DNA from: Strigamia acuminata
Taxonomy: Eukaryota
Assembly: GCA_949358305.1 (NCBI GenBank)
Contig: OX442314.1
Span: forward strand, 20,956,001-21,020,000
Reading direction: 5' to 3'
Length of the DNA: 64,000 bases
The position numbers and the translations under genes were made by a program. The notes under the pieces are model-generated. The model did not search any database, was not told the origin of the DNA, and was given only the letters and a program-made list of their open reading frames with translations. Shown piece after piece: positions 1 to 64,000 of the stretch. Each line of letters begins with the position of its first letter. Position 1 is the stretch's first letter.

Positions 1-1248
1 CTATCATGATCAAGCACAAAGATCACCACAGCGTTTAAACTCTTCCAGGGTACACACTCAGGACGTACTTCCTGGATACACAACAAGAAGAAAATATTCA
101 TTTCCGTTTCCTTTACTGTCAACTGCAAGCTTACGGTAATCTCCTTAGTCAACACGGTTTTGTGACGTCACATAAATATTATTTAAATTAATTATGATTA
201 ATCCCATTACTGGTTAGAAAATAGACAAATTTAGTTAATTTAATTTAAGAAAAAAAATTGATAAACAAGTTTTTAACTATTTTTAGTTTGATTAATATAA
301 AAATCGAAAAATCATCAAAATTCCAGTATTTACGTATAGAATTCCCCGAGGGAATGGAATTAACTCTAAAATAATATTTCGTTTCTTTTCGTGAAATAGA
401 GTGAATGATTTTTATAACTTCAGACCATTAATGAATAATTCTATTTCATCATTCATAACTAACATAAATTTCAGATCGAACAAACAAGAAATTTAAACCT
501 CAGCTGCTAGTACAAACTTTTAAAACTTTGCTAATTAAACAGCAGTCTAAAAACAAACAATTTGAATGTATAAGTTAATTATAATGCTTCCCAGTATTAG
601 ACTTGGCAATTGGCTTATTTGGAATTCCACAAACCAATTGACTGATTACTTACTCAATTTGTTAACTCTCAGATAAACTTTTAGTGGAAACTTCCACGTA
701 CCAATAAATATATAAAACAGATAAAGAAAAAATATATAACCGCAATATATCCTTTAATCGCTAACTAATTCATAAAGTGCATTACTAACACTAAATAATA
801 AAAATGGCTTCCGCTTTTTGTGCATCAGATTTATTTAACATCCTAATCTCAGCATATTTTATGCTGGCAAGTTTTAAAACAACAAAAACAATCCAATTAT
901 GTTTTGTCAAATATCACAGCCCAATTTCATACGATTTATTATTTAATTAATTAATTTGGGCTTCTTTTTGTCCGAAATTCAATTCAAAACAAACAAAAAA
1001 AAATAACCTTTCTCGAACGAATAGGGGGAAAAAAGAATTATTTACATAAACTACTTCCATCACGTAGAATGTCGTGATGTGATGGAAAAAAATAACAAAA
1101 AAATTACACTTCAAAAAACTAGGGTAAAAAACCTAATTGTTTCTATGGATACTATAAAAATAATAAACCTTGAATGAAAAAAAATAAATAAAAATCGTAC
1201 CCATGGAAACTAGAAAATGTAAGACTTCAACATTTTCCACGGGGAATA

Positions 1249-1284
<36 letters not shown>

Positions 1285-1676
1285 ATAAAATAAATATAAA
1301 AATGAAAACATGCCATCCAAAATGATTAATTTCCTTATTAAAATTACGGTCTTATAATTAAATCGAAAAAGGAAAATTAAAAAAATACAATATAAATAAA
1401 AATATAAAAAAAAATCAAAAATAGTATAGCAACTTTATTAATCTCGTCGCTATGACAACGACAGGTGGAAACGATGACCTCCTCATTCCCACACAGAGAG
1501 AGTGTATTTAATGGGGTCAAAAATAGAAAACACGCAAATGAATAATTAAATTGTGTACCCAACCAGGTAATACATTTCAAATGAGCTTTAACTCAATTTT
1601 CCCAACCAAATTCGGTACTGAAATCAAGTTATAGCTGAGGAAAAAAGCAAAACAAAATAAAAAGTAAAATCCTTAC

Positions 1677-3852
1677 TTTTTTCCATCTTTTCCAATCGTC
1701 TTCACAACTTTAGGATAAAATTTCTTAACAAATGCTTTTCCTGACGTGGTTGCTGTTTGCCTAGCAATTAACAGCTCCTTCGGCCACATAACGGCCGTCA
1801 CAAACTAAAGATAAAAGTAAAAATAGCCCAAATTCGTTGCCAAAATCAACTGGCAAAATAATTAGCGATTTAAATCTTAATCCGCTACTCACTTTTTTTA
1901 TATCTTGCAAAAATGTCAGAACGAGAAAAGTCGCTTTTCTAATTTGAACACACGTTTAGTGCGCTAACATTGATAACTGGTCCAGCACAGACCTCCCATC
2001 ATAGAGCTTTACGTCAACACAACACATTTTGTTTTCGTCATTAGACGAATGAATCCACAAGTTATTTTAAGTTGAGTTTGAAAAGGAGAAGGTTGTTGGA
2101 CCGAAGCCCAATAGAATTTCAACTTGAATCAATGTCAAGTTGACAACAAGTTGAAAATTTCTACATTGATCTAAACTTCTCGTATTTTCTTATCACATTT
2201 TTTTTATTAAAAAAAAAAAAATACCTAACTTATTCGTTATTTGGTTTTAAAACAATTTTTTACCGCACACTGTTTACTTTTATTTTTTTTTTAAAAAAAA
2301 AATTTTTTTTCTTTCTCTCTGGTGATTTGTGCGGTGAAATGATGTTGCAATTGATGTTTATTACACAGATTGTTCTACATTTTTAACTGCAGTGAACGCA
2401 TAAACTCAGTAAATTGCTTTTGCTTTACCCAGTTTTTTTTTTTGCGAACCACAAAATTGCAATTAAATATTTACAAACACAAAATGTGTACACATTTTCT
2501 TTTATTCAGGAAACAGTTCCCAGAATATATAGTTCTTACTATCTAGCAAAAGTCCAACTTACATAAAATTGTAACTGCGCTAGATACGACCGTTTTTAGA
2601 TCCGATGTTGAGATCCAGGATCTCGAGTTTTTAAACTTACCGGTAAGAAGGACGGTTTCTTGAAGGCGGTAGTTGTAGAAATCGATCAGGAAGCACACTA
2701 AAAATACCACCGTCAAAGACATCACCTTCGATTTCGCTCGGTTCTGCATTGATGTCGTTGGTTGCCATTATTATGAACACATTGAATGTGGATGGATCTT
2801 AAAAACAAGAAAATTCATTAATTACGAGGGATAAATACGTGTGTTGTGAATTAGTGTGATAAAGAAATAGGTAATCGATTTTACATTTTGATTTATTTAT
2901 AGTTTAATGTGAAGAGTTTATTATTTTAATTTGTTTAATTTAGTAATGGGAGTAAAGTAGTGATTGTAACATAAATCAAAATAATCAATCAAATGTAAAT
3001 CAAATGTAAATCCAGCGTTGGATTTCATGAATGCATTTAAAAGTTAGATTATTATTACAAAGTAGTTAAAAAGTATCCAATTTTAAATTTTTTCCGTTTT
3101 AATTCGCTACAAACATTACACTTTGAAATCTTCTTTAAATGAAATGTTGGAAAAAAGTCCATTAAAACTTTTATATCCACTATAAAAAAAATATATATCC
3201 AAAAAACCTTTAAAAAAGCTGCCTTTTTAATAGTCTTTTAAACATTTATGTTAATGAAAATTTTCAAATTATAATAATAACATGTTATCTAAGAAAAACA
3301 TGAATAATCATAACAACTTGACAATTCGAACATATTTTGCAACATTTTTACCATTTTTCAAACCGACAAAATCACAACACCGCTTCCTTCCATGCATACT
3401 TGCTTCTAAAGGATGTTATTTAATCAAATATAAAACACTTTTTTTATTTTATAAATGGATTACCTTGTGGTACTTTGATTATGGACGCTCAGGGAAATCA
3501 CAGATGTTGTTGCATGCATAATACTGTCTCTTCTCCGTCGTTCGCACTAAATTAATTCTTTGTCTTTATTCCTAAAAGAAAACAAAGTAATTACAACACG
3601 AAATAAAAATCAAACCACGTGTTCCAAACATCAAAATAACTTTACTACAACTAGAAAAATCGACCCGCAACTTGCGAAAGTAGAATATTCCGTTTAAATA
3701 CCATTACCAGCTTGTCACGATTGCTCTTAACCGTCACTACGTTAAGCAGTATTCCAAATTTAGCAAGTAGTATGTGATATCAACACCGTACAAACAACTA
3801 GTAAAACTTTTTTTATTTAACAAGAACTAATTTACCTTATTTCTACCGCCAT
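1677..3852 (-). other. Probable 5' exons of an unidentified gene divergent from RABL2, running off to the left
   Basis: Minus-strand segments bounded by AG/GT(A/G)AG: 3836-3852, 3464-3571, 2641-2797, 1677-1740. Splicing 2641 to 1740 keeps the frame MQNRAKSKVMSLTVVFLVCFLIDFYNYRLQETVLLTGKAFVKKFYPKVVKTIGKDGK open. No family recognised. Confidence 0.3.
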
Positions 3853-4174
3853 ATTTACAGTCAACCACCTGCTAGGAATTGTGGGAATTGTGATGAACTC
3901 AGTACGCGTCTTTTTTTGTTAATCAACCGGTTACTTAACGTCATTACTTGACGGCTGCAAAATTAAATATGATAACTCATGTGTCATCCCCATTGAGTTT
4001 CTCATTTACTTTTTGTCGCTAGATAGAAGCACGAAATTAAAACTTAAAAAAATCGAACGGGACAAAAAAATGATTCGTGAGTTTATTACGATAATTTCCC
4101 ACAAGGTAGCACTAAAAGGCAGGGATTAGAAATATTTCTGGTTGTCATAACGACCATAAATATTATTAGTGAGC

Positions 4175-5361
4175 ATGGAAGAGCAGCCGGACTACGATTT
4201 GAAAGGGAAAAGTGGAGAATTGCGGGTTAAAGTTATATGTTTGGGCGATAGTGCTGTAGGAAAATCAAAGTGAGTAATTTGCAGCGAGACACCAATTGCC
4301 TCAATATCCTGCAAGAATTTTCTTTTTCTCTCTCTTCGTTTTGTTGCATAATTCAAAATATTGATCGAAAAATAATTAGAAACAATTTTTTTTTCCAATA
4401 TTTTTCAGATTAGTCGAGCGATTTTTAATAGACGAATAGTATCCTTTTTATATACGAGTTTTTCAATTTAATTTTTCTTTTACTTGTGTAGTTTTCTAAA
4501 TTAATTAATAGCAAAACGCAGCAATTATCAACTTACGCTTTGACCCTCTTTCAGTATAAAACTAAAATTGACAATGAAGAAGTTGTTGTCGGTAAATTTA
4601 GACAAAAAATTGTCGCATATAATTTATTTATAATTAATTTACCTGTGAATATTTCAGATTTTTGGGACACGGCTGGACAGGAGAGGTTTAACAGCATGCA
4701 CGCGTCTTATTACCATCAAGCGCACGCCTGCATTTTGGTGAGAGAAATTACAAGAAAAGTATTGTTTAATAATAAATTATATTGACGCAGGTATTCGACA
4801 CGACACGAAAAATAACGTACAAAAATTTGGCAATTTGGTATAATGAGCTGCGTGAACACCGTCCAGAAATTCCTTGTTTTTGTGTTGCCAATAAAATTGA
4901 TGGTAAAATGTCAAGGGGTTAAAAACAAATCAGTATTGATTTTTCCACCCACTTATAAATAAATTTTGGCTCTTGAGTTAATATTTTTACTTATTTATTG
5001 CAGTCGATTACAAGGTCACGCAAAAAGCCTTCAATTTCCCAAAAAAACAAAATTTGCCTTTCTATTTTGTATCTGCGTCTGATGGAACTAATGTGGTGAA
5101 GGTAACGAGTTAATAAAAAAATATAATAAGACGTTCGAATTTATTTTTTTTTTAATTTTTAAGTTGTTCAAAGATTCAATACAAGCAGCAATAAAATATA
5201 AGAAAAATCCGTCCGATTTCACGGATGAAATCTTAGAAGAATTGGAGGTAAATAGAGGACCAGGCTTTTGTTGTTTTTGTTAGAAATCTTTTATTTTATC
5301 TCAGCACATGAATACTGGCATTGGTGTTGACTTTGAAGATGAGGATAGTGTTTCGAGTTAA
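4175..5361 (+). CDS. RABL2: Rab-like protein 2 (ciliary small GTPase), 8 coding exons
   Basis: Exons 4175-4269, 4409-4438, 4512-4591, 4658-4737, 4791-4902, 5004-5101, 5164-5247, 5305-5361. Translation contains KVICLGDSAVGKSKLVERFL, QQLSTYALTLF, DFWDTAGQERFNSMHASYYHQAHACILVFD, RPEIPCFCVANKID and FVSASDGTNVVKLF, all matching RABL2. No C-terminal prenylation cysteines. Confidence 0.95.
4439..4511 (+). other. U12-type (minor spliceosome) GT-AG intron in RABL2
   Basis: Donor GTATCCTTTT matches the U12 consensus. No polypyrimidine tract before the AG. Imperfect branch-like TTTCTAAAT about 13 nt upstream of the AG. Splicing restores the frame (DEY-KTQQ). Confidence 0.85.
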
Positions 5362-5998
5362 TACTGAAAACTTGTATTACTATTTGGAAAAATGTGTATT
5401 ACTAATTTTATTTTTTATTCTTTTGTATTTAAGCCAATTTTAAAATGTATTTGAATATATACCTGTTACAATATTTTCCTGTATTTTTTTTAATGTAAGC
5501 ACGACCAATCATTAAACTTACACTATATGCATTCATTTCATTTCACTTTATTATCTTTCGGTTGTGGAAAAAAAAATTATAAAAAAAATTATAATCTTCA
5601 ATGATTATTTTTTTAAAATTATCACCTTTCAATTATGCATTAGTTAATAAATGGAAGAATACATTACACTCGTACTGCCAATTATTTTTGGCATTTGATT
5701 GAGTTTGACACTTAATAAAACCAGTTATAAATCAAAATATCTGTGATTGAAAACCATTAAACCCGTTTTATCAATACAGTTGCATAATGGCATGAGAATA
5801 CAATGATATAATGTAATGTTTTGATTTTAAAATAAAAGAAAGAACAACGAATTTAAAAATCACTATTTTTTTAAAACTAAAAACAAAATGCGAGTTTTAT
5901 GTTCATTTTAACTTGTATAACTCAGACAAAAGAAAAAAATATATTTGTTAAATTAATTAAAAAAAAATTAAAAACTCTTAAAATCAAACTTCCTGTCA

Positions 5999-8677
5999 TC
6001 ACTCCTGGAGTTGAACATAATTAGCTGGAAAAAGTCCAACTTTTCCTCTGCATTCACCGCGCCACCATCCTTCATCGATCTAAATAAAAACAAATACATC
6101 TTACTACGATACGAGTAACAAACACCAGGGCGACTAACCATTTCAATATTCGTAATTACTTCATCCGGATCAAACGAAATTTCATCATCTGCAGTTGCTT
6201 GGTAATCATACAAAGCATTTGCAGATATTCCAGATGGTTCGTCCGAAGGTTCGTAATAAATTTCACGATTATCTTCATCCTCTTCTGAAAAGATAAAAAT
6301 AAAAATAGTATTAATAACTTCCGATATAATTCTAATACCACGAAGTAATTTAATAACCTATGCTGTGTTCCACAACAGTTTCTTGCATTACAACCGTCAC
6401 ATCTTCAACAAGTTGGTGCGTAGATTGAACGGGCTCGATAACTTCTGATTTCTTAACTTCTACTTCCTTAATTTCTGATTTTTCAATTTCTGTTTTTTTA
6501 ACTTCTAATTTTTTAACTTCTGCCAAAATTTCACTTTGCTTTTCTTCAAAATCCTGCAAATTAAGCATCAAAATATCAATTTAGATAATATTTTTACAAA
6601 TAATATTAAATACTTACACCTCCTGCACCAGATAATCTTGTGCGTACAGCAGGTTGTGGCTGTTGTTGCGATTGTGCGCTCGATTCGATATTTCCTTTCT
6701 CTTCATTTTCAAGCTTGAGTCGTCTCTGTCGATCCTCCTCTTTCTTCTTCTCGTCTTCCTTTTCCCTTTTCTCTCGCAGAATGCGAAATTTCCTTTCCTC
6801 TTCTGCGCGCGCTCGCGATTCCTCTTCAGCAGCCGAAGCCATATTTTCAAATTTACTTCTTAAACTTTTCGTCTTATCCGATACTAGATTTCAATCACAA
6901 GAATTAATTAATTAATTAATTAATTAGCCAATTTTATATTACAAATCACAACTAACCAACATCAGGTTTAACTTTTTCATAAGTAGACTTTGGTTTTTCC
7001 ACGTCACTATAGGAATAAGCTGACTAAAATCAGATAAATAGTTAAAAAAAAACTCAAATAATATACTAAGAAAACAAAAGACGTACTTTATCCACTCTTT
7101 CGCTATCAATGCCAAATTTCCCACCGAATCCTTTTTTCATATCGACTTGAGACGGGTGTTGTTCCACTTTATTTACTTGGTCCCATCCACCGGCTGACGA
7201 ATCTTGTCTATCTCTTTGCACTCCAAACTTTCCACCAAAACCAACGGAATGATCTAAAAATCGTAAAAATAAATAAATAAATTTAAATTTAAAAACAATT
7301 AAAACATAAAACAAAATTAGTTATCTTTTACCTGTTTGGGATTCATGTTTCGCTAAATTCGCTTTATAATCCCATCCAACTGCTGATTTGTCTATTCTGT
7401 CTGACTGGACTCCAAATTTACCACCAAATCCAGTGGTATAATCTGAAATATTTCATTAAATTAGCAATAATTCCAAAAAATACAACAAAAAAAACATGTT
7501 AAAAACAATGTTAAAAACAGAAAAAAAAATACAGCCGTTGTTATTGTATATTAGATGAAAAACGAATATGAAATTTGAAGATGTTGAAAGATGTTATTCT
7601 GCCCATCCATCCACCAGGTGTTAGTTCTCAGTTCTCACAATACCAATTTCACCGGTGGACTCACCAATCTGCGAACAATGCTTGTCCGTTTTTTCCTTGT
7701 GATCCCAACCATAAGCACATTGGTCCACACGGTCTACTTGGATACCATGTTTACCGCCGAACCCTTTTGCATAATCTAATTCATGTTCATGATTATACAA
7801 CAAGTTAATTCACCAAAAAATTACCGAAAATTTTAATTAAAAACAAAACTAAACATAAATTCACTCTTCTATAATGTGTAGTCGGGAATAAAAATCAAGT
7901 ACCTTTCTGCGATTCATGTTTCTCCAATTTATTTTGGTAATCCCAGCCTACTGCCGATTGATCAACACGATCTTTCTGAACTCCAAACTTTCCACCAAAT
8001 CCAGTAGCGTAATCCTTCTGTGATTCGTGCTTGTCTACCTTTTCTTTATAATCAAATCCAACAGCAGACTGTAAAAAAAATCATATTTCCAATGAAAATC
8101 ACGAATAAAATAACGAAAAATACCGAAAATAATACTAACCTTGTCTTGCCTATCAGATTGAACACCAAATTTTCCTCCAAACCCAGAAGAATAATCTTTT
8201 TGAGAAGCATGTTTGTCTACTTTTTCAATGTGATCGTGTCCCAAAGCAGACTACAAGTATAAAATTTCCCATTAAAACACTATCTTACCCAAAAAAATAC
8301 GCGTATTTCACCTTGTCCATCCTATCATTTTCAACACCGAATTTACCACCATATCCGTAACTCGCTTTTGGCCCTGATTCCATTTCCAATTTCTTATTAC
8401 GAGCATCACTTTGCGTAACATCTGCTTCTAATTGCTTGAAGCTGAAAATTAATTACACCAATTATAATACATAAAATGCATTTACATGTTACTGTTAGAT
8501 TATTGTGTGTCTTTACTCTATACTTCCAAGCAATCGTCCAGAACCTTCCACAGTTTTGGATCCCCATCTTTGCTCTTCCTCGGTTACATCATTAATAAAA
8601 TCTGGATCAGTTTCCCAATCGTCATCGCCGTTATTTGCACTTTGGGTGATGTTATGTCCAGTTTGAGCTTTCCACAT
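5999..8677 (-). CDS. CTTN: Cortactin (acidic N-terminus, about 6.5 cortactin repeats, helical region, SH3 domain)
   Basis: MWKAQ...[25 protein letters not shown] (Arp2/3-binding DDW motif), repeated [21 protein letters not shown], C-terminal SH3 [26 protein letters not shown]...GWWRG...[10 protein letters not shown]. Multi-exon with GT-AG introns. Confidence 0.96.
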
Positions 8678-9099
8678 TTCTAAAAATGGTCAATCTAAAA
8701 AAGTAAAAAAAATTATAAAATTAGCCCAGTATAATTCGATATACACAAATGGTAAATATTTTAAGGAAATGAATCATGTGGATTTCCTCCATTTATTGTT
8801 TACAACTACTACTGTAGTAGCCAAGATGTAATTAATAGATTAAGTTAGAAAAATAATACGTGAGGTTGGAAATTAATAAAATATTATTTTTTTATATACG
8901 TACTGCCACGAAATTAAAAACTTGTTTGTCAGCTAATAATTTTTCTGTTTACGACATAACTTATCGACCAAGTTAGCATCTAAGATACCACCACCCACTT
9001 AGTCATCAAGAAATTATATTTTCAGAAACGGATGTTCACAACTGCTGACTAGAAAATAGTTTGTTTCTACTTCAGTTGTGAGTCCGAAGTACGTCATAC

Positions 9100-9345
9100 A
9101 TTGTAGTTAAGTTAACGAGCGAGAGATGGCGGGTGCTACATCACGTGACTAGATAAACAATGTATTAAATTTTACTTTTATTATTTTTATTATTAGTATA
9201 TATTAAAATTCAATACATTCCAGCGTTAATTCTATCTTTTTTTTATTCAAAGAAGGTGTCGGACAAATTGCAAATAATCTGTCTGACTTCTAAGCAAAAA
9301 AAGTGACGTTGATTACGTAAACGCCTGTGACGCCATTTTGGACTC
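9100..9345. promoter_or_regulatory. Bidirectional promoter between cortactin and transaldolase
   Basis: Head-to-head genes with start codons about 710 bp apart. Contains E-box TCACGTGAC (9141-9149), YY1-like AGATGGCG (~9124) and CGCCATTTT (9331-9339), and CRE-like TGACGT. Confidence 0.5.
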
Positions 9346-9388
9346 ATTTAAATCGCAACTTCTCTAATCTTACCTCCCATTCACCTGC

Positions 9389-10918
9389 ATGTCATTGTCA
9401 GCGCCAAAGAAACCAACCATGTCTGCTCTGGAGCAACTGAAAAAACTAACCATAGTAGTGGCCGACACTGGAGATTTTGAGGGTAAATATTTTCAAAGAT
9501 TACTTTGCTTCGAGTACCGGTACTCACGTATATGCACCACCTGTAACCTATTTAAAATACCTGTACAAGTGTAAAATAAAAGAAATTTGGATACTTTTAT
9601 TTAGTCGAAAAAATAATTATTATTTTTTTTTTCTAAACCACCGGTAGCCATGAAAAAGTTCCAGCCTACAGATGCAACAACAAATCCATCACTGATTTTA
9701 GCTGCTGCGAATATGCCACAGTATCAAAATTTGATCAAAACTGCTCTGGGATACGGAAAAACTAAAGGCCAGTAAGTTAAAAAGACGAGAAAAAAAAAAT
9801 CAAAACCGTGACTCGGCAAATTTTTATTGTATCAGTTATTTAACCTTGAAAAAATTTGTCTAGCTCGAGTGAGGAAAAGCTGAAACTTGCCATGGATAAA
9901 TTATTTGTTCTTTTTGGATTGGAAATTTTGAAAATCATTCCCGGGAGAGTGTCGACTGAAGTCGACGCGAGGTATTAAGCATTTTTTATCTAATTCAATC
10001 AATGATACATCAAAAATTCTTTCTTAAATTTCCAGATTATCATTCGATAAAGACGCATCGATTGCAAAAGCGCGCCAACTTATTGGTTTGTACGAAGAAT
10101 CCGGCATTCCGAAAGAGCGAATTCTAATCAAACTCGCATCTACCTGGGAAGGAATTGAGGCCGCGAGGTAATAAACTAATTAAGGTTACACAAACAACCT
10201 TGACTTCATTTCTGGCGATGTCATAACTAACCATGACTCTGCATTTATCCGAATTTTAGAGTTTTGGAATCGAAATACGACATTCATTGCAATTTGACCC
10301 TCTTATTTTCCTTCGCTCAGGTCGATAATTTTGATTTAATTTAATTTTTGTCTAGAAAATAATTAAACATTAAAATATTAACAGGCTGTGGCATGTGCCG
10401 AAGCCGGCATTACCCTCATTTCACCGTTCGTTGGACGTATTCTGGATTGGCACGTGAAGAATACAGCGCAGAAACACTTTGAACCGGAAGAAGATCCAGG
10501 AGTGAAGAGTGTGACTGCTATTTACAACTACTACAAGAAATATGATTATAAAACCGTGGTGATGGGTGCATCTTTCCGAAATGTCGGACAAGTGACGGCC
10601 TTGGCAGGCTGTGATTTGTTGACGATAAGTCCGCAATTACTTGGCGAGTTGGACGATTCGAACGAGGCCGTACATCCTCACTTAACTATTAGTTCCGGTA
10701 ACAATTTTTAATTATCGATTAAGAACTTTGATTGATAAATTTTTATTTCCTTCAAACCAGCTAAGAAACATGATATTGAGAGAATTACAATGGACGAAAA
10801 GACATTCCGTTGGATGTTGAACGAAGATGAAATGGCTACGGATAAGTTGTCCGAAGGAATCAGGAAATTTGCCGCCGATGCGATTAAGTTGGAAACCATT
10901 CTCAGAGAAAAGATGTAA
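9389..10918 (+). CDS. TALDO1: Transaldolase, 7 coding exons
   Basis: [47 protein letters not shown] (Schiff-base Lys), [47 protein letters not shown]. Approximate exons 9389-9482, 9648-9771, 9864-9971, 10037-10167, 10260-10320, 10385-10697, 10761-10918. Confidence 0.96.
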
Positions 10919-12048
10919 ACAACTGGTCTTTATTTCGACTTTAATTTTCTTTTCCAGTTGTAACTCATTTTCCATTAAATAATTTGTATTATTTAAAAAA
11001 AAAAAAATTAAAATATATTTCGTATTCATGCATTAAATTTACAATTATTTTATTGTGCATCGTACGCAATCACAATCAAAAAATATTTTCCAAGTACAAA
11101 ACGTTCGTGTAGAAAATGTAGAAAAAAAATAAACAACTTCATCCAACCTGCCACTAAAACGGACGAAATTAATCATTTTTACTCCTCGATGAAAGAAAAA
11201 AAATCGTTACCCTTAATCCTTTGCCATCCCCAGTTAAATCCGCCCTCCTCTCCATTTCTTCTTTCTTCTTTAGTTGCTCCTTATACTTTTGAGAATCTCT
11301 CAAGCCTCGAGATTCTTGATCTTTCATCCGTTTTTCGGCTGCCTCCGCTAGCTGGCGACGTTTCGTTTCCTGTCAAGCAAGAAAAAAATTGAATCAACAA
11401 GTGCAACATGTAAACATATTAATGTTTAAATCACATAAGCCAAAAAAACCAGTTTTCACTATTTAGAAATTTTTATTTTATTAGAAGCAGGTCACCTTCA
11501 TGTCTGCCTGCACCTCAGGTTTCCTTAGCTACAATCTGGCAAACAGTTTGATTGGTTGCCAAGCTTTCAAACAGGTGTGGCTTATCAGGGAGACATGGGC
11601 GGGTGCAGGTGAATGGCAACACAATAGCCACAGGAAATGACATGCTGGAAGTACTGGACAAAAGTTAAGATCAAATTTGTTGTTGTTACAGGTGTTATCT
11701 TGCGCTTTTATTATTCATACACATCTCAGGTGAGCACAGGTGAAACTTGAAATTATATTTCCACATTGATTAATTTAGAACCATTCAATCGAGCTACATT
11801 TCCCCCCGACACGCTTCACCGCCCATTTCTCTTTATTTCCTACTAAAACAAACGAGATAGATTCTCGAAAATGCTATTATCTTTTATTAATTTTTATTCA
11901 TTCTATTTTTACAGACTTAATAACGATTTCGAGGAAAAGTGTTGGCTTTTTTTGATGGACAATTCTACAATTCCGTGATTTATTTCTCATTTGTCGGATA
12001 AAGGATATAAAACTTTGAAAAAAGGAGAAAAAAAGAGGAAAAAGTGTC

Positions 12049-24693: not shown

Positions 24694-27483
24694 TTAGTTC
24701 GCTTCCTTTTCAGATGATCCCTGAGGAACGTCCGGAGGCGGAGGTGGAGGTAATTCTTCGGTTACAGGTGGTTTAGCCATCTCCGGAGTTGCTGGAATCG
24801 TTGGTTCGGCGATCGGTAAAATCGAGGTGAGACGTGATGAACGATCGCTCGGGTCTTCGAACTCCCCGATGAAGTATCGATCGTGGCCGCCAACTGGTTC
24901 GTAGGGGGCGCCGACTCGTTCATGTACCCAGATACGCGAGAGGAAGGGGGCCAGGCCTTGATTGGTATGGTGGATCTTCTGGGCCTCGGCCGGATTCGTC
25001 GGGGCGCGGTGTGCTCGCAGCAGACGTTGGTGCTGAATGAAATCGACGCCTGGACCCGCCTCTAGAGTTCGCTCCATCCATAAGTAGAGCGAGTGGCCGT
25101 GGTCGCTCGATCGCTTGATCTGGTTCTTCGTCTTCTGGGTCATCGTCAAACTCGGGTAGTAGTGTTTGAGTTGTGCGTCGATCGGAGGCAAAGGTTTCGG
25201 CTCTAATTTTTTCTTGGGCCGCAGGATCTTCGGTTTTGTTTTCGTCTTTCGGACGACTACTTTCACGCCTTCGATCGGAACCAGTCCTTCGGGGAACTTT
25301 ATCGTCTCCTCTGGAGTGGCCGTCGGGGCTGTCTGGCTCGCCGCAGTCTCGGGAAGAGGTTCGTTGATTAATGCGGCTGGTTCGCGTTGTGGTAAAGCCA
25401 CAGTTCGGACCGCTTGATATGATTGTTCCGGGTCGACGTCCTCTGCAACTAACTGCGCGCGAACCTGGATACAGGAAGGGACTAACTTTAGCCATCGCTC
25501 GATGAGAGCGGGAGGCAACAGAAAGCTTTCATGAGCGACGACTGCCCAGGCTGCCAATGCTACACGGGCGTTTCTAAATGTGGACGCGGCCAATACGAGC
25601 GACATCATGTCTGTGAGCACGACTGTTGTGCGCGCTGTTCGTGACGGATGATCTCGTCCGGGGCTCTTGATGAACTCGATGGCCGCACTTTGGATGTTCG
25701 TTATCGCAATCTGCATGGTCCTGGCTTGATATTCGTCAATGTCGGACACCATCTCTTTCGCTTGCTCGATCGTGGTTGTGTCGAGAAACGACTGTAAATC
25801 GTATGGCGTTGGGTCGAACTGGATTGTGGCTCGAACCTCCGACGACTGGCTACTGGAAGTTGGTTTTGAAGGCGTTTGGTCGTTCTTTTCGGCTTGAGCT
25901 ACGGCTACTTGCTTTGAATTAAATAAAACTCGTTGAATGTCGGGTTCGGGCTCATCCCAAACAATCGGTGTTCTCGACGTGGAAATTTCGCTTCGCGTTT
26001 CTTCTGGTACGGCCGGGAAAATGGGTCCAAAACGATCTTGTCGTCGTTTGAGTTGCTCAAAGGGACTCAGCGATGCTGGGGTTCCGATAATCACAGTCTT
26101 TCGGAATGCGCTGGGCAGACTAGAAGGTACGCTACTAACTGGTTTGGCTGGCGCCTTGATGAATGCGCTTGGTACCGACGTTACACTCATCTCGATTGAT
26201 TTGGTCGGCCGATAGACGGGTTTCGCCTGTTCGTTCTTGACTTTCAGGACGGCTGCTACCATATCGGCTTCGGTGTAAAGTTTTTCTTGTTCGGGTACGA
26301 TCATCGGCTCTACCGATTGTTCGTGTTCGATCGTTATCGGCACTTCTTGTCGAACTTCCACTTGCAAAGTCTCTACCTCATCGACTTCTCGCGATCTCTC
26401 AAAGCGTCCCCATGTTTCCGCTCGTGGCCTTGACAATCTGAGGCATCCGCGTTGGTTCGGTCGGTTTCTGGAGTAGCGGTATGTCTCAACTGCTCGTGGT
26501 CTCTCGACTCTGGGTTCTCGTCGCGGTGAGGGTTCTCGAGCGTGTCGGTAATAAACTCGAGGATGTGACTGCGATCGATCTTGCGTGTTGTACGACGTGC
26601 TTGGCTGATCCAGGCGTCGTCGTTTGTTGTCGTGTGCGTTATTTAACAACCCGCTCGAGAGTCGCTTCTCCGCTTTTTGTCGCTTGCGCCCAAAGATGCC
26701 CAGGTAGTGGAGCTGGTGCATTGCTTTCTGTGAGGTGATGAATCCGTGTTCGGGTCGCCAGTTGGGAACGTCTGGTCTTTCTCCTCGAACCTGGCTTAAC
26801 CAAGTTTTTATCTCGTCTGTCGAATACCCTGCGGGTTTCAGTATTTTGAAGAGATCTCGATACGCCGTCCGTCTGACTTCGTTGTAATAGTCTCTGTGTA
26901 TTTGTCGGCGCTCTTCGTCTGTGGCGGCGTTTTGCCACTTCTCGAGGACAGCCCACTCTTCGGGTTCGCTTGGATAGTCCTTTTCCAAAAACTTGTTTGG
27001 GAGTGGTGCTGGTGCGTCGTCGCGTTCTGGAATTTCCGTCCTCAGTGCGTCACGCATCTTTTCTGGGAAGTAGTGTATTAAAGTCTCCTGACTTGCCCAA
27101 AATCGCGATCGGGCTCGGGATGAAGTGAGCCGAATTTTCCATGGTCCGGTGTCTACGTCGTCCTCTAACGCTCTTCGAAATGGGGTCGGAATTTCGCTTC
27201 TCCAGAGTGTACCCGAAGACACGTTTTGCGGATCGATGGGTCCCCACGTAAGTTGGTGTTCCGGCTTTTCGTTACCATCGGGCTTTTCCCGATTTTCTTC
27301 CGGTTCGACCTCGTCCCATCTTGCGGGATCGTTCCATTCGTCTTCGCTTGGGTCTCGATCCATTTCTTCCTCTTCGTTGTCGGGTGATTGCTTCCAGTTT
27401 CTTCGCATTTTGATTTTAATTTGTTGGTTGCGATTTTTTCTTGTCAAGTACCTGTTGTCGTCGTGACAGAACGCGGAGTGCAA
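24694..27483 (-). CDS. Gypsy ORF3 in the env position, unknown non-Env protein (about 900 aa)
   Basis: Uninterrupted 929-codon frame (open upstream to 27576, first ATG about 27408) between pol and the 3' LTR. No signal peptide, no TM anchor, almost no Cys. Confidence 0.85.
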   Translation of the reverse strand: MHSAFCHDDNRYLTRKNRNQQIKIKMRRNWKQSPDNEEEEMDRDPSEDEWNDPARWDEVEPEENREKPDGNEKPEHQLTWGPIDPQNVSSGTLWRSEIPTPFRRALEDDVDTGPWKIRLTSSRARSRFWASQETLIHYFPEKMRDALRTEIPERDDAPAPLPNKFLEKDYPSEPEEWAVLEKWQNAATDEERRQIHRDYYNEVRRTAYRDLFKILKPAGYSTDEIKTWLSQVRGERPDVPNWRPEHGFITSQKAMHQLHYLGIFGRKRQKAEKRLSSGLLNNAHDNKRRRLDQPSTSYNTQDRSQSHPRVYYRHAREPSPRREPRVERPRAVETYRYSRNRPNQRGCLRLSRPRAETWGRFERSREVDEVETLQVEVRQEVPITIEHEQSVEPMIVPEQEKLYTEADMVAAVLKVKNEQAKPVYRPTKSIEMSVTSVPSAFIKAPAKPVSSVPSSLPSAFRKTVIIGTPASLSPFEQLKRRQDRFGPIFPAVPEETRSEISTSRTPIVWDEPEPDIQRVLFNSKQVAVAQAEKNDQTPSKPTSSSQSSEVRATIQFDPTPYDLQSFLDTTTIEQAKEMVSDIDEYQARTMQIAITNIQSAAIEFIKSPGRDHPSRTARTTVVLTDMMSLVLAASTFRNARVALAAWAVVAHESFLLPPALIERWLKLVPSCIQVRAQLVAEDVDPEQSYQAVRTVALPQREPAALINEPLPETAASQTAPTATPEETIKFPEGLVPIEGVKVVVRKTKTKPKILRPKKKLEPKPLPPIDAQLKHYYPSLTMTQKTKNQIKRSSDHGHSLYLWMERTLEAGPGVDFIQHQRLLRAHRAPTNPAEAQKIHHTNQGLAPFLSRIWVHERVGAPYEPVGGHDRYFIGEFEDPSDRSSRLTSILPIAEPTIPATPEMAKPPVTEELPPPPPPDVPQGSSEKEAN

Positions 27484-27657
27484 AGTTGAAAGGGTAGTCG
27501 AGGTTAAGTATCTTGATTGGCTTTCGTCTGTAATACGTAGTTGATTGTTGGAGTCTCCTTGTGATTGTTTTTGTCCCTAGGAGGTCGGGGTAATTACGTC
27601 ATATTGTTTTGTCGCTTTTGATTGGTTATGCCAACCATTTTGGATTTTGTTGCTTTA

Positions 27658-30600
27658 TCATGTCCTCCCGGCGATTTTACCGTCCTTTATAAACGGGTTT
27701 GGTACCTTTTTTCTTGTACTTTGTCGTATTATAGGTTTCGGTATTTTACTTCTCGATCGTGTGGATTTTTTAGTAATCTCTTTTTCTTTTTCAGGAGTTT
27801 TAGGAGTTTCTTCGTTAACTGCTGCTTCCTCCCCTCCTAAATTTCCATCTGGGGCGCTAGTTAGTTCGGCGCTGTCTGGAGTTACGTGAGTCGTATTTTC
27901 GTTCAAGTCTGAAACAGTGGCGATGTCGTCGAACATATCTCGTATTGTGGGCGATGGAGATGGCTGCGTTTGGTCCTCGGCCCATTCTTCTTGTGGAAAT
28001 TCCGGCAAGTAAGGCGTCAGTTCCCGAGCGTGGATTGATCGAAAATTTACATTATCGGCCAAACGTTGCAGAGAAAATGCGTTCCCGCCGTGGGCTTTGG
28101 TAATTACGTATGGGCCGTCTCGTTTGTCGGCTAAGCCGGCATGAATCCCTTTATCTGCACTGGATAAAATGTGAGTGTCCTTCCATACGAGATCGTTGAT
28201 TTTAAAATTACAAAATTGTGTGTTCTTTTCAGACTTTTTCACTCGTTCGCGCATGTCAAACACATGTGACATCATATGTTGGTAGGTTGCCGAAATCGCT
28301 TGTTCTAGTTGATGTACGTAGATGTGAGGATTTTTTGGATCGACTTTTCGAATTCCTTCTGGGATGCGTGGATCCCAGGGCACTCGTAGCTCTCGAGCGA
28401 AGTTGAGATAAGCCGGGGAAAAGCCGCGGTTTCTCGAAATGGTCGTTCGGATGCTAAATGCTATTTCTTTAAGGAATTCGTCCCACTTGGAATGTACGTC
28501 TGTGAAAATAGCAAGCGCATATTTTATGTCACGGTTGAGGCGCTCCACGGGATTAGCCCGTGGGTTATACGTTGAAGTAAATGATGGTTGAATGTCGAAT
28601 TGATTGCAGAAGTCCTTGTACAACCTTGATGCGAACTGTGGGCCATTATCGGAAATTAATTTCCGCGGGAAACCAAAATGTAACGCGACTTCGTAAAGAC
28701 ATTGGATTATTTTCTGCTTAGTCGGGTGGGCCATCGGATACAATTCTGGCCATCCAGTTGCGACATCCATGATCACGAGTATGTATTTGTGGCTATTTGC
28801 ACTTGTTATCTTAGGACCCATAAGGTCTACGCTCCAACAATCAAAGGGGGCGAACGGTCCAAGTGATAAATTCTCGTAGTTAGCCTTATTTCGAGGCTTG
28901 CAGGCTTGGCATCGTGGACAGTGTCGTATAAATCGAACGATGTCCCTTCTCATTTCAGGCCAATAGTACAGTTGACTGGCTCGATAGAGAGTCCTGGCCA
29001 CGCCGGCATGTCCGGCTAGAGGGTGGCCGTGTACCATCCACAGAATTTGTGTTCGAACCTTTCTCGGAATTACGACTTTAATTGAACTCCCTGACTCTGT
29101 CAAGTCGTCCCGAAAGTTTGGATGGTACTTTAAAAGTAGGCCATCGTCTATCAGATAAGCGGATGCCTTAATTTTGAATTCTTCTCTGGATTCTTCGCTG
29201 TAGACGTCGCTGGGGAAAGTCTCGTTGGTCAAGTAGTCATAGAACCTTTTACAGAAGGCGGTGTCGTTCTTCTGAGCTTCGATGAGTTCCTCGCGAGTAG
29301 GTGGGACACAGTTCGTGCCTTTACTCACGTGTGCAACGAAAGCTCGCACAAATTTATCCGAGATTCTGGGTTCGATGGATAAGTCGTAATTTGGTCTGGC
29401 ATCTTTTGCCGATTGATATGCCCTCATCCAATATCCGACGTATTTTTCATCGGAAGATTCTAACTTTTCTTTTGGCAGTTCATTCTGTTTTCTGAATTCC
29501 CACTTCCTGATCGGGGTGGGACAGTAAGCTATCCGAGAATCGTCGTCACCGTCGTCGTCTGGCTCGTCGGGTTCTGAGGCGGGAGCTCTAGAGAGTGCGT
29601 CGGCGACTGTGTTGTATTTCCCTGGTTTATATTCGATTTGTAAGTCGTAAGCCATGAGTTCTAATTGCCATCGAGCCATTCGACCCGACGGTTCTTTAAG
29701 GCCCATGAACCACCTCAGTGCTTGATGGTCAGTCTGGACGGTAAATTTTGTGAATTCGAGGTAAGGCCTGAATTTTCGGACTGCCCATACGATTGCTAAG
29801 CATTCGAGCTCGGTTGCTGAGTAATTTTTCTCGGCGGCTTGAATCTTCCGGCTGATGAAGATTGTGGGTACTTCTTGTTGGGTACCGTCGATTTCGTGCA
29901 TCTGCATTAACGCAGCCCCCAATCCGATTTTACTTGCATCCGTATGTAAGATAAATTCGCGATTCAAGTCTGGAAGAGGGATGGTTTTGGTGTCGATTAG
30001 CATTTGTTTGATTTTGTCAAACGCTGCTTCGCAATGGCTGGTCCAGTTAAATTTGATTTCGGGGTCTTTCGGCGGGTCCTCTTTTGGATTTATTTTCTGG
30101 ACAGTCTTTAAAAGATCAGTGATTGGGGCCGCGACTTCCGCTAAATGTGGCAGGAGTCGGCCGAAGAAATTTACCATTCCTAAAAAACGTTGTACCCCTT
30201 TCACGTCCGTAGGTGCTGGAAATTCGGTGATTGCTCGTACTTTCTTTGGATCTATGGATAAGCCATTGACTCCAACTTTGTATCCAAGAAACGCAAGTTC
30301 TTTTCGGCAAAACTGGCTCTTTCCGGGGTGTACGTGGAGTCCGGCTTTTGCTAAACGACGTATTACTTCGTCGATATGTCCGAGGTGTTCGTCAAAAGTT
30401 TGGGAAACAATAATAATATCGTCCAGATAAGCCCAGGCGTATTTATGTAGCGCGTCGCCCAAGACTTTCTCGATTAATCGTTGAAAAGTTGCCGGGGCAT
30501 TCACTAGGCCAAATGGCATGACATTAAACATTAATCTGCCCATCGGGGACCAGAAAGCGGTTTTTTCTTTGTCTTCGGCACGGAGTTCGACCTGCCAATA

Positions 30601-31992
30601 TCCTTTCGACAGATCCATCGTTGTTACCCAATTAAATGGGGCTAATTCTCGAAGAATAGCTTCGATTGATGGCATCTGGACGGGGTCGATAACGGTAATG
30701 GCGTTTAGAGGTCGATAATCGATACACAGTCTGGGTTCCGATCCTGCACGCATGACGAGCACGATTCTCATCGCGTATTCTCCTAGTGCCTCGGACACTA
30801 TCCCCTTGTCCAGTAAGTCTTGACAGATCGTCTTGACGATTTCGCGTTTTTGGGGGTTCATGCCCTTGAATGGAACTCGTACTGGCTTATCCGTACTTAA
30901 TTCTATTTCGTGTTTTACGTAATCTGTCTTTCCCGGTTCTTTAGTCAGGATTTTTCGATGTTTTTGTAGCATTTCTTCAAGTAATTTAGTCTGGGTTTCT
31001 CCTAGGTTCGCGTCCATGGCCAAATTGTGAGCCAAATTTCCTTCTTGGAGTCGGGCGTTAAAAGATTTGAAATCGTAATCTTGTACGAATTGCTTCAAAT
31101 TTCCGCCTTTCCATTCGTCCTCTTCGTCGTTTGAATCCAGGAGTTCGGTAGGTACCGTCATTAGTCGGGGGTCCTCGCGTTGGTCGATATAGTTCCAGGA
31201 CCTCGTTATGGGGTTGGGCTGGATCTCCATTATGGCCATGATGTCCATACCCAAGAGTAGGACCGTGTCGTAGGTTGGTAAAACGATGAAAGGATGGGTT
31301 ATTACGCCGCCCTCCCATATGACTTTTGTTGTTAGTACCCCTACTGGACGTACTTCTCCAGCAGCGGTTTTTACGGCCACATTTTCGCTTATTCCCCGTA
31401 GTTTGTCGCGTTGCTTTTTGTCCAAAGACTCGTATAGATCCGAAGAGATGAAGGACCGGTCGGCTCCCGAATCCAATAAACCGATGAATTTTTTGTCATT
31501 GAACTTGATTGTTAACATCGCGAGTGAATCCTTCCTCTCTTTAGCTAAATTACAATGTAAAATGCGTTTCTTTCGAGGTGGGGCCTCCTCGTAGGCGTGA
31601 GGTAATTCTTGGAATATTTCGGCTATTTTTTCGCCGTCCGCCGTATTAGTGGTTGGGCCACTATATTCGCGTTTTTCTGTGGTGAAGTAAGCCGTAGTGA
31701 AATAAACGACCTTTCTCTGTAATTCTTTTATTTGTTTTTCTAACCAATTGGTGTTTATCCATTTGGCTTTTAATTCGTCTTCCGAACTTGAGTCGCTAAT
31801 TTCTTTATTATTTGTTTCAATTTCTTTCGATTTTTTCTCTTTTAATTCGAGTTTTAATTTGACTACTTCTTCCGTAATTACTTCGTTAATTGCTTGGTTA
31901 ATTGTCGTATTCGTGGTAAATTTTGGGGTTTGGTCTTCCGGGCGTGCAGACAGATTTATTATTTTTTCTCTGTCTGCTTTAACCAGTTTTTT
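27658..31992 (-). CDS. pol: Gypsy pol (PR-RT-RNaseH-IN), expressed by -1 frameshift from gag
   Basis: LLDSGADRS protease, RLCIDYRPLN/YLDD RT, TDASKIG RNase H, HGHPLAGH...CPRC and DDE integrase, GPY motif. Frame is stop-free upstream of the ATG at 31518 to about 32007, overlapping the end of gag. Confidence 0.96.
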   Translation of the reverse strand, partial: KKLVKADREKIINLSARPEDQTPKFTTNTTINQAINEVITEEVVKLKLELKEKKSKEIETNNKEISDSSSEDELKAKWINTNWLEKQIKELQRKVVYFTTAYFTTEKREYSGPTTNTADGEKIAEIFQELPHAYEEAPPRKKRILHCNLAKERKDSLAMLTIKFNDKKFIGLLDSGADRSFISSDLYESLDKKQRDKLRGISENVAVKTAAGEVRPVGVLTTKVIWEGGVITHPFIVLPTYDTVLLLGMDIMAIMEIQPNPITRSWNYIDQREDPRLMTVPTELLDSNDEEDEWKGGNLKQFVQDYDFKSFNARLQEGNLAHNLAMDANLGETQTKLLEEMLQKHRKILTKEPGKTDYVKHEIELSTDKPVRVPFKGMNPQKREIVKTICQDLLDKGIVSEALGEYAMRIVLVMRAGSEPRLCIDYRPLNAITVIDPVQMPSIEAILRELAPFNWVTTMDLSKGYWQVELRAEDKEKTAFWSPMGRLMFNVMPFGLVNAPATFQRLIEKVLGDALHKYAWAYLDDIIIVSQTFDEHLGHIDEVIRRLAKAGLHVHPGKSQFCRKELAFLGYKVGVNGLSIDPKKVRAITEFPAPTDVKGVQRFLGMVNFFGRLLPHLAEVAAPITDLLKTVQKINPKEDPPKDPEIKFNWTSHCEAAFDKIKQMLIDTKTIPLPDLNREFILHTDASKIGLGAALMQMHEIDGTQQEVPTIFISRKIQAAEKNYSATELECLAIVWAVRKFRPYLEFTKFTVQTDHQALRWFMGLKEPSGRMARWQLELMAYDLQIEYKPGKYNTVADALSRAPASEPDEPDDDGDDDSRIAYCPTPIRKWEFRKQNELPKEKLESSDEKYVGYWMRAYQSAKDARPNYDLSIEPRISDKFVRAFVAHVSKGTNCVPPTREELIEAQKNDTAFCKRFYDYLTNETFPSDVYSEESREEFKIKASAYLIDDGLLLKYHPNFRDDLTESGSSIKVVIPRKVRTQILWMVHGHPLAGHAGVARTLYRASQLYYWPEMRRDIVRFIRHCPRCQACKPRNKANYENLSLGPFAPFDCWSVDLMGPKITSANSHKYILVIMDVATGWPELYPMAHPTKQKIIQCLYEVALHFGFPRKLISDNGPQFASRLYKDFCNQFDIQPSFTSTYNPRANPVERLNRDIKYALAIFTDVHSKWDEFLKEIAFSIRTTISRNRGFSPAYLNFARELRVPWDPRIPEGIRKVDPKNPHIYVHQLEQAISATYQHMMSHVFDMRERVKKSEKNTQFCNFKINDLVWKDTHILSSADKGIHAGLADKRDGPYVITKAHGGNAFSLQRLADNVNFRSIHARELTPYLPEFPQEEWAEDQTQPSPSPTIRDMFDDIATVSDLNENTTHVTPDSAELTSAPDGNLGGEEAAVNEETPKTPEKEKEITKKSTRSRSKIPKPIIRQSTRKKVPNPFIKDGKIAGRT

Positions 31993-34502
31993 GTCAGTTC
32001 TTCGAATTTAGCTGTTAGCTTTTCTAACAATGCGTCGTTTTTGGCGGCTTCCTTCTCTTCTTTCCTCTTCTTTCGTTTTGGACAATCTCTTCTCCAGTGT
32101 CCCATCTCGTTACAGTAATTACAAGGTTTTGTGGTGGAGTTATCTGTTTTCGGGTATGGTCGTCTCACGAACTCTTTTTTCTCGTAGGGTTTATCGCTTT
32201 TTGGATTGTGGTGCTCCGTTTTATTCGCGGTCTTCATTCGGGGTCGGTAGCTTGGGGCGATTTCTTTCCCCATGTTAGCGTGGAGAATCTCTTCTTCTTG
32301 TTGGCTATCGCTGGTATCCCCTCCTGAGTTCTGCTCGGAGTTATTGTCTTCACTTTCCCTCCCTTCTTCGAGATTAGTTGCGTCGGAGTTCGTACTGGCT
32401 CTGTAAGCTTTTGGAGCCGGTATCGGGTTCGAGGTGGCTTTATCGTTCACCTTTTTCGGCGGTGCGGCCTCGATTTCTCCGTTCAGGAAGCTACGCGACT
32501 GGATCAGTCTCCCTGCGTCATGATTTTTAGCATGGATACGCTGTATGCGGAGTTGTGTTTGTGTCCTTTGTTCGGGCGTCAGGGCTTCCGTATAACGATC
32601 GTCTACTTCTTCGTGATAGTCATTTACAAATTTTAGCAGCTGTTCGAAACTATCTGCTGTGGGAGCGTTCATATCTCTCAGTACTTTCTTCGAGGTGTCG
32701 TTTAACCCCTTTTCGAAAATCACGTTTTGCGCATATTCGTCGAGTGGCGTATCCAACTCGTTGAACAAACTTTTCGCTCGTCGGAAATAGGCTCGTAATT
32801 CTTCTCCTGAGGCTTGTAGCATGAGACTGACTCTCTGTCTAATTTCTTTTTGTGTCTCGCCGTACTGACTGTTGAAAGCGACGACAAACTGTTCCCAAGT
32901 TTTTAATTTTGCTTCCACATACCAGGCTCTGGCTTCCACTACTAACATTTCGGGTAGCCCTTTTGCCACCATCTCGTCGGGTTCGGCTCCGAGTCGTGAA
33001 ATGGTGAGTGCCACTTCGTCTAAGAATTTATTGCCGGCCCTCCAAGTTCCGTCGAATCTCATCAGTCGCAACTGTGACCATTTTATGTTTCGGTCCTTTT
33101 GTTCTAAGGCCCATTGATCGGTGGAATATTTTCGAAGAAGGCTCTCGTTTTGTCTTGGGCGATTTCTCAGATTTCGATTTTGGTTGACCTGGGAGTCGGC
33201 GCGTGCTCGTTCCTCGAGTGCTCTTAATCTAGCTTCCATTATGGGATCGGCTTGGTATTGATTCCCACTGTTCGGGGACGTAGCTCCATTTTGTGGCGCA
33301 AATCGTTGGAAATTGTCGTTGGTCGAGTTCGGGTCGGTCAAGGTCGGTGTTGTCGAGTTTAGCTGCGACTCGGTCAGTTGTGTTCCGGGGGGGAAAATTC
33401 CGTTTATGGCTGTTCCAGTTAGGACCCCGTTCTTCTGTCCGATCAAAATGGTCGACTTTCTCCCGCCGTAAAGTTGTGCTTTTTGTCTTGCGGCTTCTCG
33501 GTCGGCTTCGTTGGCGGCTTGTATTTTTATTCTCTCCGCCTCATTCGCGGCGTCGACATTGGCTTGTACCGTCTGGATATCCTCGAGGCTTGGCATTGCC
33601 AACCTGTTCCGTCCTTGCTGGTTTCTGAGGTGGTTTCGCTGATTTATCAGTCTAATCATCTCTGCGTTAGGATCCTTTGGTGTTTGACTGGTGTGGCCAG
33701 CCCTCGTAGCGAAGGATTGGGCGATTGCCCACGACTGTTGACCCTTATTATTTCGACGGTCCTGTTGGAAGGCTTCCAGAAATTCGCTCTGGATTTCGAC
33801 TGGCTCGTTCACTATACTATCCCATCCTTGAACGTTGATTCCTTTCGAGCTGAGGGAATCGGCCTCGCTTTCGTCGTCGGCGTCGGATGTTCGGGTGGAA
33901 TCGTAGGAGTCCGTCGTTTGGTTATTCGTTTTTTGACGTTTTACGCTTTTTCGACCCCTTCTAAGGGCTCGTTTTTCCGCTCGCTCTTTGGCAAGACGAA
34001 TGATCATGTTCATCTGTGCTAGCGGGTCCCCTTCTTCATCGTAAGGGATTCCCTCCAGTCGAGCGAGTTCGTACGCTTCTTTACAGCTATCGATTTGGGA
34101 TTTCTTCGAATTATAACCGTGTGTGATCGTGACACGATTACTCTGGCGATTATCCTGATTGTCGAATAGGTTATACCCGTTCTGACTTTGTTCGGATTCT
34201 TCTTCTTCCTCTTCTTCGACTTCTCCTTCGATTCGCTGGTTTATTGGCGTTTTATTCGTTGGGGCTTTGCTAGCGGGTACTTTACTAGCCGGCGTTTTAT
34301 CGGTCGGTACTTTCTCGGGTGGTTTTTCCGCGTGGTTTTCGTTGACTGGTGTCTTTCCAGTCGTCTTTTCCCTCGTCGGCTCCGGTGGCTGCTTTTCTAA
34401 CGCTGGACTAGCTAATGCTTCGGCCCTTGCCTTGGCGGATTCCATGGCTTTTCTTCGGGCGCTTGCGGTTGAAGGGTTTCGATTTTTCCCGCTTTTCGTC
34501 AT
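31959..34502 (-). CDS. gag: Gypsy gag (about 847 aa from the first ATG) with a long low-complexity N-terminus
   Basis: Capsid-like FDG...ARAWY...TWEQFVVAF...QASGEELRAY and CCHC knuckle CNYCNEMGHWRRDC. Confidence 0.92.
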   Translation of the reverse strand: MTKSGKNRNPSTASARRKAMESAKARAEALASPALEKQPPEPTREKTTGKTPVNENHAEKPPEKVPTDKTPASKVPASKAPTNKTPINQRIEGEVEEEEEEESEQSQNGYNLFDNQDNRQSNRVTITHGYNSKKSQIDSCKEAYELARLEGIPYDEEGDPLAQMNMIIRLAKERAEKRALRRGRKSVKRQKTNNQTTDSYDSTRTSDADDESEADSLSSKGINVQGWDSIVNEPVEIQSEFLEAFQQDRRNNKGQQSWAIAQSFATRAGHTSQTPKDPNAEMIRLINQRNHLRNQQGRNRLAMPSLEDIQTVQANVDAANEAERIKIQAANEADREAARQKAQLYGGRKSTILIGQKNGVLTGTAINGIFPPGTQLTESQLNSTTPTLTDPNSTNDNFQRFAPQNGATSPNSGNQYQADPIMEARLRALEERARADSQVNQNRNLRNRPRQNESLLRKYSTDQWALEQKDRNIKWSQLRLMRFDGTWRAGNKFLDEVALTISRLGAEPDEMVAKGLPEMLVVEARAWYVEAKLKTWEQFVVAFNSQYGETQKEIRQRVSLMLQASGEELRAYFRRAKSLFNELDTPLDEYAQNVIFEKGLNDTSKKVLRDMNAPTADSFEQLLKFVNDYHEEVDDRYTEALTPEQRTQTQLRIQRIHAKNHDAGRLIQSRSFLNGEIEAAPPKKVNDKATSNPIPAPKAYRASTNSDATNLEEGRESEDNNSEQNSGGDTSDSQQEEEILHANMGKEIAPSYRPRMKTANKTEHHNPKSDKPYEKKEFVRRPYPKTDNSTTKPCNYCNEMGHWRRDCPKRKKRKEEKEAAKNDALLEKLTAKFEELTKNWLKQTEKK

Positions 34503-34587
34503 TTCGATAGTTTGCAAATGTCAAACCGTAAGATACGTTTATTTAAAATAGTCTGATTAGTCAAACTATCCCGGACAGACCCCCACG

Positions 34588-35197
34588 TGTCGTAACCTTG
34601 ATTCCGGTAAATAAACTTACACAATATCTTACTAATAACACCCTTTATTTCACACTTGTAATAATACAATAATGATACTTAACAATGTGGTCTCGGATCC
34701 TTGCTGGCGGATACGATTTGTTGCTGCACGGCAGTCTTACACGTGGCTTCTACTGTTGTCTAGGGTAATGGCGTCTGGCGAAACACGTGTTCGCAAACGC
34801 TTCGCTTCGGGAGATATTACGATCGTAGTATTGCTACGATAATATCTGTGACTCTGATTTATAGATGTAATTGGCAACGGGCATCGATCCTCTATCAATC
34901 CGGTAAAACGGCCTGACGGTGAGGTGGTGATGCTAATGTTGCTCTGGTATCTATAAAGTGGGGGTTTCCGGTCAGACACGGGTTTAAATAGTGGCTGGAC
35001 CGGAAATGACGTATTTGCATAAATTCGGGGAATTATGCAAATCTATGACGTTGTCACGTCAGTCTCGCAGAAACGGTAAAACTAGTATAGCTAATTTTCC
35101 CGCAATAATCTGACAATCATTTTACTATCAATATTAAAATTACTATTTATTAGGTTATGATTAATTAAAACACTTTTGTGACCTCGTGGTCACCACA
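34588..35197 (-). repeat. Gypsy 5' LTR (TATTTAAA box, paired octamers, AATAAA)
   Basis: Direct repeat of 24011-24620, adjacent to the PBS. Confidence 0.97.
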
Positions 35198-35213
35198 AGA
35201 TTTAGTTGAATCT

Positions 35214-35244
35214 TGGACTAATACTCAACCGGTATTACTCCCAG
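35214..35244. mobile_element. 31-bp imperfect-palindrome insertion with 8-9-bp TSD (DNA transposon micro-element or footprint)
   Basis: GTTGAATCT duplicated at 35205-35213 and 35245-35253. Insert is absent from the paralogous site near 52065. Ends TGGACTAATAC / GTATTACTCCCA. Confidence 0.6.
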
Positions 35245-35563
35245 GTTGAATCTAATAAGAAGGCCCAAGCGGCGGGCGCTGTAAATGCTCACCGCATGGT
35301 AGAATACACTAATGTTGGCGTGAACTAGGGATTACAAGTAAGAATAACAGCAATATTAGCTGCATGTACTGAAATATTTTAAATGTAAAAATAAAAATAA
35401 ATAAAAGGCAAATAAATGTCCAGTTCTCATTTATTACTTTTTATGCGTTTGAATTGTCTTTGATGGTATCAAAAGTCAAATCTTCGTAATCAGAAAAGAG
35501 TGTCACCATCGGTCGTAGGAGCTCTTTATAGTATCACTTGGTACGGCACCACATTCGAGAATA

Positions 35564-36608
35564 TGTCGCGCTCTACCGTCCGGTGACTTCACGTGGCTAT
35601 TGAGAATCACTTACCTTAATATATCGCTTGTTAGAGCGATTACCCAAAGAATGAATTACACCGTCAGATAAAATAAATGATATATTTATTAAACCAGAAG
35701 GTACAAATAATAATTAGGTCTATTTCTATATGTGTTTCCAAAGTCGATCCAAGATAGCGATTGGATTCGCACACGAGTTCACCTCGAGCGTGCTGATCCG
35801 TCGTCGTCCTTGGGGTCGCTTTTGTCTTCCTTCTCGTCCTCGGGCTCACGCTGGCGCGCGAGTGGAATGCTCTGAAACGAGTCTGAAATCCTCAGCTGTT
35901 GTCTCGGGTTTTGTTTCTTCGATCTTCTACGAAAGCTTACACAAAGACTGTCGTTGTTTATCCGGTGATACACACAGCAACGGATGCTACTTTGTTTCCG
36001 GCGATCACACAGTGGCGGATGCTACTTTGTTTCCGGCGATCACACAGTGGCGGATGCTACTTTCTTTCCGGCGATCACACAGCGGCGGAATTTACCTCTC
36101 CGGCGACCCCACAGCGGCGGAGAGCATTTTCTTTTTACAACAATTAGGCTCACGAGGCCGTTTTCCTCCTGACTTGCTAATTGTCGTTGATGATCACTCT
36201 CTTGGCTATTTCTGCCAAAGTAATTTGGTTAGATTGGTATCGCAGCTAACACTGCGAAGTTATCACAGAATAACGTTACTCGTGTATGAAATTGTCCTAT
36301 GTCCTAGGTCACTCTTTGCTTGGTTTGCTAAGCCCTGACGGTTTAGGACGTTGGGTTTTACGTGTTGTTTGGTTCGTTTCTGTGTTGGTTCTCCTGCTCC
36401 CGTGCTGAGGCAAATTCCTCTGTACAAAAGCACTCCATCCAGTGACCGGAGTCATCCAATGAGAGTAAGTAGAGTCCTCCAAACACTTGCCCATTGACTA
36501 AATGTCAATGCACTGAGAGAGGGGGGAGCGGCCTCGACTCTCCCACAAGGCGGAAGTGGGTGATGGAGCAACCACCCCAGGCTGACCCGTTATAGTGAGG
36601 TCACTACA
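35564..36608. mobile_element. Solo LTR (1045 bp), probably Gypsy
   Basis: TGT...ACA termini, 4-bp TSD AATA (35560-35563, 36609-36612), absent from the paralogous site near 52365. Confidence 0.85.
35961..36120. repeat. About 5 tandem copies of a 35-bp unit inside the solo LTR
   Basis: TCCGGCGATCACACAGTGGCGGATGCTACTTTGTT units start at 35961, 35997, 36032, 36067 and 36099. Confidence 0.9.
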
Positions 36609-38473
36609 AATATTAATTCCTAAAGTTCAAATTTACAGTATTCAGAAGCAGCAGAGATTTATAGTCTGTGGGGCCGTTCAACGTCAGCAAATGACTGATG
36701 AAGCCAGCAGCACCAAAACTGGTGGACATGCCAATTTTGGCATGCAGCCTTTGGTACTTCTTGGCATCCAAAGTCTGCAGAAGTACTCTTGGATTCATTC
36801 CTGCATCACTTGGAGTTCTTTGGAAGGTCATTGGCAATTTTTTCTCAACGGCTACAAATACAACGAAGGCACCGGGCTGACCATTGGAGAATTTATTCAA
36901 CCAAATGGTGTGGTGGTGTTGGGACAAGATCAAGATGTTGATGATGGGCAGCACGACGTGAAGGATCAAATGAGAGGCCAAATCAGTGATCTGAATATGT
37001 GGGATTCAGTATTATCATTAACATTATCATTTATTCGGCACTCCAATGGAGTAAAATAAAAAGAAAAAATACATAGAAAAATTACATATTAGTCCTGGTA
37101 CGCAGAAGATAGTTGTGGAGGTGGCGGTGAAAATGGCGGCAGTGAAAACGGCACTTGAAAGCGGAGCAATCAAAAACGGAATCGCGGACAACCAATTGAA
37201 GAGTATTCCACATCGTAGTGCAGCAATAAGGAAAGGTTTTGGCTTTGTACGTGGAGATGCAGGCGGTGACTTCGAAAGAGTGGCAACGAGTGGATCAGGT
37301 GGCTATCTCCGAGTTGTAAATACTGACGATGGCGTGGGCAGGGTGGCTAGGGTCCCTGATCGCGTCCGTGAGGGACGACAGGTCTTTAAGGCGCAGCACG
37401 TTGGACAGGGTTAGGATCTTGTGGTGATTACAGAAGGGGGTGATGCGGGTCCTGGGGGGGATCTTGTAGGAAGCTCGGAATACATGGTAATAGACAGTTT
37501 TGAGGGGAATTTTGAAATGTCGGGGGGGGGGGACTAGTTTCAGATGGGGGAGGCATAGGAGATGGAGGGGTAAATCTTAGTTTTGATGTAGGTAGTGAGT
37601 TCACGACGAGTCAAGACCTTACAAATGTGCTTCACGATTTTCGAGACTTCGAAATAATCTAGCTGCGATTGCAGCACGCGCGAGCAACAATTTGAGACGT
37701 ATTTTTAAACTTAACTAATTTTAATCGTTGAAGATTTTAACAAGGAAAATCGCGTGGTGACACACGATGATACAGGTAAAAAAGATGGTGGTCAATCCCA
37801 AAAACGGGGTTAACTTCCGGTTAACAAGGACCGGTCAAAATTACAGATTACACACCAGAGGGCACTCTTGGTGTCCCTCGATCAAAAAACACTATTGTCG
37901 TTAAAACATTACCAATACAATTCGATATTCGATAAAAACAATTACAAAGAGACTTAAAACACTTTTCGAAATAAAACACTAAAATTAAACATAAATTGAA
38001 ATCATTACTAAACATTAAATCCAAATCTGGATTTTACATTGCCGGGGGAAAAAACCACAAATCTAATTGTCGTCGGCGACTTCCAACGAGCAAAGTCTCT
38101 GCACCGGTCTTCTTAACGTTTTCCCTCCCGGCAGCATCATCTCGCAAGATCGAATTTTCCCATCTCTACCGTCAAACGTCTTCGTAATTTTCGCCGTCTT
38201 CCACGTCATGCGTGGCTGACCCTGTTCCTGCACGAGGACTAAATCGTTAACGCAAATCTCTTTAGATGCTCGTACTCGTCGAAATTCCCTCAACTCCACG
38301 AGGTACTCATGGGACCAACGACGCCACAATAAATTTGTAAATCTCTGGCGCAACTTCCATCGTTTAACTAACTCCGTTCTCTTCGAAATATCGACGTGAT
38401 GCTCCGAGTTGTAAATGTCGGGCAAACTTGAAATTCGGGTCCCGATCAAAAAATGTGATGGCGACAGCGGTTC

Positions 38474-41400
38474 TGTTGTTTATCAATGCCAAACAGTCCT
38501 CCGTACTTGTTTTGCGCATTTCTTAAAGTATTACTGCATTATGCAGCCTAGTGTATTTATTAGGATTTATTTCATTATTTAACATTGGGCATAATGCTGC
38601 CTGCATCATGTTAGTATTAGTTTACTTTTTCCAACACCAGATGGTGTCACTTGTATGTTTTCTCTCAATCACAATGGCCGCTTGCATGCCAGCAAGCACT
38701 CATGTATTTTCTCCATCTAAATGGACCAAATTATGTAAGCATTTTCGTTTTTATTAAACATATAGTTTATTTTACATTGTGTTTGCTATATATGAGCACT
38801 TTAGAGTGCAGTGACTTCATTTTCCACCATTTTCAAGCGCTGGAGGTGCGCGCACGTCATTGCGCTCATGTTAGCCGTGTTTCGGCATTTAAACTCGCTT
38901 CCACACACAGTATTTTATACTGTGAGCGCACTCCTCTGCTACAAGTGGTAGCAGAGGATGGTTGCTATCCTTGCAGCACGCCGAAACCGCTAATTTTATC
39001 GTTATTTTCGCGAAATTCGCGAATTTGCGATAAATTTTCTATTTGCAGATTGCGCCGATTTCCGCGACGATTTTCGTCTCTAGAACGTTCGAGACGACAC
39101 GCCGACGTTCTCACGTAGTCTGCCCGATCAACTCTACGATTTTTCATTTAATTTCGTCCGAATTTCTGCGGGTTTCGCAATTTTCGAGACGAATTTCAAT
39201 TTATTTTCAGGTTTTCGCCATTTTCCAACGAGATTCAACGTTGGAAACCCGCTTTATACAGCGTGAACGACGATTTGTTGGATATCCCGACCTCGTACAC
39301 CGTGTACGGTCGTTGTTACGACGATTTTCCAGGATTTTCGCATTTTAAATGCGCAACAACGCCATTTTCGATTCTCGAATATTGGCGCAACGTCTCATCA
39401 CACTAATTAATACTTGCCTTTCAGTTGTCGTAATTAGCTTGTTAGTATTTAAGGTCGTATTAAGTTTTTGTGGGTCCTTTAGAATAGTTTTTGCTCTTCT
39501 GTTCCAGTCGGAACTACCGCATTAACTCATTCCTAGCCAGTGCTTACCGTGGCCAACAGGTACTCCCGCGCCTCCAGGCAGGCGAACGGACCCCTGTGTG
39601 TTGGCTGGCTAGGGTTATTTGGCCACTTCAGAAGTGGTCGCCCAATTCGATTGATATCCGCTTTGACAGTGCTTCGATCAGTGCGCCGTATTTGTGTTGT
39701 GCTACGCGATATTGTACCATTCTCCATCCAGTGTGTTTTGCTACGGATTGTTTCGTAACTCCACGTCATGTCAAAGTCCGCAGACGGAAATCCAGGACGT
39801 CTTCCCATCCTTAGCGTAGGAAACTACGAACTTTGGCAGCGCTCAATGCGCATGGTACTCCGAAGCGAGGAATTGTGGGAACACGTAACGGAAGAAGAGG
39901 AGGTGGAATTCCTTAAAACCGCCGGAGATAAGGAGAAAAAGAAGTACAAACGTCGGAAAGCCAAAGCATTAGGCTTAATATACTGTTCTGTAAGCGAGGC
40001 GAAGAAGTCTGCGCTAGATGATTGTAAAACCCCGAAGGAAGCATGGGACATCTTAGCCAACATTTATGCGCCATCATCTCGTGCGCGACAGGCAGCCATG
40101 CGCCGCGAATTTTTGAATTTGCGCCTGGAGCAGGGCGAAGATATGGCCGACTTCTTAGGACGCGTAGACTATCATGTCCGCCAAATGAAGGATATCGGAG
40201 AGATAACTACGCCTGATCATCACGCTTACCAATACTTGGACTTATTACCTCGTGAATATTCACAAATTTCATTCACGACATATCACTTGCCCAAAGGAGA
40301 ATTTACACCAAAGAAAGTGTCTGAACAATTGCTCGCGGAACATATGGATTCGCGCGACATAGACAATTCTAAATCTCCACGTGCCTATGCTGGTGAAAAA
40401 CAGCAACGTGGGAGAAATCGTTCTCGTCCCTCTCAACCGTTATCTTCGGTGCAGTGTTTTAATTGCCAGGAATTTGGCCATTATGCTAATAAATGTTCAT
40501 TACCGCCGCGCCGAGATGACAAAAATCAACCGACAGCTTCACTTCAAAGGAAGCCAAGAAGTTCTAGCCGCAAACGCAACAAGAACTCAAACCGTGATGA
40601 TTCGAGGCCAAGGGGGAATTCCAGCGCAAGGCGGGAAACGAACTTTTTCGCCAGTGCTCCGCAACAGTTGCCCACAATTCACTTCATGCAATCACATGAA
40701 TGGATCGTGGATTGTGGGGCAACTGATCATGTGTGCCACGTTCAAGCATGGTTTCAGGACTTTGTCAAAGTTGTGCCCTTTAATATCGCATTGGGTCAAG
40801 GACATTCCGAAGTTCTAGGAAAGGGCAAAGTCCAGATTATCTCCATGATTAACAACGTAGAATGTGTCGTAAATCTCCAAGATGTGTTGTATGCGCCAAA
40901 ATTTGAGGCGAATTTGATTTCAGTGTCAAAAATGGATAAAACTAAACATCACATCCATATTTGGAATGGAGACGTTTATGTCTACAAATCCGACATTAAG
41001 CATCCAATGCTTCGGGCCAAAGAAAAGGGCGGCCTTTATTATGTCGACGGCTTGTGCCCACCTTCAACACTGATGTCAACAGTGGATGTACCTATTGCGC
41101 AGTCAATCGCTCCGACCCGAACATTAGTCACGACAGAAGAGGATTTCATCCAGTATCCAAGAGCAAAGAAAAAGTCGAAAAATCCTGAACTTTTTACTGA
41201 TTTTCGGCTCGAATTCCCTCCTTTGCCAAATGAAATTACTCCACCTGTACCAATCAAAGTAATCCAGTCCAAGACACTTCCTGTACCTACTCCCACCAAT
41301 CCGTTACCTCAAGTCCCATCCTTTGCCAAGACATTAAAGGCAAACCCACCGATCTCCCAACCGAGTTCAAATTCAAAACCGAATTCAAAGCCAACCAACG

Positions 41401-44400
41401 CAAAGAAGGTTGCAGCACCATCGGTTAAAAAGGATGCGACAGGGATATGGCACAGCAGATTGGGTCATCTTCACACCAATGCAATGAAACTTTTGGCCGG
41501 AAATAACCAAGTTTATGGAGTGACACCGGCAGAAGTGAACAAGGAACTTTCGTGTAATCATTGTCGAATTGCGAAATCAACGCGCATTTCCCATAAACCT
41601 GATGAACATCCTATTTCTACAAAGGCTTTAGATCTCCTACACATGGACGTGTGGGGAGCATCAAGAACGACTTCCTACGGAGGCGCGCGTTATGTGCTAA
41701 CGATTATCGACGACGCCACGCGCTATGCCTGGATATTTCCGATGGCTCAAAAATCCCAAGTATTTGGATTGTTCAAAGACTACGTCACACGAATCGAACG
41801 AGTGACAGGTAAACGAGTGAAGGCCATCCGAACTGACCGAGGAGGGGAGTTCTTATCAAACGAATTCGACCGCTATTTGAAGGAAACTGGGATTCAAGCC
41901 CAACGGACCAATCCACATAGTCCCGCTATGAATGGCACAGCGGAAAGAATAAACCGCACCATGGCGGATTACACGCGTGCCATCCTAGACGAAACCGAAC
42001 TTCCGAATGAACTTTGGGCGGAATTCGCAGTAACTTTCTCTTATATAAAGAACCGGTGCCCTCATTCTCGTCTCAAAAATGAGGTGCCCTATATTTTGTG
42101 GCGACGACGTGCCCTTTCGCTTAGACACCTGCGCAAGTTAGGCTCCAAGTGCTGGGTTCATCACACAGCACCTGGCAGGGACAAGCTCGATCCACGAGCT
42201 TGGGAGGGCTATTTGGTTGGATACGCCACGACAACGCGAGGTTATCGCGTCTGGAATCCAACAGATAACAAAGTCATCGAATCCATTCACGTCCAAATTG
42301 ACGAACGGCAATCCTACAAACGTTCCAACCATTATCGAGGTCCGCAGCAACCGTGGATGGGACCAGATGAGGACCAATCGCATCAAACATCGCAAACTTA
42401 TCAACCATTGCGCATTTCACAACCGCATGTGAGGTTTGACGACGAACTGGAATATACTGATTGGCCCAAATTTCCGGATTCAGAGGATGAATGTGATACG
42501 GACTATGACTCTGACGATTCGACCCCAGCGGGTGCTCAATTCCGAACTCCGCCAGCCACTCCAACTCCGGGATCTCCTATTCGAGCCCCTCTAATTACTC
42601 CAGTAATAACGCCGGTGCCGAGTCCAGTTATTACTCCCGGCAATACACCAAGTCATACACCACCTGGTTCACCTCCGAGTTTTGTAAATGCTCGTCGAGG
42701 CTCTCGTGGAAATGCGCCACAAGCTCATCAAGCAGCCCACCATGGTCCACCTCCAACTGGAGCTGCAACTGCATATAAATGGCGTTACATTGGTGGAGAT
42801 ACTGAGTGTAGACACTGGAAAAGGGAGGAACATTTGCGCAAAGTACAGGAACCTGGAAAACTCAAAGTCGATGTTTATTATTTCCCAGAAGCAGGACTCC
42901 GATTACGTTCTAGAGGTGACGTTGAGGAATTCTGTCACATGAACAACATTCCTTATGATCCTGAACTATTTTATTTTGGCAATATGGAATATGAATTGGA
43001 GGATCTTCCACAACCACTTCCCAGAGTGCACCTTTGTCGTCGTGATCCCACTAGTTACGCAGAGGCTGTAAGATTTCCGGATTCGACCAAATGGCAAGAA
43101 GCCATTAATGAAGAGTTAGACACTTTTGCAGAAAGAGGCGTCTATGAAGAGGTCCCTAAACCGGAAAATACAACCATATTAGGGTGCAAGTGGCTCTTCA
43201 AACTGAAGGAAGATGCTCTAGGCAAACCAGCCAGATATCGCGCTAGATTAGTGGCACAGGGCTTTCGCCAAACGTTAGGAGTGGACTACGATGAAGTCTT
43301 TAGCCCTGTTATCAACTTTGTTCTCATACGCCTATTTTTCTGTCTATTAGTAGTCCTCAAAGGGTGGAAGGACGCGCACTTAGATGTGAAATGCGCGTAC
43401 CTATACGGCGATCTTGCGCACAAAGTATATATGCGCATTCCAGCTGGCGCAACATGTTCAAATCCAAATCACGTATGGCTCCTAATAAAATCGCTCTATG
43501 GACTCCATCAGTCCGGGCGCCAATGGTTTGAAAAACTGGATCAAACATTGCGCGATTTGGGATTTCGCAGATTACCAGGGTGCAACTGTGTGTACATATA
43601 CGGAACTTCCGCCGTGATGCTAATATACGTCGATGATATAGTACTATTTCACGCGACGGATGGCATCCTGACGCAATTAATTGCTCTTATCAGCACCAAA
43701 TTCGATGTCGTGAATTTAGGACCAATTACAAAACTTTTAGGTGTAGAGTTCATTCGTACTCCCAAGGGAATCTTCATCATCCAACGTGCATACATACAGA
43801 AGATTCTCAAGAAATTTGAAATTATCGCCGATAAACTCATCAAGGTCCCAGTAACACCAGGAACGACGCTCGTCAAAGGGTCAAAAGAAGATTTGCCAGA
43901 ATTTCCCTATCGTTCGTTAATAGGCTCTCTTCTCTTCCTCGCATCGAGGACACGACCCGACATATTATTCTCAGTTATAATGTTATCACAGTTTAACAAT
44001 TGCTATAACCACACGCACATCAAGGCACTCATGCAGGTTGTGCGCTACGTAGGCAATACTTTGGATTACGCAATTGAACTGTCAAATTGTTCCAATGGAC
44101 AACTATGGGGATATACTGACGCGTCCTGGGCCACCGAAGTCAGCACTTCTTTGAGTTTCGGCGGGTATATAGCCTATATTGGAAACGTCCCCATCGGATG
44201 GAGTTGTCGTAAACAAACCAGCGTGGCGTGCTCAACGATGGAGGCGGAGTTTGTCGCCCTCGTTGAGTGCGTCCGTGAGCTTTATTGGCTCGATTACGTC
44301 TACAGTTCTGTCCCGATGCTGAATAGATCTTCACCACCTATAGTGTTCTCCGATGCGCTTTCTTCTATCCAATTCACATCAAATGACGTGGAGAACAGTA

Positions 44401-45254
44401 AAACGAAACATATCCGAGTGAAATTTCATTGGATTCGGGAATGGTACACAGCAGGTGCATTCCAATTGCGCAAAGTCCCCGGATCAATGAACGTGGCAGA
44501 CATTTTTACCAAATGGTTGGGCTCATCTCAACTGCGTCTCCTGATTTCCCGGATTTTCAATTTCAACCTATCGTGACATTCTTAATTTAGTTTTACCCGA
44601 ATTGTGAGGATCATCGAGTTCCAGTGGGAATTTTCGGGCTTCCGTAGTGATTCATATAACAGTACCTGGCTCGATGTTCCGAATTATTATTTCCATTATT
44701 ATTATTCTATGTAAAGTTACATTTAAAGTTTTTCCCTTAACTTATTCTTTATTTTTGCGGCTATTTGCCATCGAAGGGGGAAATTGTTGTTTATCAATGC
44801 CAAACAGTCCTCCGTACTTGTTTTGCGCATTTCTTAAAGTATTACTGCATTATGCAGCCTAGTGTATTTATTAGGATTTATTTCATTATTTAACATTGGG
44901 CATAATGCTGCCTGCATCATGTTAGTATTAGTTTACTTTTTCCAACACCAGATGGTGTCACTTGTATGTTTTCTCTCAATCACAATGGCCGCTTGCATGC
45001 CAGCAAGCACTCATGTATTTTCTCCATCTAAATGGACCAAATTATGTAAGCATTTTCGTTTTTATTAAACATATAGTTTATTTTACATTGTGTTTGCTAT
45101 ATATGAGCACTTTAGAGTGCAGTGACTTCATTTTCCACCATTTTCAAGCGCTGGAGGTGCGCGCACGTCATTGCGCTCATGTTAGCCGTGTTTCGGCATT
45201 TAAACTCGCTTCCACACACAGTATTTTATACTGTGAGCGCACTCCTCTGCTACA
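38474..45254 (+). mobile_element. Full-length Ty1/Copia retrotransposon (CopiaMBD type), inserted antisense in the BEL integrase
   Basis: 470-bp LTRs 38474-38943 and 44785-45254 (TG...CA, no differences seen). 5-bp TSD GGTTC. Perfect iMet PBS TGGTAGCAGAGGATGGTT (38946-38963). PPT GAAGGGGGAAA. Confidence 0.97.
39768..44576 (+). CDS. Copia polyprotein gag-PR-IN-MBD-RT-RNaseH (1602 aa, intact)
   Basis: CFNCQEFGHYANKC, WIVDCGATDH, WHSRLGH, IRTDRGGEF, an MBD (WKRE...RK...DVYY...LRS...YDPELFYF), YRARLVAQGF, IYVDD, YTDASWA, ADIFTK. Confidence 0.97.
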   Translation: MSKSADGNPGRLPILSVGNYELWQRSMRMVLRSEELWEHVTEEEEVEFLKTAGDKEKKKYKRRKAKALGLIYCSVSEAKKSALDDCKTPKEAWDILANIYAPSSRARQAAMRREFLNLRLEQGEDMADFLGRVDYHVRQMKDIGEITTPDHHAYQYLDLLPREYSQISFTTYHLPKGEFTPKKVSEQLLAEHMDSRDIDNSKSPRAYAGEKQQRGRNRSRPSQPLSSVQCFNCQEFGHYANKCSLPPRRDDKNQPTASLQRKPRSSSRKRNKNSNRDDSRPRGNSSARRETNFFASAPQQLPTIHFMQSHEWIVDCGATDHVCHVQAWFQDFVKVVPFNIALGQGHSEVLGKGKVQIISMINNVECVVNLQDVLYAPKFEANLISVSKMDKTKHHIHIWNGDVYVYKSDIKHPMLRAKEKGGLYYVDGLCPPSTLMSTVDVPIAQSIAPTRTLVTTEEDFIQYPRAKKKSKNPELFTDFRLEFPPLPNEITPPVPIKVIQSKTLPVPTPTNPLPQVPSFAKTLKANPPISQPSSNSKPNSKPTNAKKVAAPSVKKDATGIWHSRLGHLHTNAMKLLAGNNQVYGVTPAEVNKELSCNHCRIAKSTRISHKPDEHPISTKALDLLHMDVWGASRTTSYGGARYVLTIIDDATRYAWIFPMAQKSQVFGLFKDYVTRIERVTGKRVKAIRTDRGGEFLSNEFDRYLKETGIQAQRTNPHSPAMNGTAERINRTMADYTRAILDETELPNELWAEFAVTFSYIKNRCPHSRLKNEVPYILWRRRALSLRHLRKLGSKCWVHHTAPGRDKLDPRAWEGYLVGYATTTRGYRVWNPTDNKVIESIHVQIDERQSYKRSNHYRGPQQPWMGPDEDQSHQTSQTYQPLRISQPHVRFDDELEYTDWPKFPDSEDECDTDYDSDDSTPAGAQFRTPPATPTPGSPIRAPLITPVITPVPSPVITPGNTPSHTPPGSPPSFVNARRGSRGNAPQAHQAAHHGPPPTGAATAYKWRYIGGDTECRHWKREEHLRKVQEPGKLKVDVYYFPEAGLRLRSRGDVEEFCHMNNIPYDPELFYFGNMEYELEDLPQPLPRVHLCRRDPTSYAEAVRFPDSTKWQEAINEELDTFAERGVYEEVPKPENTTILGCKWLFKLKEDALGKPARYRARLVAQGFRQTLGVDYDEVFSPVINFVLIRLFFCLLVVLKGWKDAHLDVKCAYLYGDLAHKVYMRIPAGATCSNPNHVWLLIKSLYGLHQSGRQWFEKLDQTLRDLGFRRLPGCNCVYIYGTSAVMLIYVDDIVLFHATDGILTQLIALISTKFDVVNLGPITKLLGVEFIRTPKGIFIIQRAYIQKILKKFEIIADKLIKVPVTPGTTLVKGSKEDLPEFPYRSLIGSLLFLASRTRPDILFSVIMLSQFNNCYNHTHIKALMQVVRYVGNTLDYAIELSNCSNGQLWGYTDASWATEVSTSLSFGGYIAYIGNVPIGWSCRKQTSVACSTMEAEFVALVECVRELYWLDYVYSSVPMLNRSSPPIVFSDALSSIQFTSNDVENSKTKHIRVKFHWIREWYTAGAFQLRKVPGSMNVADIFTKWLGSSQLRLLISRIFNFNLS

Positions 45255-48200
45255 GGTTCTTGCTCTGTCGGATCGTCCGTCACGTAGGTTATAGGGCGCG
45301 AGTTTATTATTGCTTCGACCTCCGTCAATACAGTTGTCAGTCCCTCAAAACAAAGCGACGATCTTCCCAGAACTTTCTTCAGACTCAATTTGACCGTCTT
45401 GACGAGGCGCTCCCAAAAGCCTCCCCACCAAGGAGCCAACTCGACAATGAATTTCCATTGTATCTTGTTGTGAGATAAAAATCCCTGGAACTCTTCGCCT
45501 GCAAATCCATTTATGAACAGCGCCAAATCCTTTTCTGCCCGCTTAAACGTTTTTGCGTTGTCCGAATACACGATACTCGGAATTCCTCGCCGTGATATCA
45601 AACGTTTGAATGCCAGAATAAACTTTTCTGTCGTCAGGTCTGAAACTAACTCCAGATGTACGGCTCGTACTACCGCGCAGGTGAATAATGCGATATAACA
45701 TTTCTCGCCACTCCGCATGTAAAGTGGGCCCGCGAAATCCACGCCTATTATCTGGAAGGGGCAGCACGATTGATGCGGTCAGAAGGGAGAAGCCCGATGG
45801 CTTGTGTCATCAGCTTCGAGTTCACGCGACGGCACGTTATGCATTTGGACACGTAACTTTTTATCGTTTTTCTGGCTCTTCGGGTCCAAAATCTTGAGCG
45901 AAATTCTGCCAACGTATCTCCGAGTCCTCCATGTAAAGCACGTCGATGGCAGTCCCTTATTATTGACGTGGTCATCGGCGAGTCCGCATCCAATACGACT
46001 GGATAAATGAAGTTTTTCGATCCGATGTGGTCGCGAATTCGAGAATTTATTCTTAATACTTTCTTCTCGTCGATGATTAGTTCCACTTGCGACAAAGGCG
46101 ATTCCTTGCTTAATTTTTTAGCATTCCGTACACAGTCCAGCTCTTCTGCGAATCTTGAACGTTGAGCGTAACGAAACCAATGTGTTTTCGCCATCTCAAT
46201 TTCTTCAGTGTTCAGAGGTCCGACAATTGATCGATCCTTTTTCGAGTTTCTAACGAAGCGCAACATCCAGGCTGTGATCCTTACGACTCTTGTCCAACTG
46301 CTGTAGTTTTCAAGGGCGAATATCGGCTCCCTTTTTTCCGCCAATCGAGTCACGTTGACGCTCGTGCAATTTTCTTCGTATTCTTCAAGTTGGGTTTCCA
46401 TTTCTGCGCTTATTTCTTGTGGCCAGTGTTCTTCACTCTTTCGTAGCCACTCGGGGCCATTCCACCACTCGCCATCGTCCACCAGCTTCACTGCTTCCAT
46501 TCCTCTAGTCAACTTATCCGCAGGATTTACCCTGCCGGGGCAGTGTCGCCAGCATTCGACGTCCGTGTGTGTACGAATTTCTCGTACACGATTCGCGACG
46601 AAAGGATTGGTTTTCTTCTGTTGCTCGTGGATCCAAAAATACGTAATTGAAGAATCGGTCCAATAATTCATTTTCTTAATTCCCAAAACTTGCAACTTCA
46701 CTGCGACGCGTGACGACAATAGGGCGCTCATGAGCTCCAGCCTCGGCAAAGTGAGCGGCTTTAACGGTGCAACACGAGCTTTAGACATGCACAATGACAC
46801 GTCGACAGTTCCATTTGTTTCAGTGCGCACGTAGACTACCACGCCGTACGCCTTCGGACTCGCGTCGCAAAAGAGATGAAGTTCTTGCGTTGAGTCGTCG
46901 CTCAAGTTTGAGCTGTATGGTCGTTTGACTGAAATTAGTCGCAATGTTGTCACCTGTTCGCACCAAGCACACCAGCGCTTGGCAATGTCGGGGGGCAAGG
47001 GAACGTCCCAATCGATTTTTCTGGACCACAACTCCTGAAACATAAGTTTTCCGACGATCGAGAACGGCGAGGCGAAACCCAACGGGTCATAAATTTTTGC
47101 AACTGACTGCACAATTGCTCTCTTCGATCCTTGTCCATTTTCTGGTTTCTTCTCGGCCCATTCTCCTATTTCGAGTTGAAGTCTATCGGTCTCGTAATTC
47201 CAAATCAAACCTAGCACGGTAGTTTGACCATTTTCGGCGGCGATAATTTCTTCATCTTCGGGGATCTCCTTAGCAAATATTTCTCTCAGTCGTGGAGAAT
47301 TCGAATGCCATTTTCTTAAGGGCAAATGCGCGTCCATCATCAACTTCCGCGCCTCATAAAAAACAGTCAAAACTTGATTTTCCGCTCGCATCGAATCCAG
47401 AAGGTCGTCCACGTAAAATTTCTCTCGAATCTGCTTGACGGTGTCCGGATACAAATTCTCCATTTCGTCCAGATGCATTTGGATCGTGTCGTTTAACGAG
47501 TAGGGACTGGAACTGACCCCAAACGTGACTCGCTTCTGACGCATAATTCTTGGCACGAGGAATTCCAAACCGTCCCAATTTTCCGGTACCCACAAAAAAC
47601 TAACAAAATTCCGGTCGCAAAGTCTTAGCAAAAGCTGCAAAAACGCCTTTTCAATGTCTGAGATGTAAGCCACAAGCTCACGTCGGAATAACACCAAAAG
47701 TTTCAAGATCTCTGGTAATAAATTGGGGCCGCTGTCTAAACAATCGTTCAGCGAGAGTTCGTTCTTTCCTTTTGATGACGCGTCGAAAACAATACGAATT
47801 TTTGTCGTCGCACGATCCTCTCGCACAACCGCACGATGCGGCATAAAGTAAGAATGTTCTGGGTCTTGCACTTTCACTTCCTCGATGATGTCGTTTTTCA
47901 GTTGGTCCTCGAAGATTTTCTTGTATGCTTCATAAAAGCCGGGGTTCTTCTTGAATTTGCGTACCAGATGCCAAAATCTCCGCTTGGCCACTTCGAAATT
48001 GTTGCTGAGTTGGCTAGCATCGACTAACCACGGCAAGGGCACCACGTATCGTCCGTCCTCTCGCGTCACCAGCTCGCGGAATCGCTTTGTGCACGTGTTG
48101 CGATCTGTTGGCGACTCGTCAATGGACTCGTGTCGGATTCCAATCGCTTCGAGTTCCCAGAATTTTTTAAGATGGTCATCTAAGCGGTCGTCGAGCCGCA

Positions 48201-50805
48201 CGTTGAATACGCGAGTGACCATTGTGGACAAAGTCGTCACGTTGGGCGAGGTACCCATCAACGCCCAGCCAAAAATTGTTTCGATTGCCACCAGATCCTC
48301 TTCAAACTTCTCGAGACGTCCAGTCAAAATTTTAGCGATATTATCGGCGCCTATCAAACAAAAAACATCAAAATTAGTGTATTGTTCAAAATTTATTACA
48401 ATATTGTTGCGTGCTAAGGCGGCTCGCAAGCCAGCCTGCAACTCAGTTTTTATCGGCCGCGTTATCCACGGCGTCTCGATTGCTGTGACTGTGAGCGATT
48501 TATTCTTGTCGTCCACGTTGCACAAATTCAACTCGAATCGTCCTCGCTTTGCACTTTGCGACACTTGACTGCCAAAAGTCAGTACGGACAAATTTTCAGT
48601 TCCTTTCGATTGCAACCCCAAGTCTTTAGCAAGACTGGACAACACGAATGTCGTTTGGCTGCCGGGGTCGAGAAGACACTGCACGATCGCTTCTTTTGAT
48701 TGATGCACAACACGCACAAAAATTGTCGCCAACGCTGCAGCAGGAGGAGGGACGAACGCTGATAATTCTGCACACGTAGCCACGTGAGTGGTCAAACTTT
48801 CATTAACGGTTTTCCTCGCTCCATCACACACCAAAGGATTGTGATTTCGTTGGCAAATCTTACACGTGATTCGGTAGGAGCACGTTTTCGACGTGTGCCC
48901 CTTTTTTAAGCACTTAAAACACCGTCCATTTTTAACCACATACTCCTTTCTCTCAGTTGCAGTTGTAGAACAGCCATCTCGATTGTGGCTTTTGCTGCAA
49001 AACATGCAGTTGGAGATTGTTGTGTTCAAAACGCGAGCAGACGGCGTACGATCGCCATTCTTGCGAAATGTTTTTTCCACGTCTGATTTCTCCATTTTTC
49101 CCGGCTTCTCTCCTTCTTTAGCGCGATGCAGGTCCTGAAAACTATCAATTTTACTGTGATGAATAAGTTCAGCTCGAATCATGTCCAATAAGTCTTTTGC
49201 TTTGTATTTCCCATCAGGGTGTTGTCGCGAAAAGTCTAGTGAAATTTGTTTTGGGACCAAACCCAATATCAGCGGACAAGCTGTCGCATCGATAGCTTCA
49301 GTGTTCATTTTTGACGCCAACAATCCGCGCACGTGTGACTCGCAGCGGTCGTAGAGCTTTTGAAGAGGCACGGGGTCTAAAATATCTTTTACAGGTTGCA
49401 TTTTCATTAACGCTCTCATGTGCGCACTGAGAATAACGTCACTTCGCCCGTAACGTTCAATTAAAAGTTCCTTGGCGACGGGGTAATTCTCATCAGTTGG
49501 CGGCAGTCCTTTCAACACGAGCGCCGCTTCACCGTCCAAATACGACTTTAAATACACTAACTTGCTTTTATTTGTGATGTTAGGCTTCGAATCGATGCTG
49601 ATTTCGAATCCCCCCAGAAATCATCCCATTCGAGGGGGTCGCCACTGAATTTTATGGCCTCGTACTTGGGGAGTCGCATCGTCGTCTCGTGCGGGGCATT
49701 AACGGTACCATGGTAATTGTTGGTGATCGGGGCGAGTGGCGGGGCGATTGCCAGCGCATTCATTTTCTTCAGCGCTTCTTCGAGCTCGACCTCGCAGTCG
49801 ATTATCTTCTCATTATAATTAGTTTCGCACTGTGTGATTTCTTGGTCGATCTCGTCGTCGTCAACCAACGCCGCCAATATTTTTCCGTCTAACGCCTTTA
49901 ATTCGGCGGACTTGGCCTTCAGGTTGGCCTTAATTTTTTTTAGTTCGAGTTCATTCTGTGGTATTGCCGCAAGAATTGTTTTCGCCTTGGTTATAGTGGC
50001 GGTCGTCATTCTTCTGGCCACTGTTCGTTGTGACTTGATCACGTTGAGATCTTCGGCCATTTTTTATTTTTCTCAAATTTTACTTGCGGTTTTTATAGAT
50101 TTCAGTTCTTCAGGTTCCTGGATTTTTCTCCCGGGTTTCGGCATCAATTTCGAGACTTCGAAATAATCTAGCTGCGATTGCAGCACGCGCGAGCAACAAT
50201 TTGAGACGTATTTTTAAACTTAACTAATTTTAATCGTTGAAGATTTTAACAAGGAAAATCGCGTGGTGACACACGATGATACAGGTAAAAAAGATGGTGG
50301 TCAATCCCAAAAACGGGGTTAACTTCCGGTTAACAAGGACCGGTCAAAATTACAGATTACACACCAGAGGGCACTCTTGGTGTCCCTCGATCAAAAAACA
50401 CTATTGTCGTTAAAACATTACCAATACAATTCGATATTCGATAAAAACAATTACAAAGAGACTTAAAACACTTTTCGAAATAAAACACTAAAATTAAACA
50501 TAAATTGAAATCATTACTAAACATTAAATCCAAATCTGGATTTTACAACGATGTAAATGGACCTAATTACAAATCAGGTAACTTTGTGAATGTGGAGGAC
50601 AAAAGTAAGGTTGGAGTCAAGAACTAGGTCCAAGACAGCTACAGAGTGGGAGGGGTAGGAAACTCGAGCACGGGGGCTGCTGAAGGAGATGATATTGATC
50701 TTGCCTTGGTTCAGGAAAATGTCTGGCTGGAGTACCAGTCCGAGAAGAGAAATAGGTCAGTGTTGCACCCGGATGAGAGTAAGAAAGTCATTTAATAATT
50801 GTTAC

Positions 50806-50926
50806 TGTGAGAATGATTAGACAACCATTAGATTTGATTGTCGTGACAAGACTGATTTATTCATGATTGTTGCATATAGAACCGATCTTGACCAGAACTG
50901 GCCGCCAGAGGGAGCTATCGCTAACA
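50806..50926. mobile_element. 121-bp solo LTR in the intron of the pentraxin pseudogene
   Basis: TG...CA termini, 5-bp TSD GTTAC (50801-50805, 50927-50931), absent from the intact intron near 23015. Confidence 0.8.
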
Positions 50927-51399
50927 GTTACACTCAATCAAATTGTTCATTTGTAATTTTCAGTTAGCAAATTGGCATCCTGCGAGTCAACCTACGAAGG
51001 CAATGTGATTGGTTGGAGGTCTGCCACTTGGGAGATGTACGATGGTACTAGAGTGGCTCCTGTGAAACTACCTTGCGTAAGACTATGCCACAATTAAACT
51101 TGTTTGAATGAATTAAACTTGTTGTTTGTTGTTACTTTTTATTGCAAATAAAAGTTGTATTTTTTTAATATTCTATTCTTGTTGTTTATTAAAATGTTAA
51201 TAGTTTGAAGTTCAATTCATTTTTTAAAGTCCTGTTTCTTACACTTATATTGAATGGCATTCTGAAAAGTAATTTAATAGTTCCGTAACATATGTTTATT
51301 ACCGTATCTCATTAAATTCAATTGTGTTGAACAATTAATAAAATACATTAGATTTTAAAGAGCGGTTTATAGATGTAGAAAAATCACCATAGATAAGTT

Positions 51400-52138
51400 A
51401 TGTCTCACTTATTCATTCTTCTGCCATTTTTAAATCTATTAATCGTAGAAGGTTTTGTACAATTTGGAGGACATGTTGGCGGAGGACTTGGATTAGGACT
51501 TGGCGGACAACTTGGAGGAGGACTTGGTGTTGGCGGACAACTTGGAGGAGGATATGGCGGACAAGTTGGAGGAGGATATGGCGGACAAGTTGGAGGAGGA
51601 CTTGGAGGACAAATTGGTAAGTGAAATGAAATCAAACAGTATTGTTTCAATTCCTAAATTATCTTTTCATTTTTTAGGTTTAGGATTAGCATTACCTCAC
51701 GTGGTGATTCAGCCGCCACCTGCAATAGAGTTTCGTCCGTCGGCTCTTTTATCATCACAACCATCAATTTTTCAGAATTTTTTCCGACCTTCTGCAAATG
51801 CGGGCTATAGCGGAAGCGCATCGTACCAAAAGCCACTTTCAGTTTCAGAACTGCAACAATATGTCAGTGAATTAAATTCTACACAAGAACTTGTATTGTC
51901 GCAAATAGGTGAATACAACTCAGCATTAACCAAATACGAAAAAAGACTGATAGAGATTGAAAATCAAATACAAAAGATGAATGCTTATCAAAATGAGCAA
52001 TATCAAGCTATTAGGCAGCTTGATGAAATATGCCATAGCAAGTTAAAAGAGGTTCAAGATTTAGTTGAATCTAATAAGAAGGCCCAAGCGGCGGGCGCTG
52101 TAAATGCTCGCCGCATGGAAGAACGTTACAATACGTAA
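51400..52138 (+). CDS. Secreted Gly-rich (GGQLGGG/GGYGG) plus coiled-coil protein, intact, orphan (about 225 aa)
   Basis: Exons 51400-51616 and 51678-52138. Signal peptide MSHLFILLPFLNLLIVEG, Gly repeats, Pro/Ser linker, heptad-rich C-terminus with one Cys. AATAAA downstream. Confidence 0.82.
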
Positions 52139-52997
52139 GAATAACAGCAATATTAGCTGCATGTACTGAAATATTTTCAATATAAAAATAAAAATAAATA
52201 AAAGGAAAACAAATGTTCAGTTCTCATTTATTATTTTTTATGCGTTTGAATTGTCTTTGATGGTATCAAAAGTCAAATCTTCGTACTCAGAAGACAGTGT
52301 CACCATCGGTCGTAGTTAGTGTAAGAGCTCTTTATAGTATCTCTTGTTATGGTACTACATTCGAAAATATTAATTCATAAAGTTCAAATTTACAGTATTC
52401 AGAGGCAGCAGAGATTTATAGTCTGTGGGGTTGTTTTCGTAGCCATTTTTAGCACATTTGAAAAAAAAAATGTTATAAAAAAAATATCTTTTGGAATTTT
52501 TTTTCTGGAATTTGTGGGACTCCACATCTTCTAGGCCCCTTCTCCTGCGAGAAACAATAAATCCACACCTGATGTACGTAATTTAGAGGTTAATGTTGTG
52601 TCCCTGGTTTAATTGAATCAATTTTCTTTCCGCAGATTTCATTTCATTATTAGACATCATGATATTGATTGATGATAAAATGACAGATTATGTCGGCATC
52701 TGAGAGGACGGCGACTAATCAGCAATTTAGTTTAATACAATATTGTTTAATTTCCATTTTTTGCTTGAGAAGCAATTAGGACGAGGCAGACAAAAATTAA
52801 TTAATGTGATTTATGATATCATTCTAATAAATGTATCGAGTTATTTATTAATTATAATAATAAGCTTGCCAGACAGTTTCATCTTCTTTAAAAAATAAAA
52901 TAAAATAAAAACCGTTACGAAATACTTTTGAAATATACAAATTTATTTTCTTTTTATAATTTAACAACAATACATTTAATCTACATGGAGGCTACGC

Positions 52998-53865
52998 CTA
53001 ATTATATTGTTTATGCAACATCGGTTTCCCAAAACAAGGAAGTCTGACAGGTGAAAATCGTGCTCCGTTGTACATTTCCCAAATAGCTTCCGACCAGGCA
53101 ATCACATTTCCCTCATGTGGAAAAGTACAGTTGGCCAACCGGGACACTAAATTATTCCAAAAACAAATTAAACATCCCGAAAAACATTTTTTTTTTCCGA
53201 AAAGAAAATCTCACCATCCTTTGAACTGAGGACATAATCCCACAAATTGAGCTCGGTAACCTGACCTTTTAGCACTTCGCTTTCGTATCCTTCTCCTGCA
53301 TCATCCTGAACCGCTCCTACAGTTACCACGCCGCCGGGTTGAATGGCGAAACCAGAGTTGATGTATCCGGTCCTGTAGATTTGGTCGTTGATGTAAACTT
53401 GCCATTTGCTGGTAATTGCAGACCAAGTAGTACAAACGTGAACCCATGTGTATGGTACGAGAGAAAAAAGGATGTCAAATACTTCCTGGTGTCTATGGAA
53501 ACGTACTGTATTGAAAAAACGTTGAAAATAAGTGAAATAAATAAAATGGCAGCGTATTTTTTACCTCCTCGACCGCCGCTGCACATTGCTGCTGCTGTGT
53601 CATTAAGGATGGCGTCAACTGAGTAGCTAAAGACGACTCCGCATTCTTCCTCAATGTCTCTGTGCAATCTTGCCCAATAGCAGAGGGAGATTTCTGACAA
53701 TGGCCGGGGAATCATGGCTACAAGAGTGGCGTGAGGAGCCGTGGCTTCCAATGGGAAAATTAATTGATAACTTTCCTCTTTGACTGGTTCTCCATGCTCG
53801 TATGAGTTGCCTTGTCCGGTTGCCAAGGCTGCGGTTAGTACTATGAGGAGGCAAGTTGGATGCAT
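52998..53865 (-). CDS. Short secreted pentraxin, divergent paralog (copy 3)
   Basis: Exons 53865-53565, 53505-~53215 and ~53146-52998, with the same intron positions as copy 1. YQLIFPL, SLCYW, VFSYS, WVHVCTTWS, GQVTELNLWDYVL, EGNVIAW. Confidence 0.9.
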
Positions 53866-56800
53866 TTTGGCAAACTGAGTTTGTGGTTTGGTTTGGAAGT
53901 CGCTCGGTTTATATACTCTCAATGTGAGTGAGGTACAGGTTGGTTCTTATGTCGCAATTTAAAACGTCGATTGTTTTTAATACAGAGAATTCCTTTGGTC
54001 TCGTGTGATGAGGTTTATCAAATTTAGTAATGGATAAGTGTAATATATATAGGAATTATAAAGTTTTTTATAGTTTTATAAGGAATAGTGGTATTATTAT
54101 TTTTAGTTGTTTTCTTGTTACGAAAGTAAAGTAAATATTTAAAGATAAAAATTAAGAAAGATATTTTTGATTAACTTTTTAACATTTAGTGGAAAATTTA
54201 TTATTTTTTCTCCATGTTTTGTTCAGTCAATTTTATTCTTGTAAGAGGAATTTTTATTATTTTTATTTTTCTTGTTAAAATGGTGCAATAGTAAGCTTAT
54301 TATGTGCAGTCGCCTAGTTTTTGGCTGGTGGTTCCGCCGGTCCTGAGAAGTTGCAAGAAAAGTATATTTTCATATACTCATGCTGGTAATAAGTTTAAAG
54401 AAAATGTCATAGTAATGCAACTTAAAGGGATCGTGGCCCTTTTAATAAGCATTCTACTGCTTGCTGCAGACATAAAAGGGTCGAAGGGTTCTGCAGAAAA
54501 AACGATGAACTTAGCTGATGAACCGTAAGGTCGAAAAGCTAAAATTTTAAATTTAAAAAAAAGAAATAAACTGCATGTTTAAAATTCAAAAAATAATTTA
54601 TTCTTACAACGAATCAATGCAATAAATTCGCAATTAAAGCGTTATATCTTAGTTAGTCGTATTCGGAGCACTAGATAGCGCCACTTGTATATTGGATCAG
54701 TCAGCTAACACTAACTTGTAAGTCAACTTCGCTGTAATCGATGAAGGTAAGGCTTAAAGATTATATTTTTTTAATGATGAATGAAATATTTTTCAGATGC
54801 GGAATATCCTTTTATTTGAGGATTTAAAACACGAAAGATGTGATTTTTTTATACAATTTAAAGGTTTTATACAATATTTCAAAGATGTAACATCTGAATT
54901 TAATTTTTTTTCACGGAGAGAAGATTTGGCATATAATCCTGTTATTTTATTTACAATTTCCGATGTAGAATATCAGTTTTTCGCGAAAAAAGCATGAAAT
55001 AATTTAACACCTGCTAGCAAAACTACATATTGGATGACCACTAGGTAACGCGGGGTAAAGTTCTAATTTACATTTTCTTCCAATTTAATTGACTAAAATT
55101 TATTGCTATCGCAGAAAGTTAACTATACATTTTCGAAGAAAAACTAATACAATAAAAATTAATTACACAGCAGCGCATAAAAAGCAAAAACAAAACTAAA
55201 ACTTCATATTTTCGCAACAGATGGCGGAACCTCACTTGAGCGAGGGATAAATCCCTAATTTCATAGAAGGAACATGGCGACAACTCACTGGCAGCGTTTC
55301 GGACGATCTCACATTCGTCGGCAGTTCCTCGTGACTCCTCCGCTTGTACACGAAGTCCAGCGTGGCCAAATCGAAAAGTCAACTCCTTAACACAATAGGA
55401 CAAGTCTAAACAGAAAGGTAAATGAGAAATATTTTAATTTCTATTTCTTTATTTTTTCCCCGCTGTTATCAGTGTTGCTTCATACACGAGATACACAAGC
55501 ATGAACGTTTAACCCAAACGATTTGCATGCAGTGTAAAGGTACACGCTTGTGGTTTGTCCTGGGATCAACGAGTTAGGCTTGATTCGGGTTCTGTGGAAA
55601 ACGGGTATTTCCAAACTGGTTTAACGACGAAATTAAAGAGATTAATTGAAAAGGTGTTAAAAAAATTGTTGTAATGGCCAAATTAGATGTTTGTCGAAAA
55701 TGGGTATAATTTTTGGTTGTGTCTAAAAAATAAAAGAAATCAAATAATTGAATAAAACCAACAGAAAAAAAACATGACAATTAATTGTTTTGTTTTGCAC
55801 AGTCGAGAAGTTGTCATTTCACTTTTTCTCAAGTCAAAAACAGCTGTTTGTTTGTGTTTAGGGAATCTTTTGTTTTATTTTTCTTTCCCGATTTTTTAAA
55901 TTACATTTTCAATAATTTTTTTTTTAAAACAAATTTTTTTTTGGTTTGGAAGTTTTTAATTTTTTATTTTATTTTCCATTTGGTAACTAGAACTTTTATG
56001 TTTTTTTCTTCTCTAAATTCAGTTTTCGCACTGAAAAAGATTTATTTTTATTTTTTTTTAAATTTTATAACAATTTTTCCCACTTCAATTTAAAATATTT
56101 TTTTATTTTATTAAATTTTTAAATTTTAAGAATTAGCATGATTATCGGTAAATATGTTTGTCAATGTTTTTACCAATTTGATTGTTTTCTTAGTGTATAA
56201 AATAAGAAAATAATTTTTTACTAAAAGAATCAAAGCTATTGAAAAAAAAATCCAATTACTATATTTAAATTTTTAATACAACCGAAGCATTATTTTAAAA
56301 ATGATGGAAATATTATAGCGGATACTTTTGGTCAGAAACCATTGAAATTCGGTGTGAAAAAACATTTTCAAGCTTGAGCGCGTGCAACTCATGGGATTGC
56401 ATTGCTCAGACCATTAAAGTTATCCGCATGTGTTCAAATAGACTGATTGTCCATCTAACAATTTCAAATAATTATTTTCAGCAGAAAATTAAAATTTTAA
56501 TAGCAGATTTGCCACAAGTATTTAAAATTAAAATTCTGACCTACATTCAACCGTGATTCAAACGACAATTTGAATAAAACATCATTTGTAAACATTAAAT
56601 CCTCGATGTCAGGTCATGTGTGAGTCTTTTTGCTAACAATTGAAATGAGGTTTGATTATTAGTCCTTAAACAATTGTATTAAGTTAAGTCGAGTGAATCT
56701 TTGTTTACGAAATTTTGTGTAAAGAAGTTTCCACTAATCTTGTTAACTGACATTACTTCTTCAGTGATATTGGTTTGAAGTACACTCTTACTTGAAGAGG

Positions 56801-56879
56801 TTTAGTTGCTTTAAATGTTAATTAAGCCACAACTGAGTGTGAAGATCTAATAATTCGGTAGACGCATTCATAAATGCGT

Positions 56880-57015
56880 TTGTATAACTTGTGTTTAAGC
56901 ATGTTTTGTTTAAATGTTCTGCGCATGCCAGCTGTAACTGAAACGGACTAAATCTGCTACCATTTTTGAAGTTAGATCGAGAAAGCAGTTTAAATATGTT
57001 GTTTAAAAATGTTGT
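56880..57015 (+). repeat. Dispersed repeat family member (related copies at ~58560-58740 direct and ~63090-63210 inverted)
   Basis: Shared core GCGCATG...GACTAAAT...CACCATTTTTGAAGTTAGATCGA...CAGTTTAAA in three places. Confidence 0.65.
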
Positions 57016-59165
57016 TTAGTCTAAATGACTATGTGTACGAGTGTACTTGTACACATGTGCAAAGTATCAGCGTCATTCATAATTATAACGAACAAAACTA
57101 AATATGAACTCGAGTAATTGCAAATTTTACGAAGGTATGACGTAAAATACTAATTGTATGAATAACAAATAAATGATGGCTTGTTCAGGAAAATTCAGTA
57201 CTTTAAAGAAAATTCCGCCAAGGGGATCCCCCTTTTCGTAAAGACAGTAGAGAGTACATATCATATGTCAGATGAAGTACATCGGTAAAGTGGAATTTTG
57301 CATTAAGGAAAAAAAATTGCAAATTTTTAAATGTGCATATATGAACTAAAAAAAACTGTATAAACATCATATATGAGGAGAAGACCAGCCAAGAAAAGAA
57401 AATGGATTGTATATCCGTTTGTTTATTTCCCCCTCATCAATTTATTGAAAAAAATTGCATAAACATGACTTTTGCTCTTTTTCCACAGGTAATTGTGCGA
57501 TAATTCAGACAGGTCGCCGATTGGCGGTTCCTTATGCATTCTCCCTGTGGGGAAAATGTTGGGTGCCAAAAAAAGTGATGGTTTGGACAGGTGGTCGCCA
57601 CCACAGGTTGTTGCAATTCCGAAAGAATTTGAGACACTTAGTGGATTGTTAGGTTCTAATTGCAGAAAAGAGAAGAAATTTAATTTTTGAAACAATAACA
57701 AATTGAGGCAATTTCGTTATAGTTGGACGAGGTAATTTAACAGCTGTTCCCATTACTAAGCTCGCAAACAACATTTGCAAAAGAGATTTTTTGAACATTA
57801 AGAAAAAAGCAATGAAAGAAAAGGACAAAAAAAGGTTAAATTTATAACCAGTGTTGACTCGAAATGAGTTTTTTCCACTCGTTTTCTTTTTGGTTTCAGT
57901 AAGTCAGCTTTTTCCATCACCTTGACACTTGCGTTTAATTTATGAGCGACTCTCGGTTGTTTCACCTGAAAAGACAAAGACTTTTACTTTCTTTCATGAA
58001 AAGAAAGAAAAATGATTTCTCCCATCTGTACATCTCCCAAACGTCTCCCTTTATACACGCATACAGAAAATAGTCATCTTACTTCTTAAAGAGCAACTTT
58101 ATATCAGCGAATCTGATTTGAGGGCCTATTAAATTATGCCCTTGATACCACCCCGTTATCATAATTCATTGACTGAATAGTTTATAAGTGCTGTAAGCAC
58201 GTCGTTATAGTATCCTTAAAATTTATGGTTTTGAAGGGTTTTTGCGCGTCGTGCTTTTGCTTGGTTTCTTTCCTCTTCCTTGCAGTTGCTGGGTTTCTTA
58301 TGCTGCTTCTGCCGGGATTGATGAATTTTTCGAACTGCTTTAAAAGTTAAATAAAGGTCAAGTATTCTGTTTAATGTGAAAGAAAAATAGTTAGAAGGAT
58401 TCGTGATGTATATTGGCTCAACAAAACTGTATCTGCATTCGAAAATTCATTTTTATAGTCTGGTTTAAATACTTATTTTAGACAGTTGTTTGAACAAGAA
58501 AATTTGTTCAAAGGCTGCTTAAATGGAAAAAAGCGTGTTTAAATTTGAAGCTTATCTTGTTTTGTTGTTTAAACTTGGTGCGCGCACACATTGAGGCTGA
58601 TAGCTGACTAAATTAGGCACCGTTTTAGAAGTTAGATTGAAAAAACTGTCACTTCCGCTGACCAGATCAAATGAATGCCAAATGTACATCGGATATTTGT
58701 AGAGTAAAAACAGTTAAAACATGTTGTGTAAAAATGTTAGTTATAGCATGAATTTCTTTTCGAATGGAGCTCGCTGTGTAAACTTATCTGTAATCGTATT
58801 TAATTATTACAAACTTTTATCAGTGTGCGCACATTTTAATGTGTGACTAGTGGTGGAGTTTGGCATTAATTGTTTTTTTTATTGTTTATTGTTGCCATTG
58901 CTGTTGTTGTTATATGAGTTTACTTCATTTTGCTTTGTGGGCTTGGATTAAACTATACTTTTATCTTGTTTATCCTGCTGCCTGCTATTTTAAAATGTGG
59001 TAATAAATATTGTGTTTGATGACACACATGGAACAAAATTGCCAGATATAAAGGATATAAGATGTCCCGGCAATGTGGTCTAAAATCAAACCACTGAGGA
59101 TGATCGCAAGATCGAGAGGTCAGGTTAATTTTTGGTTATTTCGAATCATATATGCTATGCAAGTA

Positions 59166-59349
59166 CAATCGAAACTCTTTGTAACGAATCGCGATATAAC
59201 GAATTATCGATATAAAGAATACCTAAAAATGGCTGATTTGGTTGGCTGGCCATAGAACACCATGTTAGAAAATTTCGATATAACGAATTATCGTTATAAC
59301 GAATCGATTTTTCTGGTTCCTTGCGATTCGTTATAAAGAGTTTCGACTG
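59166..59349. mobile_element. Tc1/mariner-pogo-type MITE (184 bp)
   Basis: About 27-bp TIRs CA(A/G)TCGAAACTCTTT(G/A)TAACGAATCGC, TA target duplication, internal TATAACGAA subrepeats. Confidence 0.85.
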
Positions 59350-61469
59350 TATCTAGGTAAGTTAGTTTACAACTGTTTCTGTGTGTCAAATCAGATGTGA
59401 CAACAGAGTTAGCAACTTTAGTGCGGAAGTGCTGGCTAATAGAACCCATTTGAATAGACATCGATCAGTGTAAATCATGCACGTATTCGCGTCTTTATTT
59501 ACACAGAAATTTTGTATAGAATTTGCTGTAAATGGATTCTCATACCCGGATCTGGTGGATTAGTGCATAGGCGGTAATTTTCGAGGATAGCGGACGTCTA
59601 TTGGGAACTTTCCCTATACAATTATGCAACAAATCACGGTTTCGCACTTCCAATGGCGCTGAAACTGATGGTTGAAGTTACAAGACAAAGACCTTTGAGA
59701 AAATAGGTTACATTTAGAGGATTCGTCCAACCCATATTGAACCCAGAATTATTTCCTATTGAGAACACCAGAAGTATCTTGTTTTCACGTTTTAAAAGCA
59801 GAAAACATGTTTTTTTTCCTTCCAAAAAATGGGGGTGTGCATTATTACCCGTGAAAATAGGGTAAGTAAGTTTATGAAGGGCGGCCTTTTTTCGGGGCCT
59901 TGGGTTGCAAAATTTGTAATCCGTTTGGAAAGTTATATACCATGGGAGCGTGATGTCAGCCGGTTTAAATTTGCAGGTTTTATGTTTAAATCCATTTGAT
60001 CTACCATCAAACATGTTTTTGTGCGAGGGAGAAAACTAGACAGATTTTCAGGGAAGAAAAACCATTTATTTGAGAAAAAATAAATAAAAACACTTTGTGT
60101 GGTCAAATTGACCCTATAGTATTGGATGGAGGAGGAGGGTTAGCAGCTTTACACCAGAAGTCCGGAATTTAAACACCCCTGCGGAAATAAAGACCCGTGC
60201 ACAAACAAAATTATATTTCCCAAGTGTGCAAAGAGGTCTGTGGGCAATTACTGGCCCGCACACAAAAGGAGGAAATATGGTATTCTATTTTCATTGAAGC
60301 AATCTGCTGTAAAATACCAATTGTGGATGGAGCGAAAGGGGCTCTGTGACTGTGAAGTCACAGAAGGAAGAGAAATAAATGTCTGGAGAAGTTTAGTTTA
60401 GCTGCACAAGAGAAATTAAATGGTTTTGAAAGTTAGCAAAGATAAACATGGGGTTTATATGGCAGGAAACATTAAAATTTGGTGCGGGTTGTAGCGGCAA
60501 CGTCTTTTTGAGGTTGCTAAAGCTAAAAGAAATAGTAAATAGGTATATACATGGCATGAGTAAGCTGAAATATTTTCACTTCAAACAGCCCTGTGGCAAG
60601 AAATGCAGACATTTCCATAAAACTACACTTTGAGTTCCAGTGAGAACAAAGCTTTAAGCATATTTTTGTTTCTCTAACATGTTCTTCTCTTGAACATAGA
60701 TTTTTACCACAAAAGCTCAGGTTTAAGTGTAAAATCAATTGCAGAGTAACACATTCAAACAAAGTTATTTAAATTTTGGAAGAAAAATTACTTTGAATAG
60801 GAGTTTGAGGAAATTGCACATATTGCAATGGATCAGTGGCCTGAACCAGAATTGAAGGACACAAAGACAGACAGTTCTTAAGTCTTCATTGATGAAGTTG
60901 ATTATATATATAACCTCTTGCTGTTGACTTGCAAATAATAGTTTTCAGCTTAATACTGGTAATGGGGAGCTGCTAATCTCTTTGGCCTTTCCTTTAGAAG
61001 TGAGTAAAATGAAGTGTTCATTATAAGGGGAGTTAAGTAGCTATATAACACCATTTTTGTTACACAGTTATAGCCTTCCATATATTTTATTGCTCAGACA
61101 GCAACCTTCCTCCCTCTTGCTATCAACTTCAGGTAAAATGGGCTTACCTGAGAAGGGGACAGGCAAAGAAAATGGTTGGCAGGCATTTTCTCAAGGCCAA
61201 AGGGTCGGCACAAGGGTCAAGAGAAACGCATACAGATCCAGACCTTATTTCATTTATTCATTCTTACATTTTTTATTCTTTTTCTCCAAAAAAATGAGTC
61301 TGAATTAAATTGCAGTCACTTAGAATATATTAGCTTAATTTTTTTATGAAGGTTTTAGTTTATGGTGCAAAATTGTGTTTACATAGAACATTTTCATCCA
61401 ATCAGAAAATTCCTCAAGCTCTTCCATGCCCATACGTTTAAATGTCAGAAGTTTTTACATATGTATAAA

Positions 61470-61808
61470 TAAGTATAAGTATAAGTAGTGTGACAGTTCG
61501 CATGGTCATGGCCTTGTAAGTAGAATACTTGTGAGGGATTTAGGCCATGCAAGCCGCGATCTGTGGGACGATTTTCAATAGAACCCAACCTTACATTTGC
61601 ACCGAGAGTTGGGAAAACCACTGAAAACCCAGTTGGGAGACGGGTGGCAGATGTTCTTGCCCTAGAAACCGTACCTTACTCAGGCACGGATGAGACACAA
61701 CTGAGATTCCCAGCCGGTCACCCATCCAAGTACTACCTAGGCCAAACGCCGCTTAACTTCTGTGTTTTACAAGTAATGGAAACAGGTGATCAGCGTGGTG
61801 AGTCGTTG
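61470..61808 (-). mobile_element. 5S rRNA-derived SINE (SINE3 type)
   Basis: Head CAACGAC..ACCACGCTGA...GAAGTTAAGCGGCG...AGTACTTGGATGGGTGACCGGCTGGGAA (5S A/IE/C boxes), an unrelated body and a (TACTTA)n tail. Confidence 0.8.
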
Positions 61809-62449
61809 TGAGATCTGTACATGCAGAAATGTATGAAAAATCTTTGTTTACTTGTAAAAATTGATTGCTGGGAGACTAACGTGGCGCTGGAAAATGATTG
61901 CTAGCTTCAGGGCTTAAAATGTTTGAAGTGAGCACTCTTTCGGTTATTTTTATACACATTATGGGAAACATAAGTTGTTTTAAATAAAGAGAGTCGAATT
62001 AGGTAGCTTTTGGAGCTGCGCATGAGTAGAAGTAAAAATTTGGCATTCCTCAGATTACTCTAGTTGAGAAATTTGCGAGGTTTTTGTTTTACACGACTGG
62101 ATTATTTCCGTTTTATAGAAATTTTCACTTGTATTTACAACATCTGACCGTTGTGCACCTGTTCACAATATGAAATTGAAGCTGACGTTAAATTAAAGGT
62201 CATGAACATGACAAAGGTTAGGTAGAATTAACTGGAGAGTCATGTTTTTAGATTAATTATTTTAATTTCTTTTGTCACTTGATTAATAGGCATTTAGATG
62301 TTATCAGTGGTGTGACGTCAGGTTACTTCTAGTGGAAGGCGAAGGAGGAAGGACAGCATTAAAGTGATATATTGCAGACTTCTTTTAAGAGCGAGGATTT
62401 CAAGCATCAACTGTAAAGAGTTTAAGTGCGTAGTCAATTTCCTTTAAGT

Positions 62450-62730
62450 AATTTAACAAACCAATGGCATAGTTAAGCTAGAGCAATGTCCGCCAGGTTC
62501 AACAGTCAAGGAAACCATTTGTCCTGCCTTTGGACGTTTTCCCTGAAAAGTTTGCCGCCATCAAAGATCTTGTACGTGTGATGTGCAAACCAAAACACGA
62601 GACCAACTGGTTTACTTCGCTTTAAAGGACTTTTTTTTTCTACCTCAAATCTCATCATTCTCGGCCAGGTTTGAAGCCGCGTGCTTTGGACCGAGAGGAA
62701 GTGCGGTAACCACTCAGCTATCAAGGCCGG
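62450..62730 (-). mobile_element. tRNA-derived SINE, degenerate
   Basis: A-box TAGCTGAGTGG and B-box-like GGCTTCAAACC, followed by a non-tRNA body. The 3' boundary is approximate. Confidence 0.6.
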
Positions 62731-64000
62731 CAAACCGATATGAGTGTAGTATGATACTCTGTTCACTAAACTTGTTATACCGAGCTAAAGCAAGCAATAT
62801 TCAAAACAAGACTAGGATGGGAATGAAGCACAGTTCTGACGTTTGTAAAATCGGGAAGAAAACGGCGTAGAATCTTAAGTAGCTTTTCATTAAGCGCATT
62901 CTTATAGAGTAATTTAGTATCTTAGCCACCATTTTATCCGTACATTATTGCCTAGGCAATCTTTAATTCTTTGGTTAATAAAATACTTCAGTCAACTCCA
63001 AAATTCCTAAATATTAACACGCTTCGGCTTCCTATCTCACAATGTGTGACACATGATGGACTTGGATGTCTTTCCCCAATAGGAAGACATTAATATATTT
63101 AAACTGTTTCGATCTAACTTCAAAAATGGTGGCTAATTTACCGTAGTCTGTTTTCAGTCGCAGTGGGCATGCGCATGACATTTAAAAAACAAAACATGAA
63201 TGCATCTACTGACAGCTAAGTTGAATTCAGTGTTCGTTTTGGGTCAAAATCTGTATTGTAGAGAATAGTAGTTGGTTTGGTTGGGAAAAAATAAAGAACT
63301 GCAATGATTGAGTAAGAAGGAACACTTGAGTTGAAAATGGAAGGAAAATAAAAGCCATTAAAAATTTGTGAGTGTACAGTATATCAGGATAAGTTATACA
63401 GCAATGATTTATTGATTTGTTCGTATACTACCATATTTTGTTGAATTGTGGCCACGGCTGTTAAGGATTGGGATTGCAAAACGAAACAGCAATAAATCAG
63501 GACGAGCATTTATACAAGAGAAAAATGTGGTAAATAAATTTTTACAGGATTTGGGTTAAAGTATTTTTTGATGTGTCAAATTCTTTTTGGTTCAAGAAGA
63601 AATTAATTATAGGAAATGGAGGGAATCATTGCCGTAACACGTTCGTGCGCTACACCGATGTTCTGGTTGCTCTTTGTCTATTGGATTGTTCTGCCACCAT
63701 GCACTGTCTCGTAAAGTTCGTGGGGCATTGTCTTAACAGCTTGGTTGGTAGCACTTGAAACATTTTGGAATTGCTTTAAGGACGAGATTCAGATGAAGTC
63801 TGGATTTGATGTGAGTAGAAACCTGACTTTTGGCGCTCAGAATCTTTTATGTCAAATTCACTTTCAGTTCTGTGCGCGCACAAAACAACAAATAATGAAG
63901 TTTTCAGCATCATCTCCAAAACAGCAAAGCCAGAAGGGACGCGGATCAACCGTCTTCCCCAAGCAAGAATAAAGCAAACACCAACGACACAGCTAGCTTA

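Follow-up and report, generated by a model that had tools for sequence, protein, structure and literature searches.

A selected non-envelope third gene in a Ty3/Gypsy element, with an intron-like insert in its sister copies

A recent Ty3/Gypsy insertion with a long third open reading frame

The window, i.e., the whole stretch of 64,000 nucleotides that was analyzed, contains a Ty3/Gypsy element, probably of an arthropod, on the minus strand (24011-35197; its parts given below are on this strand). All the features of membership in this group were found: LTRs, primer-binding site, polypurine tract, target duplication, gag, and a pol with the order PR-RT-RH-IN. The insertion is recent. The 5' LTR (34588..35197, TG...CA) and the 3' LTR (24011..24620) are both 610 bp long and differ by a single mismatch (24438/35015), which agrees with the preliminary description of a young element with intact gag and pol. 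The element is flanked by a target-site duplication, AGAT (24007..24010, second copy at 35198-35201); a duplication of 5 bp was rejected because the measured length is 4 bp. The insertion splits an exon of a host coiled-coil gene; a paralogue of this exon is found at 51497-52138. The window also has a neighboring Copia element, which has captured a chromatin reader. The primer-binding site (34568..34585), 2 nt from the 5' LTR, resembles a tRNA-Pro site; its string had no match in the supplements of one paper, and no tRNA genes were found in the window. The polypurine tract (24623..24632) lies 2 nt from the 3' LTR. The 5' LTR contains three TGACGT and three CCGGAA motifs, which we take to be CRE-like and ETS-like, respectively, and a donor-like GTAAGT (34620) near its 3' end. 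A search of Rfam over 24000-35300 gave no matches.

The gag gene (31959..34502) is intact and encodes 847 aa from its ATG, with a capsid-like domain (Retrotrans_gag) and a CCHC knuckle (zf-CCHC). The pol gene (27658..32007) is an intact frame of 1449 codons in the Ty3/Gypsy order PR-RT-RNase H-IN. It lies in the -1 frame relative to gag and would be reached by a frameshift at the slippery heptamer A-AAA-AAC (31986..31992) in the overlap of the two genes. No chromodomain was matched in pol using Pfam. Among the 120 matches listed for its RT-RH region, the closest are 41-45% identical (fish, tick, and other contigs). A non-coding spacer (27409..27657) separates the pol stop from the ATG of the next gene; it has frame-breaking indels in sister copies (at 27437 and 27644) and contains two CCAAT and one TGACGT, a number not above chance.

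The third gene, ORF3 (24694..27408), is open from stop to stop over 960 codons (27576-24694), rather than the 929 or more given before, and the first Met at 27408 makes the likely protein 904 aa long. For comparison, no open frame exceeded 261 codons in 2000 base shuffles (mean of 126). Its base composition and CpG ratio are like those of gag and pol, and unlike those of the AT-rich host flanks. An antisense frame of 202 aa (24920-25528) has no Pfam match and was treated as a shadow of ORF3. The view that ORF3 is not an Env was upheld: the protein has no signal peptide, membrane helix, Cys scaffold, or R-x-K/R-R furin site, its best 19-residue hydropathy is 1.49, and its 904 aa include only 2 Cys and one N-glycosylation sequon.

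The N-terminus is acidic, as had been proposed, but the accompanying Trp enrichment is at chance level (7 vs 5.1 expected, reached in 74/1000 shuffles). The same is true of NES-like patterns (9 vs 6.9 expected), and both were dropped as evidence. The named motifs all occur in ORF3, with GRKRQKAEKR at aa 240, KRRRL at aa 262, and PSAF at aa 413 and 432, in a protein with 13 repeated 4-mers overall (6.9 expected, 31/1000 shuffles). Among several basic patches there is a bipartite-NLS-like motif (aa 248-265, 26614..26667) of borderline significance, since the pattern occurs in 105/2000 shuffles, and a nuclear location is predicted from the sequence. The Arg-rich RE/RP/RS tract (aa 291-340, 26389..26538) is clearly above chance, with 16 Arg in 50 aa and no shuffle out of 1000 as rich. 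Late-domain and chromatin-reader motifs gave no match above chance in ORF3. Single-sequence AlphaFold2 models have a mean pLDDT of 40. They suggest a helical domain at aa 95-263 (26620..27126; pLDDT of 64-79 only at aa 151-210), a second one at aa 540-670 (25399..25791; mostly 39-74 in the domain model), and a low-confidence C-terminal block of short helices at aa 743-850 (24859..25182).

Purifying selection and an intron-like insert in sister copies

We compared the element with sister copies in contigs from three public sequencing runs; run X4, which contains almost none of the element, was left out. Among the 40 best-supported ORF3 variants of 599, 30 are silent, 10 are replacements, and none is a stop, for an expected neutral silent share of about 0.30 (p 4e-9; dN/dS of about 0.14 from these 40). 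The corresponding figure for pol is close (7 of the 9 listed variants are silent). The signal is uneven along the gene: 30 of the 40 variants fall in codons 1-360, including 13 silent and 2 replacement variants in codons 264-360, the region of the Arg tract, and those listed for codons 531-904 are 4 replacements and no silent change. Gaps were found in 13 of the 24 sister pieces listed (of 1203), and their total is a multiple of three in 10 of these 13. Of the 13 joints, two leave out aa 274-400 or 274-452, i.e., the Arg tract is absent or poorly conserved in some distant subfamilies. The C-terminal block is alignable in sister subfamilies that are 80-87% identical. Two single-base deletions in ORF3 (26242 and 27068) were seen in minor contigs of run X2. 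ORF3 is thus a sense frame lying after pol and before the 3' LTR that is present and protein-conserved in sister copies, where it is under purifying selection, as had been surmised from its length. It is almost certainly an accessory gene that belongs to this Gypsy family, is kept by selection, and does not encode an envelope.

Between codons K48 and P49 (27264..27265), the sister copies also have an insert that looks like an intron of GT-AG type in phase 0. In all three runs, loose contig ends occur at positions 27265 and 27266; read on the coding strand, one end continues from the exon-end AAG into a GT donor, and the other shows a pyrimidine tract ending in CAG just before codon 49. The window copy lacks the insert, and its absence is exact at the codon boundary. 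The upstream part, exon 1 in sister copies (27265..27408), has 48 codons and is acidic (19 D/E, 8 K/R, and 3 W). None of the listed contigs spans the insert, and the donor-like and acceptor-like ends are linked only by their position. From these sequence signals the insert is very probably an intron, one that would be spliced.

The depth of run X3 was informative in this respect. One contig aligned at 27265-27410, with a depth of 1029.6, explains the bin means (866.1 observed vs 866.2 expected). An intronless branch of similar depth would contribute around 315, and only 10 is left over. The insert-bearing form accounts for all the depth at the site in this run, and this arithmetic rules out that the assembly branched there into forms with and without the intron. 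A single-copy host gene was also ruled out as the source: since the X3 depth of the intron-bearing contigs matches that of the element's own contigs, being of the same order as that of the pol contigs, they belong to the element family.

Relatives of ORF3 and comparison with known systems

ORF3 has no recognizable relatives in the databases searched. The whole protein and its three domains gave best Pfam E-values of 0.04-0.21, below the cut-offs, and no DNA-binding family was matched. There were no matches at E<=0.001 among 1.84 billion protein representatives. A set of 5.8 billion proteins yielded none among 7993 candidates of near length (E<=0.001), and none among 7572 shorter ones (E<=1). 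The only match in PDB sequences was at chance level (E of 0.31), and the ESM Atlas gave no usable match for the whole protein or for aa 60-270. In metagenome contigs, none of the pattern matches was confirmed for ORF3 (0/98) or pol (0/26). In viral contigs, one of three pattern matches was counted as an ORF3 relative, with no locus recovered, and no pol relatives were found. Foldseek against PDB and viral models returned nothing at E<=0.001, which is weak on its own since the query models are of low confidence (mean pLDDT of 40). ORF3 is similar neither to the gag of its own element (best E of 0.44) nor to the rest of the window, and neither the sequence searches nor the fold searches connected it with CERV, Rev, or any RNA-binding family. 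The absence of a match to a known Env or host gene in Pfam, protein sets, PDB, and Foldseek leaves that part of the preliminary description standing. In the literature searched, whose scope left out subscription journals and Repbase-type entries, we found no description of this family, nor of an arthropod Gypsy element whose ORF3 is polymorphic for an intron.

Rev is far smaller than ORF3. Its NES is functional and its RNA target structured; the likeness of ORF3 to it lies in predicted features. Rev and Rex are Arg-rich, nuclear, and made from spliced RNA in elements that must export intron-containing RNA (for Rev, PMC10309623); ORF3 has an Arg-rich tract too, and a nuclear location and a spliced RNA are predicted for it. 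A closer parallel is CERV, from the Ty3/Gypsy element Cer1 of C. elegans. According to PMC10309623, this protein is at the env position, is not an Env, and is translated from a spliced mRNA; it is found in the nucleus, and gRNA export depends on it. In that account it has no homologue outside nematodes, and three predicted domains with flexible linkers. The claim that ORF3 may represent an undescribed class of accessory gene is therefore not supported, and it is also countered by reviews of non-env additional ORFs in rotifers and plants (PMC5408684, PMC7264820).

The differences with these systems are also clear. CERV has 517 aa and a 5-exon mRNA sharing exons with gag, and it includes a Cys loop along with a domain resembling a G protein (PMC10309623). 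In contrast, ORF3 has 904 aa, apparently its own ATG, an internal intron-like insert, all-helical predictions, and an Arg tract. With 2 Cys, no G-domain fold, and no database match, it has no recognizable H, M, or G domain, nor the Cys loop, by which a CERV homologue would be known. This lowers the case that ORF3 is a CERV, not that it works like one. Like ORF3, the plant aORF-3S and the non-env ORF3s of bdelloid rotifers are family-wide conserved sense ORFs downstream of pol; but in these reviews many of the plant ones are transmembrane, while those of rotifers can be recognized as enzymes, coiled coils, or membrane proteins (PMC7264820, PMC5408684). ORF3 differs from them in being a long, soluble orphan whose internal intron-like insert is polymorphic. 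The env-carrying Ty3/Gypsy elements of the errantivirus type have the same layout of gag, pol, and a third ORF between LTRs (PMC13524379), but ORF3 has no fusogen feature.

Possible functions of ORF3

We tentatively favor a role of the ORF3 protein as a Rev/CERV-like nuclear factor that handles RNA and aids the export of unspliced genomic RNA. The protein would be made from RNA spliced at the insert, enter the nucleus by the bipartite-NLS-like motif, bind RNA through the Arg tract, and help the intron-retaining genomic RNA to evade splicing and leave the nucleus, as do CERV of Cer1 or retroviral Rev. Spliced RNA would thereby give the factor and the factor would favor unspliced RNA, closing a feedback loop. 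The presence of the insert in sister copies is an independent, if circumstantial, pointer to RNA export. The packaged RNA would normally retain the insert, because otherwise the insert could not persist through reverse transcription; an intron kept in this way would imply that unspliced genomic RNA is exported. Against this, the window copy has no insert and yet was inserted recently; its lineage may have lost the insert by copying a spliced full-length RNA. Furthermore, retroelements can export unspliced RNA without a factor of their own, by the constitutive-element route (PMC10309623). Other points that weigh against the export reading are the missing link to known RNA-binding families, the lack of a counterpart to CERV's Cys loop, the chance-level NES-like patterns, and the patchy conservation of the Arg tract. 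It is conceivable, if doubtful, that an arthropod Gypsy family has independently turned "complex", with a 904-aa orphan made only upon splicing of its own intron and licensing the export of the intron-retaining genome. The intron would then be the splicing sensor of a Rev-like loop, coexisting intron-bearing and intron-less copies would be a natural experiment, and the three helical domains would be new RNA-export folds.

The main rival is that ORF3 acts on the LTR as a transcriptional trans-activator or anti-silencing factor, with the acidic, Trp-containing exon 1 as activation module, the basic region binding DNA or chromatin, and the helical domains binding proteins. Foamy virus Tas, HTLV Tax, and plant VANC are models for such a mode of action. 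This is a possible but rather unlikely function. Exon 1 coincides exactly with the acidic module, and the TGACGT and CCGGAA motifs of the LTR exceed the Markov expectation (13/1000 and 1/1000 simulations, respectively), although such motifs are common in promoters and were chosen by eye before testing. The promoter-like motifs of the spacer are at chance level, the lack of a DNA-binding family match counts against this rival, and the survival of the intron is left unexplained by it. Should the host be a centipede of the Strigamia type, where LTR elements are methylated (PMC6673714), a counter-silencing gene would be rewarded. The present data do not separate export, trans-activation, and silencing suppression from each other.

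Two other explanations are less probable. ORF3 could be a helper of the particle or of integration that binds Gag or integrase, aids nuclear entry of the pre-integration complex, or guides target choice, which would fit the NLS-like motif, the several basic patches, the lack of a chromodomain match in pol, and the adjacent Copia element with its captured reader; we find this unlikely, as late-domain and chromatin-reader matches do not exceed chance. It is equally improbable that ORF3 is a host gene captured with its intron, diverged past recognition, and kept for an unrelated host-derived activity. A spliceosomal-type intron is a trait of host genes, and rotifer LTR elements have captured enzymes as ORF3 (PMC5408684), but neither of the two large protein sets yielded a homologue, and the composition and CpG ratio fit gag and pol instead of the host flanks. 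A highly diverged Env, or another protein for cell-to-cell spread, is largely refuted: it has only the position in its favor, against the lack of Env hallmarks described above, the all-helical predictions, and the absence of matches of the low-confidence models in the viral fold library. A hypothetical upstream exon might supply a signal peptide, though not an anchor.

How LTR retrotransposons export their unspliced genomes and what roles non-env third genes play are largely open questions, and CERV is the one Gypsy case with a shown export function in the literature searched (PMC10309623). Even under the rival readings, ORF3 is a long selected protein without known relatives. What is new here is the phase-0 GT-AG intron-like insert in sister copies, missing from the window copy: a probable spliceosomal-type intron that has come through repeated reverse transcription in an accessory gene, and a fresh copy from which it is exactly gone, open the export question to direct testing. 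If the export reading is true, ORF3 would be a second, unrelated export protein in another phylum, which would show that Rev-like control was invented repeatedly below retroviruses.

The Gypsy element and its third reading frame

The Ty3/Gypsy element at 24011-35197 (minus strand) is complete, with LTRs, primer-binding site, polypurine tract, target duplication, gag and pol. Its 610-bp LTRs differ by a single mismatch, a 4-bp duplication (AGAT) flanks the element, and the primer-binding site and polypurine tract each lie 2 nt from their LTR. Gag (31959-34502, 847 aa) has a capsid-like domain and a CCHC knuckle, and an unusually long low-complexity region (~500 aa) N-terminal of the former. It overlaps pol, which is in the -1 frame, by 49 nt that include an A-AAA-AAC heptamer. 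The domain order of pol is PR-RT-RH-IN, and among the 120 relatives listed, none exceeds 45% identity in the RT-RH region.

The element splits one copy in a cluster of duplicated host exons with pentraxin-domain and coiled-coil sequences (22278-24010, 35198-37059, 50922-53946), which carries a 12-bp Gly-rich tandem repeat at 23449-23599 and 51440-51632; the split copy has a short insert with a flanking 9-bp direct repeat near 35202-35253. Two other host genes encode a Toll-like LRR receptor ectodomain in a long single frame (12019-14571, plus strand) and a WS/DGAT acyltransferase (16890-18659, minus strand). An intact Copia element (38474-45254, plus strand; ORF 39759-44576) has 470-bp LTRs that are identical to each other, and between its integrase and RT lies a methyl-CpG-binding domain (~42816-42977; Pfam MBD 22.8 bits, cut-off 21). 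It matches the CopiaMBD family, for which the hosts reported are the centipede Strigamia maritima and Stegodyphus spiders alone (PMC6673714); from this we infer a similar arthropod host for the window. The Copia element is inserted within a minus-strand Bel/Pao element (37639-50547) with identical ~400-bp LTRs, whose long ORF is broken into frames at 49557-50063, 45748-49620 and 45200-45778. The window thus holds three very young LTR elements inside 27 kb.

In the env position of the Gypsy element lies ORF3 (24694-27408, minus strand), a sense frame of 960 codons from stop to stop and 904 from its first ATG at 27408; the longest open frame in 2000 shuffles had 261 codons. This ATG is supported as the start, since indels that break the frame are tolerated in sister copies a short way upstream of it, at 27437 and 27644 (2 of the 12 indel rows listed, of 87). 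Among the motifs claimed in the preliminary description, the Arg tract holds (16 Arg per 50 aa, matched by 0 of 1000 shuffles) and the bipartite NLS pattern is borderline (present in 105 of 2000), while Trp enrichment, like NES-like patterns, is at chance level relative to shuffles. AlphaFold2 models built from the single sequence are of low quality (mean pLDDT 40) but suggest three helical blocks, at about aa 95-263, 540-670 and 743-850, separated by long linkers.

Selection on ORF3 in sister copies

We compared ORF3 with sister copies in contigs from three public runs (X1, X2 and X3) of one organism, produced in two studies, one run being possibly the window's own source. Coverage was 30 of 30 bins in each run. 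The 40 best-supported of 599 substitutions, classed singly against the window codons, comprise 30 silent and 10 replacement changes and no stop, and 31 are on third codon positions. With transitions weighted, a neutral silent share would be 0.30; relative to this, the silent excess among these 40 has a p of 4e-9, with a dN/dS of ~0.14, which upholds the earlier claim that so long a frame is under selection. Among the listed rows, 7 of 9 changes are silent in pol and 6 of 12 in gag. The sample is uneven along ORF3: codons 1-360 have 26 silent and 4 replacement changes, codons 361-530 have 4 and 2, and codons 531-904 have 0 and 4.

For the C-terminal half, support for selection is indirect and comes from sequence comparison of the subfamilies, through alignability, gap totals and joints. 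This half is still alignable in subfamilies that are 80-87% identical. Among 24 listed pieces of 1203, 13 are gapped, and 10 of these 13 have gap totals that are multiples of 3. Among the listed pieces, 10 of 13 joints skip nothing but predicted linkers and 2 of 13, in distant subfamilies, skip the Arg tract; these rows are non-independent, as the same subfamilies reappear in different runs. Single-base deletions at 26242 and 27068 in minor X2 contigs (2 of 12 indel rows listed, of 27) may mark dead copies. By eye, some 16-20 nt around the ORF3 stop (24676-24706) look inverted in diverged subfamilies when set against the window copy, and their reading frame still stops within a few codons of the window-copy stop.

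An intron-like insert between codons 48 and 49

Contig ends running beyond their alignment to the window copy occur at 27265 and 27266, one each per run in all three runs (among 18 rows listed, of 55). On the coding strand, the former reads from the exon-end AAG into a GT donor, and the latter has a T-rich pyrimidine tract ending in CAG, with codon 49 directly after. The breakpoint is exactly 3' of codon 48 and an AG is common to both sides, as expected at such an intron site. The insert is longer than 137 nt (the median loose length in X2) and its ends are AT-rich; exon 1 (27265-27408, the first 48 codons) has a GC content of 51%. Because these ends differ from contig to contig, there are at least two insert variants.

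In X3, one contig aligned at 27265-27410 (depth 1029.6) reproduces both bin means: the first is 866.1, against 866.2 from this contig, and the second is 1040, against 1029.6 plus ~957/92 for one-base overlaps of acceptor contigs. Were intron-less copies present as a branch at a similar depth, they would contribute another ~315. The fit leaves no room for such a branch, and hence every X3 copy that can be detected has the insert, in a setting where contigs drop rare variants and an insert-spanning contig is absent among those listed. The depth of the insert-bearing contig resembles that of pol contigs. The window copy is without the insert, exact to the base. In the simplest reading, we infer that the insert is an ancestral spliceosomal intron, which the window lineage would have lost via reverse transcription of spliced full-length RNA. 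Other contig ends common to X1 and X2 are found in pol, at 28367, 28731, 28790 and 31248; the family may have deletion derivatives or nested insertions at these points.

Possible functions and precedents of ORF3

A retroelement intron would survive only where the packaged RNA retains it, and an AT-rich insert within the ORF3 frame probably must be removed before the protein is made. Rev follows this logic of retention in packaged RNA and removal for the protein, and so does CERV, a nuclear export factor of the C. elegans element Cer1. We therefore favour, tentatively, a reading in which ORF3 would be a nuclear factor protecting or exporting intron-retaining genomic RNA, based on this logic, the NLS-like motif and the Arg tract. 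However, neither an NES signal above chance nor an RNA-binding fold was found in ORF3, those 2 joints pass over the Arg tract, and the intron-less window copy evidently arose from packaged RNA. A dedicated factor is also dispensable in known cases, since export of unspliced RNA without one is described (PMC10309623).

The same text describes CERV as an orphan, spliced, nuclear protein that is in the env position, is not Env and is needed for gRNA export (PMC10309623). By analogy, CERV is the closest working model for ORF3. None of the tests applied supports homology: ORF3 is longer (904 aa versus 517 aa) and lacks the Cys loop and the G-like domain of CERV. Hence ORF3 may work like CERV outside the CERV family.

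Close behind this export reading comes the possibility, itself rather unlikely, that ORF3 is a trans-activator or anti-silencing factor; in its favour, exon 1 is an acidic module and the LTR has three CRE-like and three ETS-like motifs (13/1000 and 1/1000 simulations). It is doubtful that ORF3 is a particle or integration helper, and just as doubtful that it is a captured host gene. Searches returned no usable relative in Pfam, a 5.8-billion protein set (near and shorter lengths), all 1.84 billion representatives, PDB sequences or the ESM Atlas. Contig scans gave none either, with one related stretch counted without a locus, and Foldseek gave none, a weak result because the models are weak. 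A diverged Env is very improbable, as the preliminary description had held: the best hydropathy window is 1.49, there are 2 Cys and no furin site, and the N-terminus is acidic.

The proposal of an undescribed accessory gene class does not stand. Non-env third ORFs are documented in rotifers (PMC5408684) and plants (PMC7264820), and the export idea has its precedent in CERV (PMC10309623). PMC13524379 treats env-bearing elements and yielded nothing on this element. Literature searches turned up neither this Gypsy family nor any arthropod Gypsy element whose ORF3 is intron-polymorphic. ORF3 is a real, selected, orphan accessory gene, and what is new, within the range searched, is its protein and its present-or-absent intron.
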